The notes beneath the pieces were generated by a model. It was not told the origin of the DNA. It made no database searches and saw nothing but the letters and a program-made list of their open reading frames with translations. From NCBI GenBank assembly GCA_943332855.1, contig CALQRA010000001.1, forward strand, positions 3,276 to 67,275: a stretch of DNA of 64,000 bases, written 5' to 3'. The DNA comes from Candidatus Kuenenia stuttgartensis (lineage in GTDB: Bacteria; Planctomycetota; Planctomycetia; Pirellulales; UBA1268). Position numbers and translations under genes: made by a program. Positions 1-64,000 of the stretch are shown piece by piece (the first letter of the stretch is position 1; each line of letters opens with the position of its first letter).

Positions 1-725
1 AGCCGTGCTTCGGAGACTTCGTCTTCCCGGCCGAAGAAGACTTCGGCGTGCTCGAACTTAAAACTTTCGAGGCCGAGGAAGGGGGGGCCGCGTTCGTCGA
101 TCTCCCAGGCGGGGCGGCCGATCTGGTCGCCCGTCAGACCGTCGAGGATCTCCTGGAGGTGGATCCGGAGGCGTTCGCTGAAGAACTGGGGGCGCTGGTA
201 GGTGTGATAAGCACGGATGTTCGTGCCGGTCTCGGCGTCGTGAAACTCCTCCTCGATGAAGCTCGCCACGAGCTTTCGTTGCCGGAGGGCTTCTTCCTTC
301 TCGGCAGGCGTCTTGCCGCGGAGCGATTCGTCAAAGGTCGCCTCGTCTTGCCGCATGTAGGCGAGGATGTGGGGGCGCAGGCCGGCTTGGGCGTCGCGCG
401 CCTGGAGCATCATGTCGAGCTCGCGCTCGGTGCCGGAGCGGTAGGTGCGGCCGTCGGGGCGCTGGAAGTAGCCCCCTAAAGCAGACCCGAGCCGCGACCA
501 GAGAATGAAGACGGCGATGTCGACGCCACGGTCACGCGACAGGAGCAGATCGATCCCTTCTTGAAACCCGGTCTCGAGCCCGAGCGGCATGTCTTCCCAG
601 AGGACGGGAAGCAGCTCGAAGTGCCGGGCATAGCGGCGCCGCAAGCCCTGCACCACCTGCCGGGCCCGTTCCCGCTCCTCGGCGACGTCTCCCGGGGACG
701 AAATAAAGATTCGCAGCGTTTGCAT
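1..725 (-). CDS. TIR-like/DUF4062-type N-terminal domain protein entering a STAND-type NTPase module (3' part lies outside the window)
   Basis: Minus-strand ORF open at the left edge, so absent from the ORF track. ATG at 725-723. Translation starts MQTLRIFISSPGDVAEERERARQVV (IFISS-x-D-x3-ER opening typical of DUF4062/TIR-like domains). About 225 aa in it reads PPFLGLESFKFEHAEVFFGREDEVSEA, the usual entry motif of STAND/AAA NTPase modules. Confidence 0.55.
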   Translation of the reverse strand, partial: MQTLRIFISSPGDVAEERERARQVVQGLRRRYARHFELLPVLWEDMPLGLETGFQEGIDLLLSRDRGVDIAVFILWSRLGSALGGYFQRPDGRTYRSGTERELDMMLQARDAQAGLRPHILAYMRQDEATFDESLRGKTPAEKEEALRQRKLVASFIEEEFHDAETGTNIRAYHTYQRPQFFSERLRIHLQEILDGLTGDQIGRPAWEIDERGPPFLGLESFKFEHAEVFFGREDEVSEAR

Positions 726-776
726 GATGGGGGATCCGGGGAGGGACGCGAGGAATACAGGGGAGCGGCGACGCGA

Positions 777-1727
777 TCACGGATTCGCCGGGACATCGGC
801 TGGCGGTTCGGGAGATGCGGCCGGGGGGGCGGGATCGACGGGGACCTCGAGCGCCGCCGGGGCCGGTGCCGCGGGCCCTGCCATCACCTCGTCGATGAGC
901 TGCTTAAAGGTGTCGTGCGGCCGGGCGCCGACGATCCGGCGGCGGATAATTCCCTCCCGGTCGACTAGAAATGTCGTCGGCACCGCACTGATCTGGTCGA
1001 ACGGCGCGGGCCAGCCGCTGCCGGAGACGAGCCGGTAGGGGATGTCGCGCGTCGACGCATGGCCACCGATCGTCGCCGCGTCCTCGTCGCTGATACCGAT
1101 GATGACGAGCTTCTCCTCGCCATACTCCCGGGAGAGGCGGGCGAGCGACGGAATCTCGGCAAGGCAGGGGGGGCACCAGGTGGCGTAGAAGTTGAGCATC
1201 ACGACGCGGCCGCGGAAGTCGGCGAGGGTGACGGGGGGGCCGGCGAGGGGGGTGAGGGTGATCTCCGGCGCCGGCAGGTCGAGTGTCTCGGCGGCCTTCT
1301 CTCCGCCGCCGAGTTGGCCGAGCGTCGCTTCGAGCTGCCGCGCCTGGTAGGCCGGGGCGAGGACCTGATCGGCCCACAGCCCGAGCGTGAGGCCGACGGC
1401 CGCGATCGCGCCGAGGACTAGGCCGATCGAGCCGATCCGTTCCGGTGGCAGAGCCGCGATCGGGCCGATGACCGGCTCGGTGATCGTGGCCTTCAGCCTC
1501 CGGTTGATCCAGTGGGTGCGATTGGCGACCCACAAAAACGCCAGGACCAGGAACGGCAGCCCGACGATCACGAGCAGCGCGGCTGCCGCCATCAGCGGCA
1601 GCAGCATCGACATGGCATCCTCACCCCCGCCGAGGAACGGCAGCATGAGCCCGATCAGAAAACCACCGAGAATCGGGGCGCTCACGAGAAGACCGCCGAT
1701 CGCAAGGATCCAGAAAACGATGTTCAT
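777..1727 (-). CDS. membrane-anchored TlpA/ResA-like thiol:disulfide oxidoreductase (thioredoxin fold)
   Basis: 316-aa ORF with N-terminal hydrophobic helices, then FYATWCPPCLAEIP (WCxxC redox motif) and VPTTFLVDREG, typical of TlpA-family redoxins. Confidence 0.8.
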   Translation of the reverse strand: MNIVFWILAIGGLLVSAPILGGFLIGLMLPFLGGGEDAMSMLLPLMAAAALLVIVGLPFLVLAFLWVANRTHWINRRLKATITEPVIGPIAALPPERIGSIGLVLGAIAAVGLTLGLWADQVLAPAYQARQLEATLGQLGGGEKAAETLDLPAPEITLTPLAGPPVTLADFRGRVVMLNFYATWCPPCLAEIPSLARLSREYGEEKLVIIGISDEDAATIGGHASTRDIPYRLVSGSGWPAPFDQISAVPTTFLVDREGIIRRRIVGARPHDTFKQLIDEVMAGPAAPAPAALEVPVDPAPPAASPEPPADVPANP

Positions 1728-1745
1728 CGATCCTGCCAGCCGCTT

Positions 1746-2297
1746 TCAGGTCAGCCCTCCTCGGATCGCCAGCTGGGCCGGGGCTTCGTCGGCACCGATC
1801 GATGCCAGCCACCGGCAGAAGCGGTGGGCCCACGCGGCGTAGAACAGGCCGTAGAGGATGGGGAGCCACTCGGTCATCTGGACGAGCCCGGCCGGGCCGT
1901 CGAGCAGGTAGGTCGCCACGCGGATCGCGCCAAACAGGCCGGCGCCGATCGCGATCACGGCGAGGAGCGTCCACGCCGAGGCCCGCGACGGCTGTGGGCC
2001 GGCGGTGAGGAGCACCACCCCTGCGACGATCATCATCTGGAGGAACAACAGGATCGGTGTCTTAACGGTAAACCACCACTGCACCAGCTGCGCCGCGATC
2101 GGGGTCCGCTGCACCAGCAGGAACAATCCGAAGATCGCCCCGAGAAGGATGAGCCCCGCCGACAACTCGATCCCCCAGTGGATCAGCCACACCCCGCGGC
2201 GCGTGAGGGCGAGAGGGGGCTGGGTCGCCCCGGCTCCGGAAGACGGGGCTCCCCAGGCGTTCGGTGAGGGCTCGACCGCGTGGCTTTCGGGGGGCAT
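1746..2297 (-). CDS. hypothetical integral membrane protein
   Basis: ORF 1746..2579 trimmed to the internal ATG at 2297 because the upstream part is Pro/Arg-rich and not protein-like. The remaining 183 aa has 4-5 hydrophobic helices. No family recognised. Confidence 0.45.
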   Translation of the reverse strand: MPPESHAVEPSPNAWGAPSSGAGATQPPLALTRRGVWLIHWGIELSAGLILLGAIFGLFLLVQRTPIAAQLVQWWFTVKTPILLFLQMMIVAGVVLLTAGPQPSRASAWTLLAVIAIGAGLFGAIRVATYLLDGPAGLVQMTEWLPILYGLFYAAWAHRFCRWLASIGADEAPAQLAIRGGLT

Positions 2298-2598
2298 CGG
2301 GATCACTCCGGGGAGGGGCAATGGGGCGGGGCGGGAGGATATGGCGACGAACCACAATCCCCCCTTAGCAGGTATCATACCCCAATGGGCTGAGGCGCGC
2401 TCAGGAAGCGTATGAAACCCCCCAGAAAATCCAAGACGCCCGCACTGAGCGACCGATGTGGAGCTCCGGGCAGCGCCCCGCAGCGGGGGCCGAGGAACGG
2501 ATGACCGCCTGGGAGAAGGCAGGGCCGGGCGCACGGCCACCTGCGGCTGCCCGCCGTTCGGCGGCGGGACGGGAGGCACAGGAAGGGAAGGGGGGCTG

Positions 2599-3885
2599 TC
2601 AGTCGATCTCGAGCCGGAGCGTGCCGTCGTCGTCGGCGATGACCTTCAGAAGCGGCGGCCGGTTTGGCTCGGGGTGGGCGCTGCTACCGCCGCTGGAGAG
2701 ATCGCTGCTGTCGACGACCTCGCCACCGGCGCGGGTGAGAAACTTCCGCAGCGTCTCGGTGTCGACCGTATCGGCGATGATGTGGACCGAGCCGTCGGCG
2801 AAAGCGAAGAGACCGACCCTGCCTTGACCGACCGGATGGATCGCACCGATCCCCGCCGGCTTCCCGATCCCGGGGAAGGCGTCGTCGAGGACGATGTCTT
2901 CCGGCTTCGTCCAGGGGATTTTCCGAGCGGGATCGACCGTGGCGAACAGGATCGTTCTCGAAAGCCCGTCGGTGATGCTCGCGAAGCCGACTTTCTTCGC
3001 GGTCTTCAGGCAGGCAGGGAAGTCATCGGCCGATGTCATCGTCACCGCGCCGGGCTGAAAGATCGCCGCCTCCCCGGTGATCGCCGCGTAGTCGGTGAGG
3101 GTATCGAGGGGGCCTTCGCGGGCCGGATCGCGGAACACCGCGGGCATCTTTTCGGCGACCGCCAAGTTCTTCGGCGAGTCCCATGGCTGGGAGAAGTCGT
3201 ACTGCTTGTACAACGCCATCTCATCGAGGAAAGGTAGGAGGAGGACGCGCCACGAGTGCCACGGCTTGCCGTCGGGTCCGATCACGGCCGCCGGCGGGAA
3301 ACAGCCGTAGGTGTCGTGGAAGTTGTGGAAGCCGAGAGCGAGTTGCTTGAGGTGGTTGCTCGATGCGGTGCGGCGGGCCGCAGCACGGGCCTTGGCAATC
3401 GGATTGAACGAGCCGAGGCCGTTGGCGAGCGGCTTGGCCTTGGCGACAAGGAGATCGGGGAGACTGCGGATCGCTTTCGTGGTGGCGGTGTCGACGGGCC
3501 GCTCACCGACCAGCCCCGTGAACGGTCGGCCGAGGACGGCGGGGCCTTCTTGAACGGCCGGGAGCGCACCGGGGCCAAACGTCGCCACGGCGACATTCCC
3601 TTCGAGAATCTCTGCGACCTTGACTCGGACAAGCGTGTCGAGAGGGCCTCCCTTCTTCGAAGCGACAACAAGCACGGCCTGCCCCTCGGCGGGGATCGAC
3701 AACATCGCCCCTTCGGCACGCTCGATCCGGACCTGGCGCGTCGTCGCGTCGACGGCGACGATCCGGTGCGTCGGCTCGGGGCTGAAGAGCGGATAGCTCA
3801 TGACGACGCGCTCTTCCGCGCTCGCCACGGCCACGAGCGCCAGAAAAAACAACAGTCCGTGAGCGACGGCGAGCGTCGAACGCAT
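2599..3885 (-). CDS. DUF1559 domain protein with Sec-type signal peptide and extra N-terminal domain (no prepilin N-terminus)
   Basis: ORF trimmed to ATG 3885, giving signal peptide MRSTLAVAHGLLFFLALVAVASA. The C-terminal ~260 aa has DUF1559 hallmarks (SSNHLKQLALGFHNFHDTYGCFPPA; WRVLLLPFLD; FADGSVH). Confidence 0.7.
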   Translation of the reverse strand: MRSTLAVAHGLLFFLALVAVASAEERVVMSYPLFSPEPTHRIVAVDATTRQVRIERAEGAMLSIPAEGQAVLVVASKKGGPLDTLVRVKVAEILEGNVAVATFGPGALPAVQEGPAVLGRPFTGLVGERPVDTATTKAIRSLPDLLVAKAKPLANGLGSFNPIAKARAAARRTASSNHLKQLALGFHNFHDTYGCFPPAAVIGPDGKPWHSWRVLLLPFLDEMALYKQYDFSQPWDSPKNLAVAEKMPAVFRDPAREGPLDTLTDYAAITGEAAIFQPGAVTMTSADDFPACLKTAKKVGFASITDGLSRTILFATVDPARKIPWTKPEDIVLDDAFPGIGKPAGIGAIHPVGQGRVGLFAFADGSVHIIADTVDTETLRKFLTRAGGEVVDSSDLSSGGSSAHPEPNRPPLLKVIADDDGTLRLEID

Positions 3886-4007
3886 GACAAATCCCCCGGT
3901 GGCCGAGTGTGCAACCCCGATCGCAGTCTGCCACAACCTCTCTCCTCCGCCAACGGCCGTGACGGGGGCGACACGACGTTGTCCGGAAAGGCTCGCGTCA
4001 ACCGGCG

Positions 4008-7000
4008 TCACTTCTCCCACACAAAGATCTCCGACACGCCGCTGCGCGAGGCCCCCCGGTGGGTGAAGACAACGCGCACCTTCGCCGCCGTCACCGGCTT
4101 GAACGTTCCTTCGTTGACCCCGTTGCCGAGCGGCTGCTCGGGCGTGTGGACTTCGTCGTCGACGGGCTTCCAGGCCCCGTCCGCGAGGACCTCGACGTGA
4201 AACTGCTCGGGCGACTGGACGCCGCCCCGGTCGTCGTAGAGGGCCAGCTCGATCCGGGAGAAGGTCCGCGGGGCACCAAAATCGACCGCCAGCCAGTCGG
4301 TGGCGTTTGGGGATTCGTAGGCCGTCCAGCGGTTGTTGGGGTTTGTCTGATAGGAGACGATCCCGTCGATCGCCCGCTCGACCCGGTCATAGCGTGAGGT
4401 GTGCGAAGCGGTCGCCTTGGGGAAGTCGGGGGCGCCCGCGCCGCCGGCATTGAAGGCGAGGTTGCCGGCCGGCGCGGGGGCAGGCTCGAGCGGCAGAAGC
4501 GCTTCTCCCCATAGTTCGACTTCCGATAGCCCGACGCGCATCCCGGGGCGGGGTGTGAGCTCGATCCGCAGTTTTTGGAGGTTGCGCGGGGCGAAGTGGA
4601 TGTGGTTTGCCATGTGCCCCTCGGGATCCTGCGGCAGTTGCCTCGTGATCGGCAGCGGCTCCCAGTCGGTGCCGTTCCAGGTTTCAACAGCGATGGTCTT
4701 CGGCGCGCGAACGTCGGAGGGGAGGGTGTCGCGGCCCGGCACGGCGGCGTCGGCGGTGCCAGCGAGAATCCCGGGCTCGTCGTCGAGGAGGAAAAGCGCG
4801 AGCGTGTCGCCCCGGCGCGGAACCCCGAGATCGAGGACGAGCGATTCCGGCGCGCCGGCCGTGGCGCTCTCCCAGCGGTTTGGTGGCGACCGCAGATACC
4901 AAGCGACGCCGTCGGCGAGCGCTGCGGGGGACGTACCGGGGCGGATCGAGGTGGGAACGATGCGGGGGAAATAGGTGCCGTCGTTGTTGACCGCGACGTT
5001 GACCCGCGTCGGCACGATTCCCGGCTTCAGTCCCTCGTCAACAAGCCCCGCCGTGACCAGCGCCGCAGAGACCGGCGGGAGCGGCGCCGTCAGCCGCCCC
5101 ACCGTCGGCGATGACGCAATCACACGGCCATCGGCGAGGAGATGGAGACCGGGGCCGAGGCCGTAGCGCGAGCCGTCGCGATCCCACACCACCCCCACCT
5201 CACGCCCTCGGTAGATCAGCCGGTCGAGCCGCAGGTAATCCCATTCCGGGGGAAACAGCGGGCGGATTTCGAGCGTGTCGTCGGCACGGGGAATGAGGCC
5301 GACAAGCCCTGTGATCACGAGGTCGGCGTAGCCGGAATGGAAGTAGTGCTCGCTGTGATTGAAGGCATCGTGCCCTTCGAAGCTGCCGGTGTCGGGATGG
5401 CAGGCTTCGGCAAGGTACGGCCGCCCGGCCTTCCGGTGGGTGCGGGCATAGGTGTTGAGGAGCGCGACGTAGTCCTTGGCCGAGACCACCTCCTGGAGCC
5501 CCGGGCCGTTGTTGTCGAAGCCAGGAGAGCGGTACTGAAGAACGTTGGCGAGGGCCTTGAGCGTCTGGGTCGTGGCGTAGGGCCAGCTCTGGCCGCTCCA
5601 CCAGCAGCAGTGGGGCTGGAGGATGAAGAGCGGATCGTGCCGCTCGACGGTCGCGGGGCCGAAGGGCGCCTGGAAGAACTCCGGGTCGCCGAGGTATTTC
5701 CAGGCCTCTTCAAAACCCTTGCCGCGCGACGGCATGTCGAACTGCCAGGGGACGTAGCCGATCAGCTCGCGGCCATGCGGGCTGCCGGCGAAGCGGCCCG
5801 AATCGTAGATCCGGCTCCCGGCCGCGACAGAGGCGCCGTCGAGCGTTTCATCATCGCGGAAGGCGGCGAGGAAGAAACCGCGGCGCTCGTCCCACAAGCT
5901 CTCTTCCATCTTTTCCCGTAGCGCCTCCGCGGCGGCCCGGTGTTCAGCGGCCTTGGCGGGCTCCCCGAGGAGATCCTCCATCCGCGAAAGCGCCACGAGA
6001 TCGGCCCACTGGTAGGCGATGAAGCTTGGCCGATAGCTCGGCGCGCCGCGCAGAATGTCGGTCGTCTGGCGGCTGGCAATATTGAACTCCATCCCGTCGT
6101 CGTGTCCCACCTGCCAGTACAGCCCGGTCGACTCGACGAAGTGCCTGTCGCGCCAGGCTTGCGTGTTCGCTTCGAGGCCGGGAAGGATGTCGCCGGGGAA
6201 GACGGTCGTGACCGTGGCGGCGGGGTGGCCGGCAGCGCCGAGATGGAGGCGGGCGGGATGGACAAGATGGACGCCCCACACCGCGTCGGCGAGCCAGGTG
6301 GAATAGTTGCGCGGCTGGGCGCCGGGGGTGTTGACCCAGTATCGAGCGTAATCGCGGGCGACTCGTGGCGAGCGGAGCCAGCGGGCCTCGGCGAGCTGAT
6401 GGCCCGCGGGGCAGGAGATGGCCCCGTACGCGCCCGACCAAAACGGCCGGTCGAGAAACTCGGTGAACAGATAGCCGCTGTTCGGCGAGCCGTAGGTGAG
6501 ATGTTTGGTGAGGAGTTCCCAGCGGTACCACCAGGTCGTCACGATGTCGGCGTCGGGGCAGTCGAAGAGCGGAACGTTTTCCAGATACCACGCCTGATCG
6601 CATCGATCCCAGAACGTCTCCCGCTCCATGAGGATCGCCTGGGATCGCTCGGCCTTCTCGCTCCACTGGCTGGCGGGCTCGGCCTGGGCCCGGAGGGGAA
6701 GCGTGACCGTGATCATGACCACCAGCGCACCGATCCATGCCGGGATCGGGCCGATCGCCAGGGCTGCCCCCGGCGGCGGGCCGGCTTCGCTTGTCGCCGC
6801 GGCGGTGCCGCGCGGGGGGAGGTGATCATCGTCGGCAAGCGGCGCCGGGCCGCGGCCGCTGGAACGGACATCGGGAAGGAGGATCGCGCCGAGCGGCTGG
6901 AGGAGGCCGGCGACGAGGAACGTCGTCGGGGCGTCCAACCAATCACTCACCGGCCCGGCCAACTTAGAGCCCCAAACCGTGGCGAGGTTCATCAGCGCCA

Positions 7001-8111
7001 TCGAAGCGGTGAACTGCGTCGCGGCGACCGCCGGCGTCGAGACCCGCATGAAGAGGGCGAAGAGCGACACCGACAGGAACGCCAGGCAGGCTTCGTGGAT
7101 TCCAAACCATAGATAGATCGTCATCTCGTGCTCCCAGAGGGATGGAATGGCCGCGAGGAGGATCCAGGAGGCGGCGAGGATCGAATTGGCGGCGACGGCA
7201 GTGGTTTTGGGGCCGATGAAGGCAGCCAGGAAGCCGGCGGCGACCGCGGCGGCCAGGCCGAGGAGATTTCCAAAGCCGCCACTGACCTCGGCGAAGCGCG
7301 CCTCCGTCCAACCGAGGTGTTTGAACATCTGTACCGTCATCGTCACATAGAGCATCGCCGGAAGGATCTTCATGAGCACCGCCCCGACGCCCGTCCGCAG
7401 CGCCGCGGGGCGCACCATGGCGATCGCCAGTTGGGAGAGGAGAGCCACCGGCCCGAGACCTGGGGCGACGGTGGCGGCAGCCTCTGCAGATCTGGCCGGC
7501 CCGAAGAAGAACCGGTCCCCTGGCCGTTCGCGGATCGCGAAGACGGCGCCGAGGGTGACGGCCTGGATCGCGGCGAGGGCGAGAACGGCCGTGGGAAGGC
7601 CGTAGGTCGCCATCACGAGGCCGAGCCCCGCCCCGCCGAGCATCGTGCCGACATACGACGAGCCATACATCATCCCGCTGGCCCGCTCGCGCTGGTTCCC
7701 CTCGAGCATGTCGACGGCGAGGGCGTCGATCGCCACGTCCTGAAGGGCGACGAAGATGTTGTGGAGGAGGACGAGCCAGCCGAGGAGCGCGGTGTCGCCG
7801 CCGGCCCGCAGGAACAGGAGCGCCGTGACGATCATCATCGTCTGCGCGAGGATCAGCCACGGTCGTCGGCGGCCCAAGCCCCCGCACAGCCCGGAGTCGA
7901 CCACTGGCCCCCACAGCCACTTGAAGCTCCAGGGGAGAATGGCCATGGCGATGATGTTGCCGACGGCGTTCTCCTCGCCGCCGTGACTGGCCAGCCACGC
8001 TGCCAGGGCCACCGTCACAAAGCCGAAGGGGATTCCCTGGGCGACATAGATCGCGCAGCAAAAAACGAGTCGGAGAAGGGGCCTCGTGGCGAGGGTGACG
8101 GGGGTGTCCAT
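4008..8111 (-). CDS. fusion protein: AmpG-like MFS permease + extra helix + (alpha/alpha)6-type glycoside hydrolase-like domain + two F5/8 type C (discoidin) domains
   Basis: Continuous 1367-aa ORF. aa 1-412 has ~12 TM helices with WSFKWLWGPVVD, typical of AmpG-like MFS. aa 449-472 is a hydrophobic helix followed by RAQAEP. The middle part reads WYLENVPLFDCPD...HSEHYFHSGYADLVITGLVGL, like MGH1/GH63-type barrels (family uncertain). The C-terminus carries two discoidin-like modules (RWESATAG...LDLG; RWTAYESPNATDWLAVDFG). Confidence 0.7.
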   Translation of the reverse strand: MDTPVTLATRPLLRLVFCCAIYVAQGIPFGFVTVALAAWLASHGGEENAVGNIIAMAILPWSFKWLWGPVVDSGLCGGLGRRRPWLILAQTMMIVTALLFLRAGGDTALLGWLVLLHNIFVALQDVAIDALAVDMLEGNQRERASGMMYGSSYVGTMLGGAGLGLVMATYGLPTAVLALAAIQAVTLGAVFAIRERPGDRFFFGPARSAEAAATVAPGLGPVALLSQLAIAMVRPAALRTGVGAVLMKILPAMLYVTMTVQMFKHLGWTEARFAEVSGGFGNLLGLAAAVAAGFLAAFIGPKTTAVAANSILAASWILLAAIPSLWEHEMTIYLWFGIHEACLAFLSVSLFALFMRVSTPAVAATQFTASMALMNLATVWGSKLAGPVSDWLDAPTTFLVAGLLQPLGAILLPDVRSSGRGPAPLADDDHLPPRGTAAATSEAGPPPGAALAIGPIPAWIGALVVMITVTLPLRAQAEPASQWSEKAERSQAILMERETFWDRCDQAWYLENVPLFDCPDADIVTTWWYRWELLTKHLTYGSPNSGYLFTEFLDRPFWSGAYGAISCPAGHQLAEARWLRSPRVARDYARYWVNTPGAQPRNYSTWLADAVWGVHLVHPARLHLGAAGHPAATVTTVFPGDILPGLEANTQAWRDRHFVESTGLYWQVGHDDGMEFNIASRQTTDILRGAPSYRPSFIAYQWADLVALSRMEDLLGEPAKAAEHRAAAEALREKMEESLWDERRGFFLAAFRDDETLDGASVAAGSRIYDSGRFAGSPHGRELIGYVPWQFDMPSRGKGFEEAWKYLGDPEFFQAPFGPATVERHDPLFILQPHCCWWSGQSWPYATTQTLKALANVLQYRSPGFDNNGPGLQEVVSAKDYVALLNTYARTHRKAGRPYLAEACHPDTGSFEGHDAFNHSEHYFHSGYADLVITGLVGLIPRADDTLEIRPLFPPEWDYLRLDRLIYRGREVGVVWDRDGSRYGLGPGLHLLADGRVIASSPTVGRLTAPLPPVSAALVTAGLVDEGLKPGIVPTRVNVAVNNDGTYFPRIVPTSIRPGTSPAALADGVAWYLRSPPNRWESATAGAPESLVLDLGVPRRGDTLALFLLDDEPGILAGTADAAVPGRDTLPSDVRAPKTIAVETWNGTDWEPLPITRQLPQDPEGHMANHIHFAPRNLQKLRIELTPRPGMRVGLSEVELWGEALLPLEPAPAPAGNLAFNAGGAGAPDFPKATASHTSRYDRVERAIDGIVSYQTNPNNRWTAYESPNATDWLAVDFGAPRTFSRIELALYDDRGGVQSPEQFHVEVLADGAWKPVDDEVHTPEQPLGNGVNEGTFKPVTAAKVRVVFTHRGASRSGVSEIFVWEK

Positions 8112-8405
8112 GCGGCGAGCCTATCAGCCGCCGCCGGTGGGGTGCCAACGGGCCCTGATGCCATGGTCGAAGTCCGTCGGCCTCCAGGGGTGGAAGGGAG
8201 CTGGAGAACGGTTTGCCGAAAGGTGCGAAGGCCCCAGGAATGACGCCCACGAATCCGGCGGAGACCTTCATTCTGACTGCGGACGCGTCGAACGATGGCT
8301 TGCATGGCAGGGGCGTTCGTGGTGATACTCTTCCGCAATGATGAACGGGCGGGCGGCCCGGCGCATCCCTCTTGCACGCCGCTGACCCCCACCGGAGAAC
8401 GTTCC

Positions 8406-9062
8406 ATGAAGTCGATCGTTTTCGTGCTGATGCTCGTGGCTGGACTCGTCGCGACGCTGGCCCACGCCGCCCCCGATGCCGGATCGAAGGCTCGTGGCAG
8501 CTACAACTTCTACTCGCACAGCTCGCACAACTCCTTCTCGAGCGCCCGCTCCCACGTCGAGGGCTACCAGGGCTACCTCAATGAAACGCATGGCGTGGCC
8601 GTGCCCGCCCATTCCGCGACCACCGCGACGGTGCCGGCCGCGTCGGTGTCAGTCGCCCGTCCGTCAGCCCCCGTGGCGGTTTCATCGAAGCCCGTCGTCG
8701 TTGATCACGAGGCGGAGATCGCGGCCCATGGGGCCGTCGACGCGGAAGTCGCGCGCGACGCGAGCGACGCCCTCGGCGACGACATCGAGCGGATCCAAAA
8801 GCATGTCAAGCGGATGCGGACGCACGCCGAAGAACTCGGCGACAAGGAAGCCCTTACGATCCTCTCTGACATCGAGAAGAATCTCGGTGTCGCCCGCCGC
8901 GGCCATGCCGACCTCCACGAGCATCACGCCGAGGACAAGATCGCGCCGAAGACGGCGATGGCACTGGCGCAGAGCGTCAATGATGCCCTCCGTGCGGCCC
9001 ACGCCGACCACGACAAGCTCATGAAGCGGCTCCATGAAGCCGACGAGCCGGCCGGAAAGTGA
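8406..9062 (+). CDS. secreted hypothetical protein, His-rich helical C-terminus
   Basis: ORF 8295..9062 trimmed to ATG 8406, giving signal peptide MKSIVFVLMLVAGLVATLAHA. The C-terminal part is rich in H/D/E (HADLHEHHAEDK, AHADHDKLMKRLHE). No family recognised. Confidence 0.5.
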   Translation: MKSIVFVLMLVAGLVATLAHAAPDAGSKARGSYNFYSHSSHNSFSSARSHVEGYQGYLNETHGVAVPAHSATTATVPAASVSVARPSAPVAVSSKPVVVDHEAEIAAHGAVDAEVARDASDALGDDIERIQKHVKRMRTHAEELGDKEALTILSDIEKNLGVARRGHADLHEHHAEDKIAPKTAMALAQSVNDALRAAHADHDKLMKRLHEADEPAGK

Positions 9063-9120
9063 TTCCTGGGCGGCTTCGCTCGCCGCTGCAAAACCGAGGG
9101 GCGCCTCGCGGGATGCGCCG

Positions 9121-10047
9121 TCACTCCGCGGACGTCGTCTCGCCACCGGCGCGGGTGGAGAGATCGACGAGAACTGCCGCGGCGTCGTAGCTGAAAAAAC
9201 GCACGGCCCCGTCGAGGAACGCGAAGTGCCCTCCGCCGCCGGGATGAAGGCTCCAGAAGTGGTTGGCGCTGCATTCGTCCTTCAGCCGCCCCGGTTGAAA
9301 CGGATAGACCGCATTGGCGCAGCGCCCGAAGGGATTCCTGTCAGTGCTCGCCGTGCCAACGGTGTGATCGAGGGCACCGTCGCCGAAGCCGACCCCCATC
9401 CCGGCATACCACCAGCCGAGATCGAATTGGGGTGACGGCGGCCGCTCGCCAGCCAGGAGCGTCCGCGACACGCCGTCGATGACATCGGCAAGTCGCGTCG
9501 CAGACCCGGAATAGAGGACGCCGTCGTGGAGCGTCGAGTCGCGGCCCGACGACCCGAGGTAGGAGCTGAGCCCGGCGATCGTTCGATACCGGGGGACCGG
9601 CTGCGCCGAGCTTGCCCGCGGGTCTTCCGGGCAGGCAAACAGCGCGATCGGCTTGGAGAAGGTCGGGTGGGTGGCCATGTCGAAAGGATCTTGGCTCGCC
9701 CGGTATTCCGCCGCCACCAGGTTGGCCGTCGCCGTCTCCTCGAGGAACGGCAGGAGTGAAACGAGCCAGCCACGATACGGCGTGGCCGAGGTGCCCAGGT
9801 CGGTGCCGGCCGGAAGCCGGCCGCGGGCGTCGACGTGGGAGTGGGCGGCCAGCGCGATCTGCCGGAGCTGGTTTTGGCATCCGGTCCGCCGGGCTGCACC
9901 GCGCGCCGCCTGGACGGCGGGGAGGAGGAGCGCGAGGAGGATCGCCACAATGCCGATGACGACGAGGAGCTCGACGAGCGTGAACGCCCGCGTGGAGACG
10001 CGGGCTCGGCGCCCGGATGCCCACGATCTGCCGTCATGCGCCGCCAT
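9121..10047 (-). CDS. DUF1559 (H-X9-DG) protein with prepilin-type N-terminal cleavage/methylation domain
   Basis: AFTLVELLVVIGIVAILLALLLPAVQAARGAARRTGCQNQLRQIALAAHSH is the canonical planctomycetal pseudopilin-like N-terminus. The C-terminus reads FLDGAVRF. The start could also be ATG 10080. Confidence 0.85.
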   Translation of the reverse strand: MAAHDGRSWASGRRARVSTRAFTLVELLVVIGIVAILLALLLPAVQAARGAARRTGCQNQLRQIALAAHSHVDARGRLPAGTDLGTSATPYRGWLVSLLPFLEETATANLVAAEYRASQDPFDMATHPTFSKPIALFACPEDPRASSAQPVPRYRTIAGLSSYLGSSGRDSTLHDGVLYSGSATRLADVIDGVSRTLLAGERPPSPQFDLGWWYAGMGVGFGDGALDHTVGTASTDRNPFGRCANAVYPFQPGRLKDECSANHFWSLHPGGGGHFAFLDGAVRFFSYDAAAVLVDLSTRAGGETTSAE

Positions 10048-10152
10048 GGCGGTCCTCCCGGCCGGGATTTCCCTGATCAATGCCCCCCGAGCTGCTTCGG
10101 GGGGGTGGCCGCATCAGATCATACCAAACGAGTGAGGACGTCCGTCGGGCCC

Positions 10153-11289
10153 TCACCGCGGCCGACGGGGCCGGCCGGCGTGCTGCCTGGGAACGATGCC
10201 GTCGCCGGACTCGATGGCGAACTTCGTCATCGTGTTGATGTGAACACCGAGGAGGGTCGCCGCCCGGCCCATGTGGCCGCTCGTGACGGCGAGTGCCTGC
10301 CGGACAGCGATCCGGCGCAGTTCGTCGAGGTTCAAGACGGGAAGCTCCACTTCGAATGAATGGTTGGGTCCACTCCCGGCTGGCAGGGCGAGCGCGGTTG
10401 GCACGTTCAGGGCGGCTGGCGGCACGAAGTGCATCGCAGGCATCGCTCCCGGCGGATCGGCGGGAAGGTCGGGCACCGTACCGAACACATAAACGCGTTC
10501 GACGAACTGGGCCAACTGGCGGATGTTGCCCGGCCAGCGGTAGCGGAGCATCCGGGCGAGCGTGGGGGCGTCGGGAACCCAGGGCTCCCTGTCCAACCGG
10601 GCCGCCAGCATCTCGGAGAAGTGGCTGATCAAGAGGGGAAGATCGCTCGCCCTGTCGCGGAGGGCGGGCACATGGATCTCGATCGTGTTGAGCCGGAAAA
10701 AAAGGTCGGGGCGAAACGCACCCCGATCGACCTCCAGCCCGATCTCGCGATTCGTCGCCGCGAGAATCTGGACCTCAAACGGAAATACCTCGGTCGAACC
10801 GACTGGCGTCACCTCCCGCTGCTGGATCACCCGCAGGAGCTTGGGCTGCACCTCGAGCGACAGCTCGCCGATCTCGTCGAGAAACACAACGCCGCCGTCG
10901 CCAGCGCGGAAGACGCCGAGAGCCGTGCCAACGGCCCCGGTGAACGCCCCCTTAACGTGGCCAAACAACTGGCTTTCCGCCAACGTCGTCGTCAGGGCCG
11001 CGCAGTTGATCGCCACGAACGGCTGGTCGCGGCGGGGTCCGGAGGCATGGATCGCCCGCGCGACCGCCTCCTTGCCAGAGCCTGTCTCGCCAGTCAGCAG
11101 CACGCAGCTGTCAAACTGGGTGGCTCGGCTGATCTCGAACTCGAGTTGTGCCGCCGCGGCGGAGGTGCCCGTAATCCGGGGAGCGGGAGTCGACCGCCGT
11201 GCCGCCTTGAAGGGCATGCCAACAGCCACTCCGGCTGAAACCACGGCTCCCGCAGCGGGGCTTGTCGCGCCGTCATTTCGCAGTGGCAT
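10153..11289 (-). CDS. sigma-54-dependent transcriptional activator (AAA+ EBP + C-terminal HTH) with no N-terminal sensory/receiver domain
   Basis: Walker A LLTGETGSGKE, the sigma-54 contact loop GHVKGAFTGA, Walker B VVFLDEIGEL, WPGNIRQL, and a Fis-type HTH (GHMGRAATLLGVHINT). Only ~45 aa precede the AAA+ core. Confidence 0.85.
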   Translation of the reverse strand: MPLRNDGATSPAAGAVVSAGVAVGMPFKAARRSTPAPRITGTSAAAAQLEFEISRATQFDSCVLLTGETGSGKEAVARAIHASGPRRDQPFVAINCAALTTTLAESQLFGHVKGAFTGAVGTALGVFRAGDGGVVFLDEIGELSLEVQPKLLRVIQQREVTPVGSTEVFPFEVQILAATNREIGLEVDRGAFRPDLFFRLNTIEIHVPALRDRASDLPLLISHFSEMLAARLDREPWVPDAPTLARMLRYRWPGNIRQLAQFVERVYVFGTVPDLPADPPGAMPAMHFVPPAALNVPTALALPAGSGPNHSFEVELPVLNLDELRRIAVRQALAVTSGHMGRAATLLGVHINTMTKFAIESGDGIVPRQHAGRPRRPR

Positions 11290-11562
11290 ATGTGCCGATC
11301 TCCAGCCCCCCGAACCAATTCCCCGCTCCTGTAAATTGTGGCTGGAAGAATTGTCAACGTTCTCGGTCCGACCGGGGGGGCTCGGGATGGCTCCATGAGC
11401 GAGATGGCCCCTCCCCCCGATCCCACCACCACCACTGGAACGTGGGGCTGCTTACGCCTGCCGGCGTTCACTTCGACGCGGCCGAAGGATTCCTCGCTCA
11501 GCGACGAGTCGCCCTCGCGCAGCGTCGACAGCCGCGACGCAACCGACCGGCTTGGGCGGGAG

Positions 11563-11608
11563 GCAAAAAGAAACCGGGCCTGAGCACCTTGCGATGACCG
11601 GCCCGGTT
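11563..11608 (-). terminator. candidate rho-independent terminator after the PEP-CTERM gene
   Basis: On the minus strand: AACCGGGCC (11608-11600), a 19-nt loop, GGCCCGGTT (11580-11572), then TCTTTTTG. It lies 30 nt past the stop at 11638. The loop is long, so strength is uncertain. Confidence 0.4.
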
Positions 11609-11637
11609 GTGAATCAGCGATCAACACGCCCACTCGA

Positions 11638-13902
11638 TCAAGCCACGACCTTGGCCCGCCGGCGCCGCTGCTCGATCAACGCGACCACCCCGGCGATGAG
11701 AGAGAGGGCGCTTGAGCCAGTGGCGGGGTCGATCTCGGGAACGCTGTTGGTCGTGAACCGCAGCTGACCGGTCAGCTCGCTGAAGGTGAGTTGCTGGCTC
11801 CCGAACAGAGCCGTCCACACGCCATCCAAACCTGAGAAGGTGAGTCCCCCGTAGCTCCCGCTCCCGGTACTGCTGACGGAGCCAAAGCGACCGAGCGTCG
11901 AGCCCGTGAAGCCGAACAGGTCGAACGTCGTCCCGTCGGCGAAGGTCGTCGTGTTGGCGAAATCGAGATCGAGCGTGCCGCCGTAGCCGAGGCCGCCGGC
12001 GGTCGAGATCACGAGTTTGTCGTAGGCGGTGCCGGCCGTGCCGGCGAGATTGCCGGCGCCAATGATCTGCATGAGCGTCGTGCTGCCGGCTCGGAGGTCG
12101 AGCGAGCCGACGGTCAGCAAGCCTGGGCTGTTGCCCGGGGAGAGGATGCCGTCGACAATCACGGCCCCTCCGATGGTTCCCGAGCCGCCGAGCGTTGCCC
12201 CGTTGGCCACCGTCACAGCGCCGGTCGCCCCCGCCTGATTCCCATTGATGATCAGGGTGCCTGCATTGACGTTGGTGGTGCCTAAGTAGACGTTTGCAGC
12301 ATTCAGGACGGTGGTGCCGCTACCGGCCTGCGTGAATCCCCCCTTCCCCGTGAGGGGTCCGGAGAAAAAGTCGGTACCCTGGGTCACCGTGTCAGACTGC
12401 TTCACGATGAACCGGGCGTTGGAACTGGCCCCGCCGCCGATGTTGATGGCGCTGTTCGTCGGCAGCGAACCGGTCGTGCCGCCATCGCCGAGTTGGAGCG
12501 AGCCAACCTGGACGTCCACGGTGCCAGTGAAATCGGGATTGCTGCCCGCCACGATCACGGTGGGAACGTCGGAGGCCTTGGCATTGATATCGAGCGAGGT
12601 CAGGCCGGCCCCCAAGGTCCCGGAGATGAGCGTGACTCCGTTGCCGGAGAACGTGATCGGACTGCTTGAAGCGGTGATCGTGTTGCTCAACGTCATCGTG
12701 CCCGACGTGACGAAGATTCGCGAGCTCGTGACCGCCGTCACGGGGCCGGAATAGGTGTTGTTGCCGCTGACGTTGGTGAGGGACTCGCCATTGAGCGTCA
12801 GCAGGCCGCCGCCCACGTCGAATCCGCCCTGCAGTTCCAGGGAGCCTCCCGCAGTGGTCACCGGCGACGTTCCGAGCGCCGACGTGGCGTTGGCAACAAT
12901 CTTGCCCAGGGCGATGGTGGTCGCACCGCTGTAGCTGCCGCTCCCGGATAGGGTCAACGGGCCCGAGCCGCGCTTGGCGATGCCGCCGGTGCCGAAGATG
13001 CCGCCGAGGACCTCGTGGCCGCCTGCACCCGTGTAGTCCAAGGTGTTGCCCTGCAGATTGATCGCCGTGCCACTGCCCGGACCAATCTTCAAAACGTTGC
13101 CGCCTCCAGAGAGCACCGTCGAGTTTGCGGCAAGCGTCACGATGCCCCCCCAAGTGGCTGTACCCGAAGCAATCCGCAGCGCGCCTTCCGACGTGCTTTC
13201 GCCGGTGCCGCTGAGGGTCAACCGTTCACCGCTGACAGTGACGAGGTTGTTGATCCGCACTTGGCCGCCCGTGGATACGATCGTGGCTCCGTCCGTGGTC
13301 CCCAAGGCATTGTTCGCGGCAACCGTAAGTCTGCCCGTGACAGTGGTATCCCCTGCGTACGTGTTATTGCCACCGAGCGTCAGGTATCCAAGGCCCGACT
13401 TCGTGAGCGACCGGCTGCCACCGGATTCGGAAATCGGCCCGCTGATCGACAGTTGACCTCCCACGTTGACGGTCAGGTTGTCGGCGAGTGTCACCGGCGT
13501 CGAAACCGTATCTTGGATCGTTCCGAGTTCAGTCAGAGCGACGCCGCTGCCGCCATTATTGAACGTCAAGCCGGCCCCACCACTCGCCGCAAGCGTGAAC
13601 GCATGGGTGTTGTTGGAGTCGCCGATGTTCAGCGCGCCCACGGTGCGGGACGTGGTGTCGATCGTGACGGTGCGAGCGGCGGTGATGTTGTTGGTGAGCC
13701 CGATAACATCTCCTGCGGCGTTCCCCGGCACAGCAGCGGGATTCCAGTTGGAGCCGAGGCTCCAGTTGCCGGAGGCGTCGACATTCCAGAATCCGCTCTG
13801 GGCGAAGGCCCGCCCTGGCGAAAGGGCCAGAAGTCCGACTGCGAGAGTCGCGCTGATCCCCACTCCCCGAACCAGCGACCTGGTGATCGACGTTGTCAGC
13901 AT
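11638..13902 (-). CDS. autotransporter-associated beta-strand repeat protein with PEP-CTERM-like sorting tail
   Basis: ORF trimmed to ATG 13902 (signal ...LAVGLLALSPGRAFAQ). Many G-rich beta-helix repeats (LTLSG.NTYSG.TT...G.L). The C-terminus VPEIDPATGSSALSLIAGVVALIEQRRRRA matches the PEP-CTERM pattern (PE-P, helix, basic cluster). Confidence 0.7.
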   Translation of the reverse strand: MLTTSITRSLVRGVGISATLAVGLLALSPGRAFAQSGFWNVDASGNWSLGSNWNPAAVPGNAAGDVIGLTNNITAARTVTIDTTSRTVGALNIGDSNNTHAFTLAASGGAGLTFNNGGSGVALTELGTIQDTVSTPVTLADNLTVNVGGQLSISGPISESGGSRSLTKSGLGYLTLGGNNTYAGDTTVTGRLTVAANNALGTTDGATIVSTGGQVRINNLVTVSGERLTLSGTGESTSEGALRIASGTATWGGIVTLAANSTVLSGGGNVLKIGPGSGTAINLQGNTLDYTGAGGHEVLGGIFGTGGIAKRGSGPLTLSGSGSYSGATTIALGKIVANATSALGTSPVTTAGGSLELQGGFDVGGGLLTLNGESLTNVSGNNTYSGPVTAVTSSRIFVTSGTMTLSNTITASSSPITFSGNGVTLISGTLGAGLTSLDINAKASDVPTVIVAGSNPDFTGTVDVQVGSLQLGDGGTTGSLPTNSAINIGGGASSNARFIVKQSDTVTQGTDFFSGPLTGKGGFTQAGSGTTVLNAANVYLGTTNVNAGTLIINGNQAGATGAVTVANGATLGGSGTIGGAVIVDGILSPGNSPGLLTVGSLDLRAGSTTLMQIIGAGNLAGTAGTAYDKLVISTAGGLGYGGTLDLDFANTTTFADGTTFDLFGFTGSTLGRFGSVSSTGSGSYGGLTFSGLDGVWTALFGSQQLTFSELTGQLRFTTNSVPEIDPATGSSALSLIAGVVALIEQRRRRAKVVA

Positions 13903-13976
13903 CAGAAGCTCCGCTTCCAAAAGTCGTCCGTGGCTTACGTTCCCCGGCCCCAAATCAACATCTGCCCAAATGCATC

Positions 13977-13993
13977 TGCAAATCGCGTTCCGG
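13977..13993 (-). promoter_or_regulatory. candidate sigma-54 (-24/-12) promoter upstream of the PEP-CTERM gene
   Basis: The minus strand reads CCGGAACGCGATTTGCA. GG and GC are separated by exactly 10 nt as in TGGCAC-N5-TTGCA. The -12 TTGCA is perfect; the -24 matches 4/6. It lies ~75 nt upstream of ATG 13902. Confidence 0.25.
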
Positions 13994-14030
13994 AGCCCGT
14001 CTCAACGGTCTGCGATCAAGATTCCGCACG

Positions 14031-14069
14031 AAAACCACTCCTTGGCTTCTCGAAGTGCGAAGTGGATTT
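14031..14069. promoter_or_regulatory. imperfect inverted repeat, possible upstream activator site
   Basis: AAAACCACT (14031-14039) and AGTGGATTT (14061-14069) form an 8/9 palindrome with a 21-nt spacer. It lies 40-90 nt upstream of the candidate sigma-54 promoter. Confidence 0.2.
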
Positions 14070-14206
14070 CACAAAAAAATGGATATTTTCACGCTGCGAG
14101 TGAGTTTCGTGTCACTGAAATTATGAAACTCGCGCCTGGGGTGGCGACCTGAGAAGGTTGAGACGGTCGACGGCACTTTCACAACGGATCGGGTCGATGC
14201 TCCCGA

Positions 14207-16303
14207 TCACTTCGTAGCCATCACCTCGACGCCGTCCCAGTCGACCGGGGGCGGGGAGGCGGCGTAGGCGACGGCACGCTCGCGGAGGATCGTGGCTGCG
14301 GTGTCGTCGGGACGGAGGCGGAGCGATTCGTCGAAGTGCTCTGCGGCGCGGATGAAGTCGCGCGCGAAGTAGGCGTCGAGGCCCGCTTCATATTCAGCCG
14401 CTGCGGCAAGAATGTTTCCGGGGACGGAGCCGACGAGGCCGAGCGCCTCGTGGATCTCTGTCGGCAGTCGCTTCCCTTTGACGGCGATCCGATCGAGGCG
14501 GCGCCAGGCGATTGAATTGCCGGCGAGCCGGCGGGTGGCGTCGCTGGCGATGACTGCCGTGCCATACTCGTTGTTCACGCGCTCGAGCCGGGCGGCGAGA
14601 TTCACCCCATCGCCGATGGCGGTGTAGTCGAAGCGGTCGGGGGCGCCGAAGTTGCCCACGATCACCCGGTCGGTGTGGATCCCGAAGCGTGTCCGGAGCC
14701 GCTCGGCCCGGGGCATGGTGGCGATTGCATCGCGGCAGCGGATCGCCGCGATCACGGCCCGCTCGGCATGGTCGGCGACGGGGCGGGGGGCGTTCCAAAA
14801 GGCCATCATCCCATCGCCGATGTACTTGTCGACGGTCCCCGATTCGTCGGTCACGATCCCGGCGATTCCGGCGAGATAGTCGCCGAGGACCTGCGCGGTG
14901 TCGGCCACGCCGATCTCCTCGGAGAAGCCGGTGAAACCGTGGATGTCGCTGAAGAGGATCGAGAGCTCCTCGGAGCGGCCGCCGAGGACGGGCTCGGTGC
15001 CGTCGGCCAGCAGTTCCTGCACGAGCTTGAGCGGAACGTATTTTCCGAAGCCCCGCAGCCCCGATTTCAGGCTGCCGAAGACGCCGTTGACGTCGGCGAT
15101 CTCCTCAAAGACGGTGTGGGGGAGGGGACGGTCGGAGAAGTCGAAGCGCCGCAGATGCTCGGTCTCCACGGCGATCGCATGGAGCGGTCCGGCGATCGAC
15201 TTGGCGAGGAGTGCGGCGCCGGCGAGAAACAGGGCCAGGATTCCCAGACTGATGAGGATACTGCGGGTGATGTCGCGCTGGATCGTGCCGAGGAAATCGT
15301 CCTCCGCCACGACCGCGCCGGCGACCCATTCACGCCCATGAACGGCGATCGGGCGGACGACAGCCAGCTGGCGGGCACCGTCGACGACATAGGCGATCGA
15401 GGCTGTCGTGTTGGGCTTGAGCGTTTGAAGCGTTGTCTGGAACTCGGGGTTGTGGGCGAGAGCCCGGAGGACCGGCGGATCGGTATCGGCCAGCCGGGGG
15501 AGCGTCACGTTTCCACCGTCGGCACGGATCGGCGCCGCCCCGGCGGCGGCCAGCGTCCCCTGGGCGGGATCGAGGACGAAGCCCCGGATCGGCCGGCCGG
15601 CCACCCGGAGCCGCGCGAGCATCTCGGCCAGATCTGTGAGCGTGATCGCCACCGCGACGACCCCGGCATCGGCCCCGTCTTGGGCCTGAAGGGAGACCGC
15701 AGCCGTGACGACGATCGTGTCGTCGGGAAAGTGGGCGTAGGCGTCGGTGAGGAACACGCCGTTGGCGTCTCGCGCGCCGGCGTACCAGGGGCGCGTGCGA
15801 GGGTCGTAGGAGTCATCGACCTCGAGGCGCTCGAGGATCTCGGTGCGCGGGGCACCGGGGGCGCGGCGGCTGATGATCGTGCGCGGGGCGGTCGCCTCGG
15901 GGCCCGAGACGAGACGACGCTGTGACTCGAGGCTCCCGTCATCACGGCGGGTAATCCGGACCCATCCCCCGTCGGGAAGACCGAGTTGCACGTACGCCAG
16001 CGCCCGCTCGCTCGACAGGAGTGCAGAGCCGACGACATCGAGCGCGTTGGGGCGGAGCTCGGCGGGGACATCCCCGATCACGGCGGCAGCCACTTCCGCC
16101 GCCGAAGCGGCGCTGTCGAGCATGTCGCGCGTCTGCTCGGTGACCTGGTGCGCGACCGGATCGAGGAGATCGCGGGTAAACGTCCGCACGGTCCTGGCGG
16201 ACGACAGCCAATTGAGGAGGAGAAGGAGCGCGGCCAAGCCCGTGGTGATCAGGAGCACCCCGACGAAGATCGTCACCCGGAGCTTGATCTTTTGGGGAAA
16301 CAT
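14207..16303 (-). CDS. membrane-bound class III adenylate/guanylate cyclase with periplasmic Cache-like sensor, HAMP and C-terminal helical (TPR-like) extension
   Basis: Two TM helices flank a ~300-aa extracytoplasmic region. The cyclase core reads LSILFSDIHGFTGFSE...DKYIGDGMMAFWNAP...GIHTDRVIVGNFG...YTAIGDGVNLAARLE. Confidence 0.85.
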   Translation of the reverse strand: MFPQKIKLRVTIFVGVLLITTGLAALLLLLNWLSSARTVRTFTRDLLDPVAHQVTEQTRDMLDSAASAAEVAAAVIGDVPAELRPNALDVVGSALLSSERALAYVQLGLPDGGWVRITRRDDGSLESQRRLVSGPEATAPRTIISRRAPGAPRTEILERLEVDDSYDPRTRPWYAGARDANGVFLTDAYAHFPDDTIVVTAAVSLQAQDGADAGVVAVAITLTDLAEMLARLRVAGRPIRGFVLDPAQGTLAAAGAAPIRADGGNVTLPRLADTDPPVLRALAHNPEFQTTLQTLKPNTTASIAYVVDGARQLAVVRPIAVHGREWVAGAVVAEDDFLGTIQRDITRSILISLGILALFLAGAALLAKSIAGPLHAIAVETEHLRRFDFSDRPLPHTVFEEIADVNGVFGSLKSGLRGFGKYVPLKLVQELLADGTEPVLGGRSEELSILFSDIHGFTGFSEEIGVADTAQVLGDYLAGIAGIVTDESGTVDKYIGDGMMAFWNAPRPVADHAERAVIAAIRCRDAIATMPRAERLRTRFGIHTDRVIVGNFGAPDRFDYTAIGDGVNLAARLERVNNEYGTAVIASDATRRLAGNSIAWRRLDRIAVKGKRLPTEIHEALGLVGSVPGNILAAAAEYEAGLDAYFARDFIRAAEHFDESLRLRPDDTAATILRERAVAYAASPPPVDWDGVEVMATK

Positions 16304-16519
16304 GGCGGGATTATGCAGCGCCGCGGCCCCGAGCGGGAGATGGACGGTGGGAAGCTTCCTGTGGAAAGGCCCGGTCCGGCCGCGGGGAGCCAGTCCGGGG
16401 AAGAGAAGGGGCCGGTGGGACGGGTCGTATCGGTGGGGGGGCGTTGGCGGTCTCGGATCGCTCCCCCGCGGGGGTGAGGGGGCGGAAGGGCGGGTGGAGC
16501 GGGGGGGCGGCGGTGTAAG

Positions 16520-17806
16520 ATGGCCTCAATGAACGCCCCCTCCACCACCGCTCCGCCGCCAGACCTGTCCGCCCCCGCCGCCACTCGACCGCGGCGCCGG
16601 GGCTGGCTGGCTTGGGGCGTGTGGCTGCTCCTCGGGGGAGGGCTCGCCGGCGCCGTCTGGCACGACCCGTCGCTCCTCGAGAAGGGGCGAGCGCTCGTCG
16701 AGCCGAAGTCCCGGGCTCCCAAAGCGCCTCCGCCTCGGGTCGTGCCGGTGTCGGCAGTCGAGGCCCGGCAGGGGGACATGGAGCTCCATCTGAACGGTCT
16801 GGGAACGGTGGCGGCGTTCAATACCGTTACGGTTCGCAGTCGAGTCGACGGGGAATTGGTGAAGGTCGCGTTTAACGAAGGGCAGGTGATCGCGGCCGGA
16901 GACCTGTTGGCCGAGATCGATCAGCGGTTCTACGAGGTGCAACTGCGGCAGGCCGAGGCGCAGCTGGCCCGCGACGCCGCGGCCCACCGCGCTGTGGAGC
17001 TCGATCTCGAACGCTCCGAGTCGCTCGCCGATCTGCGGCAGGTGACCGAGCAGCAGATCGACAGCCAGCGGGCCCTCGTTCGGCAGGCCGAGGCGGCGAT
17101 GCAGATTGACCGAGCGCTGATCGACAACGTCAAGCTTCAACTCGACTACTGTCGCATCGAAGCGCCGATCAGCGGCCGGATCGGCCTCCGGCTGGTCGAT
17201 GCCGGCAACCTCGTTCGCGCAAGCGATCCGGCCGGCATCGCCGTCATCGCCCAGATCCACCCCATCGCCGTGACCTTCACGATCCCCCAGGACGAGATCA
17301 TCCGCGTCCAGAAAGCCCTGGCGGTGAAGGGGGGGCTTCCGGTCGAGGCCTTCAACCGCGACTTCCAGACGCGTCTCGCCGCCGGGGCGCTCTCGGCGAT
17401 CGACAATCAGGTCGATCCGTCGACCGGGACGGTCAAGCTCAAGGCGGTCTTCCCCAACGAAGACGACACCCTCTTCCCCAACCAATTCGTCAACGCCCGC
17501 CTCCTCGTCGAAACGCTGCGCGACGCCACGATCATCCCGCTCTCAGCCCTCCAGCGCGGGCCGGAGTCGACGTTCGTGTGGGTCGTTCAGCCCGATTCAA
17601 CCGTCGGCATCAGGCCTGTCCAGGCGGGGCCGACGCAGGGGGATCAGGTCGCGATCACCAGTGGCCTCGAGCCGGGGGAGCTCGTCGTCACCGACGGGAT
17701 CGACAAGCTGGCGCCGAAGTCGAAGGTCGCCGTCCGCGGCATGGCCCCGCCCGCGGACGGAGGAAACGTGTCGGAACGTCGGCCCGCCACCGCGGCTGGA
17801 TCCTGA
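16520..17806 (+). CDS. mdtA: RND efflux membrane-fusion (periplasmic adaptor) protein, MdtA-like
   Basis: N-terminal anchor helix, coiled-coil hairpin (QLRQAEAQLARD...), lipoyl and beta-barrel segments (APISGRIG). Directly precedes two RND pump genes. Confidence 0.75.
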   Translation: MASMNAPSTTAPPPDLSAPAATRPRRRGWLAWGVWLLLGGGLAGAVWHDPSLLEKGRALVEPKSRAPKAPPPRVVPVSAVEARQGDMELHLNGLGTVAAFNTVTVRSRVDGELVKVAFNEGQVIAAGDLLAEIDQRFYEVQLRQAEAQLARDAAAHRAVELDLERSESLADLRQVTEQQIDSQRALVRQAEAAMQIDRALIDNVKLQLDYCRIEAPISGRIGLRLVDAGNLVRASDPAGIAVIAQIHPIAVTFTIPQDEIIRVQKALAVKGGLPVEAFNRDFQTRLAAGALSAIDNQVDPSTGTVKLKAVFPNEDDTLFPNQFVNARLLVETLRDATIIPLSALQRGPESTFVWVVQPDSTVGIRPVQAGPTQGDQVAITSGLEPGELVVTDGIDKLAPKSKVAVRGMAPPADGGNVSERRPATAAGS

Positions 17807-17810
17807 AACG

Positions 17811-20800
17811 ATGAACCTCTCCCGGCCCTTCATCCTCCGGCCGGTGGCGACGAGCCTCCTCATGGTGGCGCTCGTCCTCGTCGGGGTCGTCGCCTACCGC
17901 CAGCTTCCGGTGTCGGCGCTCCCGCAGGTTGACTATCCGACGATCCAGGTGCTCACCTTCTATCCCGGGGCGAGTCCGGAGGTGATGGCCTCGAGCGTCA
18001 CCTCGCCGCTGGAGCGGCAGTTCGGCCAGGTGCCGGGGCTGACGCAGATGACGTCGAGCAGCTCCGAGGGATGCTCTTGTATCGTTCTCCGCTTCGATCT
18101 CGAGCTCGACATCGACATCGCCACGCAGCAGGTCCAGGCAGCGATCAACTCGGCGGCTGCCGTCCTTCCCCGCGATCTCCCCAACCCGCCGGTCTACACA
18201 AAGACCAATCCCGCCGACGCCCCCATCCTCACCCTCGCCCTGACCAGCGATACGCTCCCGCTGACGAAGGTCCAGGATCTCGCCGACACGAGGCTCGCGC
18301 AGAAGATCTCGCAGCTTTCAGGCGTGGGGATGGTGAGCATCTCCGGGGGGCAGAAGCCGGCGATCCGCATCGAGGTTAATCCCACGGCCCTCTCCAGCCT
18401 CGGCATGAATCTCGAGGATCTGCGGGCGGCGCTCGTTCAGGCGAGCGTTAACCAGGCGAAGGGGAGCTTCGACGGCCGCAGGCAGGCGTTCACGATCGCC
18501 GCCAACGATCAGCTCCTCACGAGCGACCAGTTTCGCGGGCTGATCATCGGCTACCGCAACGGCTCGTCCATCCGGCTCGTCGACGTCGCCGAGGTGGTCG
18601 ACGGCGCGGAGAACGTCCGCCAGGCGGCGTGGATGAACGACACCCCGGCGGTGATCGTCAATATCCAGCGGCAGCCGGGGGCGAACATCATCGAGGTCGT
18701 CGACTCGGTGAAGGCCCTCCTTCCGCAGCTCGAGGCCTCGCTTCCGGCCGCTGTGCAGGTCCACGTCCTCACCGACCGGACGCTCACGATCCGGGCGAGC
18801 ATCGAGGGGGTGCAGCACGAGCTCCTCCTCACGATCGCGCTGGTGGTGTTCATCATTTTTCTCTTCCTCCGCAACGTCACCGCCACGATCATCCCCAGCG
18901 TCGCCGTCCCCCTGTCGCTCGTCGGCACGTTTGCCGTGATGTTGGCCCTCGGGTACAGCCTCAACAACCTCACCCTCATGGCGCTGACGATCTCCACCGG
19001 ATTTGTCGTCGACGACGCGATCGTGATGATCGAGAACATCGTCCGCTATGTCGAGGAGGGGGAAACGCCCCTCGAGGCGGCGCTGAAGGGATCGGCCGAG
19101 ATCGGGTTTACGATTGTCAGCCTTTCGGTGTCGCTGATCGCCGTGCTCATCCCGCTGCTCTTCATGGGGGATATCGTCGGGAGGTTGTTCCGCGAGTTCG
19201 CCGTCACGCTGTCGGTGACGATCCTCGTTTCGGCGGCGGTGTCGCTGACGCTGACGCCGATGATGTGCGCTGTCCTCCTCACCGCGCGGCCGGCCGGAGC
19301 CGGGCAGAGCGGGGGGGGGCACAACGCCGGGGGGCACGGGCTGTTCACGAGGCTCTACGCCGCGACGCTCCGCTTCGTCCTCGCCCACCAGCTGGCGACG
19401 ATGGCGACGTTCGTGGCAACGCTCCTGGCCACCTGGTACCTCGCGCAGATCGTCCCGAAGGGGTTCTTTCCCGTCCAGGACACCGGCGTCATCCTCGGCA
19501 TCTCCGAAGCGCCGCAGAGCAGCTCCTTCGAGGCCATGCGCGATCGGCAGCTCGAGCTGAATCGGGTGATTCTCGCCGACCCGGCGGTGGAAAGCTTGTC
19601 GAGCTTCATCGGCATCGACGGCACGAACGTCACGCTCAACAGCGGCCGGATCCTGATCAATCTCAAGCCCCTCGCCGAGCGGGGGACGAGTGCTGTCGAG
19701 GTCATTCGCCGGCTCCAGCCCGCCCTGGCGGCGGTCGAGGGAGTCGGGCTGTACATGCAGCCGGTGCAGGATCTCTCCGTGGAGACCCGCGTCAGTCGGA
19801 CGCAGTATCAGGTGAGCCTCGAGTCGCCCGACGCCGCGGAGCTGGCCGCCTGGGCCCCCCGGTTCGTCGCCCGGCTCCAGGAGCTCCCCGAGCTCGCCGA
19901 CGTCGCCAGCGATCAGCAGACCGACGGCCGGCAGGCCCGGCTCGTCATCGATCGCGACAGCGCTTCACGGCTGGGGATCACCCCCCAGATGATCGACGAC
20001 GCCCTCTACGATGCCTTCGGTCAGCGGCAGATCTCGATGCTGTTCACGCAGCTCAACCAATACCGCGTCATCCTCGAGGTGGCGCCGGCCTTCCGTGACA
20101 CGCCGCAGGACATGGCGCAGATGTACGTCCGCGCCGGTGTGCCGGGAAGGCCGGGGGAGACGCGCGTGCCGCTGGGGGCGGTGACCCGGCTCGAAGAGAC
20201 GAGCACGCCGCTGGCGGTGAATCACCAGGGGCAGTTCCCGGTGGTGACGGTGTCGTTCAACCTTGCGCCGGGCGTGTCGCTCGGCGAGGCCGTCGACACG
20301 ATCGAGTCGGCCCGCCACGGGCTGGAGATGCCAGCCGGCATCCAGACCGCCTTCCAGGGGACGGCCGCCGCCTTCCGGGCCTCGCTGGCCAATCAGGGCT
20401 GGCTGATCCTTGCCGCCATCGTCACCGTCTACATCGTCCTCGGGGTCCTCTACGAGAGCATCGTCCATCCGATCACGATCCTCTCCACGCTCCCCAGCGC
20501 CGGGGTGGGGGCGCTGGTCGCCCTGCTCGTCTGCCGGACCGACTTGAGCGTCATCGCGCTGATCGGGGTGATTCTTCTGATCGGGATCGTCAAGAAGAAC
20601 GCGATCATGATGATCGACTTCGCCATGGAGGCGGAGCGCCGCGGGATCGCCGGGCGCCGGGTGACGCCGCGCGAAGCGATCGAACAGGCCTGCTTGCTGC
20701 GGTTCCGGCCGATCATGATGACGACCATGGCCGCGCTCCTCGGGGCGGTGCCGCTGGCGTTTGGCACCGGCGTCGGCTCGGAGCTGCGGCGCCCGTTGGG

Positions 20801-20960
20801 GATCACGATCATCGGCGGCCTGCTCGTCAGCCAGCTCCTCACGCTCTACACGACGCCGGTGATCTATCTGTGGTTCGACGCCGTCGGGCGGTGGGTTCGT
20901 GGGGGGAGCGCCGGCGGGCCGGTCGACGCGGGCAGGGTTTTCGAGGAGGCCGCGCGATGA
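17811..20960 (+). CDS. mdtB: RND multidrug efflux permease, MdtB-like
   Basis: ORF trimmed to ATG 17811. MNLSRPFILRPVATSLLMVALVLVGVVAYRQLPVSALPQVDYPTIQVLTFYPGASPEVMASSVTSPLERQFG closely parallels the E. coli MdtB N-terminus. 12-TM RND layout. Confidence 0.85.
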   Translation: MNLSRPFILRPVATSLLMVALVLVGVVAYRQLPVSALPQVDYPTIQVLTFYPGASPEVMASSVTSPLERQFGQVPGLTQMTSSSSEGCSCIVLRFDLELDIDIATQQVQAAINSAAAVLPRDLPNPPVYTKTNPADAPILTLALTSDTLPLTKVQDLADTRLAQKISQLSGVGMVSISGGQKPAIRIEVNPTALSSLGMNLEDLRAALVQASVNQAKGSFDGRRQAFTIAANDQLLTSDQFRGLIIGYRNGSSIRLVDVAEVVDGAENVRQAAWMNDTPAVIVNIQRQPGANIIEVVDSVKALLPQLEASLPAAVQVHVLTDRTLTIRASIEGVQHELLLTIALVVFIIFLFLRNVTATIIPSVAVPLSLVGTFAVMLALGYSLNNLTLMALTISTGFVVDDAIVMIENIVRYVEEGETPLEAALKGSAEIGFTIVSLSVSLIAVLIPLLFMGDIVGRLFREFAVTLSVTILVSAAVSLTLTPMMCAVLLTARPAGAGQSGGGHNAGGHGLFTRLYAATLRFVLAHQLATMATFVATLLATWYLAQIVPKGFFPVQDTGVILGISEAPQSSSFEAMRDRQLELNRVILADPAVESLSSFIGIDGTNVTLNSGRILINLKPLAERGTSAVEVIRRLQPALAAVEGVGLYMQPVQDLSVETRVSRTQYQVSLESPDAAELAAWAPRFVARLQELPELADVASDQQTDGRQARLVIDRDSASRLGITPQMIDDALYDAFGQRQISMLFTQLNQYRVILEVAPAFRDTPQDMAQMYVRAGVPGRPGETRVPLGAVTRLEETSTPLAVNHQGQFPVVTVSFNLAPGVSLGEAVDTIESARHGLEMPAGIQTAFQGTAAAFRASLANQGWLILAAIVTVYIVLGVLYESIVHPITILSTLPSAGVGALVALLVCRTDLSVIALIGVILLIGIVKKNAIMMIDFAMEAERRGIAGRRVTPREAIEQACLLRFRPIMMTTMAALLGAVPLAFGTGVGSELRRPLGITIIGGLLVSQLLTLYTTPVIYLWFDAVGRWVRGGSAGGPVDAGRVFEEAAR

Positions 20961-23900
20961 ACGTCTCGACCTGGTTCATCCGCCACCCGATCGGGACGTC
21001 GCTGTTGGCGGTGGCGATCACGCTCGTGGGATCGATCTGCTATTTCCTCCTCCCGGTGTCGCCGCTGCCGCAGGTGGAATATCCGACGATCAACGTCAAC
21101 GCGGGGCTCCCGGGGGCGAGCTCCGAGACGATGGCTTCGGCGGTGGCGACGCCCCTGGAGCGTCAATTCGGGCTCATCGCCGGCGTCACGGAGATGACGT
21201 CGCAGAGCACCCTCGGGCAGACGTCGATCACGCTCCAGTTCGACCTCGATCGAAACATCGACGCCGCCACGCGCGACGTTCAGGCGGCGATCAACGCCGC
21301 CCGCGGCCGCCTCCCCTCGAACCTCCCGCGCAATCCCGACCTGCGGAAGGTCAACCCCGCCGACGCCCCGATCCTCATCCTGGCGATGACGTCCGATCTC
21401 CACGACAAGCCCCGGCTCCAGGACGTCGCCGGCACGCTCCTCCAGCAGAAGCTCTCGCAGGTCCAGGGCGTGGGGCAGGTGGTCGTGAGCGGCGGCTCCC
21501 CGCCGGCCGTCCGCGTCGCCGTCAACCCGACGGTTCTCGAGCGCTATGACCTCGGCCTCGACGACGTCCGCACCTGCCTCCAGCAGGCCAACACCAACCG
21601 CCCCAAGGGCTCCGTCGATGACGGTGTGACCACCTGGTCGATCGCCACGACCGACCAGCTCTTTACCGCGGCGGAATACCGGCAGTTGATCGTCGCCTGG
21701 CGGCGCGGCGCCGCGATCCGGCTGGGAGACGTGGCGAGCGTCACCGATTCCGTTGAGGATGTCCGCGTCGCCGGGGTCTACAACGCTCAGCCGACGATCA
21801 TGCTCATCCTCTACCGGCAGCCCAATGCCAACATCATCCGCACCGTCGACAACGTGCTGTCGATCCTCCCGCAGCTGCGCGCCCAGATTCCGGCGGGGAT
21901 TCGCCTCGATCTCGCCATGGACCGGACGGCGACGATCCGGGCGAGCATCGTCGACGTTCAGCACACGCTCCTCCTTTCGGTGGGTCTCGTCGTCGGGGTG
22001 GTGTTTCTGTTTCTGCGGGACTGGCGGGCGACGCTCATTCCCAGTGTTGTCGTGCCGGTGTCGCTGGTGAGCACGTTCTCGGCGATGTATGCCCTCGGCT
22101 ACAGTCTCGACAACCTCTCGCTCATGGCCCTCACGATCGCGACGGGATTCGTCGTCGACGACGCGATCGTCGTCCTCGAGAACATCGCCCGCCACCGTGA
22201 GGAGGGGATGAGCCCGATGGCGGCGGCTTTTCTGGGGGCCCGTGAGATCGGCTTCACCGTGCTCTCGATCAGCATCTCGCTCGTGGCCGTCTTCATCCCC
22301 ATCCTCCTCATGGGCGGGATCGTGGGGCGGTTGTTCCGCGAGTTCGCCGTCACCCTCTCGGTGGCGATCCTCGTGTCGATGGTCGTGTCGCTGACGCTCA
22401 CGCCGATGATGTGTGCCTGGTTGCTCCTTCCCGCGGGGCATGCCCGGCAGGGGCTTGTCAGCCGGCTCACGGAGCGTTTTCTCGACGGCGTCACCGCGGG
22501 CTACGGCCGGCTCCTCGGCGTCGTCATGCGCCATCCGCGGATCACGATGGCGGCGAACCTGGCGACGATTGCGCTAACGGTGTGGATGTATGTGATCGTG
22601 CCGAAGGGATTCTTCCCGCAGCAAGACACCGGCCGGATCACCGGCACCCTCGACGCCGATCAGGACACGTCCTTCCAGACGATGAGCGGGCTGCTGACGA
22701 AGTTTTCGCTCGCCATCAAGGAGGATCCGGCGGTGGCGGGGATCACTGGATCGACCGGCGGGGCCGCGGGGGGGAGCCCGAACGCGGCCCGGATGTTCAT
22801 CAGCCTCGTGCCGAAGGAAGAGCGCGACGGGATGACGGCCGACCAGGTCATCGGTCGGCTGCGAGGGAAGCTCTCGCAGCTCTCCGGCGCGACGATGATC
22901 ATGCAGCCGGTGCAGGATCTGCGGATCGGCGGCCGCCCGAGCAGCTCGCAGTATCAGTTCACCCTCCGCGGCGACAACCTCGCCGATCTGAATGAATGGG
23001 GCCCGAAGCTCGTGCGGGCGATGCGCGCGATGCCGGAGCTGGCCGACATCCGCTCCGACCAGCAAAACCGTGGACTCCAGGTGGGGCTGACGATCGACCG
23101 CGACGCCGCGGCCCGGTTCGGGATCTCCCCCCGTCAGATCGACGATGCCCTCTACGACGCCTTCGGCCAGCGGCAGGTGTCGGTGATGTACCGGCCTCTC
23201 GGCCAGTACCGGGTCGTGATGGGGCTAGAGTCAGGATTCCTCCAGGGGCCCGACGGCCTCTCGAGCCTCCATGTCACCGGCTCGAACGGCCTGCAAGTGC
23301 CGCTGGAATCGCTGGCGTCGCTGACCACCGGCAACGCGCCGCTGATGGTCAATCACACCGCGCAGTTTCCCTCGGCGACGGTGTCGTTCAATCTCGCCCC
23401 GGGGGTGTCGCTCGGGGCTGCGGTCGAGGCGGTGGAGACGAAGACGGCGGAGCTGGGGATGCCGGCCACCGTCCGCGGGAGTTTCTCAGGCACCGCGCAG
23501 GTGTTCCGCGAGGCGCTCGCCAACCAGCCGCTCCTGATCCTTGCGGCGGTCGTCACCGTGTACCTCGTCCTCGGCATGCTCTATGAGAGCATCATCCATC
23601 CGCTCACGATCATCTCCACGCTCCCCAGCGCCGGTCTGGGGGCGCTGCTGGCGCTTCAGTGGACCGGGAGCCAGCTCGACGTGATGGCGATGATCGGCAT
23701 CATCCTCCTCATCGGGATCGTCAAAAAGAACGCGATCATGATGATCGACTTCGCCCTCGAGGCGGAGCGGACCAGGGGGCTTGCACCGCGTGAGGCGATC
23801 GTCGAAGCCTGCATCCTCCGGTTTCGGCCGATTACGATGACGACGCTCGCGGCGCTTCTCGGCGGATTGCCGCTGGCGCTGGGAACGGGCCCCGGGGCCG

Positions 23901-24073
23901 AGCTCCGCTGGCCGCTGGGGATCGCGATTGTCGGCGGGCTGATCGTCAGCCAGATGCTGACGCTGTTCACGACGCCGGTCGTCTATCTCTACCTCGACAG
24001 CCTCGTCCACTGGATCTCGCGGCGGCGTGCCCCGGCGGCCGTTCCACCGCCGGCCGTTGTTCCCACCTCCTGA
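20957..24073 (+). CDS. mdtC: RND multidrug efflux permease, MdtC-like
   Basis: ATG 20957 overlaps the mdtB stop (ATGA). MNVSTWFIRHPIGTSLLAVAITLVGSICYFLLPVSPLPQVEYPTINVNAGLPGASSETMASAVATPLERQFG parallels MdtC. The tandem-pump arrangement is diagnostic of MdtABC. Confidence 0.85.
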   Translation: MNVSTWFIRHPIGTSLLAVAITLVGSICYFLLPVSPLPQVEYPTINVNAGLPGASSETMASAVATPLERQFGLIAGVTEMTSQSTLGQTSITLQFDLDRNIDAATRDVQAAINAARGRLPSNLPRNPDLRKVNPADAPILILAMTSDLHDKPRLQDVAGTLLQQKLSQVQGVGQVVVSGGSPPAVRVAVNPTVLERYDLGLDDVRTCLQQANTNRPKGSVDDGVTTWSIATTDQLFTAAEYRQLIVAWRRGAAIRLGDVASVTDSVEDVRVAGVYNAQPTIMLILYRQPNANIIRTVDNVLSILPQLRAQIPAGIRLDLAMDRTATIRASIVDVQHTLLLSVGLVVGVVFLFLRDWRATLIPSVVVPVSLVSTFSAMYALGYSLDNLSLMALTIATGFVVDDAIVVLENIARHREEGMSPMAAAFLGAREIGFTVLSISISLVAVFIPILLMGGIVGRLFREFAVTLSVAILVSMVVSLTLTPMMCAWLLLPAGHARQGLVSRLTERFLDGVTAGYGRLLGVVMRHPRITMAANLATIALTVWMYVIVPKGFFPQQDTGRITGTLDADQDTSFQTMSGLLTKFSLAIKEDPAVAGITGSTGGAAGGSPNAARMFISLVPKEERDGMTADQVIGRLRGKLSQLSGATMIMQPVQDLRIGGRPSSSQYQFTLRGDNLADLNEWGPKLVRAMRAMPELADIRSDQQNRGLQVGLTIDRDAAARFGISPRQIDDALYDAFGQRQVSVMYRPLGQYRVVMGLESGFLQGPDGLSSLHVTGSNGLQVPLESLASLTTGNAPLMVNHTAQFPSATVSFNLAPGVSLGAAVEAVETKTAELGMPATVRGSFSGTAQVFREALANQPLLILAAVVTVYLVLGMLYESIIHPLTIISTLPSAGLGALLALQWTGSQLDVMAMIGIILLIGIVKKNAIMMIDFALEAERTRGLAPREAIVEACILRFRPITMTTLAALLGGLPLALGTGPGAELRWPLGIAIVGGLIVSQMLTLFTTPVVYLYLDSLVHWISRRRAPAAVPPPAVVPTS

Positions 24074-24143
24074 CGCCGGCAGGGATTGAGCGGTCGGGGG
24101 CCGCAACATGCCGTCAGCCAGTCGCGTCGATCGGACAAGTCGA

Positions 24144-26444
24144 TCAGGGGCGGACGGAGAGATTTGTCTTCGGCTTGGTGGGATCGAAGGTGACGGCCGC
24201 GGCCATGAGCGTCGGCGAGACCGTCGGCTTTGGCTGCGGGAAGGAGCCCCAGTTGCCCCCCACCGGGATCGCCGTGGCGCTGGCGGGGAGGGTGTAGGTG
24301 CGGACGTCGGTGATCGAGCCGTCGATGCGATTGTTGAGGTAGACCGTCCGGGCGACGGGATCGTAGAGGCCCACCGTGTCCTTCTTGTCGCCGTTCCAGT
24401 CGCCGGCCAGTGGCACCCACGTGGCGGGGAGCCTCGGCGTTTTGAAGATCGTGAGGGCGGAGATCGAGCCGTCGATCTTGTCGTTGAGGTAGAAGGTGTT
24501 GCCGAGCGGATCGTAGAGCCCGACGGTGTCCTTGCCGTCGCCGTTCCAGTCGCCGGCCAGTGCGAGCCATGTTGTGGGGAGTGCGGGGGTGACAAACGGG
24601 GCCGAGGCCTGTGTGCCCTGGAGCGTGTAGAAGCGGAAGGTGTGGCTGACGGGGTCGTAGAGGCCGAGCTCGTCCCCCCCCTTGCCGTCCCAGTTGCCGG
24701 CCAGCGGCTTCCACCACGACTTCGCCCCGGTGATCGGCACGATCGAATCGGCGACGCCGTCGTTGTCGAAATCGAGGCGAAACGTCCCGGCAGCGCCGTC
24801 ATAGACACCGGTCGATGCCACGCCGTCACCGTCGAAATCGCCCGCCAGCGGCAGCGAGGCAGCGCTCACCGCCACCTGCGGGGCGATCCCCGGCTTGACC
24901 TGCGTGACGGCCGTCGACGTGCCGTCGGCGTGATGATTCAGCGTCCAGGTCCGGGTGGCCGGGTCGTAAAAGCCGGCGGTGGCGAAGAACGTCGGATACT
25001 TCTCGACGAGCTTGCCCGGCGTGAGCGTCCGGCCGGCAAGGGCCGGCGATGACGCGGTGTACTTCAGCGCCCGGAAGGTGAGGTTCGTGAACACGCCGGG
25101 GGTGCCGCTGACGTTGAGCGGGGGGGCGGTTGCCCCCTGGGTGAGCGTGTTTCCGCCGGCGATGTCGGGATTGACGTACCGCCACACGACTTTGCCGGCC
25201 GGCGTGACCTCGAAGACGTTCCCCTTCACTCCCTCGCAGATCAGCGTGTTGCCGTTGGGCTGCCGCTGTGCTCCAGAGATGATCGGCGAGAAGAACCCGG
25301 CCTTCGGGCTGCCGTAGCTCCACACCGTCGTCGCCTTCCCGTAGGTCGTTGGCTTGATCTCCATCACCGACGACCAGCTGCTGCCGTCGGGGCGTCCCCA
25401 GCCGTTGTTGAAGACGAGGAGATTCCCGGCCCCGGGCAGCCCGTCGGCGATCCACTGGATGTTGTGCTGCCACTCGAGCGTCTGGCTGGCGACACTCCCG
25501 GCGTTCCAGGTCTGCGGATTGCCGTAGCGCCAAAGGAGATCCCCTCCCTTGCCCGACTTACCGCCGGTCTTCCCGGCGGCCTGCGCCGTGGTGGTGCTGT
25601 GGTCGATCATCCACACCTCGCTGAACTCCCGGCTCGAGACCATGATCTGGTCGGTCTTGGCGTTGTAGGCGATGGCGTTGAAGTGGGCCCAGTCGGCGAT
25701 GTGGGCATCGGCGCCGGTGCCTGAGGGGACGAAGTTGAGGTTGATCCGCTGCGGATTCTTGACGATGTCCTGGGCCTTGACGTAGTTCGCCTTGCCGGCG
25801 TCGTACGACTGGACGAGATGGTCCTTCATGTGCCATTCCCACACGATCGAGCCCCCGGAGCCTGCCACCAGGTCGGGCTTGATCTCGAGGATCGACTCGG
25901 GCCACAGCTCGCTGTTGGTCGCCGGATTGAGTTTGGCGGGATCGCGTCCCAGCGCGATCGCCTCGGCCCGCGATAGCCGCTCCCAGGCGATCGCCAGGAT
26001 GTTGCCGTTGGGGAGGAGGATCGAGTCGTGATGGAGCTGGTACTTGGAGTTGGCGAGTGTGTAGGACCAGACCGGTGTGTTGTTCCAGTCGATGATCTCG
26101 ATCTTTCCGGTCGATCCGTTGCTGCCGAAGGCCCGCTGCGGCGGCGCGAGGATCGTGTTGCGGAGGATCGATCCGTTGTCCTGGAGATAGACCGACGTCG
26201 CCCCCCCGGTGCCGGTCCAGGCGTGGACCTCCTGGCCGTTGTTGTCGATGAGGTGGGTGGTGGGATTGAGCGTCGCGTTGAAGAGCGTGTAGCCGTCCTG
26301 GACCCCCGGGGCATTGACGAACAGGCCCACCGTTTGTGCCAGCGCCAGGCGCGTCTCGAGCGTTTCGATGCCGGCGAGCGTCCCCCGTGCCCGGCGGCGT
26401 GACGGCTTCGAACGGAGATTTCGGGGGGCGCGGGGCGTGGCCAT
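24144..26444 (-). CDS. arylsulfotransferase (ASST)-like beta-propeller protein fused to four FG-GAP-like repeats
   Basis: The N-terminal ~450 aa (LFNATLNPTTHLIDNNGQEVHAW...HHDSILLPNGNILAIAWE...HFNAIAYNAKTDQIMVSSREFSEVWMIDH) resembles the ASST family. The C-terminus has four LAGDWNGDGKDTVGLYDP-type repeats. The N-terminus is Arg-rich followed by ETLETRLALA. Confidence 0.6.
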   Translation of the reverse strand: MATPRAPRNLRSKPSRRRARGTLAGIETLETRLALAQTVGLFVNAPGVQDGYTLFNATLNPTTHLIDNNGQEVHAWTGTGGATSVYLQDNGSILRNTILAPPQRAFGSNGSTGKIEIIDWNNTPVWSYTLANSKYQLHHDSILLPNGNILAIAWERLSRAEAIALGRDPAKLNPATNSELWPESILEIKPDLVAGSGGSIVWEWHMKDHLVQSYDAGKANYVKAQDIVKNPQRINLNFVPSGTGADAHIADWAHFNAIAYNAKTDQIMVSSREFSEVWMIDHSTTTAQAAGKTGGKSGKGGDLLWRYGNPQTWNAGSVASQTLEWQHNIQWIADGLPGAGNLLVFNNGWGRPDGSSWSSVMEIKPTTYGKATTVWSYGSPKAGFFSPIISGAQRQPNGNTLICEGVKGNVFEVTPAGKVVWRYVNPDIAGGNTLTQGATAPPLNVSGTPGVFTNLTFRALKYTASSPALAGRTLTPGKLVEKYPTFFATAGFYDPATRTWTLNHHADGTSTAVTQVKPGIAPQVAVSAASLPLAGDFDGDGVASTGVYDGAAGTFRLDFDNDGVADSIVPITGAKSWWKPLAGNWDGKGGDELGLYDPVSHTFRFYTLQGTQASAPFVTPALPTTWLALAGDWNGDGKDTVGLYDPLGNTFYLNDKIDGSISALTIFKTPRLPATWVPLAGDWNGDKKDTVGLYDPVARTVYLNNRIDGSITDVRTYTLPASATAIPVGGNWGSFPQPKPTVSPTLMAAAVTFDPTKPKTNLSVRP

Positions 26445-26512
26445 GATCGACCTCTGGCGGACGGGGAGAAGGATGGAGCGACCAGCTGGAGACTGCTCCG
26501 GCTGGGAAAGCA

Positions 26513-26540
26513 GGGTAATCCAGGAATTGTGGGTAATCCA
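26513..26540. repeat. tandem direct repeat GGGTAATCCAG x2 (17-nt period) in the promoter region of the ASST-like gene
   Basis: GGGTAATCCAG at 26513-26523 and 26530-26540, 70-95 nt upstream of ATG 26444. Confidence 0.6.
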
Positions 26541-26639
26541 GCTTTCGGTTTCCCCGGTTTATCGCGGGTCCCAGTGGCCGGCGCGGGAAAACGGCAGACA
26601 CCGTCCGCTGGCGCCGCGGGGCTTCACCCGCATGGGGGG

Positions 26640-28061
26640 TCAGGCGAGGATTTCACGGACGACCCGGCCGGAGACGTCGGTGAGGCGGTGGTCGCGGCCG
26701 GCGTGGCGGAAGGTGAGCCGCTCGTGGTCGAGCCCCAGCAGCGCGAGGATCGTGGCGTGGAAATCGGGCATCGTCACCTTCCCCTCGGCCACGTAATAGC
26801 CGAACTCGTCGGTCAGGCCGTGGGCCATCCCCCCCTTCACGCCGCCACCGGCCATCCAGACGCTGAAGGCATGGGGGTGATGGTCGCGGCCGTCGGGCCC
26901 TTGAGCGGCTGGCGTCCGTCCGAACTCGGTGCCGAAGATCACGAGCGTGTCGTCCAAGAGCCCGCGGGCCTTGAGGTCGGCAAGGAGGGCAGCGATCGGC
27001 TGATCGACCTTCTTGGCGTTGGTGGTGTGGTTGTTGCGCAGGTCGCCGTGGGCGTCCCAGTAGTTGCGCGGGTAGCTGAAGTTGACCTGCACGAACCGCA
27101 CCCCCGCCTCGAGGCAGCGCCTGGCGAGGAGGCACTGCCGGGCGTATTCGTCGGTCGGCTCGGTGCCGACGCCGTAGCAGGCGAGCGTGGCGGCCGTCTC
27201 CCGCTCGATCTCGAACACCCCCGGCGCCTCCGCCTGCATCCGCCAGGCCATCTCGAACGACTCGATCCGGGCCTCGAGCCGCGGGTCGCCCCCCGCCAAT
27301 CCCGCGTGGCGTCGGTTGCGAGCGGCGAGGAGATCGAGCTGGAGCCGTTCGAGAGCCTGATCCTCCGCCGAGACGAGGTTCGAGAGGCGCGTCGACTTGA
27401 AGTCGGTGCTGCCGTCCCCGATCCGCGTTCCCTGGAAGCTCGCCGGGAGGAACGCCGCGCCGTAGTTCTGCGTGCCGCCGTGGTAGAGCGAGGGGGAGAG
27501 GCTGATGAATCCGGGGAGGTTGTCGTTCTCTGATCCGAGGCCGTAGAGCGTCCAGGCGCCGAGGCTCGGCCGAGCGAAGACGCCGGAGCCGGTGTTCATG
27601 GCGAGCAGGGCGGGGCCGTGCGACACCTGATCGCCGCCGTGCATCGAGCGGATCACGCACAGATCGTCGGCACGGCTGCCGATCAGCGGGAAAAGATCAC
27701 TGATCTCGAGCCCCGATTGGCCGTAGCGGCGAAACTCCCACGGCGAGGCGAGGAGATTGCCGGTGGGGGCAAACTCGAACTTCGGTTTCGGCAGCGGCAG
27801 CGGCTGGCCGTTGAGCGCCGCGAGCTTTGGCTTGGGGTCGAAGGAGTCGACATGCGAGATTCCGCCATGCATGAAGAGGAAGACGACGCGCTTCGCCCGC
27901 GCCGGGCAGTGGGGGGCCTTGGCCGCAAGCGCCGAGCCGGTCGCCCCCGCGGCCCGAGCCTCCCCGGGCATCTGCTCGCCGGCGAGGAGGCCGAGGAGCG
28001 CCGTGTGGCCGAAGCCACAGGCGCTTTGCAGGAGCCATTCCCGGCGCGAGAGGGGAACCAT
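26640..28061 (-). CDS. DUF1501 (sulfatase-like) protein with Tat signal
   Basis: ORF trimmed to ATG 28061. MVPLSRREWLLQSACGFGHTALLGLLAG is a twin-arginine leader. FLFMHGGISHVDSFDPKP and DHHPHAFSVWMAGGG are typical of DUF1501. Paired with the upstream DUF1549/DUF1553 gene. Confidence 0.85.
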   Translation of the reverse strand: MVPLSRREWLLQSACGFGHTALLGLLAGEQMPGEARAAGATGSALAAKAPHCPARAKRVVFLFMHGGISHVDSFDPKPKLAALNGQPLPLPKPKFEFAPTGNLLASPWEFRRYGQSGLEISDLFPLIGSRADDLCVIRSMHGGDQVSHGPALLAMNTGSGVFARPSLGAWTLYGLGSENDNLPGFISLSPSLYHGGTQNYGAAFLPASFQGTRIGDGSTDFKSTRLSNLVSAEDQALERLQLDLLAARNRRHAGLAGGDPRLEARIESFEMAWRMQAEAPGVFEIERETAATLACYGVGTEPTDEYARQCLLARRCLEAGVRFVQVNFSYPRNYWDAHGDLRNNHTTNAKKVDQPIAALLADLKARGLLDDTLVIFGTEFGRTPAAQGPDGRDHHPHAFSVWMAGGGVKGGMAHGLTDEFGYYVAEGKVTMPDFHATILALLGLDHERLTFRHAGRDHRLTDVSGRVVREILA

Positions 28062-28074
28062 AGAGTGACTCCGG

Positions 28075-31000
28075 TCAGTCGAGGTAGGCAAACTCGTTCG
28101 AACAAAGCAGGGCCTGGCACCAGCTCTGCCAGGCTTCCTCGCGGCGCGACTCGGCGGGGCGGGCCTGCCCGGCGGTCGATTCGGTCCAGGCAGCGACGTA
28201 GTCAAGCGCTTCGGCAATCTCCTCCGGGCGCGCCTGGCGGCCGAGGGCCCGGGCATGGGCTCGGTCGATCCGGCCGGCATCGTCGAGGCTCGTGTCGGCG
28301 AGGAGCGAGCGGGCGAAGGCGAGGGCTTGGCCCCGCACGAACGGGCTGTTGACGAGGAACAGCGCCTGCGACGGCACCGTCGTCTCGTTGCGGAGGGTGG
28401 TGACGCCGTTGGGATCGGCGGCGTCGAAGAGCGCGAGGACGTCGGGGAGCATGTTCCGCACCGCCGGCAGATAGAGGCTCCGCTTCGTGAATGTCGTGTA
28501 GACGGGATCGTCGACGGCGAGCCGGTTCGGCTTGATCATCGCCCCGATGTCCTCGGCCTTCTCCAGGAGCACCTTCGCGCTCTCGTCGCTCCCGGGCACC
28601 CGGTCGAGGGCGCCGCTGGTCGCGAGGATCGCGTCGCGGAGTTGCTCGGCGGAGAGCCGGCGCCGCGGCGCGACGGCGACCTTCCGCCCGTCGGGATCGG
28701 CCGCGCGGAGAGCCTGAGGCGCTGCGGCCCGGCGGTAGGCGGCGGAATTGAGGATCAGGCGGTGGAGGGCCTTGACGCTCCATCCCGATTCGATGAATCG
28801 GCAGGCGAGCCAATCGAGGAGCTCGGGGTGCGAAGGCGTCTCGCCGCGGGTGCCGAAGTTGTCGCTCGTCGCCACGAGACCGCGGCCAAAATGCTGCTGC
28901 CAGATCCGGTTGACCATGACCCGCGCCGTGAGCGGGTTTTTATCGTCGGCGATCCAGCGGGCGAGTTCCAGCCGGCCGCTCCCGCCGGAGGTGATGAACG
29001 GCTGCTGGTGTTCCACGCCGCTGCCGCCCGCCGCACCGACGGCGGGCGCCATGAAAAAGCCGGGGATGTTGCGGGGGGCGATTGCCCCGAGCTGAAACCG
29101 ATTGCCGCGGAGGTGGACCCGAAGGTTGCGGGGGAGGGTTTCTTTCGGGGCCATGACCAGGATCGGGTCGCGGCCGTCGCCGGCCGGCAGCAAAAATTCC
29201 CACCACATCGAGGCGTTGCGAGCCTCGTTCTGGAACGGCTCGGTGCTACGGAAGATCCCGGCCAGGGCGTAGTAGTCGGTCGTGCGAATCGCGTCAAACT
29301 TGTGGTCATGACAGCGGGCGCAGGCGAGCGTGAGGCCGAGGAAGGCCCGGCCGGTGACGTCGATCTGGTCGTCGACGATGTCGAGCCGCGACTGCTCCTT
29401 GTCGGTCTCGGCCAGCGCCTTTGGGCCGATCATGAGAAAGCCTGTGGCAATCGTCCGGGCGGCATCGGTGGCGGCGTCGCCGGAGGAGGGGAGGAGATCG
29501 CCGGCGAGTTGTTCGACGAGGAAACGGTCGTAGGGGAGATCGCGGTTCCAGGCGTCGACAACCCAGGTGCGGTAGCGCCAGGCCTGCGTCATCACGGCGT
29601 TGGCGTCGTTGGCGGTGGTCTCGGCGAAGCGGACGACGTCGAGCCAGTGGCGCGCCTGCTGCTCGCCGTAATGCGGGGAGGCGAGAAGCCGGTTGACGAC
29701 TCCGCTCCAGGCATCGGGCCCGGTGTCGGCGCGGAAGGCCGCCGTCTCCTCCGGCGTCGGCGGGAGGCCGGTGAGGTCGAAGGTCACCCGCCGCAGCAGC
29801 GTGGCCCGATCGGCCTCGGCCACCGGGGGCGCTCCCAGAGCCGCGATCTGCGGTTCGAGGAAGCGATCGATCGCTGTCGGGGCGGCGGCGAGGGACGTCG
29901 GCGGCGACGGATCGACAAGCGGTTGATAGGCCCAGTGGGCCCGTTCGGCGGCGGTGTAGATGGCGGTCGGCGCCCGGTGGGGGCCACCGAGATCAAGGGC
30001 GTACTTGTCGCCGAGCCAGGCTTCGAGGCCCTCGCGGGTGGCATCGTCGAGGGCAGAAGAAAACACGAGCGCCTCGCCGACATCCCCCTCGATCGATCCG
30101 CACCACGACACCGCCTTCCCGAGGAAGGCGCCGATGTCAGCGCGGTGGCGGAGGTCGGGAATGCCATCGCGCCCTTCAAGTTCGCCAGAGGGGGGGCGGA
30201 GTTCGCGGCCGTCGATGAACAGCCGTGTCGTCGTGCGGATCGGGCCCGGCTGCTTGACGCCGATGATCAGCGTCGGCCGGCCGAAGGAAGGCTTGAACGA
30301 GCCGTTGCCGGCCGAGGCATCGTTCATCCAGCCGCCGGCGAAGCGGAGGGCATGCTCCTCGGCGCGGTTGATCTGGAGGACGGCCGCAAGGGGGCGACCG
30401 GGATCGACGCCGGGATTGGCAGGGTCGCCGATCCCCAGGATCCCTTCGAAGGGCGGCCCAGTTTCGTGGGGGCGGAGATTGACGACGACGGCGAGCGTCA
30501 GGCTCGCGTCGCCGGCCACAGGGATGGGGAGGGCGGGGGAGGAGGCGTAGCCGGTGGCGGTGGTGAAGCGAACGGCCGCGCGGCGCGCGAGCGTGCTCTC
30601 GCGCACGAAACTCCCGGGAAGCCCTTGGCCGTCGGGGCGGATCCCCTTGGTGGCGCTTGCATCGCGGCCGTGGCCGCTGGAATCGGGCCAGACCGGCACC
30701 GGGGCGCCGTCGTCGAGGGCGAGGCCATCGGCCCGCAGCCAAAGCTGCAGGGCGCCGGAAAGCCCCGGGCTGTCGGGCGCGATCGGTTCGATGGCGGGCT
30801 GGCGTGGGGCCAGCGGCGCGGCCGGGGTGTCGGGGCTCTCGGGGCTGTCTGGCCATGGAGCGCCAGCGGCTACCCAGGCAACGAGGGCCTCGATCTGCGG
30901 CTGTGGGAGCCGGCCGTCGGGGGGCATCTCGAGGCCGTCGGTGTGGCTCACCGCCCGGATGAGGAGGCTTTCAAGCGCCGGCTGCCCCGGATCGATCGCC

Positions 31001-31278
31001 GCGCCAGAGTCGCCCCCGCGGACCAAGCCCGCGCGCGAGTCGAGCCGCAATCCCCCCTTCGCCTCGGCGCCCGCATGGCAGGCATGGCAGCGCTCGATGA
31101 GGAGCGGACGGATGACAGCCTCGAAGTGATCCTCGGCGGAGTCGGCGCGGGCCGGGGTGGCACCGACAGTCACGGCGGCCAACAGCATGAGCCCGATGGT
31201 GGCCCAGAGGCCGCTGACGCGGATCATCCCCGCGCCGCCGTCGATCGCGCCGCCACGTCGCTTGGAGCCTGCAGCCAT
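28075..31278 (-). CDS. PSCyt1 (planctomycete cytochrome c) / LamG / DUF1549 / DUF1553 protein
   Basis: [18 protein letters not shown] (PSCyt1 haem motif), a LamG-like block ([15 protein letters not shown]...), DUF1549 ([18 protein letters not shown]) and DUF1553 ([24 protein letters not shown]). The start could be ATG 31278 or 31227; the longer ORF overlaps the upstream gene. Confidence 0.85.
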
Positions 31279-31367
31279 CGCCCACTCTCCCCCGCTGAAA
31301 GATGGAGGAAGTGTACCTTGCCGAGAGGCGTTGCAGCCAACCGCCCCGCGGTGGCAAGAGATGCCTG

Positions 31368-32717
31368 TCACGGACTGCTTGCGAGCGCTTCGCCGATGAT
31401 GCCCGCATCGGGGGCTTGAATGACGACGTAGGTGTTGCGCCCATCGGCCACTGTCACGCTCCGGGGCACGGTCTTCCCCACCGGCATTCCCTGTCGATCG
31501 ACCGCTTGGAGGGCGAGTGTGTGTTGCCCCGCCGGCAATTCCATTCGCACGACCTGGATGGAATCGGGGAGGAGCCCCCAGCAGCGCGTATCGGCGTTCT
31601 CCGCGGCTTCCCAAGCGACGCCAGCGACATCGAAGGCGAGTGCCGCCGGTCCGAAACGCTCGATGCCGAGCCCCTCCTTGACGCCAAACACCGTTCCCTT
31701 CTTGAGCGCCCGCCGCGCCACCGCGCGGGCCACAGTCTGGTCGTGGAGCGCTGCCTCCTGCTCGACGGCCATCCGTGAGATGTCGGTGATGGTCGTCGTT
31801 CGCCCCTGCCAGGCCACGCCTCCGCCAGCGCTCGTCCGCCCCACCGCCACGGCGCTGACAAGCCCCGGCGCCGCCACGACGCGCGGCACCTTGATCGGGG
31901 CGACGGTTGGCGGGAGCGACTGCGCGAGGACACCCGAAAGAATTTGGTCGGCGACGAGAAGCGCCGCGCTCGACGGGATCTCCGCGACGACGACCTTGCA
32001 GGGACCATGGCCGACGAGCGCGAAGACATGGACAACCCCATGACCGCGCGGCGAGTGAACGCCGCCTGACGCGCGGACGACATCCGCCTGCCCTGGTGCA
32101 AACTCCGGTTGCCAGCTGACGACCGTGGCGAAGTGCCGGGCGGCGTCGTCGTAGTCGCGGTGGGTCTCCTCGCGGAGGACGCCGCGCAGATAGGGAGCCA
32201 GCGCGATCTGCCGGTACGACGCCTTGGGATTCGTGCCATCTTCTTGCGTGGCCGCGGCGATGATCTCCGCCTGCTTCTCGGCCGCTTGATAGCTGAAGGC
32301 GTCGGCGTCACCGCCGTCGCTGGTGAGATTCGTGATCGCGAGCAGCGCCCGCAGCAGCACCTTTTCGTAATCCTCGCCGGTGTACGACCGCTGTTGGTCG
32401 TCGGAGAGCATCGACCAGGCGTCCTCAGCGGGGCTCTCCTGCTCGAGGTGATCGAAGCGATCGCGAACCTCCTTGAGGAGATCCTCCGCTTCCATCGGTC
32501 GGCCGTCGGCCAGGGCCACCAGCGCCCGGTCGAGCGTGAGCACGTCGGCATCCCCCGGATGCTTTTCCAAATCGGCCGCGATCAGCCGCTCGGCCTCGGC
32601 GAGATCGCCCCGATGGAATGCCCCCCGCACCGGCTCCAGCCGCGTGAAATGCGTGGCGCAGCCGCACAGCAGTGCGAGGCAGGGGACGACGATGGCGAGC
32701 AGGCCGGGCCGTGTCAT
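31368..32717 (-). CDS. lipoprotein, COG3014-like (TPR-like N-terminus)
   Basis: Lipobox MTRPGLLAIVVPCLALLCGC. GEDYEKVLLRALLAITNL resembles the conserved core of COG3014-type uncharacterised lipoproteins. The assignment comes from memory of the family only. Confidence 0.5.
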   Translation of the reverse strand: MTRPGLLAIVVPCLALLCGCATHFTRLEPVRGAFHRGDLAEAERLIAADLEKHPGDADVLTLDRALVALADGRPMEAEDLLKEVRDRFDHLEQESPAEDAWSMLSDDQQRSYTGEDYEKVLLRALLAITNLTSDGGDADAFSYQAAEKQAEIIAAATQEDGTNPKASYRQIALAPYLRGVLREETHRDYDDAARHFATVVSWQPEFAPGQADVVRASGGVHSPRGHGVVHVFALVGHGPCKVVVAEIPSSAALLVADQILSGVLAQSLPPTVAPIKVPRVVAAPGLVSAVAVGRTSAGGGVAWQGRTTTITDISRMAVEQEAALHDQTVARAVARRALKKGTVFGVKEGLGIERFGPAALAFDVAGVAWEAAENADTRCWGLLPDSIQVVRMELPAGQHTLALQAVDRQGMPVGKTVPRSVTVADGRNTYVVIQAPDAGIIGEALASSP

Positions 32718-32733
32718 GGCAGCACCAGACGGC

Positions 32734-33420
32734 CTAGCGTGAGAGCGGATTGGTCGCGCGCCACCGGCTCAGGCGGCTGTGGTGATAGCCCTTGACGAGA
32801 TCGGCCGACTGCTTGTCGTAGTCGCCGGTGCGAACGTCGATCAACTCCATCGTCAGCCGGTAGGAGCGTTCGTAGTCTTTGTTCTCGCGCGTTGTGCCCG
32901 AGGTGAGCGTGGCATAGAGGAGGTAATCGATCGGCTCCCCTTCGCGCTCGAGGTGCGCGGCGAACTGCCGCATGTGTTCCGGGATACAGAGCTGGTCCGG
33001 CCGCAGCCGGGTCTCGAGGAGACCGGCGTCGACGACGCGCCGATTGAGCGGCTGGAAGACAGGGGTCTGGAGAAGCCGGGTGTCGATCACCTGGTAAAGC
33101 TCATCCTTGAAATCGCCGATGTCCTCGGCGCTCTTGTTCTCGACGCCAACGAAGCAGATCCGCTTTGGCGGGCAGGGGATCGGCTCGCCGGCGTCGTCGT
33201 ACGACACCTGCTGCACCGGCGCCTCGGCATTCCGGGCGAGGAGCTTGGCAACCGCCTCGTCGACAAGCGGCCCAAACGTCTCGGCGCCCGCCTGATGGCT
33301 CCCCATCAGCGCCTTGTCGCCAGGGTTGACGATCCTCGCAAACTGCCGCTGCCCGCGGCAGCCGGCCAGCGCGAGGATCGCAGGGGCGCCAGCATGGACG
33401 AGGAACGCGCGACGCAGCAT
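32734..33420 (-). CDS. LpoB-like (COG3417-type) lipoprotein
   Basis: ORF trimmed to ATG 33420, giving the lipobox MLRRAFLVHAGAPAILALAGC. The core ICFVGVENKSAEDIGDFKDELYQVIDTRLL...IDYLLYATLTSG...LTMELIDVRTGDY follows the LpoB-fold pattern. The longer ORF runs into a palindrome. Confidence 0.45.
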   Translation of the reverse strand: MLRRAFLVHAGAPAILALAGCRGQRQFARIVNPGDKALMGSHQAGAETFGPLVDEAVAKLLARNAEAPVQQVSYDDAGEPIPCPPKRICFVGVENKSAEDIGDFKDELYQVIDTRLLQTPVFQPLNRRVVDAGLLETRLRPDQLCIPEHMRQFAAHLEREGEPIDYLLYATLTSGTTRENKDYERSYRLTMELIDVRTGDYDKQSADLVKGYHHSRLSRWRATNPLSR

Positions 33421-33505
33421 GGCACGGCTCCGACGGAGGAGAGAGTCGACCGGGCAGCCCTCGGCGGGGGGCGACGGTAGCGGGGAGAGCCCGGCGGCGG
33501 AAGGG

Positions 33506-33574
33506 GAAAAGGTGCCAGCCACCAAATCTGGGTAGGTTGTAGGCTTCTCCAATTTTGGTGGCTGGCACCTTTTC
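33506..33574. repeat. perfect 21-bp inverted repeat (27-nt spacer) in a divergent intergenic region
   Basis: GAAAAGGTGCCAGCCACCAAA at 33506-33526 and its exact reverse complement at 33554-33574, checked base by base. Confidence 0.9.
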
Positions 33575-33603
33575 TTCCCCGAGAAGCCTTAAACTGCCAG
33601 TTA

Positions 33604-33878
33604 TGGAGACCATGCCCCCGGCGACCGACCCGACAAACGACACCGCCGCCGAGGCGGAGGCCGTCCAGCTGGAATGCATTCGGCGGATGTCGCCGCTGGA
33701 GCGCCTCCGGGCAGCCTGTCGGTTGTCAGACCGCGGCCGCCGCCTTGCCTTCGACGCGATCCGTGCCCGGCATCCGGAAGCTGACGAGACGGAAGTCCGC
33801 CTTCGTTTCATCGAGCTCGCCTACGGTGCTGATCTCGCCGCCGACGTGCGGCGCTGGCTGCGGGATCGGGGGCGATGA
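33604..33878 (+). CDS. small helical protein, putative antitoxin-like partner of the downstream nucleotidyltransferase
   Basis: ORF 33555..33878 trimmed to ATG 33604 because the upstream codons lie in the palindrome. Its stop overlaps the next ATG (ATGA at 33875). It shares E-x2-RRM(S/T)-x2-ER(L/I) with the small ORF at 54235. Confidence 0.5.
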
Positions 33879-34459
33879 GCGACACCGCCGACCTTCTCGC
33901 CGCCCTGACGCCGGTCGCGGCGGTGCTCGAGCGACTCGGCGTGCGGCATTATGTCGGTGGGAGCGTGGCGAGCTCCGTCCACGGGGCGATCCGATCGACG
34001 ATGGACGTCGATCTCGTCTGTGAGCTTCGATCTGACCAGATCGAGCCCTTTCTCGCGGCGTTTGGCGTCGACTTCTACGTCAGCCGGCAAGCGGTTCAGC
34101 AGGCCGTCGAGCGGAAGTCGTGCTTCAACCTCATCCACCTTCCCACGGCGTACAAGGTGGACGTGTTCGTCAGCCGGGGCCGACCCTTCGATCTCGCCGC
34201 GATGACGCGGGCCGTTCCCCGGGCACTTGGTGGAGAGGAATCGTTGCTCGTACCGGTGGCCACCGCCGAGGACTCGATTGTCGCCAAGCTCGAGTGGTTT
34301 CGGCTCGGCGACGAGTCGTCGCAGCGGCAATGGGACGACGTCACGAGGCTCATGTCCCTCCGCGGTGAAACGCTCGATGTCGCTCACATGCATCGAATGG
34401 CAGAGTCGGTCGGCGTCTCGGATCTTCTCGCCCGGCTGCTTGGGTTGCGTGGCAGTTGA
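33875..34459 (+). CDS. minimal nucleotidyltransferase-fold protein (AbiEii/MNT-like, family uncertain)
   Basis: VGGSVASSVHGAIRSTMDVDLV matches the G-[SG]...D-x-D NTase signature. The helical C-terminus reads EDSIVAKLEWFRLG. Translationally coupled to the upstream small ORF. Confidence 0.55.
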   Translation: MSDTADLLAALTPVAAVLERLGVRHYVGGSVASSVHGAIRSTMDVDLVCELRSDQIEPFLAAFGVDFYVSRQAVQQAVERKSCFNLIHLPTAYKVDVFVSRGRPFDLAAMTRAVPRALGGEESLLVPVATAEDSIVAKLEWFRLGDESSQRQWDDVTRLMSLRGETLDVAHMHRMAESVGVSDLLARLLGLRGS

Positions 34460-34477
34460 TCCCTCATGTGAGGATCG

Positions 34478-34501
34478 AAGGTGCCAGTTACCAAATCTGG
34501 G
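34478..34501. repeat. 24-nt direct-repeat copy (22/24) of 33509-33532
   Basis: AAGGTGCCAGTTACCAAATCTGGG here versus AAGGTGCCAGCCACCAAATCTGGG at 33509-33532. Together they bracket the two-gene NTase module. Confidence 0.8.
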
Positions 34502-34757
34502 CCAAGGATTCAAACGGCCATGCGATCCCCTCCGGGATCCACCTCCGGCCGTTCCAGGAGGGGAGCTGGTATCACCACTTCTGCTTCCACGCCCACCGCT
34601 GGGTGAAGTGAGCGGAGGGAATGGATGACTGGCACGGGATCTGCGTAGCGTTTCTGCATCGGTCAGGGGGAAAGGGGATCGTGGCCCGGGGTGTGCGGAC
34701 GATTCCGCACGTGCGTCTGGCTTGATCCCGCGCTGCTGACCAAACCTGGAGACGCTC

Positions 34758-37424
34758 ATGGACATCGCTGAGAGCTTCGGCCGACTGTTCGATTCTGCAC
34801 CGGTGGGTGGTGCAAAACGCCCCGCGCGACTCGGGCGCCGGCGGCGGGCGGTCTGTCGGGGGGAAGCTTGGCAGGGGGGCGAGCGGCTCGAAGCGCGGGC
34901 GATGTTCGCCGCCGCGCCGATGCAGGTGGGGATGAATGTCGAGAATGTCGTCGACTGGTCGCCCGCCTGGACCTTCACCGACGCCTTTCAAAGCTCGCGG
35001 CCGTGGATCGCTCAGGCGGTCGATGTGGCGAGTAACGCGGGCCGCTGGGATGTCGGTGACACCCATCCGCTCCCGGTGAATGCCAAGGGGGAGATCACCC
35101 GCTTCGAGACCTGGACGGAAAACGGCCGGCAGTTCCGCCACCAGGCTGCCACGCTCCTCTTTCGCGACGTCGGCAGCTACGCCAGCGGCACCTACCACGC
35201 CCAGTGGGAGGGGAAGGGCACGGTGAGCTTCGGCTTCGACGCCCGCGTCCTCTCGACAACCAACGGCCCCGATGGGATCCACCGCGCGGAGCTCGCTGTC
35301 ACGCCGACGAGCGCCGGAATCCTCGTCCGCATCGAGTCAACCGATCCGGCCGATCCGGTCCGTGGGATCCATGTGTGGATGCCCGATTGGAAGGGGAAGA
35401 GCTTTGCAGGAGAGGTGTGGAAGCCAGGGGCGCCGTTCTCGCCGTTTCATCCGCTCTTCCTCGAGCGCCTCGATCCCTTCTCGACGATCCGTTTCATGGC
35501 CTGGCAGGAGACCAATAGCTCTGACGTCCGCACCGTTGCCGACGCCCGCCCCGCCGATGCTGCCCGTCAGAGCTCCGGCCCTGGCGGCTCGGCGAGCGAG
35601 CCGAAGGTCAACGGCGTCTCGATCGAGCAGATGGTGCAATTGGCCAACGACCTCGACGCCGATCCGTGGTTCAACATGCCGCCGCGGGCCGACGATGCGT
35701 ATGTTCGCGCTTTCGCCCAGACCGTCCGCGACCGGCTCGAGCCGGGGCGGAAGGTGTATGTCGAATGGTCAAATGAGATCTGGAACTACGGCTGGGGGTT
35801 TGACGGGGCGCGGGTCGTCGACGAAGTCGCCGGGCGTCCCGAATACTCGGGCCTCGACCACTGGCAGATCGCCGGCCGTGAGGCGAAGCGCGATCTCGAC
35901 ATCTGGAGCAGCGTCTTCGCCGGGCAGACGTCGCGGCTGGTCCGCGTCGCCGCCGGCCAGGCGGCCAACGAATGGATCGTCAACCGGGTCGCGTCGGCGA
36001 TGGGGGGCTCGTTCGACGTCCTCGCCATCGCCCCCTACATCCTCCCCACCGACGAGCAGCGCGCGGCCTACACCGCCGCGACGACCGTCGACACGATCCT
36101 CGCCGACTGCCGCACCGCCGTCGACACGGCGATCGACTGGACGCGACGCCACAAGGTCCTTGCCGACACCTGGTCGGCGACGCTCGGCCGCCCCGTCGGG
36201 CTGGTGGCCTACGAGGGGGGCATCCATCTCGACAGCCGTGGCAGCCCGGCCCAGCAGGCCTTCTACGATGCCACGAACGACCGGCGGATGGGAGACATCT
36301 ACCGGCAGTATCTCGCGGGCCTGGCTGCCGCGGGGATGAGCCTCTACGTCGATTTCCAATTCACCGGCCAGTCTGGCGCTTCCCCCTGGGGGGATTTCGC
36401 CAAGCTCCACGCGATGGATGAGCCGGTGGCTTTCGCGTGGCGCTATGCTGCGGTCGTGGCGGCGGCCGATAACGCGCTCGTTCGGGCGGCGCCGCGCCCC
36501 CCAATCGACTTCAACGGCGACGGCGTCGGCGATGTCGTGTGGCGCGATGCGAAGACCGGGGCCTGCGTCGCCTGGCTCCTCGATGCCGGCGGGGCGACGA
36601 AGGGAACGCGCGCCCTCGGCGGCGGCGGGGGGGTGAACACGCTCGCCACGATCGGTGACTTCGACGGCGACGGCGTTTCCGATCTCGTCTGGCGCAACAA
36701 GACGAGCGGCGTGAGCATCCTCAAGCTCCTCCGGGCCGATGGCACGGCGAAGGGGACGGCTTCCCTCGGCGGGAGCGCGGCCTGGCAGATCGAGACGTCG
36801 GACGATTTCGATGGCGACGGTCGCGACGATCTCGTCTGGCGCCACGGCCGCAGCGGTTCGACCGTGATCTGGCTCATGAACGGCGGCCGCGCCGTGGCCA
36901 GCGCAGCGATCGGCGGTGACTCCGTCTGGCGGCTCGTTTCGACCTCGGGGCGGTATGACGCCGACGGCGACGGCCGGGCCGATCTCCTCTGGCGGAATGC
37001 CTCGAGCGGCGTCACGGTCCTGTGGCTCATGAACGGCCTCACGAAGCGCTCCGCGACGGCGCTCGGCGGCGATGCCCGCTTTGAGGTGGTGGCCAGCGGC
37101 GACTTCAATCGCGACGGCCGAGGGGATCTGGTGTGGCGCGACCGGATCAGCGGGACGGCGGCGGTCTGGCTCATGAACGGAGCGACGGCGCTGTCGAGCC
37201 GGGCCCTTCTGCCGGCGGGCCTGTCGTCTCCCACGACGTCTTGGTCGATCGTCGCCACGCTCTCAGCCGGAAGCAACGGCCGCCCGGGGATCGTCGTCCG
37301 CGAGACGACCAGCGGCCGGACCATGGTGTGGTGGATGGACGGGGTGGCGATCGACGCCGCGGCGCCCCTCGGCGGCGATGGACGGGTTGCGCTCCTCCGC
37401 CGCCCCGGCCGGCTCATCGGCTGA
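34758..37424 (+). CDS. clan GH-A-like TIM-barrel glycoside hydrolase-like domain fused to >=5 FG-GAP/VCBS repeats
   Basis: VYVEWSNEIWNY and LVAYEGGIH resemble the two catalytic-Glu strands of GH-A enzymes. The C-terminal repeats read DFDGDGVSDLVWRN..., DFDGDGRDDLVWRH..., DADGDGRADLLWRN..., DFNRDGRGDLVWRD.... The N-terminus is Arg-rich followed by ERLEARAMFAA. Confidence 0.6.
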   Translation: MDIAESFGRLFDSAPVGGAKRPARLGRRRRAVCRGEAWQGGERLEARAMFAAAPMQVGMNVENVVDWSPAWTFTDAFQSSRPWIAQAVDVASNAGRWDVGDTHPLPVNAKGEITRFETWTENGRQFRHQAATLLFRDVGSYASGTYHAQWEGKGTVSFGFDARVLSTTNGPDGIHRAELAVTPTSAGILVRIESTDPADPVRGIHVWMPDWKGKSFAGEVWKPGAPFSPFHPLFLERLDPFSTIRFMAWQETNSSDVRTVADARPADAARQSSGPGGSASEPKVNGVSIEQMVQLANDLDADPWFNMPPRADDAYVRAFAQTVRDRLEPGRKVYVEWSNEIWNYGWGFDGARVVDEVAGRPEYSGLDHWQIAGREAKRDLDIWSSVFAGQTSRLVRVAAGQAANEWIVNRVASAMGGSFDVLAIAPYILPTDEQRAAYTAATTVDTILADCRTAVDTAIDWTRRHKVLADTWSATLGRPVGLVAYEGGIHLDSRGSPAQQAFYDATNDRRMGDIYRQYLAGLAAAGMSLYVDFQFTGQSGASPWGDFAKLHAMDEPVAFAWRYAAVVAAADNALVRAAPRPPIDFNGDGVGDVVWRDAKTGACVAWLLDAGGATKGTRALGGGGGVNTLATIGDFDGDGVSDLVWRNKTSGVSILKLLRADGTAKGTASLGGSAAWQIETSDDFDGDGRDDLVWRHGRSGSTVIWLMNGGRAVASAAIGGDSVWRLVSTSGRYDADGDGRADLLWRNASSGVTVLWLMNGLTKRSATALGGDARFEVVASGDFNRDGRGDLVWRDRISGTAAVWLMNGATALSSRALLPAGLSSPTTSWSIVATLSAGSNGRPGIVVRETTSGRTMVWWMDGVAIDAAAPLGGDGRVALLRRPGRLIG

Positions 37425-37477
37425 CACGTTTCCACCCTGTGGCAGTAAGCTCTTGTCGAGCGGCGCGGGGGAGGGGA

Positions 37478-38824
37478 ATGTCTGCCGGGGAGAGAACCAT
37501 GCGTGAAGCAAGGCGAATGATGTTGAAGTCGGGGGCCGCGGCAGTAGCGTTGCCGCTGGTGACGGCGGTCGCGCGGGGGGCCGAGCCCGTCGCGCCGCTC
37601 CCGGTGGCCGTCATCGGCCCCGGCGGGATGGGGCGATCGCATCTCGAGCATCTCGCTCGGCGGGACGACGTCCGCGTGGCGTGGGTGTGTGATGTCGATG
37701 CCGACAGGCTCGCGGCCGCCAAGTCGCTCGTTGTCGAGGCCGGGCACGATGAGCCGCAGGGGAGCGCGGATCTCCGCGACGTGCTTGCCGACAAGGACGT
37801 GAAGGCTGTCTGGATCGCCACCCCCGACCATTGGCACGGACCCGCCGCGATCCTCGCCGCCGACGCCGGGAAGCATGTCTATGTCGAGAAGCCCGCCTGC
37901 CACAACTTCCGTGAGGGGCGGCTGATGGTCGAGGCGGCCCGGCGCAACCGCATCGCCATGCAGGTTGGGACGCAAGCCCGCAGTGCCCCGATGATCCGCC
38001 GGGCGATCGACAAGCTCCGCGCCGGAGCGATCGGTGAGGTGATCGTCGCCAAGGCCTGGAACAGCCAGCGCCGCGGATCGATCGGCAAGGAGAAGCCTTC
38101 GGATCCGCCCGCGAGCCTCGCCTACGATCAGTGGGTCGGTCCGGCCGCCTGGCAGCCCTATCAGAAGAACCTCCTTCCGGGAGTGTGGCGGTTCTGGCGC
38201 AACTTCGGCTGCGGCGACATCGGCAACGACGGCGTTCATGAGATCGACATCGCGCGCTTTGGCCTCGGCGTCGACGAGCATCCCGATCGGGTGGCGGGGC
38301 TGGGCGGAAAGTACTTCTTTGACGACGATCAGGAGTTCCCCGACACGCAAGTTTGCGTCTGGGAATGGCCCGGGGCAGGGGGCTCGACCAAGCGCCGGCA
38401 ACTCGTCTTCGAGCAGCGCGATTGGTCGCCGTATGTTCAGGAGGGGCATGAGAATGGCAATGCCTTCTATGGCACGAAGGGGATGCTCACCTTGGGCAAG
38501 CGAACCGGCTGGCAGCTCTATTCAGAGCGCAACAAGCTCATCGACGAAGAAGTTGGCAGCGTCGATCTCATCGCCCACCACGACGATTTTCTCGATTCCG
38601 TGCGGACAGCGATCGCCGGCGGGGAGCCGCGCCGGACCCACGCCGACATCGAGGAGGGGCATCGCTCGGCGGCGCTTGTGCACCTGGGCAACATCGCTTG
38701 CCGGCTGGCGCGGACGCTTCATTTCGACGCCGCCGCCGAGCGGATCATCGGCGACGACGAGGCCCAGGCTCTCCTCACGCGGGCGTATCGGGCCGGGCAT
38801 TGGGCCGTGCCGCGGGGCGTGTGA
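37478..38824 (+). CDS. Gfo/Idh/MocA family oxidoreductase with Tat-like leader
   Basis: ORF trimmed to ATG 37478, which is preceded by GGAGGGG. Leader ...ARRMMLKSGAAAVALPL, Rossmann motif VAVIGPGGMGRSHL, and VYVEKP typical of the family. Confidence 0.85.
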   Translation: MSAGERTMREARRMMLKSGAAAVALPLVTAVARGAEPVAPLPVAVIGPGGMGRSHLEHLARRDDVRVAWVCDVDADRLAAAKSLVVEAGHDEPQGSADLRDVLADKDVKAVWIATPDHWHGPAAILAADAGKHVYVEKPACHNFREGRLMVEAARRNRIAMQVGTQARSAPMIRRAIDKLRAGAIGEVIVAKAWNSQRRGSIGKEKPSDPPASLAYDQWVGPAAWQPYQKNLLPGVWRFWRNFGCGDIGNDGVHEIDIARFGLGVDEHPDRVAGLGGKYFFDDDQEFPDTQVCVWEWPGAGGSTKRRQLVFEQRDWSPYVQEGHENGNAFYGTKGMLTLGKRTGWQLYSERNKLIDEEVGSVDLIAHHDDFLDSVRTAIAGGEPRRTHADIEEGHRSAALVHLGNIACRLARTLHFDAAAERIIGDDEAQALLTRAYRAGHWAVPRGV

Positions 38825-39480
38825 CGATTTCGTCGCGGCTGGTATCGCGGGAGCCTTGCAGTCCGCCCGCCCTCCGGTGCCACCATGACGAAGATCGTTG
38901 TTCTCGACGGCCACACAGCCAACCCCGGCGACGTCTCCTGGGAGCCGCTGGAGCGCCTCGGTGAAATCACCGTCCACGATCGGACGAAGCCGGGCGATGT
39001 CGTCGCCTGCGCTGCCGATGCGGATGTCGTGCTCACGAACAAGACGGTGCTCACGGCCGAGGCGATCGCGGCGCTGCCGCGGCTCAAGCTGATCTGTGTC
39101 CTCGCCACCGGCTACAACGTCGTCGATGTTGCCGCCGCGAAGGCACGCGGGATCCCGGTTTGCAATGTCCCGGAGTACAGCACGCCGAACGTCGCCCAGG
39201 CTGTCTTCGCGATGCTGCTCGGCCCGCGCGGGGGGCGCTGGTCAACGAGGCCGATCTGGCGGCGGCGCTCCACGCCGGGCGGATCGCCGGGGCAGGCCTC
39301 GACGTCCTTTCGGTCGTGCCGCCGTCGCCGTCGAATCCCTTGCTCACGGCGCCGCGCTGCGTGATCACCCCCCACATCGCCTGGGCGACGCGCGACGCCC
39401 GCCGCCGGCTCTTCGAGACGACGGCCGGCAACGTCGCGGCGTTTCTGGCCTGCTCGCCCCGGCATGTCGTCAACGGCTGA
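38726..39480. repeat. segmental duplication, copy A (oxidoreductase 3' end + intergenic + deleted dehydrogenase gene)
   Basis: Collinear with 47535..48641. I counted 17 mismatches in the first ~330 nt of the dehydrogenase CDS (~95% identity). Copy A is a net 352 nt shorter. Confidence 0.9.
38885..39480 (+). pseudogene. D-2-hydroxyacid dehydrogenase pseudogene (internal 352-nt deletion with frameshift)
   Basis: ORFs 38885..39364 and 39160..39480 are in different frames. Together they match the N- and C-terminal parts of the intact 315-aa paralogue at 47694..48641. The central NAD-binding region is missing; the junction is near 39221. Confidence 0.85.
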
Positions 39481-39772
39481 CGGGGCGTTGACGGCATTTG
39501 CGATGTTGGAACGAAAGTTCTCGGCGTTTCCGGTTTATCTTCCCCATGGCGCCTGAGACGATGTGGGATTGCGGTGCGGGATTCTGCCGGAGCTTCTGCC
39601 GGATGATTTTCTGGGTCGGCTTTTGCCCAGCGGCTTGACATCGATCTATCGCCGCATGAAACTCCCCGCCAAAAAGCGACGAAACGACTCCTCCGAGGGG
39701 CTGCGTGGCGGTTTCTATCGGTCGGGATTCTCCGGCCCGTTCGTGGTGGCTTTTCCAAAGTGAGACGGACTC

Positions 39773-42376
39773 ATGCTCAATCGTCGGGATGTGCTCAAGG
39801 CAGGTGTCGGGTCGCTGGGGCTGACGGGTGCGGCCGCGGCCGAGGATGGCACCGGGCCCTTCGACCAGCCGACGGCGAAGTTCGACGTCAAGAAGACAAC
39901 GCTGGTTCCGAATTGGGCCTTTCGGAAGTTGCTCCCCATCCCGCCGGTCCCGCGGCCGACAGCCGTCGGCACCTACGAGGAGTTGACCCGACAGGGAGCG
40001 ATGCCGTTCGGGGCGACCGATCCGGTTCCGATTGGCGGCTGTTTCCATGGCGTTGCTCGGGAATGGGGGGAGACACCCGAGCATTGGCGGGCCTACGGGC
40101 TTGACCCTGTGCTCAGCGGCGTCGACTCGTGGAACGACAAGAAACGCTGCTTCGGCAAGTTCTACAGCCACGAGAATCCCGCGGATCGTTCGAAGGACAT
40201 CGCGAATTGGGGCCACTTCCCCATCAAGTGCTACAAGGTGCCGATGGTCGAGTTGGAGAAGTGCCTCGCGAATCATGACCTGCCCGCACGTCTCTACGGC
40301 TACGCGGGCATCGTTCCTGGGCCGATGCATGCCTTCCGGCTCGGTCAGCCGGTTGTCATCCGCTACGAGAATCATCTCGAGACGGAGGTCTCGATCCACC
40401 TCCACGGCGGACATTCGCCTTCCCACAGCGACGGTTTCCCGACGTTTTACGTCCTTCAGGGGAAAGCTCGAGACTACTTCTACCCCAATATTATTCCCCT
40501 CAAAAAAGTGACTTCCGAGCCTCGCGGGACGTCCGCGCCCGTGACCGATGCGGCCGCTCAGGAGTTTCTCAAACAGGAACAGCAGTGGTTTCGCGAAATC
40601 GCGCAGGAGGCGACTCGCCAGGGGCATGCTGTGACTCACCAAGTCGATATGGGGGAGGCCCAGTCGTCGGTCTGGTATCACGATCATGCCACGGATGCCA
40701 CCGGCTACAACGTCGCGAAGGGGCTGGCTGGGGTGGCTCGATACTTCGGTGAGCGGGAATTGCGACTCATCCACGACGGTGTTCTCCCCGGTCTGCGGGA
40801 GAAATCGTGCTTCGATCCTGATCTCCATCAGTTGGTGGAGCGCGAAGAGGTCGAAGACCCCGACAATCCCGGCTACTACAAGCCTGGCAAGGAGCCGTAT
40901 CACAACCCATACGACATCTACATGGTCCTCCAAGACCGTGTCATCGATCCGGCGACCGGGCAGGTGTCCTACAATTCCGACGCCCACAACGGCTATCTCG
41001 GCGACATCGTGTTGGTCAACGGCGAGGCGTATCCCTTTCTGAATGTCGAGAATCGAAAGTACCGCTTCCGGTTCCTCGATGGCTCGAACTCCAGGATTTA
41101 TCGACTTCGGCTCCTCTCAGAAGAAAACTACCTCCGGGCGCAGCGTTTCGGTGTTGGCACGGCGGCGGCAGGCGTGGTTGGAGATGGCGAATCCGCCGCT
41201 TCAGTTCTTTCCGACTACGACCTGATCTCCGAGCCGTTCCTGCGGATCGGAAAGGATTCCTGGCTGTGGTCGAAGCCGCTACCACGGAGGAGCGTGACGA
41301 TCGCCATGGCTAACCGGGCTGATCTGATCGTTGACTTCCCCGCCCTGGCGTCTGATCTCGGTGCCGGGGAGGAGCGGGTCTTCTATGTCGTCAACACGAT
41401 GCCTCAGACCGATGGCCGCGGTCCGAAGCAACCTCTGGCGGACGGCGGTGATCCTCGGGTGTTGCCATTGCCCTTCGACACTGTCGCCAGCCCCGATGGT
41501 GCGATCCCGGCCACCAGCGTTGCCGAGCTCCCCCGACCGATGCCGCTGATGAAAATCATCGTTCGTGGCCGGCCTGTGCCGAAGGAGCAGGATGCGAGCA
41601 TCAACGTCGACACCTGCCTCAATCCTCATGATGCGATCCTCGATGACGAGGTCCAGGTGGTTCGGGAGTTTGTGTTTCAGCGGGGGCGTGGAGCCTGGAT
41701 GATCAATTCCAGGTTCTATGATCCGACGATTTCCAACGTGAATCCGACCCTCGGCACCGTCGAAGAGTGGGTCTTGAAGAACGGCGGTGGTGGCTGGTGG
41801 CACCCCATCCACATCCACCTCGAGAGTCATCAGTTGGTGCGATACGAGAAGAGCTTCGACGCCGATGCGATTGTCGATGCTGCAGATCCGCCCGCGCAAC
41901 TGCCGGTGGGAGGGTTCGTCGATGTGACGGGGGAGATTCCGGGAGAGGAGGTGCGCGGGCTCCACGACACGCAGATTCTCGGGCCGAACACGGTTGCCAG
42001 GATCCGAATGCGTTTCCGCACCTGGAATGGTCCTTTCGTGTTCCACTGCCACAACGTGGAGCATGAGGACATGCGGATGATGTTCAATTTCGAGCCGGTG
42101 CCGCGGCGCGAGATTCTCAATCGAGCCACCGAAGAGCTGGAGCGCTCGCGAGGCGAGGATCGCCGTGACGCCAATGGCTACCCCGATGCCCGCACGCACG
42201 GCGACGACGTCACCCTGCAGCCCAGCGGGACCGATTCTGACGAGCCACGCAAGATCGGGGAGCTTCCCTGGGAGATGCATCCAGTGCCAAGGACGCCGGC
42301 GGCGGAGGCGCCCGGGCCGTTCATTCCCAAGCGTTCCGCTGGCGACACCGACGTGAAAGAGGGGGCCAAGCAGTGA
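39773..42376 (+). CDS. Tat-exported multicopper oxidase (bilirubin oxidase/CotA-like) with insertions and a ~110-aa C-terminal extension
   Basis: Leader MLNRRDVLKAGVGSLGLTGAAAA. All four copper-ligand motifs are present: IHLHGGH, WYHDH, HPIHIHLESH, HCHNVEHEDMRMM. At 867 aa it is larger than the usual ~500-600. Confidence 0.85.
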   Translation: MLNRRDVLKAGVGSLGLTGAAAAEDGTGPFDQPTAKFDVKKTTLVPNWAFRKLLPIPPVPRPTAVGTYEELTRQGAMPFGATDPVPIGGCFHGVAREWGETPEHWRAYGLDPVLSGVDSWNDKKRCFGKFYSHENPADRSKDIANWGHFPIKCYKVPMVELEKCLANHDLPARLYGYAGIVPGPMHAFRLGQPVVIRYENHLETEVSIHLHGGHSPSHSDGFPTFYVLQGKARDYFYPNIIPLKKVTSEPRGTSAPVTDAAAQEFLKQEQQWFREIAQEATRQGHAVTHQVDMGEAQSSVWYHDHATDATGYNVAKGLAGVARYFGERELRLIHDGVLPGLREKSCFDPDLHQLVEREEVEDPDNPGYYKPGKEPYHNPYDIYMVLQDRVIDPATGQVSYNSDAHNGYLGDIVLVNGEAYPFLNVENRKYRFRFLDGSNSRIYRLRLLSEENYLRAQRFGVGTAAAGVVGDGESAASVLSDYDLISEPFLRIGKDSWLWSKPLPRRSVTIAMANRADLIVDFPALASDLGAGEERVFYVVNTMPQTDGRGPKQPLADGGDPRVLPLPFDTVASPDGAIPATSVAELPRPMPLMKIIVRGRPVPKEQDASINVDTCLNPHDAILDDEVQVVREFVFQRGRGAWMINSRFYDPTISNVNPTLGTVEEWVLKNGGGGWWHPIHIHLESHQLVRYEKSFDADAIVDAADPPAQLPVGGFVDVTGEIPGEEVRGLHDTQILGPNTVARIRMRFRTWNGPFVFHCHNVEHEDMRMMFNFEPVPRREILNRATEELERSRGEDRRDANGYPDARTHGDDVTLQPSGTDSDEPRKIGELPWEMHPVPRTPAAEAPGPFIPKRSAGDTDVKEGAKQ

Positions 42377-42957
42377 CCGAGTCGACATTCGCCCGAAAGG
42401 GCAGCCGCTTATTGATCTCGGATCGTTTTGCCAACGTTCCGCTGATCAATCATTTTGGTCAGGCCGTCCGATTCCGGGACGATCTGGTCAACGGTCGGGC
42501 GATGATCATCAACACGATGTACACCAACTGCGACGGCACCTGTCCCGGAACGTCGGCGCGCCTGCAGCAATTGCGAGACGATCTTTCCCCGCTCTTCGGC
42601 CGGAAACTGGTGATCGTTTCGATCTCGATCGACCCCGCCGAGGATTCGCCGCGTGTTCTCCGGGAGTATGCCGCGGGCTTCGACGCTGACATGCCCCGGG
42701 CCGACCGTTGCGAGTGGCATTTCCTCACCGGTGCGGTGGCGGCAATCGAGGAGCTGCGTCGGAGTCTCGGCTTCTACGATCTCGATCCAAAGGTCGATGC
42801 CGATCGCACCCGCCACGCGGCGATGCTTCAGTTCGGCAATCCGAACGCGGATCGCTGGGCAGCGCTGCCGTCGGCGTTGCGAAAGCCATTGCTTCTGGAG
42901 GCAATTCGTCGGGTATGCGGCTTCACGTTCGAACAGCGGTACGGGATCCCCGGCTGA
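42373..42957 (+). CDS. SCO1/SenC-like thioredoxin-fold copper chaperone homologue, no recognisable signal peptide or anchor
   Basis: MYTNCDGTCPGTSARL (CxxxC), IVSISIDPAEDSPRVLREYA, WHFLTG, and a downstream His (RTRHAAM). Its GTG start overlaps the oxidase stop (GTGA). Confidence 0.7.
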   Translation: MTESTFARKGSRLLISDRFANVPLINHFGQAVRFRDDLVNGRAMIINTMYTNCDGTCPGTSARLQQLRDDLSPLFGRKLVIVSISIDPAEDSPRVLREYAAGFDADMPRADRCEWHFLTGAVAAIEELRRSLGFYDLDPKVDADRTRHAAMLQFGNPNADRWAALPSALRKPLLLEAIRRVCGFTFEQRYGIPG

Positions 42958-42981
42958 TTCGCCGGCAGGCATTTTTCATTT

Positions 42982-45900
42982 GTGAGGGGCAAGTCGATGC
43001 GTGCATCCCGTGGTTGGGCTGTGTGGAGTCGGTGCTGGCGGCGCCGCGTGGCGATTGTCCTCGTGGCTGTCATGGGGAAGGGGCTCATGATGCCGCCCGG
43101 TGGTGTGGCCGCACCGCCGCAGCGGGATCCACCGGCAGCTTTTCACCTAGTCGGCGAGGAGGACTTACAACTCCTTGACCGGGTCCAGCAGGTGATCGAC
43201 GACTGGAATTCCAGGCGGCTGGTCGATCCCTACGTCCGTCATGTGGAGTCGGTGGATCAAGACGGCAAGCCGACGGTGCAACGGCTAGGAGCCAGGGAGG
43301 ATCTCAACGAGTTCATCGCCGATTACGCGGCCGCCGAGGCCCTCGGAAAAGCCTTTTTCTGGGAGATGCAGGCCGGGAGCGACTTCCGACGTGAACAGGG
43401 AAAGTTTATTGGAACGGCCTGCGCCTCGTGTCACTACCGCCACGGGGCCGATGCGCGCGACACCCACACCACCCGGATCCCATTGGTCGCCTGGGACAAT
43501 TATCCGCTCGACGGCGGACATCCGCTGACGTTCGGCGAGTCTCAGCTGCCCTATGATCCTCTTGTTTCGGCGACGACAACGATCACGTCGCTTGACCAGC
43601 TCTACGATACCCGGTCTGAGCAACGTCGCCAGCTTCCCGTTCCCCGCCCAGGCCTACCGGGTGATGGGGAGGCCTTCGACGCGAATGAGGAAGACGAAGC
43701 CCCGAGGACTCCCTTGTCGCTGATCGTCGGATCACAGGGCGTCGAGCGCCGGACGTATCAAGAACTCAAGGTGCTCCCTGACGGATCGTCTACCGAGGAT
43801 TGGTACTCCGAAGCGTCGAGTCCCATCTCTCCCGATCCTGCGGAAGCCCCGCGAATGCCAGACGAATGGGAGATGTTCTCTAAGGAAACAAGATCGTTCC
43901 GGCAGATCACGCCCCGTAATTCGCCGTCGGTATTCAATGCAACCTTCTCCGACCGGCTCTTCCATGACGGGCGGGCGTCCTCGACGTTTAATGGCTTCAG
44001 TATCTTCGGCGACTCAGATAGCCGGAAAGTAATTCACATCCGGCGTGAGCGGCGCGGCAGAGGTGGATCGGTGGAGGTGACGCTCGAACCGGTGCGGATT
44101 GCCTTGACTAACGCGGCGCTCGCCTCGCAGGCGCTCGGTCCGATCGTCAATGAAGTGGAGATGTCCTACCAGGGCAGAACCTTCCACGATCTGGGGCGGA
44201 AGCTTCTCGACGCCACCCCCCTTGGCTATCAGAGCGTGAATGCCGCCGACAGTCACATGGGCTGGTTGATCGCCGAAGCCGAGCAACGCGAGCCAGGCAC
44301 AGCGGTGGTGGGGCTCGGGACGAAGTACCGCAAGCTCATTCAGCGTGCCTTCCGGCGCGAGTGGTGGGATGGGGCTGTCACGACAGGAAGGGACGGGCAG
44401 ATTCCTGTACCACTGCGTCTTGCACGGCCTCAATCGGGTGCCAACGAAGAGGCGTGCCCCACTGGCCCCCTCATGGAGGCGAACTTCTCGCTCTACTGGG
44501 GGTTGAGCATCATGCTCTACGAGGCGAGCCTTGTTTCCAACGACTCGCCCTTTGACCGGATGATGTCCGGCGACCCGAGTGCTGTCGAGGACCGCTGGAC
44601 GGCGCTCAAAATGAAGCCCTCGGTGTTGATCGATCGGGTGGAGACGAAGTATCCCCCTCCGCAGGGCACTCCCCCCTTCGAGTTCTCCGGTGGTGCCGAG
44701 GTGTTTCAGCGAGGATTCCGCGTGTTTCTCAGCCGCGGCTGTCATGACTGCCATGCCGGGCCGCTGTTCAGTGAGACCTATTCCCGTGAGCGCAATTCGA
44801 GCCCCGGTCAACCGATCGCCCATGCCATCGAGCAGACGCTCCTGCCGACGTCGCGTGGCGACGCGATCGCCCTGGCGCTGCGACCAGGCAAACAGACGCT
44901 TCTCGCCGCGGTCGCCGAGCAACTCCTCGACAGATGCGGTGGTGATCGACAGAGGGCTGTAACGCTCGCCGGGCAGCTCGATCTGCTCCGGGAGGAGGCA
45001 GGGGGCCACACGTCGCGTATGGAATCGCTGGTGAAGGATCGGCTCTTGGATGTGATCGGGCCGGCGGATCCCGATGTCAAGCCGAATGATGGAGCGATCG
45101 CCAAGCTTTTCATGGACTACGAGCGCAACCTGGCCAAGGGCGCCGGGAATCGGACTTTCTTCACCGAAGATGAGCGGGTGGCGTATGCCCACTCCCTCGG
45201 GCTTCCGCTCCTCGTCGAGAAGACCCCGCTTCCCCCTGGAATTGCGGAGATGAGGGCCCGACTGCCTCTGTCGGGGCCGCCTGCTTCGGCCCCATACGCT
45301 TTCTACGATTCGGGCTTCTACAACCTCGGGGTCGCACCGCCTCGATACGACCGCGGAATTGGTGACTTCGCCCATCAGCTCGACGAGCTTGAAGATGGCT
45401 CAGTCGAGCTCGGCAACCGATTGCAGGGAAAAGCAGCGAATTCCAGACAGGGGCATCACCATGTCGCAGGCGGTTCGGCCTACTCCCTCCCGTCTCCTGC
45501 ACGCCTTTCAAAAAGAGGGGTCACGAAGCGCCCTTCCGACGACGAGGGTTCCCGTCCTGACACCTCTTGGTACCGGAATGTGCCAATGTGGCCCGGGGAC
45601 GACCCTGCTGCCGCGGCGATGACGACTCAGCGGCGATCCGAAGTTCATCTCTACTCGCGGGCGCGTCAGCTTGTCCTCACGGAAGTACCGTGGGGACACC
45701 GCAAGCCGTTGCTCCATGACAACGAGTTATTGTTCTGGGGCAGCTTCAAGACACCGTCCCTGCGAAATGTCGAATTGACCGGGCCGTATATGCACAACGG
45801 ACGGCTCCTCACGATTATGGATGTGCTCGACTTCTATGATCGGGGAGGCGATATCCCCTTCGACGGCGTTACGAACCCCGACAAGCACCCGGCGATGCGG

Positions 45901-46131
45901 TCGCTGTCGATGTCGATCGACGACAAATATGCTGTTGCCTTCTTCCTTGCCTGCCTTACCGACGATCGTGTCCGGTATGAGCAAGGGCCCTTCGATCATC
46001 CGTCGCTGCGGATTGCGAATGGCTACGCAGCTGATCCGGGTGGCACGCCCATCAGCCAGGCCTTTGATCTGCCGGCGGTGGGTATCGAAGGGTCACCCGA
46101 CAGTCGGCCATCGTTTCCTTCCTCGAAGTGA
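42982..46131 (+). CDS. expanded di-haem cytochrome c peroxidase / MauG-family protein (1049 aa)
   Basis: Two CxxCH motifs: CASCH at 43420-43434 and CHDCH at 44740-44754. Family blocks PRNSPSVFNATFSDRLFHDGRA, QALGPIVNEVEM, SPFDRMMSGD and FKTPSLRNVELTGPYMHNGRLLTIMDVLDFYDRGG. N-terminal hydrophobic leader. Confidence 0.8.
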   Translation: MRGKSMRASRGWAVWSRCWRRRVAIVLVAVMGKGLMMPPGGVAAPPQRDPPAAFHLVGEEDLQLLDRVQQVIDDWNSRRLVDPYVRHVESVDQDGKPTVQRLGAREDLNEFIADYAAAEALGKAFFWEMQAGSDFRREQGKFIGTACASCHYRHGADARDTHTTRIPLVAWDNYPLDGGHPLTFGESQLPYDPLVSATTTITSLDQLYDTRSEQRRQLPVPRPGLPGDGEAFDANEEDEAPRTPLSLIVGSQGVERRTYQELKVLPDGSSTEDWYSEASSPISPDPAEAPRMPDEWEMFSKETRSFRQITPRNSPSVFNATFSDRLFHDGRASSTFNGFSIFGDSDSRKVIHIRRERRGRGGSVEVTLEPVRIALTNAALASQALGPIVNEVEMSYQGRTFHDLGRKLLDATPLGYQSVNAADSHMGWLIAEAEQREPGTAVVGLGTKYRKLIQRAFRREWWDGAVTTGRDGQIPVPLRLARPQSGANEEACPTGPLMEANFSLYWGLSIMLYEASLVSNDSPFDRMMSGDPSAVEDRWTALKMKPSVLIDRVETKYPPPQGTPPFEFSGGAEVFQRGFRVFLSRGCHDCHAGPLFSETYSRERNSSPGQPIAHAIEQTLLPTSRGDAIALALRPGKQTLLAAVAEQLLDRCGGDRQRAVTLAGQLDLLREEAGGHTSRMESLVKDRLLDVIGPADPDVKPNDGAIAKLFMDYERNLAKGAGNRTFFTEDERVAYAHSLGLPLLVEKTPLPPGIAEMRARLPLSGPPASAPYAFYDSGFYNLGVAPPRYDRGIGDFAHQLDELEDGSVELGNRLQGKAANSRQGHHHVAGGSAYSLPSPARLSKRGVTKRPSDDEGSRPDTSWYRNVPMWPGDDPAAAAMTTQRRSEVHLYSRARQLVLTEVPWGHRKPLLHDNELLFWGSFKTPSLRNVELTGPYMHNGRLLTIMDVLDFYDRGGDIPFDGVTNPDKHPAMRSLSMSIDDKYAVAFFLACLTDDRVRYEQGPFDHPSLRIANGYAADPGGTPISQAFDLPAVGIEGSPDSRPSFPSSK

Positions 46132-46227
46132 GAAGTCGGTACGCCACGCCAGTGATTCAGGTCAGTCCACAACTCCCGGGAAGTCGTTCCCACGGGCCAA
46201 CACTTTCTGTCATCGGGAAAAGTCATC

Positions 46228-47313
46228 ATGCCACGCTTCGCGGTCGTCCTTGAGGGAGAGATTGAGTCGATTCAGGCCGGAGTGTTCAACGGTCGGAATT
46301 GTGTGCTCCTCGCGATGCTGAATCAGGAAGTGATCATCTACGACACCGCCATCCTGAATGGGCGGATCGTAAAGCCCGAAACCTGGGCTGCCCTCTCCAT
46401 TTCCCAGATCACGTCGCCTGACCCGCTTCCCGGGAACGCCGCCGCGATCCGCGGGTTCGTCGGTTGCACCGCGATCGTGTCGGGCAATTACGACAGCGAC
46501 ACAAAGCGAATCGAAGTTGATCACTTCGTCAATCCCGTCGGCAGCGCAGGCGATGTCGGAGAGCCATTTCCCAAGGTGATCCTCGGTCCCCCGGAGACAG
46601 TGATCGGCGGGGCGATTACCCCCCCTCCGGCAACAGATCAACTGATCAATGTCAATGATCTCCCGGTCACGGTCATCCAGCAGACTGAGGATCTTCGGCT
46701 GCCGCAACTGCCGCCGCGGAACGAGTTTGGGTTTCTCGTCAAGCTTCCCGCCGTGGGCACGAGCGTCGGGCCACAGCGAAACGACCCATCGGGTCGACCT
46801 CTTCCCCCGCCCATCGCGGTCGTCAATGGCTACTTCGGGAAGGACGACTCCGGCAAGCCAACCGTCGCGTACGGGTATGACGTTGTCGTCGACAGTCCCG
46901 ACCGGAGCATCCTGGTCGATCCGGGACATCAGATTTCGGTGACGAAAGCCCAGGCCCGCGATCGGAAGAATATTTCTTACGATATCAATCTTCAGGGCGG
47001 AATCACCCTCGAGGTCGGTGACCCGGCAACTCCGAGAAGGGTGGGCGTGACGCAGCGTGTTGCCGTCTACCGCAACGACGGCAACGATGGCCAATTGCAT
47101 CGCATCGGTCCGATCATCGATGTTCCCGATGTCCGCGGGAAGCCGTTTGCCCGCTGGCGACTCGCGACAACGATTCCCTATGGTGCGACGCCGTTCAATC
47201 AGCCACCGCAGCAGATCATCGTCCGGAACGAGACGCCCGCGGTGAAACTCGAGGTTGGCGGGCCCGTTGAGGCTGCCATGGGTGAGCGATTGGTCGAGAT
47301 CATCAAAGGCTGA
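46228..47313 (+). CDS. hypothetical protein (361 aa), last gene of the oxidase cluster
   Basis: Protein-like, beta-rich composition, co-directional with the cluster and 96 nt after the peroxidase gene. No signal peptide, no Cys/His clusters, no family recognised. Confidence 0.5.
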   Translation: MPRFAVVLEGEIESIQAGVFNGRNCVLLAMLNQEVIIYDTAILNGRIVKPETWAALSISQITSPDPLPGNAAAIRGFVGCTAIVSGNYDSDTKRIEVDHFVNPVGSAGDVGEPFPKVILGPPETVIGGAITPPPATDQLINVNDLPVTVIQQTEDLRLPQLPPRNEFGFLVKLPAVGTSVGPQRNDPSGRPLPPPIAVVNGYFGKDDSGKPTVAYGYDVVVDSPDRSILVDPGHQISVTKAQARDRKNISYDINLQGGITLEVGDPATPRRVGVTQRVAVYRNDGNDGQLHRIGPIIDVPDVRGKPFARWRLATTIPYGATPFNQPPQQIIVRNETPAVKLEVGGPVEAAMGERLVEIIKG

Positions 47314-47534
47314 GGAAACTCGGCGTCGCGCTCGGTGGAGGAATGACTGGCTTGGAGTTTCTGCAAGAGGCGATAGCGGTCCGGGTTGGGTCTGACCGGG
47401 GCAGACAACCGCGTGTGCGATTGAGTCGAGGCCTTGGCCCAGACGGCATCCGCAGTCAACCGGCGACCTGCACGGAAACCTGACAGGTGATCGCCGACTT
47501 GAGTCTGCCGTCCCAGACGCTGATTGCGAAGGCC

Positions 47535-47634
47535 GACGCCGCCGCCGAGCGGATCATCGGTGACGACGAGGCCCAATCGCTCCTCACGCGCGCCTACCGG
47601 GCCGGGCACTGGGCCGTACCGCGGGGCGTGTGAC
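47535..47634 (+). pseudogene. 3'-terminal fragment of a Gfo/Idh/MocA oxidoreductase gene
   Basis: Encodes ...DAAAERIIGDDEAQSLLTRAYRAGHWAVPRGV*, matching the last ~33 codons of 37478..38824. No upstream gene body. Confidence 0.75.
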
Positions 47635-47693
47635 GATTTCGTCGCGGCTGGTATCGTGGGGGCCTTCCATTCCGCCCGCCCTCCGGTGCCACC

Positions 47694-48641
47694 ATGACGA
47701 AGATCGTTGTCCTCGACGGCCATACCGCCAACCCCGGCGACCTCTCCTGGGAGCCGCTTGAGCGCCTCGGGGAACTGACCGTCCACGATCGGACGAAGCC
47801 GGGCGAGATCGTCGCCCGCGCTGCCGATGCGGATGTCGTTCTCACGAACAAGACGGTGCTCACGGCCGAGGCGATCGCAACGCTGCCGCGGCTCAAGCTG
47901 ATCTGTGTCCTCGCCACCGGCTACAACGTCGTCGATGTTGCCGCCGCGAAGGCGCGCGGGATCCCGGTTTGCAACGTCCCCGAGTACAGCACGCCGAACG
48001 TCGCCCAGGCTGTCTTCGCGCTCCTTCTCGAGCTCACCAACCGCACCGGCCATCACGACCGATCCGTCCACGACGGGCGCTGGGCCGCTGGCCCCGACTT
48101 CTGCTACTGGGACGGCGACCTCGTCGAGCTATCCGGGCTGACGTTCGGGATCGTCGGGCATGGGCGGATCGGCCGGGCGGTGGGGCATGTCGCCCGTGCC
48201 TTCGAAATGAAGGTCCTCTACCACCGTCGCAACCCCGACGGCGACGCGTGCTGCGTCGATCTCGAAACGCTTTTTGCACAGAGCGACGTCGTCAGCCTCC
48301 ACTGCCCGCTCACTCCCGAGACCAACGCGTTTGTCAACGCCCGGCGGATCGAGCAGATGAAGCCGACGGCGTTTCTTCTCAACACCGCGCGGGGGGCGCT
48401 GGTCAACGAGGCCGATCTGGCGGCAGCGCTCCACGCCGGGCGGATCGCCGGGGCGGGCCTCGACGTCCTCTCGGTCGAGCCGCCGTCGCCGTTGAATCCC
48501 TTGCTCACGGCGCCGCGCTGCGTGATCACGCCCCACATCGCCTGGGCAACGCGCGACGCCCGCCGCCGGCTCCTCGAGACAACGGCCGGCAACGTCGCGG
48601 CGTTTCTGGCCAGCTCGCCCCGGCATGTCGTCAACGGCTGA
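47694..48641 (+). CDS. D-isomer-specific 2-hydroxyacid dehydrogenase (glycerate dehydrogenase/hydroxypyruvate reductase-like)
   Basis: 315 aa. GIVGHGRIGRAV (NAD-binding), LLNTARGALVNEADL, GAGLDVLSVEPP and ITPHIAWAT are typical family blocks. Confidence 0.85.
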   Translation: MTKIVVLDGHTANPGDLSWEPLERLGELTVHDRTKPGEIVARAADADVVLTNKTVLTAEAIATLPRLKLICVLATGYNVVDVAAAKARGIPVCNVPEYSTPNVAQAVFALLLELTNRTGHHDRSVHDGRWAAGPDFCYWDGDLVELSGLTFGIVGHGRIGRAVGHVARAFEMKVLYHRRNPDGDACCVDLETLFAQSDVVSLHCPLTPETNAFVNARRIEQMKPTAFLLNTARGALVNEADLAAALHAGRIAGAGLDVLSVEPPSPLNPLLTAPRCVITPHIAWATRDARRRLLETTAGNVAAFLASSPRHVVNG

Positions 48642-48790
48642 CTGGACGTTAAGGCCGGAGTGAATGTTTCTTTTGCCCTGTCCGATTGCCAATCCCCTTC
48701 AGTACGCCGTTGGTCGCGACTGGAAATTGAAGAGCCTATTTGTTTCGAAGCAGTCCCGAAGTCATTGGCCCGTTCCGGAGAACCTTTCCC

Positions 48791-50008
48791 ATGCCGATCA
48801 TCGCACGGATTCCCATTACGAATTTCTACGCCAACGGTGACTACACGGCCCAGATCGCCGTCGGGAGTGAACGGACGATCGTCAATGTGATTCTCGACAC
48901 CGGGAGCAGCACGCTCGCGGTCAAGTCGTCGAAGTACAACCCCTCGAAGGATCGTGCCCTTCGGTCCACGTCCTACGCTCAGGACGTAAGGTATGGAACA
49001 GGCGGTTGGGCCGGGCCTCTCGTAACGACACGGGTGTCGCTGGGCGTGGGCGACAAGGCTGTCTCGCTTGAAGAAGCCTATCTTGCGATCACGGATGCGT
49101 CGCTGCCGGATAACTTTGGGAACGCTGATGGCATCCTCGGGATCGCCTACAAAGGGCTCAATCAGGCGTACAACCTGGCTACGTATTTTCAGCAGCAGGA
49201 AGTGCAGCCGCCGGTGAGCTATCCATGGCCGTTTTCCGTGGCTAATTCCTCGACGGGGTTGAATCAGTTGATGTCGCTTTTTCAGACCCTTCAGTTCGAG
49301 GACATTCCCCCTTATATTGAACAGCTGAAGCAGCACGGTGGGATCGCAAACAAGTTTGCTTTTTATACCCTCCGTTCAACCCCGAGCGTCGCCTCCGAAA
49401 ACCCGGAGACGGCTCCGATCAACCAAGGCATCTTCGTGCTCGGTGGGGGGGAAGAGCAGGCCGATCTCTACACCGGTCCGTTTCTCAATGTCGCTGTGCT
49501 CGACGACTTGTACTACAATGTCAATCTGAAAGCCGTTCAAGTCGGTTCGTCGGCGATCAAGGCCGTCGCTCCGCTCCCGGTTCGGCTCAAGCAGACTGCG
49601 ATCACCAATGCGATCGTGGATAGCGGCACGAATTCGCTCGCCTTGGCTCCCGACGTGTGGAAATCGGTGCTTGCCGGCTTCGCAGCCATTGATCCTGGCT
49701 TTGTGACGTTGATTCAGCAGGCCGCAGCGACCGGCATTGGGAATGCCTCGATCGAGCTGGCGAAATGGCCCGACGTCGAGTTTCTTCTTGCTGGAGCGCA
49801 TGGCGAAGACGTGCGTCTTCGGGTTGCGCCCCAGACCTACTGGCAGTTGGATGCGATCGCTCCCGGCCAGGCCCTGTTCGCGATGGAGAACGGCAACATG
49901 CCGCAGTCGATCCTCGGCCTTCCGTTGATGAACAACTACTACACCGTCTTCGACCGCTCCCAAGACGCGTACGGGATCATTCGATTTGCGGCAATAAAAG
50001 CCCTTTGA
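48791..50008 (+). CDS. pepsin-like (MEROPS A1) aspartic peptidase homologue, no signal peptide or propeptide evident
   Basis: Both catalytic motifs are present, ILDTGSSTLAV (D at 48896) and IVDSGTNSLALAP, plus the flap-like YGTGGWAG. ORF trimmed to ATG 48791 (MPIIARIPITNFY...). GC is visibly lower. Confidence 0.75.
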   Translation: MPIIARIPITNFYANGDYTAQIAVGSERTIVNVILDTGSSTLAVKSSKYNPSKDRALRSTSYAQDVRYGTGGWAGPLVTTRVSLGVGDKAVSLEEAYLAITDASLPDNFGNADGILGIAYKGLNQAYNLATYFQQQEVQPPVSYPWPFSVANSSTGLNQLMSLFQTLQFEDIPPYIEQLKQHGGIANKFAFYTLRSTPSVASENPETAPINQGIFVLGGGEEQADLYTGPFLNVAVLDDLYYNVNLKAVQVGSSAIKAVAPLPVRLKQTAITNAIVDSGTNSLALAPDVWKSVLAGFAAIDPGFVTLIQQAAATGIGNASIELAKWPDVEFLLAGAHGEDVRLRVAPQTYWQLDAIAPGQALFAMENGNMPQSILGLPLMNNYYTVFDRSQDAYGIIRFAAIKAL

Positions 50009-50109
50009 TGCGTCGTCATCGTCGGGCGACGGAGGCCGGAAGGAGACCCCCGCCGTGATGGTTGAGGCGGGCGAGGGACGATGACCACGAGTGGACGGTC
50101 CGCGCGCGG

Positions 50110-53100
50110 CTACGGCGTCGCATCGTCGTCGGCGGCCACCTGGTCCGCGCGGCGGATCTGGATCGCGATCGATCCGGTGACCGGGATGACCTGCTGCCCG
50201 GTCGCGAGTTCGGCGGTGAGGTTGAGATTGCAGGCAACGTTCGGCAGGCCCCCTTCGTTCTGGGTCGTGGCGAGGTGATCGATGTACGGTTTGATGGCGC
50301 CGCGGAGCGTCTTGTCGGTGGCGGGGCGCGAGGTGTCGCCGATGAAGTTCCGCAAGTCGGCCCCTGTGAAGACGTAGTCGTGCGAGGCTGACTGGAAGGC
50401 AGGCGTCGGTACGGAGAAGGTTGCGATCGTGTTCCCTGTCTCCTCGTCACGGAGCGTGCAACGCAACTCCGCGCCTTGCGGCGCCGCGAACGACGTTGGG
50501 GCGTCAATCGCGATCCGGTCGCTGCTTCCCTGGTAATACTCGTTGATCTTCCAGGCCCCGGACTTCGTCTTCGTTGTCGTCATCGCGAGCGACGCCCCAG
50601 GGGCAAATGCCAGGTCGCAGGCAATCGGCTGTGCGGACGCTTGGCCCGGATCATAGATCGGGATGAAGAGATGATCGCTGACGCCGTAGGGAGTCGCCAT
50701 GTGGATGTCGACATACTGCTCGACATCGCAGCATTCGGCGCACGGGTCATCGTCGCTGCAGATCGCGGGGGCCGGTGCCGGTGCCGGCGCCGGGAGTGGG
50801 AATTGCAGGGACTTCCGCGGCAGCACCGAGCGGGGCTCGTTGTCATTGGCCGAAGGCGAGTTGTCGTCGCTGTCGGATGGCGTTGCGCTGTCGGAGCCGT
50901 CGCCCTTTTCGGAACGATCGCTGCTGCCCGAGGGGGCCTTGCCGCCGGAGGAAGACTTGCTGCCGGAAGAGCTGTCGCCGCCGGAGGGAGACTTGCTGCC
51001 GGAGGGATCACGGCCACCGGAGGGGCCGTTGCTGCCGGAAGGGGACTTGCTTCCGGAGGGATCACGGCCGCCGGAGGGGGACTTGCTGCCGGAGGGGCCG
51101 TTGCCGCCGGAAGGGGACTTGCTTCCGGAGGGATCACGGCCACCGGAGGGGCCTTCGCTCCCGGAGGGGGACTTGCCGCCGGAGGGGCCGTTGCCGCCGG
51201 AAGGATCTTCGTCCCGCAGTGGATTCTGCGGAGCGCCGGCCGGAGTGGGGATCCTCTCGGTGCCGCTGACGAGCATCACCCCCGTCGATGAGCGTTGGGC
51301 GACGAGCCGCTGCGTGTGCCTCGCGCGACGCGCCGTCGTGGCGGGGGCCGTCGGTCCCTTCGAGGGAACGCGGATCGTTTGGACGCCCGAAGGAATCTCG
51401 GCCCGGAGGACCTGACGGCTGATGATGGTGATCGGCACCGACTTCCCGCCGGCGATGACGCTCGTGTCGTGGAGGTTGAAGCCCTTCCCGACCAAGAACA
51501 CGACCGTCGTGCCGTTCGGATTGACCCCCTCGGCGCCGTAGTAGCCGACGAGCTCCGGGGCGAGGTCGGTGACGCCGGTGTTGAACAGCTCGAAGCCGCC
51601 GCTGGTGTTCTCGTAGGGGATCTGCGCGATCATCGTTTGCAGCGGCAGCTCGCGGTCGAGCTGATCGACGCGCCGCATCAGCCGGGCCACTTCGCCGTCG
51701 CGGTAGGCGCCGGCATTCTGCGCGCACATCGCGGCCGACTGCTGCATCGATTTGACGCTCCGGGAAAGCTTCACCGCCTGCCGCATGCTCTGGTCGGTCG
51801 ACTTCGGGTTGGTCAGGGAAAACCAGTTTGTGCGGATGTCGAACGTCACGTAGGGGACAAACGACGGCATCACGATCATCGCCGTGCACTCGCGCATCCC
51901 CGGCTCGAGGCAGCGCTGGGAGAGATCCTGCTTCCGCGAATTGGTGCCGATGAGCGTGTCGCGGAAGGCGGTGAGGTTGTTTTGCGTCGGGGGGGCCTGG
52001 ACGCGGGGGTAGAAGCGCCAGCCGAAGGTGTCGGCGCCGTGGGTGAAGCCGACGGCGGTCTGGTTCAGGCCGATCGTCGCCATGTTTGTCTGCAGGGCGC
52101 GGTCGTAGCGGGACATCGTCTGCCGGTTGGATTTGCCATGGGCCACCGACATCGCCAGGGCCAGCTGCATCTCGCGGCGCTGGGAAAACATCTCTTCCAC
52201 GTTCTGCTCGTCGGAGACCGGGTCGAGGGCGAAGATCCGGATCGGCCAGCGGCGGCGGACGTAGTCGTTGAAGCTGTCGCGGGCCTCCGGGGGGGGATTG
52301 GGGCCGTAGTACGGGCCGGCGAAGCCGCAGTTCCCGGCGAAGCCCTTGGAGGCAGAGATGTTTCGCATGTCCTCGATGAGCCGTTCGTTGAGGAGCGCCG
52401 ATTCGACGAGGATCGTCCACGCCAGGACTGCCGTCGTCGTCCGGCAGATCCGGCAGGGGCCGACGTCGTTCTCGCATGTTCCCCGGCAGACACAGCCCAG
52501 GCAGGGCTCGGTGGCCGCCTGGGTGAGCGGTGCCGCGTCGTCCAAGCCGAGCGATTCGAAGAACGCCCGGCGCCGCAGCTCGACCTCCCCCATCCGATGG
52601 CTGCGGATCAGCTCGGCGAGGTTCCAGCCCGGCATCTCCTCCCAAACCGCTGACTGGCGCGGCTGGGAGAGGAAGTCGTAGGCTGCCTGGAGCTCCTCCC
52701 CGAGGAAGCCGCGGACGTCGTTGTATTCGATGCAGGGGCGGTTGGCGGGATTGGCCCCGAGGGCCTCGAATGTCGCCCGCAGCATCATCGCCACCTGGAC
52801 CTCGCCGACGACGTCGACGAGCTCTTCGGGGGGGAGCGGCATCCGCGCCCGGCGCATCTTCGCAGTCGGCACCGACACCGAGATGGTGTGGGAGCGCATC
52901 GCTTTGCGCACCTTCGCCACGAGCTGCCGCCGTTGGTCGTCACGAACGGGATCGAGGGCTTCCCCTCCGGGAACCAGCCGGCCGTTGGGGAGGATCCGGG
53001 CCTCGAAGGCGTTGACATCCTGCGCCAGCGCCGTCATGCACAGCGCGGTGCGGACCTCGCCATTGTTGACGGCGAACGTCAGCCCCGGGGCGAGGAGATC

Positions 53101-53922
53101 GATTAAATCGTTGATCACCATGCTGCGGTACGTGGTGGGGAGGAGATCGTCCCCCAGCTGCGCCTCGCCGATCACGGTCACCTCCGCGCCGTGCCCTTGC
53201 TGCGTGCTCTTGCCGGGGAGGATCGAGATCGGGATGCGGACGAGGTTGAGCGCATAGCCGGGGGAATCGACGGTGTCGTCCCCCTCGTTGATCCGGCGCA
53301 GCTCATCCAGATGCCCGATGTACTGCGAGAGATGATCGAGGTGGATCGACGGCTCGAGACTGACGGCGTTGTTGTCCGACAAGCCGTAGCTCGCGAACGG
53401 CTGCTGCGTCCCCGTCGTGAACGGGGCAGTCCGGTCGATGACGCCGCTGGAGGGATTGGTGGGATCCGAGATCATGTTCTGGACGTTGGTGGTGCTCTGG
53501 GGGGTCGCCCCGCCACTTCCCTGGCTCATCGCCATCGCCATGCCGACGAACGACTGATCGCTGCGGCTGATGCTCGCGTTGTTGAGGTCCTGGAAGTTCC
53601 CCAGCTGCGCCTTCATCTGCGATTCGTATTCGTAGCGGTGGCGCGTCAGCCGGCTCTGGCCCCACACGTCGGGCTGCTTGGCGACGATCGAGCCGTAGGT
53701 GTCGATGTGGTGCTCCAGCCAGTCGATCTCGCTGGCGAGCTGCTCAACGGAGTCGTCCTTGCAGGTCTCCGGCTTCTCCCGGTGGAGGGTCTTCGCCGCG
53801 GCCTTCAGCCCGTGCCACAAGCGGGTGCCGGTTTGAGCCTCCGCCGTGGAAGTCGGCAGGGCGATGGCGATCGCTAGGAGGAAGCCCGACACGTGGAGTG
53901 CCCGTTTGTCGCCGTGGACCAT
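50110..53922 (-). CDS. large secreted protein of unknown family (1270 aa) with a Cys-rich segment, an Ig/IPT-like segment, a PSG hexapeptide array and a Cys-containing C-terminal domain
   Basis: ORF trimmed to ATG 53922, giving signal MVHGDKRALHVSGFLLAIAIALPTSTAEA/Q. Internal CLGCVCRGTCENDVGPCRICR. TTVVFLVGKGFNLHDTSVIAGGKSVPITIISRQVLRAEIP looks IPT-like. No catalytic motif recognised. Confidence 0.65.
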   Translation of the reverse strand: MVHGDKRALHVSGFLLAIAIALPTSTAEAQTGTRLWHGLKAAAKTLHREKPETCKDDSVEQLASEIDWLEHHIDTYGSIVAKQPDVWGQSRLTRHRYEYESQMKAQLGNFQDLNNASISRSDQSFVGMAMAMSQGSGGATPQSTTNVQNMISDPTNPSSGVIDRTAPFTTGTQQPFASYGLSDNNAVSLEPSIHLDHLSQYIGHLDELRRINEGDDTVDSPGYALNLVRIPISILPGKSTQQGHGAEVTVIGEAQLGDDLLPTTYRSMVINDLIDLLAPGLTFAVNNGEVRTALCMTALAQDVNAFEARILPNGRLVPGGEALDPVRDDQRRQLVAKVRKAMRSHTISVSVPTAKMRRARMPLPPEELVDVVGEVQVAMMLRATFEALGANPANRPCIEYNDVRGFLGEELQAAYDFLSQPRQSAVWEEMPGWNLAELIRSHRMGEVELRRRAFFESLGLDDAAPLTQAATEPCLGCVCRGTCENDVGPCRICRTTTAVLAWTILVESALLNERLIEDMRNISASKGFAGNCGFAGPYYGPNPPPEARDSFNDYVRRRWPIRIFALDPVSDEQNVEEMFSQRREMQLALAMSVAHGKSNRQTMSRYDRALQTNMATIGLNQTAVGFTHGADTFGWRFYPRVQAPPTQNNLTAFRDTLIGTNSRKQDLSQRCLEPGMRECTAMIVMPSFVPYVTFDIRTNWFSLTNPKSTDQSMRQAVKLSRSVKSMQQSAAMCAQNAGAYRDGEVARLMRRVDQLDRELPLQTMIAQIPYENTSGGFELFNTGVTDLAPELVGYYGAEGVNPNGTTVVFLVGKGFNLHDTSVIAGGKSVPITIISRQVLRAEIPSGVQTIRVPSKGPTAPATTARRARHTQRLVAQRSSTGVMLVSGTERIPTPAGAPQNPLRDEDPSGGNGPSGGKSPSGSEGPSGGRDPSGSKSPSGGNGPSGSKSPSGGRDPSGSKSPSGSNGPSGGRDPSGSKSPSGGDSSSGSKSSSGGKAPSGSSDRSEKGDGSDSATPSDSDDNSPSANDNEPRSVLPRKSLQFPLPAPAPAPAPAICSDDDPCAECCDVEQYVDIHMATPYGVSDHLFIPIYDPGQASAQPIACDLAFAPGASLAMTTTKTKSGAWKINEYYQGSSDRIAIDAPTSFAAPQGAELRCTLRDEETGNTIATFSVPTPAFQSASHDYVFTGADLRNFIGDTSRPATDKTLRGAIKPYIDHLATTQNEGGLPNVACNLNLTAELATGQQVIPVTGSIAIQIRRADQVAADDDATP
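50920..51207. repeat. in-frame tandem repeat, 16 x 18 nt (hexapeptide [DGSA]-[PS]-S-G-[GS]-x) inside the large secreted protein gene
   Basis: Translation reads DPSGGN GPSGGK SPSGSE GPSGGR DPSGSK SPSGGN GPSGSK SPSGGR DPSGSK SPSGSN GPSGGR DPSGSK SPSGGD SSSGSK SSSGGK APSGSS. A higher-order unit GGRDPSGSKSPSG recurs 3 times. Confidence 0.85.
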
Positions 53923-54234
53923 GCGTCGTCCCCTCGTTGCTTGTCGATGACCGTCGCCGGGCGGATAATCCGCACGATCGACAGACTCTTCTTCGATCGA
54001 CACGCTCCGGAGCCCGCCCGCAGAACAACCCGTGCCATCGGGATGCCTCCCGTAGCCTCTCCATGTACCCTCGTCTTCGGGGCTTCCTAAATGCCCCAGC
54101 CCTCCACGCCCGGTCGGCGGCGGGCGGTGGGTTGTTTGCGGGATTTCCACGGCTGGCTCTGGGGACCTATGCTTGAAGGGCAACGCGGTGCTTCCCCCAT
54201 CGTTTTGCCTCGCTTTCTCCGAAGGGCTGGCGGC

Positions 54235-54405
54235 ATGGAACCTGAAGCGTCATTTCCGCGCCGGCGGCCGAGTGCCAGCCATGCGGCTTCGCTGAGGGCG
54301 GAGATCGAGCGGATGCGGCGGATGACGATCGAGGAGCGGATCAAGGCAGCCCTGGGAATGTCCGCGCGATTCGCGGAGCTTCGCCCAGCGCCCCGCAAGG
54401 CCTAA
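54235..54405 (+). CDS. small protein (56 aa), paralogue-like of 33604..33878
   Basis: MEPEASFPRRRPSASHAASLRAEIERMRRMTIEERIKAALGMSARFAELRPAPRKA. It ends 3 nt before the NTase ATG and shares the ...RRM(T/S)..ER(I/L)... core with the first module. Confidence 0.4.
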   Translation: MEPEASFPRRRPSASHAASLRAEIERMRRMTIEERIKAALGMSARFAELRPAPRKA

Positions 54406-54408
54406 CCC

Positions 54409-64000: not shown

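What the first reader, a model, noticed from the sequence alone, without database searches (positions are those of the whole stretch)
4008..8111. MFS permease fused in one ORF to a glycoside hydrolase and two discoidin domains via a retained signal-peptide-like 13th helix
aa 1-412 form a 12-TM AmpG-like permease. aa 413-448 are a Pro/Gly/Ala linker. aa 449-472 (AALAIGPIPAWIGALVVMITVTLPL) followed by RAQA-EP look like a former Sec signal peptide with an AxA site (nt 6675-6875). An (alpha/alpha)6-type hydrolase and two F5/8-type C modules follow. An odd-numbered extra helix would place the hydrolase in the periplasm while it stays tethered to the permease. That would physically couple glycan cleavage to product import. 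I do not know this as a described architecture.
Basis: partly seen in the sequence, partly recalled or inferred. Interest (0 to 1): 0.55.

Follow-up and report, generated by a model that had tools for sequence, protein, structure and literature searches.

The report
Permease fused to periplasmic sugar-cleaving enzyme
A freshwater planctomycete encodes a nutrient importer and a secreted sugar-cleaving enzyme as a single protein, joined through the enzyme's old export signal, and gene neighbourhoods of the unfused relatives suggest the pair scavenges sugar-decorated hydroxyproline from plant or algal cell-wall proteins.

Summary
Window 4008-8111 (-) is one 1367-aa ORF made of five parts:
- a 12-helix AmpG/PAT-like MFS permease;
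- a disordered linker;
- a 13th hydrophobic helix ending in RAQA|EP;
- a GH142-type (alpha/alpha)6 hydrolase (E 1e-72 to BT_1020);
- two CBM32/discoidin modules.

It is not an assembly artefact. Eleven independent assemblies carry the same uninterrupted ORF, at 64-95% identity. The linker has only in-frame indels.

Sixty-seven stand-alone homologues of the enzyme half (51-66% identity) start with classic Sec signal peptides. These align with helix 13, so the "retained signal peptide" idea is supported. Trees for both halves indicate a single fusion event in one Pirellulales-like clade.

New here: stand-alone relatives of the permease sit inside hydroxyproline-catabolism clusters. One sits at the end of an L-sugar operon, exactly where a fused orthologue sits. 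Two stand-alone enzymes lie directly upstream of hydroxyproline genes.

Best reading: periplasmic de-glycosylation of hydroxyproline glycosides, coupled to import.

Unresolved: whether signal peptidase cuts at the intact AxA site, and what the substrate is.

Verdict: a new architecture built from known parts, of moderate interest.

The parts
4008..8111 (-). Whole fused gene, 1367 aa plus stop
   Evidence: ORF list and translation. GC3 is 0.85. Full-length orthologues at 64-95% identity. Uninterrupted ORFs in 11 independent loci.
6876..8111 (-). 12-TM MFS permease domain (aa 1-412), AmpG/PAT-like
   Evidence: Pfam MFS_1, Acatn and BT1. TIGR00901 at E 3.9e-28, below its cut-off. AF2 gives 12 helices with pLDDT mostly above 85. 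Top Foldseek hit is AmpG 8zgz, E 4e-10. Mean pairwise identity among fused orthologues is 79%.
7860..7898 (-). MFS motif A loop between TM2 and TM3 (aa 72-84, DSGLCGGLGRRRP)
   Evidence: D72, G80, R81, R82, R83 and P84 are invariant in alignment A1. This loop is cytoplasmic in MFS proteins (established knowledge), which fixes the N-in orientation.
6768..6875 (-). Cytoplasmic linker (aa 413-448), rich in Pro/Gly/Ala, ending in a conserved PPPG
   Evidence: pLDDT about 30. Identity 58%, with in-frame indels only. P446 and P447 are invariant. The first ~20 residues correspond in position and length to the cytoplasmic tail of stand-alone MFS relatives.
6693..6767 (-). 13th hydrophobic helix (aa 449-473), a former signal-peptide h-region
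   Evidence: Hydropathy peak 2.11. AF2 helix at 456-470. Aligns with the signal peptides of stand-alone homologues. Only 39% identity among orthologues, while hydrophobicity is kept.
6681..6692 (-). RAQA: signal-peptidase-I-type c-region (A at -3 and -1), followed by E478-P479
   Evidence: Read from the sequence. Comparable AxA, AxS or AxG motifs occur in nearly all fused orthologues and in stand-alone signal peptides.
5088..6593 (-). GH142-type catalytic region (aa 507-1008): (alpha/alpha)6 barrel plus GH65C-like beta-sandwich
   Evidence: phmmer E 1.1e-72 to 5mqr_A residues 652-1102. That chain is BT_1020, a GH142 beta-L-arabinofuranosidase (PMC7263609). PF22422 at E 5e-67 and PF03633. Identity among orthologues is 83%.
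6459..6461 (-). Codon of Glu551 (TEFL motif), aligned with the putative catalytic or anchor Glu of BT_1020
   Evidence: In the alignment, E551 pairs with the Glu at chain index 694 of 5mqr_A. PMC7263609 names Glu694 as the conserved residue next to the bound beta-L-Araf. E551 is invariant. A numbering offset of one residue between paper and chain index cannot be excluded.
4503..4982 (-). CBM32/discoidin-like module 1 (aa 1044-1203)
   Evidence: No direct Pfam hit. hhalign to module 2 gives probability 99.5%, E 4e-22. Foldseek matches two-domain CBM32 and discoidin structures. The homologue P0029 scores F5_F8_type_C at the equivalent position.
4011..4436 (-). CBM32/discoidin-like module 2 (aa 1226-1367)
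   Evidence: PF00754 at E 7.5e-15 and PF22633 at E 1.5e-13. Similar to BgaA-type beta-galactosidase CBMs 8q2h and 4cua.
2599..3885 (-). Conserved downstream gene: secreted DUF1559 (SBP_bac_10) protein. The likely start is M46 of the listed ORF.
   Evidence: Pfam PF07596 at E 1e-34. The signal-peptide-like N-terminus MRSTLAVAHGLLFFLALVAVASA starts at M46. Found directly downstream of the fused gene in 9 fused loci at 51-91% identity, and in L090/L091. Whether it takes part in the function is unknown.

Best explanation
One gene encodes an inner-membrane importer and a periplasmic glycosidase as a single polypeptide.

Shown:
- The N-terminal 412 residues form a 12-helix AmpG/PAT-like MFS permease.
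- A ~35-residue disordered linker follows on the predicted cytoplasmic side.
- A 13th hydrophobic helix comes next. It is the retained signal peptide of an ancestrally secreted enzyme.
- The rest is a GH142-type (alpha/alpha)6 hydrolase with two CBM32/discoidin sugar-binding modules.
- The fusion arose once, in one Pirellulales-like planctomycete clade. A gene for the secreted enzyme was joined to the 3' end of the permease gene.

Inferred:
- The Sec machinery inserts the permease. Helix 13 then threads the ~890-residue enzyme part into the periplasm.
- There the enzyme removes sugars from hydroxyproline-linked glycans of plant or algal hydroxyproline-rich glycoproteins. By homology these sugars are beta-L-arabinofuranosides.
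- The adjoining permease imports the freed hydroxyproline, Hyp peptide or trimmed Hyp glycoside, which feeds the hydroxyproline pathway to alpha-ketoglutarate.

My probabilities for the separate steps:
- Real single-polypeptide fusion with a periplasmic enzyme part: about 0.9.
- Helix 13 derived from the signal peptide: about 0.9.
- Role in scavenging glycosylated hydroxyproline: about 0.45.
- Enzyme stays tethered rather than being cut off: about 0.55.
For: Architecture.

Conservation of the fusion:
- 14 clusters of full-length proteins.
- 11 independent loci with intact ORFs.
- Both halves are under strong constraint (identity 79% and 83%), while the linker (58%) and helix 13 (39%) drift with in-frame indels only.

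Signal-peptide origin:
- 67 stand-alone homologues match query residues from about 462 or 494 to 1367.
- Their N-termini are n-h-c signal peptides ending in AxA just before the conserved ETFWDN motif.
- Divergent fused orthologues still show an Arg-rich n-region, and one shows a Met, in front of helix 13.

No independent translation of the enzyme: there is no ATG, GTG or TTG between aa 405 and 463.

Topology: K/R count is 15 in predicted cytoplasmic loops and 3 in periplasmic loops.

Single origin: the fused clade is monophyletic for the MFS half and for the GH half. The unfused L012 is sister to the GH clade.

Positional orthology: L087 has gyrB-UxaE-IolO-like-RbsD/FucU-AKR-lactonase-ADH-MFS. 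L089 has the same six upstream genes (66-85% identity), followed by the fused MFS-GH gene.

Link to hydroxyproline:
- Stand-alone MFS relatives in L081, L082, L083 (52-57% identity) and L092/L093 (39%) lie in or next to clusters of 4-hydroxyproline epimerase, a DHDPS-family deaminase, a three-gene D-amino-acid dehydrogenase, 2,5-dioxovalerate dehydrogenase and Xaa-Pro aminopeptidase.
- In L087 the peptidase and DHDPS genes are 6.5 kb away.
- The stand-alone GH in L071 is followed on the same strand by DHDPS, epimerase, DAO, Fer2_4 and Pyr_redox_2 genes. In L044 a DHDPS gene starts 72 nt after the GH.

Enzyme chemistry:
- E 1e-72 to the GH142 beta-L-arabinofuranosidase BT_1020.
- Residues lining its beta-L-Araf site map to E551, W558, G673, W838 and H925, all invariant.
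- Beta-L-arabinofuranosides are the sugars on hydroxyproline in extensin-type glycoproteins (abstracts of PMC7263609 and PMC10850190).
Against: - No experiment of any kind; all function is inferred from homology and gene neighbourhood in other genomes.
- The window itself has no hydroxyproline genes.
- Only 3 of 67 stand-alone GH loci have hydroxyproline genes nearby, and most show no conserved neighbourhood at all.
- The positional orthologue context (L087/L089) is an L-galactose/L-fucose-type sugar operon, not an arabinose or hydroxyproline operon.
- The GH142 catalytic mechanism is not defined, and only one member has been characterised, so specificity at 33% identity is uncertain.
- Helix 13 has low AlphaFold confidence and no predicted packing on the permease.
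- The intact AxA site argues that the tether may be cut.
Confidence: 0.55

Rival explanations
1. Polyprotein reading. The fused precursor is inserted as described. Signal peptidase I then cuts after RAQA. This releases a soluble periplasmic GH142 enzyme and leaves a 13-helix permease that carries the old signal peptide. Under this reading the fusion gives only co-expression, 1:1 stoichiometry and co-localised insertion. It gives no lasting physical coupling.
For: - The c-region is canonical: P at -6, A at -3, A at -1, E at +1.
- Small residues at -3/-1 recur in nearly all fused orthologues, although the segment is only 39% identical.
- In divergent orthologues the uncharged stretch is only 17-21 residues and is preceded by Arg residues. 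This is a complete n-h-c signal peptide.
- The AF2 helix is only 15 residues long.
- A related fusion, P0152, has a lipobox-like AAMTALGC at the same place. This hints that internal signals in this family may be processed.
Against: - In most orthologues the uncharged stretch has grown to 31 residues and includes a conserved PPPG lead-in that stand-alone signal peptides lack. Long hydrophobic segments tend to act as uncleaved anchors (established knowledge from signal-anchor studies).
- Ala-rich sequence is common in a 68% GC genome, so AxA could persist by composition alone.
- The fusion has been kept down to 64% identity, which suggests it is more than neutral.
Confidence: 0.35
2. Sugar-import reading. 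The hydrolase releases an L-galactose/L-fucose-type sugar or a short oligosaccharide from an algal or plant glycan. The permease imports that sugar for the adjacent oxidative L-sugar pathway. Hydroxyproline plays no part.
For: - In L087 the stand-alone permease is the last gene of a tightly spaced operon. In L089 the fused gene occupies the same position.
- That operon encodes an L-fucono-1,5-lactonase-like enzyme (E 4e-96), an IolO-like epimerase, a Zn-dependent dehydrogenase, an aldo-keto reductase, an RbsD/FucU mutarotase and UxaE.
- This set resembles the L-glucose/L-galactose pathway of the verrucomicrobium Luteolibacter (PMC12632266).
- In L085 a relative of the permease lies next to a GH43 gene.
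Against: - Four other distinct permease contexts, counting the duplicate pair L092/L093 once, lie in hydroxyproline clusters. These include an outgroup clade at 39% identity.
- Stand-alone GH genes are never next to this sugar operon, but twice lie next to hydroxyproline genes.
- The family's characterised members carry muropeptides and acetyl-CoA rather than free sugars.
- The only characterised GH142 is a beta-L-arabinofuranosidase, and L-arabinose would not enter an L-galactose-type pathway (inference from sugar stereochemistry).
Confidence: 0.2
3. Cell-wall recycling reading. The permease is a true AmpG that imports anhydromuropeptides, and the hydrolase trims peptidoglycan-derived or other envelope glycans.
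For: AmpG is the best sequence and fold match among solved structures. Source databases name the relatives 'AmpG'.
Against: - The score is 98 bits against a subfamily cut-off of 350, with 20% identity to AmpG.
- No peptidoglycan-recycling genes occur in any of the nine contexts examined.
- GH142 and CBM32 have no known link to peptidoglycan.
Confidence: 0.03
4. Artefact reading. Two adjacent genes were merged by a sequencing or assembly error, such as a lost stop codon or a frameshift in the GC-rich linker.
For: The linker is low-complexity and GC-rich. Raw reads could not be inspected.
Against: - Eleven loci from different studies and assemblers all have an open frame through the junction.
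- Several independent indels in the linker are all multiples of three.
- No start codon exists for a separate enzyme gene.
Confidence: 0.01

Closest known systems
AmpG / PAT family of MFS permeases (TC 2.A.1.25; E. coli AmpG structures 8zgz, 9c3f; human SLC33A1)
   Same: 12-helix MFS fold with the GRRRP motif A. AmpG is the best sequence hit (E 5e-7) and the best fold hit (E 4e-10). The family's characterised substrates are sugar-peptide conjugates, which fits an imported glyco-amino acid.
   Different: Only 20% identical, and well below the AmpG model cut-off. Gene contexts are hydroxyproline or L-sugar catabolism, not cell-wall recycling. It carries a 13th helix and a ~890-residue periplasmic extension, which the stand-alone 410-445-aa relatives lack.
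BT_1020 C-terminal domain, GH142 beta-L-arabinofuranosidase of Bacteroides thetaiotaomicron (PDB 5mqr/5mqs)
   Same: Homologous over ~500 residues (E 1e-72), covering the (alpha/alpha)6 barrel and the following beta-sandwich. The residues around the bound beta-L-Araf are conserved or conservatively replaced.
   Different: BT_1020 is a soluble enzyme with an N-terminal second catalytic domain and acts on rhamnogalacturonan-II. Here the domain is joined to a permease, carries two CBM32 modules, and its relatives are linked to hydroxyproline genes. Specificity is untested.
Bifidobacterium longum HypBA1/HypBA2 system for hydroxyproline-linked beta-L-arabino-oligosaccharides (GH121/GH127 plus ABC importer)
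   Same: Same proposed logic: a surface-anchored beta-L-arabinosidase with F5/8 type C modules works next to a dedicated importer on extensin-type glycans (PMC7263609). GH121 is the closest structural relative of GH142.
   Different: There the enzyme and transporter are separate proteins, the transporter is an ABC system, and the imported product is the sugar (beta-Ara2). Here the two are one polypeptide, the transporter is an MFS, and the context points to the amino-acid part.
Transporter fusions with extracytoplasmic partner domains (for example ABC importers with fused substrate-binding domains) and cytoplasmic transporter-enzyme fusions such as SulP-carbonic anhydrase or LplT-Aas. These are recalled from memory and were not checked here.
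   Same: Same general principle: a transporter is covalently linked to the protein that delivers or consumes its substrate.
   Different: I know of none that joins an MFS permease to a periplasmic glycoside hydrolase through a retained signal peptide. Full-text searches found none.

Membership tests
Major facilitator superfamily | Twelve transmembrane helices in two six-helix bundles | tested here: met
   AF2 helices 11-42, 47-72, 83-103, 107-133, 139-170, 172-192 | 235-264, 270-298, 301-327, 329-357, 360-391, 394-410. Foldseek matches MFS structures only.
Major facilitator superfamily | Motif A (G-x-x-x-D-x-x-G-R-R) in the cytoplasmic TM2-TM3 loop | tested here: met
   D72...G80-R81-R82-R83-P84, invariant in all orthologues.
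AmpG muropeptide permease (TIGR00901 / PRK11010) | Score above the curated family cut-off | tested here: not met
   98.2 bits against a cut-off of 350. The equivalog models score 31-43 bits against cut-offs of 656-756. The protein is a relative within the PAT family, not an AmpG orthologue.
AmpG muropeptide permease | Genomic or functional link to peptidoglycan recycling | tested here: not met
   No such genes in the window's neighbourhood or in eight contexts of relatives.
Glycoside hydrolase family 142 | Significant sequence similarity to the founding member BT_1020 (C-terminal domain) over the catalytic module | tested here: met
   phmmer E 1.1e-72; aa 507-1008 align to 5mqr_A 652-1102. 5mqr is identified as GH142 in PMC7263609. 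A dbCAN/CAZy assignment was not available.
Glycoside hydrolase family 142 | Conserved Glu next to the -1 sugar, and the residues lining the site | tested here: met
   E551, W558 (Tyr in BT_1020), G673, W838 and H925 align with the listed BT_1020 residues and are invariant. The paper's numbering is offset by one from the chain index for four of the five residues.
Glycoside hydrolase family 142 | Beta-L-arabinofuranosidase activity | not testable with these tools
   Needs an enzyme assay.
CBM32 / F5/8 type C (discoidin) domain | Profile match above the gathering threshold, and a beta-sandwich fold | tested here: met
   Module 2: PF00754 at 55.6 bits against 28.2. Module 1: homologous to module 2 (hhalign 99.5%). 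The two-domain model matches CBM32 pairs and neuropilin b1b2.
Sec-type (signal peptidase I) signal peptide, as the origin of helix 13 | n-h-c organisation, small residues at -3/-1, and positional homology to N-terminal signal peptides of homologues | tested here: met
   Stand-alone homologues carry signal peptides at the aligned position. Fused orthologues keep the h-region and AxA-type c-region, and some keep the Arg-rich n-region. No SignalP-type predictor was available.
Sec-type signal peptide | Actual cleavage by signal peptidase I | not testable with these tools
   Needs protein-level data.
Bacterial trans-4-hydroxy-L-proline catabolic cluster (context of relatives, not of the window) | Co-located epimerase, D-Hyp dehydrogenase, Pyr4H2C deaminase and alpha-KGSA dehydrogenase genes | tested here: inconclusive
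   The Pfam composition fits in L081-L083, L092/L093 and L071. The best NCBIfam names are 4-hydroxyproline epimerase (345 bits against a cut-off of 450) and 2,5-dioxovalerate dehydrogenase (122 bits against 750), both below cut-off. No such genes occur in the window.

The most novel reading that the evidence does not exclude
This is the best-conserved example of a recurrent evolutionary trick in one family of planctomycete AmpG/PAT-like permeases. The permease captures a periplasmic enzyme that works on its substrate and turns the enzyme's signal peptide into an extra membrane helix. The result is a single-polypeptide 'digest-and-import' machine on the outer face of the inner membrane.

Other members of the same permease family are fused to:
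- a PF06439 hydrolase-like domain, through a 13th helix;
- FG-GAP repeats, through an internal lipobox-like signal;
- an M28 peptidase at the N-terminus, through an extra helix.

The PF06439 case mirrors a neighbourhood in which that domain is encoded next to the permease and hydroxyproline genes.

If the enzyme stays tethered, the GH142 fusion would de-arabinosylate hydroxyproline glycosides at the mouth of their importer. It would also assign a function to two widespread, uncharacterised planctomycete protein families.
Probability: 0.35. Interest if true: 0.7.

Novelty: new variant of a known kind. Interest (0 to 1): 0.56.

Why it matters
The fusion acts as a 'Rosetta stone'. It ties together two protein families that are common in Planctomycetota and have no assigned role. 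One is a GH142-like secreted hydrolase, with 394 relatives among species-representative genomes. The other is a 410-445-aa AmpG-like permease. Both can be connected to hydroxyproline catabolism.

This gives a concrete, testable hypothesis for how freshwater planctomycetes harvest carbon and nitrogen from hydroxyproline-rich glycoproteins of plants and green algae.

Mechanistically, it would be an unusual case of a secondary transporter covalently coupled to a periplasmic glycosidase. It is also a clean natural example of a signal peptide being converted into a transmembrane tether, or into an internal cleavage site of a bacterial polyprotein. Either outcome is informative for membrane-protein biogenesis and for engineering enzyme-transporter fusions.

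Tried and rejected
1. Split but adjacent state. tblastn with the permease half found no MFS homologue within +/-8 kb of any of the 67 stand-alone GH genes. The closest unfused GH (L012, 66% identity) has only ~200 nt of upstream sequence, and no permease tail appears in any frame.

2. Conserved neighbourhood of stand-alone GH genes. Clustering 273 flanking ORFs gave only the ubiquitous planctomycete families (DUF1501-like, PSCyt/PSD) and nothing consistent.

3. Internal translation start for a separate secreted enzyme. Rejected. The only start-like codons lie inside the hydrophobic core, at V464 and M466.

4. Pfam on module 1 alone gave no hit. The question was settled by a profile-profile comparison and a fold search instead.

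5. Hydroxyproline genes or L-sugar operon genes in the window or in fused loci. None found, apart from the L089 operon.

6. DUF1559 as a general partner. It is conserved downstream only within the fused clade. Elsewhere its occurrence is scattered, as expected for a hugely expanded family.

7. Literature precedent for MFS-glycoside hydrolase fusions, or for bacterial internal signal-peptide cleavage in permeases. Nothing relevant turned up in three searches. A laminarin-PUL paper only proposes functional coupling between separate proteins.

8. True-AmpG and artefact readings. Rejected, as set out under the rival explanations.

Full report
**1. The observation**

The minus strand of window 4008-8111 carries a single 1367-codon ORF with an ATG start. 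Its third-position GC is 0.85, like the neighbouring genes.

Profile searches give these domains:
- MFS_1/Acatn/BT1 at the N-terminus;
- PF22422 (MGH1-like glycoside hydrolase) at aa 562-920, E 5e-67;
- a GH65C-type beta-sandwich at aa 944-997;
- F5_F8_type_C at aa 1233-1355.

NCBIfam's best match to the N-terminal part is the AmpG subfamily model (E 3.9e-28). The score is 98 bits against a cut-off of 350.

An AlphaFold2 model of aa 1-560, built on 16 sequences, shows twelve confident helices between residues 11 and 410. An amphipathic interdomain helix lies at 221-232. Residues 411-455 are disordered (pLDDT about 30), and a short helix follows at 456-470. A hydropathy scan finds the same 13th hydrophobic segment at 447-477.

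It is nevertheless a diverged copy of the C-terminal one (hhalign probability 99.5%, E 4e-22, 28% identity). A model of aa 1010-1367 matches two-domain CBM32, neuropilin b1b2 and factor V/VIII C1C2 structures (Foldseek E about 1e-11).

**2. Is the fusion real?**

A word-indexed search of 5.8 billion proteins returned 14 clusters of full-length proteins with the same architecture. They are 1336-1399 aa long, 64-95% identical, and come from Planctomycetota metagenome bins.

A scan of one genome per species found the fused gene in eleven to thirteen species-level genomes labelled Pirellulales, Planctomycetaceae or Planctomycetia. Eleven loci from different projects have uninterrupted ORFs of 1336-1382 codons.

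Mean pairwise identity among the orthologues, by region:

| Region | Identity |
|---|---|
| Permease | 79% |
| Linker | 58% |
| Helix 13 | 39% |
| Hydrolase | 83% |

The linker and helix 13 have several indels, all in frame. Both halves are thus under purifying selection, and the reading frame across a fast-evolving junction is maintained. A missed stop or frameshift is excluded for practical purposes, although raw reads could not be examined.

**3. Origin of helix 13**

The same genome scan found 394 relatives of the enzyme half. Of the 80 best loci, 67 encode a stand-alone protein matching query residues from about 462 or 494 to 1367, at 51-66% identity. They come from Gemmataceae, Pirellulaceae, Schlesneria and other planctomycetes.

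Reading their 5' ends shows classic Sec signal peptides. One example is MRTVPLSSAALAVCLLAVPTGAA|EPLLAPQPLLDRETFWDN. The fused protein reads ...AWIGALVVMITVTLPLRAQA|EPASQWSEKAERSQAILMERETFWD. Helix 13 with its RAQA tail therefore occupies exactly the position of the signal peptide.

In the more divergent fused orthologues the segment still looks like a whole signal peptide. It has an Arg-rich n-region, 17-21 uncharged residues and an AxA-type end. In P0015 a Met is still visible (..RGRRMKGLPAGAVVLVALLAAAARG|EEP).

The first half of the linker corresponds in length and position to the ~20-residue cytoplasmic tail of stand-alone permeases.

The simplest history is loss of the permease stop codon, with read-through into a downstream gene for a secreted enzyme.

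Neighbour-joining trees place all fused sequences in one clade for each half. A clade of stand-alone permeases and the stand-alone enzyme L012 are the respective sisters. This fits one fusion event followed by vertical descent.

An exhaustive HMMER search of 1.84 billion cluster representatives found only one 50%-identity cluster that has both halves.

**4. Topology and fate of the enzyme part**

MFS proteins have both termini in the cytoplasm (established knowledge). Here the invariant GRRRP motif A lies in the TM2-TM3 loop. Lys+Arg counts are 15 in the predicted cytoplasmic loops and 3 in the periplasmic ones. An odd 13th helix must therefore deliver what follows to the periplasm, which is where all unfused relatives are sent by their signal peptides.

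There is no ATG, GTG or TTG between residues 405 and 463. The enzyme therefore cannot be made and exported on its own; its export depends on the fused polypeptide.

What cannot be decided computationally is whether signal peptidase I then cuts after RAQA.

For cleavage:
- The c-region is canonical (P-6, A-3, A-1).
- Similar motifs persist in nearly all orthologues.

For a permanent tether:
- In most orthologues the uncharged stretch has lengthened to 31 residues.
- It has an invariant PPPG lead-in that the ancestral signal peptides lack.
- The fusion has been kept over considerable divergence.

I put tethering at about 0.55 and cleavage at about 0.35.

**5. What the enzyme is**

The enzyme half aligns over ~500 residues with the C-terminal domain of Bacteroides thetaiotaomicron BT_1020 (PDB 5mqr; E 1.1e-72). 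This is the founding GH142 beta-L-arabinofuranosidase, and the (alpha/alpha)6 barrel of GH121 HypBA2 is its closest structural relative (PMC7263609).

The Glu that contacts the bound beta-L-arabinofuranose, and the four other residues listed around it, align with E551, W558, G673, W838 and H925. All five are invariant among the fused orthologues. The paper's numbering is one higher than the chain index for four of them, so the Glu assignment carries a small uncertainty.

The C-terminal modules resemble the galactose-binding CBMs of BgaA-type beta-galactosidases.

**6. What the permease is linked to**

The closest stand-alone permeases are 410-445 aa long and 52-57% identical. I examined their genomic contexts:

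- **L081 and L083.** The permease follows, within 15-18 nt, an Xaa-Pro aminopeptidase gene. Both sit in a cluster with a Pro_racemase-family gene (best NCBIfam name 4-hydroxyproline epimerase, E 4e-103), a DHDPS-family gene and a DAO + Fer2_4 + Pyr_redox_2 trio. L081 also has an aldehyde dehydrogenase whose best name is 2,5-dioxovalerate dehydrogenase.
- **L082.** The same genes flank the permease on the other side.
- **L092/L093.** A more distant relative (39% identity) lies divergently next to DHDPS, Pro_racemase and DAO genes.

This gene set is the composition of the bacterial trans-4-hydroxy-L-proline pathway. The epimerase is its first step according to the abstract of PMC4364671. The remaining assignments rest on my knowledge of the Pseudomonas/Azospirillum pathway.

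- **L087.** The permease ends a tightly spaced operon: UxaE, an IolO-like epimerase, an RbsD/FucU mutarotase, an aldo-keto reductase, an L-fucono-1,5-lactonase-like enzyme and a Zn-dependent dehydrogenase. The peptidase and DHDPS genes lie 6.5 kb away.
- **L089.** This locus holds the most divergent fused orthologue. It has the same six upstream genes at 66-85% identity, with the fused gene where L087 has the plain permease.

This pair shows the before and after states of the fusion at one chromosomal position.

**7. The enzyme's own link to hydroxyproline**

Most stand-alone enzyme genes have no conserved neighbours. There are three exceptions:
- In L071 the gene is followed on the same strand by DHDPS, epimerase, DAO, Fer2_4 and Pyr_redox_2 genes.
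- In L044 a DHDPS-family gene starts 72 nt downstream.
- In L040 the Xaa-Pro peptidase lies 4.5 kb away.

With +/-8 kb examined in 67 genomes of several megabases, about 0.15 such coincidences would be expected by chance. This is my rough estimate, not a formal test.

**8. Synthesis**

Three independent links form a triangle:
- permease to hydroxyproline cluster;
- enzyme to hydroxyproline cluster;
- permease to enzyme, through the fusion.

Beta-L-arabinofuranosides are the sugars carried by hydroxyproline in extensin-type glycoproteins. Bifidobacteria use a surface GH121 enzyme with F5/8 type C modules, plus a dedicated importer, to harvest them (abstracts of PMC7263609 and PMC10850190).

I therefore propose that the fused protein trims hydroxyproline-bound glycans in the periplasm. 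The permease then imports the product (free hydroxyproline, a Hyp peptide or a trimmed Hyp glycoside) for the peptidase and the hydroxyproline pathway. The family's characterised members carry sugar-peptide conjugates (AmpG) and acetyl-CoA (SLC33A1).

The L-sugar operon in L087/L089 does not fit this neatly. It supports a rival in which the permease imports an L-galactose/L-fucose-type sugar (compare PMC12632266). I give that rival about 0.2.

A true AmpG role in cell-wall recycling is disfavoured by the low family score and by every gene context examined.

**9. A wider pattern**

The same permease family contains other fusions:
- P0163: permease, 13th helix ending APAAPA, then a PF06439 '3-keto-disaccharide hydrolase' domain.
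- P0152: permease, an internal lipobox-like AAMTALGC, then FG-GAP repeats.
- P0016: M28 peptidase, an extra helix, then the permease.

They are supported by 2, 3 and at least 9 independent sequences or contigs respectively. In L092/L093 a stand-alone PF06439 gene lies beside the permease and the hydroxyproline genes, which echoes the P0163 fusion.

Capture of periplasmic partners through an extra helix may thus be a recurring habit of this family.

**10. Comparison with what is known, and verdict**

All the parts belong to known families: PAT/AmpG-like MFS, GH142 and CBM32. Transporter-partner fusions are also a known principle. I found no description of an MFS permease joined to a periplasmic glycoside hydrolase, or of a signal peptide reused as the joint.

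I rate it a new variant of a known kind. It is confined to one clade, so its direct biological reach is modest. Its value lies in the functional inference it allows for two widespread uncharacterised planctomycete families. It is also a natural test case for tether versus polyprotein processing. Interest: 0.56.

Noticed in passing
window 2599-3885 (-): A DUF1559 (Pfam SBP_bac_10) protein with a Sec-type signal peptide, rather than the usual prepilin motif, lies directly downstream of the fused gene. The pairing is conserved in 9 or more fused loci at 51-91% identity. The listed ORF start (4020, GTG) is probably too far upstream; M46 is the likely start. A DUF1559 gene also follows the hydroxyproline cluster in L071 (16054-17103).
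   Followed up: partly
proteins P0163, P0152, P0016: Other members of the same permease family are fused to predicted periplasmic domains through an extra hydrophobic segment. The partners are a PF06439 hydrolase-like domain, FG-GAP repeats behind an internal lipobox-like AAMTALGC, and an N-terminal M28 peptidase.
   Followed up: partly
L087 2434-9299 and L089 4544-14011: A planctomycete operon encodes UxaE, an IolO-like epimerase, RbsD/FucU, an aldo-keto reductase, an L-fucono-1,5-lactonase-like enzyme and a Zn-dependent dehydrogenase, directly after gyrB. It resembles the L-glucose/L-galactose pathway recently described in the verrucomicrobium Luteolibacter.
   Followed up: partly
L071 11633-13915 (+): In this locus the hydroxyproline epimerase-like and DAO-like genes appear as one 760-codon ORF. 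The epimerase match is split into two pieces. This could be a fusion or a sequencing error.
   Followed up: no
L004, L010, L013, L053 (record titles): Bins carrying 75-95% identical copies of this planctomycete gene, or its stand-alone relative, are titled 'Candidatus Kuenenia stuttgartiensis' or 'uncultured Chitinophaga sp.'. These are probably wrong taxonomic labels on the public records.
   Followed up: no
protein P0017: A 3856-aa protein carries a GH142-like module at residues 3094-3762 (40% identity). Other relatives (P0029, P0033) combine the module with cadherin-like and PKD domains.
   Followed up: no
window 9121-16303 (-) and 16520-24073 (+): The surroundings of the fused gene are: a second DUF1559 protein with a prepilin N-methylation motif (9121-10080); a sigma-54 activator (10153-11289); a PATR-repeat protein (11638-13953); a Cache-domain adenylate/guanylate cyclase (14207-16303); and an HlyD-type adaptor (16520-17806), followed by two ~1100-aa ORFs that were not profiled. 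None has an obvious link to the fused gene.
   Followed up: partly
L085/L086 3943-9233: One stand-alone relative of the permease (P0217) lies downstream of a 1160-aa GH43 + PATR protein, at a position that shares downstream genes with the hydroxyproline-cluster locus L082. This is another glycosidase-permease neighbourhood.
   Followed up: no

Follow-up and report, generated by a model that had tools for sequence, protein, structure and literature searches.

A pair of overlapping genes bracketed by repeated sequence occupies positions 33506 to 34501 of the window, by which we mean the whole 64-kb stretch of DNA that was analysed. The features at this locus and immediately downstream are as follows.

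33506..33574, no strand: complete hairpin doublet (REPIN-like), a 69-bp palindrome assigned from its arms, its folding and its match to the family consensus
33509-33532, plus strand: left 24-mer, AAGGTGCCAGCCACCAAATCTGGG, 22/24 identical to the right copy
33548-33571, minus strand: third copy of the 24-mer, with 3 mismatches
33590..33595, plus strand: possible -10 element, TAAACT, 7 nt before the ATG
33603..33878, plus strand: predicted antitoxin gene, 91 aa, all-helical, Rv0078B/MenA1-like (stop codon 33876-33878), assigned from a weak PF18993 match, an AF2 model and conserved pairing
33875..34459, plus strand: predicted toxin gene, a 194-aa minimal nucleotidyltransferase (NTase), MenT1-like, assigned from an AF2 model, Foldseek, a profile match and motifs
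34478-34501, plus strand: repeat singlet, the right 24-mer, AAGGTGCCAGTTACCAAATCTGGG, putatively the left arm surviving from a second hairpin element, exactly at the deletion junction
34503..34611, plus strand: NlpC/P60 pseudogene remnant, the final ~35 codons and stop (ORF 34456-34611, C-terminus KDSNGHAIPSGIHLRPF...HRWVK)
34619..34635, minus strand: GAATGGATGACTGGCAC, probably a decayed arm of the repeat, past the NlpC/P60 stop; its complementarity to the singlet is 76%, a weak match when taken alone

The two genes are joined by an ATGA overlap of 4 nt. Both ORFs are as an earlier note on this DNA had described them, and an alternative start of the small ORF at 33612 would give a protein of 88 aa. 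The module's neighbours are a lipoprotein gene and the NlpC/P60 remnant. A consensus promoter scan returned no promoter and one irrelevant terminator-like site. The hexamer TAAACT aligns, at an equal distance from the ATG, with TACAAT in L136, a relative without the hairpin repeat upstream; if it is a -10 element, the mRNA would be leaderless. The expected -35 region is overlapped by the doublet, which may therefore have some regulatory effect on the operon.

The earlier note had placed two 24-mers with 22/24 identity around the gene pair, the left one within a perfect 21-bp inverted repeat with a 27-nt spacer, and both observations were confirmed. The perfect arms lie at 33506-33526 and 33554-33574; with two mismatches allowed they extend to 26 nt (33506-33531 and 33549-33574, 92%) around a loop of 17 nt. 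The palindrome is indeed upstream of the ATG at 33603, but the gap is 28 nt rather than the 30 nt first given. The left 24-mer ends 70 nt before this ATG, and 18 nt separate the NTase stop codon from the right 24-mer. No further copy with up to 3 mismatches occurs in the 64-kb window beyond the three in the list, and 100 shuffles of the window contained 0 occurrences of the 24-mer, which puts the repeat far above chance. Folded as single-stranded DNA, the doublet reaches -30.7 kcal/mol (z = -8.8 against shuffles). Its arm fits the family consensus aAAAAGGTGCCAGCCACCAAATcTGGGnAA, derived from 155 instances from other genomes, and a single consensus arm is no more stably folded than shuffles (z = 0.17). 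Since the arm is not self-complementary and its consensus lacks the GTAG/CGTC tag, it is not a classical REP. An Rfam search of 33300-34800 gave only miRNA-hairpin look-alikes on the palindrome, all of them sub-threshold, indicating that a known RNA family is absent there. Two other candidate identities were rejected: an integron attC site, as integrase and core sites are absent and the repeats are dispersed, and a sigma-54 promoter (TGGCAC-N-TTGC) at the arm end, as the spacing is inconsistent and the T-run differs among copies.

To judge from their sequence, the 24-mers form the arms of inverted-repeat elements that belong to a family dispersed in freshwater Planctomycetota. An 18-nt core is shared by at least 118 stretches of GTDB species-representative genomes. 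The core-bearing genomes listed are nearly all Planctomycetota MAGs, mostly Pirellulales together with other Planctomycetota, and the identical 18-mer spans many species-level MAGs. Among the matches listed there are 74 doublets and 71 singlets, with several core-bearing contigs per MAG (up to 6 each); the TT variant of the singlet was found at none of 118 other loci among these matches. A conserved A-run stands 5' of the arm in the consensus; at a doublet's 3' end it appears as a T-run. The gene pair is present in 2 of the at least 118 core-bearing stretches listed. Upstream of module homologues with 64-82% identity the repeat is lacking: the motif is absent at L007, L137, L139 and L140, and absent upstream in L136.

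In four genomes (L103, L063, L039 and L019) repeat copies directly flank a Y1 (RAYT-like) transposase gene. In L103 this gene sits between inverted copies within tens of nucleotides, the coordinates in L063 indicate the same layout, and in L019 and L039 at least one repeat copy directly adjoins it. The RAYT-like genes share 70-75% mutual identity; the protein matches Pfam Y1_Tnp above the cutoff (E = 1.8e-12) and NCBIfam REP_Tyr_transpos at 63.6 bits, under the cutoff of 80. The RAYT-like transposase presumably spreads the repeat family, which is documented here as common to many freshwater Planctomycetota MAGs; no RAYT gene lies in the 64-kb window. The family shares with the REPIN/RAYT system of Pseudomonas fluorescens and E. 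coli (Bertels & Rainey 2011, PMC3116915) two inverted units that form a hairpin around a short spacer, many dispersed copies accompanied by decayed singlets, and units flanking a Y1 HUH transposase gene. It differs in its unit of ~30 nt, which is not itself palindromic and lacks the GTAG/CGTC tag, in its variable loop (about 20-80 nt between cores), in an NCBIfam RAYT score under the cutoff and in an 18-mer that is identical across many species-level MAGs. The TIRtron/TIRYT elements (Di Nocera et al. 2013, PMC3733652) offer a second parallel, with a RAYT-like gene between terminal inverted repeats distinct from classical REPs and the same repeats dispersed as single, dimeric and grouped copies, whereas here a predicted toxin-antitoxin pair lies between the arms. 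Many tyrosine-transposase genes with flanking repeats are described for the planctomycete R. baltica (PMC3733652). The present repeat sequence family appears neither in the text of PMC3733652 nor in any searchable paper.

At least six arrangements of the neighbourhood (variants V1-V6) are found among close relatives. Most block junctions fall at a repeat copy, and those of the window and its nearest variants do so. The doublet, a ~30-nt leader and the gene pair travel together and occupy three different positions in relatives, all within one ~6-kb neighbourhood. L131 keeps a single hairpin doublet and has no gene pair; the block would have been lost there with one doublet kept. In a blastn comparison with L098, homology of the gene-pair block ends at 34461 and that of the NlpC/P60-FG-GAP block starts at 34503. 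The GTT variant of the singlet followed by GGGC matches the left arm in the one hairpin of L131 (CGTT...GGGC), and L146 has GTC at the equivalent junction. The NlpC/P60 gene is intact in relatives (327-336 aa), for example at 497-1507 in L098, where the protein matches Pfam NLPC_P60 at E = 2e-6. We propose that a second doublet lost all but its left arm, the downstream singlet, in a deletion that also removed about 90% of the NlpC/P60 gene. The decayed-arm spot at 34619..34635 is the left block junction in L116 and L132 and the right junction in L143 and L148. In the outgroup L136 the module occupies this locus, followed by a singlet and not preceded by a doublet; the upstream region of L136 was considered as a decayed arm and dropped, having only ~56% identity in GC-rich DNA.

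It is very probable, in our view, that a MenA1/MenT1-type pair lies here beside unrelated dispersed hairpin repeats, copies of which mark rearrangement breakpoints. The repeats would be fragile sites or sites prone to recombination here, and would serve neither as operators nor as att sites. The earlier note had named, as a finding that would tell against its own reading, a dispersed REP-like element unrelated to the module boundaries; the element proved to be dispersed, but its copies are not unrelated to the boundaries, as they coincide with rearrangement breakpoints. Several paths of deletion, duplication and recombination would fit the order and mechanism of the rearrangements. The six structural variants offer a clean natural case in which repeats coincide with the breakpoints of deletion, duplication and relocation around a gene block.

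Selection for a function in transcription could also keep the hairpin in place: with its A-run, long stem and T-run it would be an insulator, or an intrinsic terminator active in both directions, against read-through into the operon. The A-run of the consensus, which becomes a T-run at the 3' end of the doublet, is what this reading expects, and at block positions b and c roughly 25-45 nt separate the stop of the upstream gene from the doublet. The doublet of the window, however, stands between divergent genes, where a terminator is unneeded, singlets cannot terminate, and the terminator scan made no call on the doublet, the loop being too long for the tool. We regard a terminator role as possible but doubtful; it is compatible with the dispersed-repeat explanation and does not exclude it.

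The preferred explanation has the block relocated by local rearrangement; a transposable origin was weighed against it. The doublet, gene pair and arm might form a non-autonomous transposable unit mobilised in trans by the RAYT-like transposase, which we think unlikely, and we put equally little weight on the form of this idea in which the unit is a cargo-carrying REPIN or TIRtron (a RAYT/TIRYT derivative) with the toxin-antitoxin pair replacing the transposase gene. The outer arms are inverted in L098 and in the V2 relatives, as around the RAYT-like gene of L103, the left end of the block is identical at its three positions, and in L098 the block occupies a site that is repeat-free in the window and is flanked there by an imperfect 38-bp duplication. 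Tandem duplication and repeat-adjacent deletion could equally have left this duplication as the remnant of another FG-GAP gene copy, in parallel to the NlpC/P60 remnant of the window, and target duplications are not known from Y1 transposases (IS200/IS605 family). L134 shares the left junction of the others and has a different right side, and the confinement of all positions to a ~6-kb neighbourhood is what local recombination predicts. If the block were nevertheless such a unit, RAYT-type systems, usually credited with ~100-bp hairpins only, could relocate an addiction module, and the module could stabilise the new location of the repeat.

The second component of the preferred explanation is the nature of the gene pair, which is a distant MenA1/MenT1-type toxin-antitoxin operon as predicted from sequence and structural models. 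The NTase carries the motifs G28-G29-S30 and D44-V45-D46-L47, recognised earlier as GGS...DVDL, which are invariant across homologues; T42, D96, K138 and D155 are likewise invariant. The first two motifs fit the pattern hG[GS]...[DE]h[DE]h of the Pol-beta-type NTase fold. An AF2 model (pLDDT 92) submitted to Foldseek gave MenT1/MenAT1 chains as the best five matches (8an5_A, E = 4.1e-8, TMq 0.70). The single NTase sequence found no match in the PDB; as a profile its best match was 8an4_A (E = 0.2), with GG...T-x-D-x-D aligned and R-x-T-x-D-V-D in register, so that T42 stands two residues before D44. In MenT1 the phospho-acceptor threonine is T39, ahead of the catalytic D41 (PMC11375011). K138 and D155 occupy nearly the positions of MenT1 K137 and D152; a profile of the C-terminal half found nothing relevant in the PDB and no alignment to MenT1, and since this half is unaligned by sequence the putative equivalence of these two residues rests on position and fold. 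Pfam AbiEii (PF08843) scores 18.9 bits on the NTase (E = 1.6e-3), under the cutoff of 22.5, precomputed PF08843 matches exist in a few of its homologues, and PADLOC gave no match.

The small partner matches Pfam PF18993 (Rv0078B) at 21.1 bits (E = 3.1e-4), under the cutoff of 27.1, and 16/28 of its homologues match this family at E <= 0.01. Its AF2 model (pLDDT 87) has five helices, in agreement with the helical protein first suggested. A Foldseek search with this model returned nothing at E < 4 and no DNA-binding fold (HTH or RHH), sequence and profile searches of the PDB gave nothing relevant and no MenA1 match, and PADLOC gave only E = 0.007 to an unrelated model of 1060 positions. Pfam scans of both proteins contained no HEPN family. 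The pairing itself is conserved: 1333 NTase homologues were found, the gene pair is conserved in more than 1000 Planctomycetota sequences in many genomic contexts, and a small gene with a 4-nt overlap precedes the NTase gene in all contexts checked, being aligned as a homologue in six loci. P0102 and P0111 appear to be natural fusions. In L132 and L135 the NTase is cut off after 5 codons beside an intact small gene, the pattern to be expected of a toxic NTase.

MenAT1 of Mycobacterium tuberculosis (Rv0078B-Rv0078A) is the closest relative of known structure. Shared with it are a ~195-aa minimal DUF1814-type NTase with GG...T-x-D-x-D, which gives the closest structural match, and an upstream small helical antitoxin with a weak Pfam Rv0078B match and no detected DNA-binding domain. 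The differences are an identity of ~19-24% over the structural alignment, an antitoxin of 91 aa against 68 aa and a planctomycete host, with an activity that is predicted only. The match scores to MenT1, AbiEii and Rv0078B are all under curated thresholds. The earlier proposal of a module that resembles a toxin-antitoxin system and has an NTase from the AbiEii/DUF1814 superfamily is supported by the fold and the weak family matches; its label AbiEii/MNT-type holds for the superfamily and fails for AbiE and MNT-HEPN. AbiE (AbiEi/AbiEii, type IV) has a toxin of the same superfamily (weak PF08843), but its antitoxin is the wHTH/COG5340 protein AbiEi, and because the partner here is no such protein the module is not AbiE; moreover, the 194-aa toxin is shorter than the AbiEii model of 238 positions, and neither protein has a credible PADLOC match. 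MNT-HEPN (MntA/HepT, type VII) likewise has a small NTase in a two-gene module, but there the NTase has the antitoxin role and its partner is a HEPN RNase, a protein absent here.

Fold, motifs, the weak family matches of both partners and the conserved pairing carry the assignment, and toxicity, a tRNA target and phosphorylation are predicted by analogy. By adding nucleotides to the 3' acceptor ends of tRNA, the NTase would block aminoacylation, as in the MenAT1 mechanism described in PMC10435456 and PMC11375011. The 91-aa protein would neutralise it post-translationally by covering the active-site face and would promote auto-phosphorylation of the conserved T42. That the NTase is instead a small-molecule-modifying enzyme (ANT(2'')/Lnu-like resistance) or an MNT-type antitoxin is quite improbable: Foldseek does match ANT(2'')-Ia (E = 2.7e-5) and LnuA, but the MenT1 matches are stronger and full-length, the partner fits the Rv0078B antitoxin family, no HEPN partner is present, variants without the NTase retain the small gene, and, in the manner of MenT1, the first catalytic Asp follows an invariant Thr. 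The toxin-antitoxin assignment extends the MenAT1 type, so far characterised in mycobacteria only, to a large and well-conserved planctomycete clade by sequence and model, and the more than 1000 toxin homologues provide a deep alignment for the minimal MenT1 fold and its small antitoxin.

The properties of the small partner bear on the suggestion that the palindrome is an autoregulatory operator bound by the antitoxin or the complex, with the downstream copy as an auxiliary site. A distance of 28 nt from the ATG and an overlap with the expected -35 region would suit such an operator, and binding to inverted repeats is known for AbiEi and MenA3 from works cited in PMC10435456. The core, however, occurs in at least 116 stretches without the module, the homologous modules lack the repeat upstream, the doublet persists in L131 without the module, and the antitoxin model has no HTH or RHH match; MenA1 has no DNA-binding domain and MenAT1 no transcriptional autoregulation (PMC10435456, PMC11375011). 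The idea of a dedicated operator is not supported, and we hold it to be very improbable. Least credible of all is that the direct repeats are att-like duplications left by a site-specific recombinase on cassette insertion: the module does lie between direct 24-mers and a related genome does have the empty site with a single element that the earlier note had proposed to look for (L131), but the repeats are a genome-wide family rather than cassette-specific scars, the outgroup L136 already has the module with a downstream singlet and no upstream doublet, so that a secondary loss more probably accounts for the empty site of L131, in the V2 and V4 relatives the downstream copy has the inverted rather than the direct orientation, and no integrase is nearby, nor, as noted earlier, any recombinase in the window. 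For genome scanning the lesson is that genome-wide dispersal should be checked before short repeats that bracket a module are called att sites or operators.

That two of the three repeat copies of the 64 kb lie at one 1-kb module is not predicted by random scatter. Co-inheritance of the block with its resident element would explain it.

The gene pair at window 33603-34459 and the repeats around it both belong to known kinds, and the finding, though real, is an ordinary one; it is of value mainly for a large clade of MenAT1-like systems in planctomycetes and for a clear example of structural variation marked by hairpin repeats. The two flanking 24-mers, the perfect 21-bp palindrome containing the left one and the translationally coupled pair with a GGS...DVDL motif, all described in the earlier note, are present in the sequence:

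Features of the module and its flanks (window coordinates)
33509-33532: left copy of the 24-mer, differing from the right copy at CC/TT only
33548-33571, minus strand: third copy of the 24-mer, forming the right arm of the palindrome
33603-33878: small gene, predicted antitoxin, 91 aa
33875-34459: NTase gene, predicted toxin, 194 aa
34478-34501, plus strand: right copy of the 24-mer (singlet, a lone arm), differing from the left copy at CC/TT only
34503-34611: NlpC/P60 pseudogene remnant, last ~35 codons and stop, abutting the singlet; intact (327-336 aa) in relatives

The genes overlap by ATGA, and GGS and DVDL occupy NTase residues 28-30 and 44-47. Homologues of the NTase (n=1333, E <= 1e-3) are nearly all unnamed and come from Planctomycetota MAGs and lake metagenomes; in all contexts fetched, an 88-95-aa gene lies 5' of the NTase gene with a 4-nt overlap, and by alignment the small genes of loci L007, L136, L137 and L140 from other genomes are homologues of that in the window. 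Two more distant homologous proteins of ~65% identity, P0102 (279 aa) and P0111 (278 aa), are apparent antitoxin-NTase fusions, which may be genuine single-chain toxin-antitoxin proteins or artefacts of frameshift or annotation. In another lineage, L140 carries two more 194-aa genes (374-958 and 988-1572) in tandem just 5' of the pair.

HMM and structure searches, as the earlier note had recommended, gave MenT1 as the best match for the NTase. The five best PDB matches of its AlphaFold model (pLDDT 92) are MenT1 or the MenAT1 complex from M. tuberculosis (8an5_A, E = 4.1e-8, TM 0.70), followed by ANT(2'')-Ia, a fungal NTase-like protein and MenT3/TglT. The sequence profile also ranked MenT1 first, but at E = 0.2, with GG...R-x-T-x-D-V-D in register and T42, D44 and D46 corresponding to MenT1 T39, D41 and D43; K138 and D155 are invariant and, by position and fold, may correspond to MenT1 K137 and D152; a sequence profile of that C-terminal half gave no alignment to MenT1. 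The small protein, modelled as five helices, matched Pfam Rv0078B (the MenA1 family) under the cutoff (E = 3.1e-4), as did 16 of 28 small-protein homologues at E <= 0.01. MenT1 extends tRNA acceptor ends, and MenA1, a 68-aa protein without a DNA-binding domain, spans two toxins in an asymmetric complex and triggers T39 auto-phosphorylation (PMC10435456, PMC11375011). At L132 and L135 the NTase ends after five codons and the small gene is intact, which fits the NTase as the toxic partner. On fold, profile, Pfam, pairing and truncation evidence, the pair is therefore filed as a predicted, distant MenAT1-like toxin-antitoxin module. The toxin-antitoxin part of the cassette reading in the earlier note is supported, and its AbiEii/MNT-type assignment needs refining. 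The NTase matches Pfam AbiEii under the cutoff; membership of the AbiE or MNT-HEPN systems fails on the partner protein. PADLOC has no model for the pair. The orphan antitoxin genes lie at L132 485-775 and L135 2098-2370, where the NTase breaks between ATGAGCGACACCGCCG and GGCAAG... and a DUF4261 gene follows; here the toxin is lost and the antitoxin retained.

The 24-mer is not specific to this module. An exact scan for AAGGTGCCAGYYACCAAA, with one genome per species, found it in at least 118 stretches, about 9 of them chance matches in coding regions of unrelated bacteria (AGTCACC variant). Among the matches listed, a few more are on contigs labelled as non-planctomycete bins, and the remainder belong to Pirellulales, Planctomycetia, Isosphaerales or 'Kuenenia'-labelled MAGs, each of which often contributes several contigs; to judge from their isolate names (Baikal and LacPavin, for example), many of these MAGs come from lakes. 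The conserved unit, or arm, is aAAAAGGTGCCAGCCACCAAATcTGGGnAA, and occurs in inverted doublets (at least 74; 18-mer cores mostly 20-odd or 40-odd nt apart, at most ~80) and singlets (at least 71). Among the matches listed, the gene pair is present in 2 of the at least 118 stretches, and no repeat copy lies upstream of the module in L007, L136, L137, L139 and L140 (antitoxin identity 64-82%, NTase 78-84%). Given this dispersal and absence, the 24-mer is therefore a dispersed REP-like element, the outcome that the earlier note had set against its own proposal. Singlets at L054 434, L113 151 and L040 505-585 share conserved sequence to the left and right (...GAGCGATCCG, arm, ...CTCCCGNCCNCCGAATCTACCCTGAA...) and probably represent a single orthologous locus of related MAGs, at which L040 carries two arms in tandem.

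A lone arm shows no self-complementarity and lacks a GTAG/CGTC tag, which sets the family apart from classical REPs and brings it nearer to REPIN doublets or to the TIR repeats described for TIRtrons/TIRYTs (PMC3733652). Rfam gave no match for the repeat, and its core was not found in the searchable literature. In four MAGs the unit adjoins a RAYT-like gene of 232-239 aa (70-75% identical to one another) that scores over the Pfam Y1_Tnp cutoff and under that of NCBIfam 'REP-associated tyrosine transposase'; this gene lies between inverted repeat copies at L103 and, by coordinates, L063.

Comparison of relatives with an NTase 92-99% identical, together with one outgroup at 82%, revealed six arrangements:

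Structural variants of the neighbourhood
V1 (window, L146, L147): lipoprotein gene (minus strand), doublet, antitoxin-toxin, singlet (plus strand), last ~35 NlpC/P60 codons, FG-GAP gene
V2 (L143, L144, L148-L153): like V1, downstream arm inverted, NlpC/P60 remnant gone
V3 (L131): lipoprotein gene (minus strand), one doublet, intact NlpC/P60, FG-GAP; toxin-antitoxin pair absent
V4 (L098): doublet, NlpC/P60, FG-GAP, doublet, antitoxin-toxin, inverted arm, 38-bp copy of the FG-GAP 3' end, next gene
V5 (L132, L135, L116): first copy with truncated toxin, DUF4261 and NlpC/P60 genes, second full copy with a decayed arm
V6 (L136, outgroup): lipoprotein gene (minus strand), antitoxin-toxin, singlet (plus strand), DUF4261, doublet, NlpC/P60, FG-GAP; no upstream doublet

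At each of its three positions the gene pair comes with the doublet of loop TAGGTTG(C/T)AGGCTTCTCC and with the ~30-nt leader. The gene-pair block is matched in the window up to 34461 and the NlpC/P60-FG-GAP block from 34503 onward, so that, as read from the alignments, the singlet is the junction between them. Its GTT...GGGC matches the left arm of the single doublet of L131 (CGTT...GGGC); the corresponding junction of L146 reads GTC, and the TT variant is absent from the 118 other listed repeat loci. We propose that the ancestral locus was doublet, antitoxin-toxin, doublet, NlpC/P60, from which the window lineage would have arisen by a deletion that began in the second doublet's loop and reached into NlpC/P60; L131 may have lost the pair through recombination between direct arms, and the other variants may reflect duplication and further repeat-adjacent deletions. 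L131 does provide the empty site with a single repeat envisaged in the earlier note, as one doublet without the pair, but since the module is already present at this locus in the outgroup, loss is more likely than a pre-insertion state. At L146 3390-3452, compared with window 33506-33574, the upstream doublet is inverted and its loop partly different in an otherwise similar locus, suggesting that the hairpin was flipped or replaced in place.

The perfect palindrome arms (33506-33526 and 33554-33574) extend to 26 nt around a 17-nt loop if two mismatches are allowed, the single-stranded DNA fold of the element has z = -8.8, and shuffled sequence gave zero comparable 24-mer matches. Such a hairpin is possibly a terminator or insulator, a role compatible with other readings: A/T runs around the stem are conserved in the family, and at positions b and c, two of the three, the doublet closely follows the stop of the gene before it. 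A residual possibility is that the arm-bounded block is a cargo unit mobilised in trans by the RAYT-like enzyme; in its favour are the outer arms, which are inverted, and the insertion in L098, which lies at a site free of repeats. However, all positions fall inside one ~6-kb neighbourhood, and the 38-bp 'duplication' is explained equally well by tandem duplication and then repeat-adjacent deletion. That imperfect direct duplication of the FG-GAP 3' end (L098 4286-4323 and 5342-5379) flanks the block of doublet, gene pair and arm, and represents a target duplication or else what is left of a second copy of the gene. An autoregulatory operator (the palindrome) and a dedicated att site (the repeats as insertion scars), both put forward earlier, are unlikely: the motif is dispersed and missing from homologous modules, a structure search with the small-protein model matched no DNA-binding fold, and the MenAT1 operon lacks transcriptional autoregulation (PMC10435456, PMC11375011); against an att site there is also the inverted downstream arm of V2 and V4.

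Just 5' of the antitoxin ATG in L136, a perfect 14-bp palindrome GGCCAAGCTTGGCC (2184-2197) overlaps a TTGGCC-18-TACAAT promoter-like site and is a candidate native operator or promoter; as the ATG is only 7 nt past the -10, a leaderless antitoxin mRNA is suggested. A 236-aa ORF on the minus strand of the window (34572-35282), overlapping the FG-GAP gene start on the opposite strand, has no family match on record and is called in some assemblies (L001, L004) and not in others; it is probably spurious. At L019 (2342-4577, arms on both sides) the RAYT-like gene adjoins a PIN-like gene (3506-3901, by eye) and another small NTase (3927-4577, minus strand, GGLAVS...RMTVDVDLVV), and genes of the toxin-antitoxin type seem to gather near such repeats.

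Follow-up and report, generated by a model that had tools for sequence, protein, structure and literature searches.

A 1.1-kb direct repeat of host genes encloses a copper-oxidase cassette at an insertion hotspot of a freshwater planctomycete

Four described systems come close to the locus reported here. Campbell-type (single-crossover, "ends-in") integration, including insertion-duplication with non-replicating plasmids and the additive integration of circular DNA, leaves cargo between direct repeats of the host homology. Homology-facilitated illegitimate recombination (HFIR) in naturally transformable bacteria combines one homologous anchor with an illegitimate join at 3-10 bp, as summarized in PMC6382021 (citing de Vries & Wackernagel 2002, Prudhomme et al. 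2002 and Meier & Wackernagel 2003). Flexible genomic islets pair constant flanking genes with varied cargo, and segmental duplication with pseudogenization leaves one decayed and one intact copy. The locus lies in a 64,000-nt stretch of DNA (hereafter, the window).

The repeat pair and the enclosed cassette

The initial annotation had proposed a collinear direct repeat at 38726-39480 and 47535-48641, with about 95% identity. The copies, designated A and B, are indeed direct and collinear, with limits refined to 38725-39489 and 47534-48650 and an overall alignment identity of 93.5%, slightly below the proposed figure. The features of the locus are as follows.

37499-38824, + strand: intact GFO/IDH/MocA-family oxidoreductase, 441 aa (Pfam GFO_IDH_MocA and C-terminal domains); its last 100 nt open copy A
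38725-39489, + strand: repeat copy A (repeat search, alignment, ungapped comparison), comprising oxidoreductase tail 38725-38824, 60-nt spacer 38825-38884, dehydrogenase remnant 38885-39480 and 9 nt beyond the stop
38885-39364, + strand: pseudogene ORF of copy A, with 112 native codons from the catalytic domain of the 2-hydroxyacid dehydrogenase followed by a frameshifted tail, 159 aa (translation)
39221-39225, + strand: deletion junction in copy A, best fit 39221-39224, with a substitution cluster at its sides
39490-47533, + strand: block X, very probably acquired, 8044 nt, comprising a 283-nt 5' non-coding flank, four co-oriented genes and a 220-nt 3' non-coding flank
39773-42376, + strand: multicopper oxidase, 867 aa (Pfam Cu-oxidase_2/_3)
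42373-42957, + strand: SCO1/SenC-family copper chaperone, 194 aa (Pfam PF02630)
42982-46131, + strand: large protein, about 1045 aa, with di-haem cytochrome c peroxidase / MauG / MbnH-like segments (Pfam CCP_MauG)
46228-47313, + strand: last gene of the cassette, 361 aa, no family match, kept in distant Planctomycetota
47534-48650, + strand: repeat copy B, comprising a 100-nt orphan oxidoreductase tail, spacer, intact dehydrogenase 47694-48641 (315 aa) and 9 nt beyond the stop
48032-48383, + strand: segment of copy B lacking a counterpart in copy A, 352 nt, NAD-binding core (alignment)
48651-50105, + strand: block Y, a pepsin-like aspartic protease gene (48791-50008; Pfam Asp) with flanks, outside the repeat pair
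50110-54183, - strand: convergent gene, 1357 aa, no Pfam match, right border of the hotspot

Pfam and the alignment place in both copies the content that had been claimed for them, namely, the final 100 nt of the GFO/IDH/MocA gene, the 60-nt spacer and the 2-hydroxyacid dehydrogenase, together with 9 nt after its stop. The start offset from A to B is 8809 for A 38725 to about 39222 and 9161 for A from about 39225 to 39489, with 33 mismatches in 496 nt of the first segment and 12 in 264 nt of the second, that is, 45 differing sites and one 352-nt indel. A 1.1-kb match at 93.5% identity far exceeds anything expected by chance. The left boundary of the repeat (38725) is sharp and falls within the GFO coding sequence.

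Copy A carries the 352-nt deletion that the initial annotation had recognized, with loss of the NAD-binding core and a frameshift, and the dehydrogenase of copy B is intact; Pfam, the translation and the offsets agree on this. The frame is shifted because 352 is not a multiple of 3. The ORF in copy A matches only 2-Hacid_dh (Pfam, residues 16-107), the NAD-binding domain being gone, and copy B shows 2-Hacid_dh_C over residues 108-283 and is full length against the dehydrogenase of every relative. The copy A dehydrogenase, with a broken frame and an essential domain lost, is a pseudogene. Because the CTTCTC repeats in copy B are spaced 351 nt, the 352-nt deletion is not a product of clean slippage. 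The A branch has acquired 8 changes at codon positions 1/2 and 6 at position 3, which is compatible with neutrality (8/14 at positions 1/2; p = 0.57 against 2/3), and the B branch 3 and 6, respectively. Copy A would thus appear neutral-like and copy B constrained, a contrast that is not significant (Fisher p = 0.40). In the orphan GFO tail of copy B, all three unambiguous B-derived changes are at third positions. Gene conversion and interspecies imports blur codon-position contrasts of this kind.

The block between the repeats encodes the oxidase, SCO and peroxidase genes, as initially described (Pfam), and its length is 8044 nt (39490-47533) instead of 8054 nt (39481-47534). The nearest homologue of the multicopper oxidase outside the species is 69-71% identical at the amino acid level, and all homologues are from Planctomycetota. 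The CCP/MauG-like protein gives local matches, under the cut-off, to the NCBIfam MbnH-family and MauG models, and local PDB sequence matches to 6e1c, cytochrome c peroxidases and MauG. The 361-aa protein has no Pfam, NCBIfam or PDB match; its homologues (32-39% identity) come after the CCP-like gene in four loci (L089, L090, L191 and L193). The non-coding flanks of X have no homologue in any of the loci compared. Elsewhere, the cassette consists of four ordinary chromosomal genes in unrelated neighbourhoods, and we draw attention to it as a conserved, uncharacterised four-gene copper-oxidase cassette that moves among Planctomycetota.

The same arrangement is present in more than 20 contigs that were assembled independently from different samples, with different assemblers, in at least 3 projects. 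Contigs spanning GFO-A-X-B-Y show 1-2 SNPs over 13.5 kb, the sampled population being nearly clonal, and no X-less variant was detected.

Alleles, base composition and exchange at the junction

Close relatives (L001-L003 and L091-L097) carry the repeated segment once and lack X, and in all of them the oxidoreductase adjoins the dehydrogenase, the order expected by the initial annotation for relatives lacking the block. Nine are "empty" (among them L001-L003, L092-L094, L096 and L097), with the dehydrogenase directly facing the convergent 1357-aa gene, the stop of which lies some 10-70 nt from the dehydrogenase stop. L091 and L095 hold Y only, after a single dehydrogenase, in the contiguous order GFO-dehydrogenase-Y-big gene. 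In the distant L191, the cassette occupies the same site, 178 nt after a single dehydrogenase C-terminus and 28 nt before the convergent gene. The site in L191 is thus filled without duplication, and therefore the duplication is not inherent to the entry of cargo here. No allele of the form dehydrogenase-X-Y without a duplication occurs among the 67 blocks of the collection that carry the cassette. The oxidoreductase to the left yields a 441-aa product in independent assemblies and is 93% identical to that of L002 at the amino acid level.

The convergent pair of dehydrogenase and 1357-aa gene is kept in 36 loci, with a gap of at most 120 nt in 14 and of 1.0-1.7 kb in 9. Depending on the lineage, the junction contains nothing, short repeats, a PEP-CTERM protein, a thioredoxin-like protein, the Asp protease or the oxidase cassette, and at least five other kinds of cargo are found at the site in relatives. 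The junction, whose cargo changes from relative to relative between conserved flanking genes, is therefore an insertion hotspot of the flexible-islet kind. The Asp-protease gene is likewise lineage-restricted cargo and was probably present before the cassette came.

The GC content of X is 60-64% per kb vs 64-72% upstream; the lower GC reported initially is thus real, and the contrast is smaller than the 60-nt sample lines behind that report had indicated. GC3 of the X genes is 0.71-0.75 vs 0.79-0.92 in the neighbours and 0.79-0.91 in the 16 upstream genes (Mann-Whitney p = 2e-4). Cassette GC3 matches the neighbours in L088, L089, L090 and L191 and falls below them only in the window species, so that the codon-usage analysis which the initial annotation had called for finds X compositionally foreign in this genome only and, for that reason, identifies X as acquired DNA. 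The Asp-protease gene in Y has a GC3 of 0.71, and the composition of the L191 cassette differs from that of X.

A and B are monophyletic (bootstrap 0.99) and group with L091, the nearest relative at the dehydrogenase gene (93-94% identical), with a bootstrap of 0.77. At third positions, A and B differ at 20/198 sites and differ from L091 at 27-29/198. The A-B divergence is thus about 70% of the distance to this sister species, and therefore the copies are either old or derived from two lineages. Along both copies, similarity to the relatives varies in the same mosaic fashion, and segment-wise identities to eight relatives, a reference set from which the parental alleles are missing, reveal no similarity switch along A or B. 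In the MEHR18-2 population, a run of 14 successive variable sites in copy B (47661-47880) shows the bases specific to copy A throughout, a conversion tract that demonstrates continuing passage of sequence between the copies by gene conversion. A patch of 10 differences at 48060-48107 separates the copy B of two otherwise near-identical strains, and L091 matches the protease coding sequence at 96-100% identity and its flanks at only 85-94%. In these last two patterns, recent interspecies recombination is directly visible at the locus.

Origin of the composite allele

Taken as a whole, the locus very probably represents acquired cargo at a hotspot with a linked 1.1-kb duplication, one copy of which turned into a pseudogene. 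As to the mechanism, we tentatively favour a single crossover of Campbell topology, in which a circularised fragment consisting of the dehydrogenase and the cassette would have integrated into a protease-bearing chromosome. The initial annotation had put forward a Campbell-type integration of a circular element. The topology holds up as the most economical one for cargo between host repeats, and a natural donor-type allele exists in the distant L191. Nothing at the locus identifies a "circular element": genes for an integrase, a transposase or replication are absent, as are a tRNA and an att site, and no plasmid has a homologue above 28% identity.

The circular intermediate, the donor and the sequence of the steps in this scenario are inferred. 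The short gap that separates the dehydrogenase from the 1357-aa gene is a permissive insertion hotspot in these freshwater Planctomycetota. The ancestor of the window species would have had the order GFO-dehydrogenase-Y-big gene, as in L091 and L095, and a related lineage would have borne X right after its own dehydrogenase, as in L191. A donor fragment reaching from inside GFO (38725) to 220 nt beyond the last cassette gene would have been circularised, creating an illegitimate junction at 47533|47534, and one homologous crossover within the 1.1-kb oxidoreductase-tail/dehydrogenase homology would then yield GFO-A-X-B-Y. A Y-bearing recipient and an X-bearing circle are specified because this is the only single-crossover order that leaves X inside and Y outside the repeats. 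The upstream dehydrogenase, made redundant, would have lost 352 nt and would now be drifting, with the downstream copy, which retains 160 nt of native upstream sequence, remaining under selection. An abrupt left boundary inside a coding sequence is what the integration of a random fragment end would be expected to leave, the third-position divergence of A and B fits copies from two sibling lineages, and the Y-bearing recipient agrees with the Y-state of L091, the nearest relative at the dehydrogenase. Against this model, neither a circular form nor element genes are seen, and no close donor, that is, a closely related dehydrogenase adjoining X, is among the sampled loci, the nearest cassette homologue being the one at 69-71% identity and the L191 cassette having another composition. 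Comparison with the eight relatives also failed to show the hybrid make-up that a crossover between diverged copies should give.

The junction sequence opens another route. The motif AAGGCCG straddles the boundary of X and copy B (47529-47535, + strand) and recurs unchanged directly behind copy B (48651-48657), as the first 7 nt of Y; within it, the junction 47533|47534 has a CG overlap. A match at two preset positions has a chance of 2.6e-4 as a 7-mer or 1.8e-3 for 5 independent nt; as a clue to origin, the motif is suggestive only. If it is not due to chance, X was first simply inserted in a Y allele, which a two-step history fits better than single-crossover integration does. X would enter between ...CGTT and AAGGCC..., 9 nt after the dehydrogenase stop; then a fragment of an X-free related lineage, from GFO 38725 through the dehydrogenase into Y, would be imported in linear, HFIR-like fashion, anchored by homology in Y or the big gene and joined illegitimately at its left end by CG microhomology, 5 nt inside Y. 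This would add an intact dehydrogenase downstream of X, possibly under selection given that A was already broken; HFIR has been proposed to restore inactivated genes (PMC6382021). The locus then reads as a "filled" allele joined through 2 nt of microhomology to an "empty" one, the motif recurs directly after the CGTT of copy B, and the heterology boundary explains a junction only 5 nt from the X end, a coincidence in the other models. The interspecies recombination visible in the protease and the 48060-48107 patch, as well as the third-position changes in the orphan GFO tail, also point this way. We nevertheless regard this history as unlikely: it is based on 5-7 nucleotides, with a chance of roughly 0.01-0.05 after the offsets inspected, it takes two rare events and a join of only 2 nt, and the dehydrogenase-X-Y allele that it postulates is the one absent from the 67 cassette-bearing blocks. 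Furthermore, the imported flap is also homologous to A, 8 kb upstream, and a double-crossover replacement losing X should be far commoner.

Rather unlikely, in our estimate, is a duplication in place within a single lineage, with copies identical at first that diverged by 6.5% later. X, having no host homology, could have been taken up where the DNA next to the dehydrogenase was broken or a fork had stalled, with 1.1 kb of the target copied a second time in the process through template switching, unequal sister exchange or long-stagger fill-in; alternatively, a tandem duplication could have come first, with X landing at its joint. The sister relationship of A and B (bootstrap 0.99), their common mosaic pattern and the neutral-compatible changes on the A branch, as if A had been redundant since the split, are all in keeping with such an origin, and a separate donor lineage for the second dehydrogenase is missing from the sampled loci. 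However, the event would be about 70% as old as the L091 split, yet no other descendant lineage with the structure is found and the sampled population is near-clonal. That a duplication should be followed by an unrelated insertion only a few nt from its joint is a coincidence of about 1%, and had an X-bearing allele been tandemly duplicated from one molecule, X would have been doubled too. We know of no well-documented bacterial precedent for the capture of 8 kb together with duplication of 1.1 kb of target.

A self-mobile element (genomic island, ICE, prophage or transposon) with the repeats as its ends, which the lower-GC cargo, the direct-repeat flanks and the variability of the site between relatives might suggest, is effectively refuted. 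Pfam and NCBIfam detect no integrase, transposase, relaxase, replication, mobilisation or phage gene in the block or its 10-kb surroundings, the 64-kb window has no tRNA, tmRNA or att site, and no plasmid homologue of the cassette exceeds 28% identity. At 1.1 kb and made of protein-coding host DNA, the repeats are neither att cores nor target-site duplications, and the cassette in other genomes sits in unrelated chromosomal neighbourhoods. Transposon or IS insertion was rejected, there being neither a transposase nor a short target-site duplication nor terminal inverted repeats (the sole inverted repeat, of 32 nt with a 75% match, is not terminal); so was an integrase-mediated island, ICE or prophage, with no recombinase gene in or next to the block and no att site or tRNA. 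Finally, an assembly artefact, that is, a chimeric or mis-joined repeat in a metagenome-assembled genome, which the initial annotation had named as a danger, has a negligible probability: some same-species contigs do end at the repeat (L173, L177, L179, L180) and L085 (38671-39013) and L189 (from about 48581) have odd repeat-edge sequence, but the independent spanning contigs from many samples and at least 3 projects agree to within 1-2 SNPs per 13.5 kb, and assemblers can separate the copies because of the 45 differing sites and the 352-nt indel.

Comparison with known systems

It is an improbable reading that the composite allele merges X and Y alleles across species through "additive" recombination, homologous plus illegitimate, which would also have restored a broken dehydrogenase. 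If true, this would imply frequent uptake of and recombination with sibling-species DNA in uncultured freshwater Planctomycetota and recombinase-free accumulation of cargo at convergent-gene junctions. We know of no natural competence in Planctomycetota, of no other route of DNA uptake in these organisms and of no natural gene-transfer route described for the group. Apart from that reading, the near-identical protease gene within diverged flanks, the strain-specific patches in copy B and the A/B gene conversion show DNA exchange between this lake planctomycete lineage and sibling species.

We regard the locus as a clear but ordinary recombination footprint, a new instance of a known process that involves no new element type or mechanism. 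Its value is that of a well-resolved natural example of a multi-gene trait added without obvious mobile-element machinery, with the empty, single-cargo and composite alleles all present in public metagenomes.

With Campbell-type integration, the locus shares the direct repeats of host homology around the cargo, the single-copy empty site in relatives, the redundancy of one copy and repeats that still recombine. It differs in having no vector or element functions and no known circular form, in repeats that are 6.5% diverged and not identical, in one repeat boundary within a gene and the other in the hotspot, and in a second cargo, Y, just outside the pair. The likeness to HFIR would lie in one illegitimate junction with minimal microhomology (47533|47534, CG), with homology to a related allele accounting for the rest, and in a plausible route by which an inactivated gene could be restored. 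In most cases, known HFIR products have recipient DNA by the anchor replaced or deleted and do not duplicate 1.1 kb. The microhomology here is also shorter than the 3-10 bp given for HFIR in the PMC6382021 summary. Flexible genomic islets have the same constant flanking genes, varied cargo and atypical cargo composition; they usually replace one cargo per site by another, whereas here two cargo types are present with a duplicated left flank between them. Segmental duplication with pseudogenization likewise produces one frameshifted, apparently neutral-like copy and one intact, apparently constrained copy, but here the copies are parted by acquired DNA and diverged like sibling species, and they may not be within-genome duplicates.

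Structure of the locus and its support in assemblies

A repeat search places the duplicated host sequence in two collinear direct-repeat segments, 38725-39024 versus 47534-47833 and 39224-39489 versus 48385-48650, with start-to-start spacings of 8809 and 9161, and alignment reveals a clean 352-nt gap in copy A relative to copy B. Ungapped, the copies differ by 33 mismatches in 496 nt plus 12 in 264 nt, and their overall identity is 93.5%. The left edge of the repeat (38725/47534) is abrupt and falls within the GFO/IDH/MocA coding sequence; the right edge lies 9 nt beyond the dehydrogenase stop codon. The direct repeat bracketing a gene block described in the initial annotation is real, with coordinates and identity slightly revised, and the genes named there match Pfam families.

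Features of the locus, with Pfam assignments
37499-38824 (+): intact GFO/IDH/MocA oxidoreductase (GFO), ending at 38824
38725-39489: copy A; GFO tail and a 159-aa dehydrogenase remnant with only the start of the D-2-hydroxyacid dehydrogenase catalytic domain
39490-47533: X, the cassette between the copies; multicopper oxidase, SCO1/SenC, CCP/MauG-like protein of about 1045 aa, 361-aa protein without a family match
47534-48650: copy B; orphan GFO tail and intact 315-aa dehydrogenase
48651-50105: Y, 3' of copy B; pepsin-like aspartic protease
50110-54183 (-): convergent 1357-aa gene

Exact matches to the dehydrogenase, the oxidoreductase and the fourth cassette protein are present on 9, 18 and 24-plus contigs, respectively; these come from several projects, as NCBI MAGs or ENA metagenomes. 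Gene order is identical on every contig of sufficient length, and, a variable low-complexity repeat near 51.1 kb excepted, 1-2 SNPs in 13.5 kb separate the same-species contigs from the window. Some of these contigs end at the direct repeat, as expected for short reads, and no X-less variant occurs among those examined; that the structure is an assembly artefact is hardly credible.

Nearly all differences between assemblies are length variation of an 18-nt-period repeat (50900-51210) in the 1357-aa gene (-), which encodes a Pro/Ser/Gly-rich low-complexity stretch and whose length changes yield strain products of 1318, 1319 and 1357 aa. One MAG contig (L085) carries 36 differences (about 10% divergence) across the left repeat boundary, in the equivalent of 38671-39013; the best match of this patch is the relative L002 (90.8%), its source being unsampled. 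An interspecies import into copy A was rejected, given the normal allele on L180 from the same MAG and the position of the tract at the contig end, where it is probably a strain chimera. From ~48581, contig L189 has an outgroup-like dehydrogenase 3' end followed by an 82%-identical 1357-aa gene homolog, without the Asp protease, and is either a natural Y-losing recombinant or a chimeric metagenome contig. In strain L186, the CCP-like gene is called as two ORFs (487 and 577 aa) and differs by a C-to-A change and some 166 additional nt at the equivalent of ~44431-44434; part of the population may carry an inactivated cassette.

The cassette and the alleles of relatives

The cassette is a conserved four-gene unit that is found in unrelated neighbourhoods in distant Planctomycetota, including Singulisphaera acidiphila. 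The loci compared (window 39773-47313; L088, L089, L090, L191 and L193) share a multicopper oxidase of about 850 aa, SCO1, a protein of 1000-1100 aa whose di-haem segments resemble MauG/MbnH, and one of 320-360 aa that has no family match and no sequence match in the PDB. A literature search found no description of this unit, whose role could be copper-dependent oxidation in the periplasm or maturation of a cofactor.

The nearest oxidase outside the species is 69-71% identical, whereas relatives at 92-93% identity exist for the flanking genes. All four cassette genes have GC3 of 0.71-0.75, versus 0.79-0.91 for the 16 upstream genes (Mann-Whitney p = 2e-4); the dehydrogenase copies have 0.83 and 0.87. 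In four other genomes (L088, L089, L090 and L191), cassette GC3 equals that of its neighbours, which shows that low GC is not inherent in the cassette and that the low value is peculiar to the window genome; vertical inheritance of X as an L191-type allele is not indicated. This pattern indicates acquisition of X from a lower-GC donor, and the earlier reading, in which two copies of host sequence enclose foreign DNA, holds up. Y is atypical too, with GC3 of 0.71 both in the window and in the relative L091. The non-coding ends of X match no fetched locus, and promoter and terminator scans gave nothing over shuffled background. Elsewhere in the window, a type I restriction-modification module (55913-59864; HsdM, HsdS with GC3 of 0.71, and a DUF4357/RAMA protein) and, 3' of it, a TPR protein gene (60022-61176; 53.5% GC, GC3 0.55) form a compositionally atypical region that was probably acquired.

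A dehydrogenase scan of species-representative genomes and JGI metagenomes matched freshwater Planctomycetota (Pirellulales / Planctomycetaceae MAGs), among which three kinds of alleles are represented, and the empty sites expected in the initial annotation were found. Nine close relatives (L001-L003, L092-L094, L096 and L097 are those listed) have a single dehydrogenase, 82-93% identical at the amino acid level, with about 10-70 nt between its stop and that of the convergent 1357-aa gene, and lack both cassette and protease. In L091 and L095, GFO, dehydrogenase, Asp protease and the convergent gene are contiguous, with neither cassette nor duplication. In L191, a more distant relative (oxidase 69% identical in amino acids), the cassette with the same four genes occupies this very site, separated by a spacer of 178 nt from the dehydrogenase C-terminus and by one of 28 nt from the convergent gene, with no duplication and no protease.

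Of 36 loci retaining the convergent gene pair, 14 have a gap of at most 120 nt, about 13 one of 160-520 nt and 9 one of 1.0-1.7 kb. What fills the larger gaps is a gene for a PEP-CTERM-type or a thioredoxin-like protein, a lower-GC gene on the reverse strand, or short tandem repeats. Given this variable gap and varied cargo, the junction between the dehydrogenase and the convergent gene is a hotspot for repeated insertion; X and Y are combined in the window species, where a second left-flank copy separates them. The GFO gene is independently truncated in L001 (9599-9835, the last 237 nt kept) and gone from L093 (6461-6523), so that loss of most of GFO upstream of the dehydrogenase is recurrent in the group.

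Exchange between the copies and between species

Copies A and B group as a clade (bootstrap 0.99), with L091 as the next lineage (0.77). They differ at 20 of 198 third positions of the dehydrogenase, and either copy differs from L091 at 27-29 of 198, so that the A/B split is about 70% as deep as the separation from a sister species. Polarisation with six outgroups assigns to A, in the dehydrogenase, 8 changes at positions 1/2 and 6 at position 3; to B, 3 and 6 in the dehydrogenase and 0 and 3 in the orphan GFO tail. The A branch fits neutrality (p = 0.57), and the contrast between A and B is in the expected direction, not significant (Fisher p = 0.40) and confounded by conversion and imports; these trends would fit, without reaching significance, decay of copy A and selection on copy B. 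The third-position bias in the orphan tail (8 of 9 differences) was discarded as proof that the tail evolved in an intact gene elsewhere, the argument being weak because polarisation with three, then six outgroups leaves just three changes that can clearly be placed on that of copy B.

In the lake population MEHR18-2 (L185, L189), copy B shows bases specific to copy A at 14 variable sites in a row (47661-47880), some of these states being absent from all other lineages. This tract indicates A-to-B gene conversion and hence copies that are not independent. Copy B of this population also has a patch of 10 differences (48060-48107), inside the segment missing from copy A, which distinguishes copy B of two otherwise near-identical strains. 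The identities of A and B to eight relatives shift blockwise along the segment.

Pepsin-like proteases are uncommon in bacteria. The Asp-protease coding sequence of Y (48791-49930) is 96-100% identical to that of L091, where its flanks are 64-94% identical, and 93-99% to that of L095; with L091 and L095 taken together, the DNA on either side is only 60-94% identical. The near-identity to L091 does not mark Y as a recent arrival, its non-coding flanks having diverged as much as the genome; it is only the coding sequence that has been recently homogenised, which suggests very recent exchange of the protease gene between species. Together, protease homogenisation, the 48060-48107 patch and the blockwise identities make interspecies recombination visible at the locus.

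Junctions and origin of the arrangement

Past the dehydrogenase stop, both copies share CnGGnCGTT, after which copy A continues into X (GACGGC...) and copy B into Y (AAGGCCGGAG...), as does L091 (AACGCCGGAA...). X ends and copy B starts at ...GCGAAGGC|CGACGCC. The deletion junction in copy A is surrounded by clustered substitutions; a clean slippage or microhomology product was rejected, the CTTCTC repeats being 351 nt apart, not 352, and no match of at least 3 nt exists at a spacing of 352.

A perfect palindrome with a 21-nt stem (GGTGCCAGCCACCAAA...TTTGGTGGCTGGCACC, 33506-33574) lies between divergent genes, with a partial copy at 34478-34501, and was dismissed as a cause at X/Y, having no copy near either junction. 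Its copies in relatives (L002 396-459, 4322-4393 and 5304-5348; L001 9525-9598) coincide exactly with breakpoints of rearrangements: L002 has the segment 33503-34461 relocated between the FG-GAP and GFO genes, and L001 has a 5-kb deletion (33582-38587) that begins at the palindrome. Its behaviour is that of a REP- or MITE-like, recombination-prone element. The five diverged copies of an about 150-nt repeat at 36506-37180, in the FG-GAP protein gene, are FG-GAP/VCBS propeller blades, that is, ordinary intragenic repetition.

With X between the copies and Y outside, a single crossover requires a Y-bearing chromosome and a circle carrying the repeat segment and X; in the reverse combination, Y would precede X. 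We tentatively place first an insertion-duplication of this Campbell topology, in which DNA from a related lineage that carries the cassette would have been circularised as a fragment and recombined with the Y-bearing chromosome by a single crossover, because Y is the state of the nearest relative at the dehydrogenase gene, alleles with the dehydrogenase followed by the cassette occur naturally, and the GFO boundary is abrupt, looking like the end of a random fragment. The Campbell-type integration proposed initially is supported in part: the topology stands, but no evidence for a discrete circular element emerged, the hotspot is a general one, and the same structure may have arisen in other ways.

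A doubtful but viable alternative is a two-step history ending in import of the intact dehydrogenase by a process like homology-facilitated illegitimate recombination, as summarised in PMC6382021. It best accounts for AAGGCCG, which spans the X/copy B junction and equals the first 7 nt of Y (chance 2.6e-4 for a fixed position pair, perhaps 0.01-0.05 allowing for the offsets inspected). Should the match be genuine, X would first have entered a Y-bearing allele by simple insertion, with the duplication joint 5 nt further on, at a CG microhomology. Duplication in place with capture of X is about as doubtful. A self-mobile element is highly improbable: the block and its surroundings contain no gene for an integrase, transposase or relaxase, no phage gene and no tRNA. 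On PLSDB plasmids, no cassette homologue exceeds 28% identity. The leading models agree that X is acquired hotspot cargo, that the junction 47533|47534 is illegitimate, and that the duplication would have rendered the upstream dehydrogenase dispensable.

The locus shows interspecies recombination to be active in a lineage of uncultured planctomycetes, and its value lies in an unusually complete series of natural intermediate alleles; the structure itself is a further case of an already-known type of genome rearrangement.
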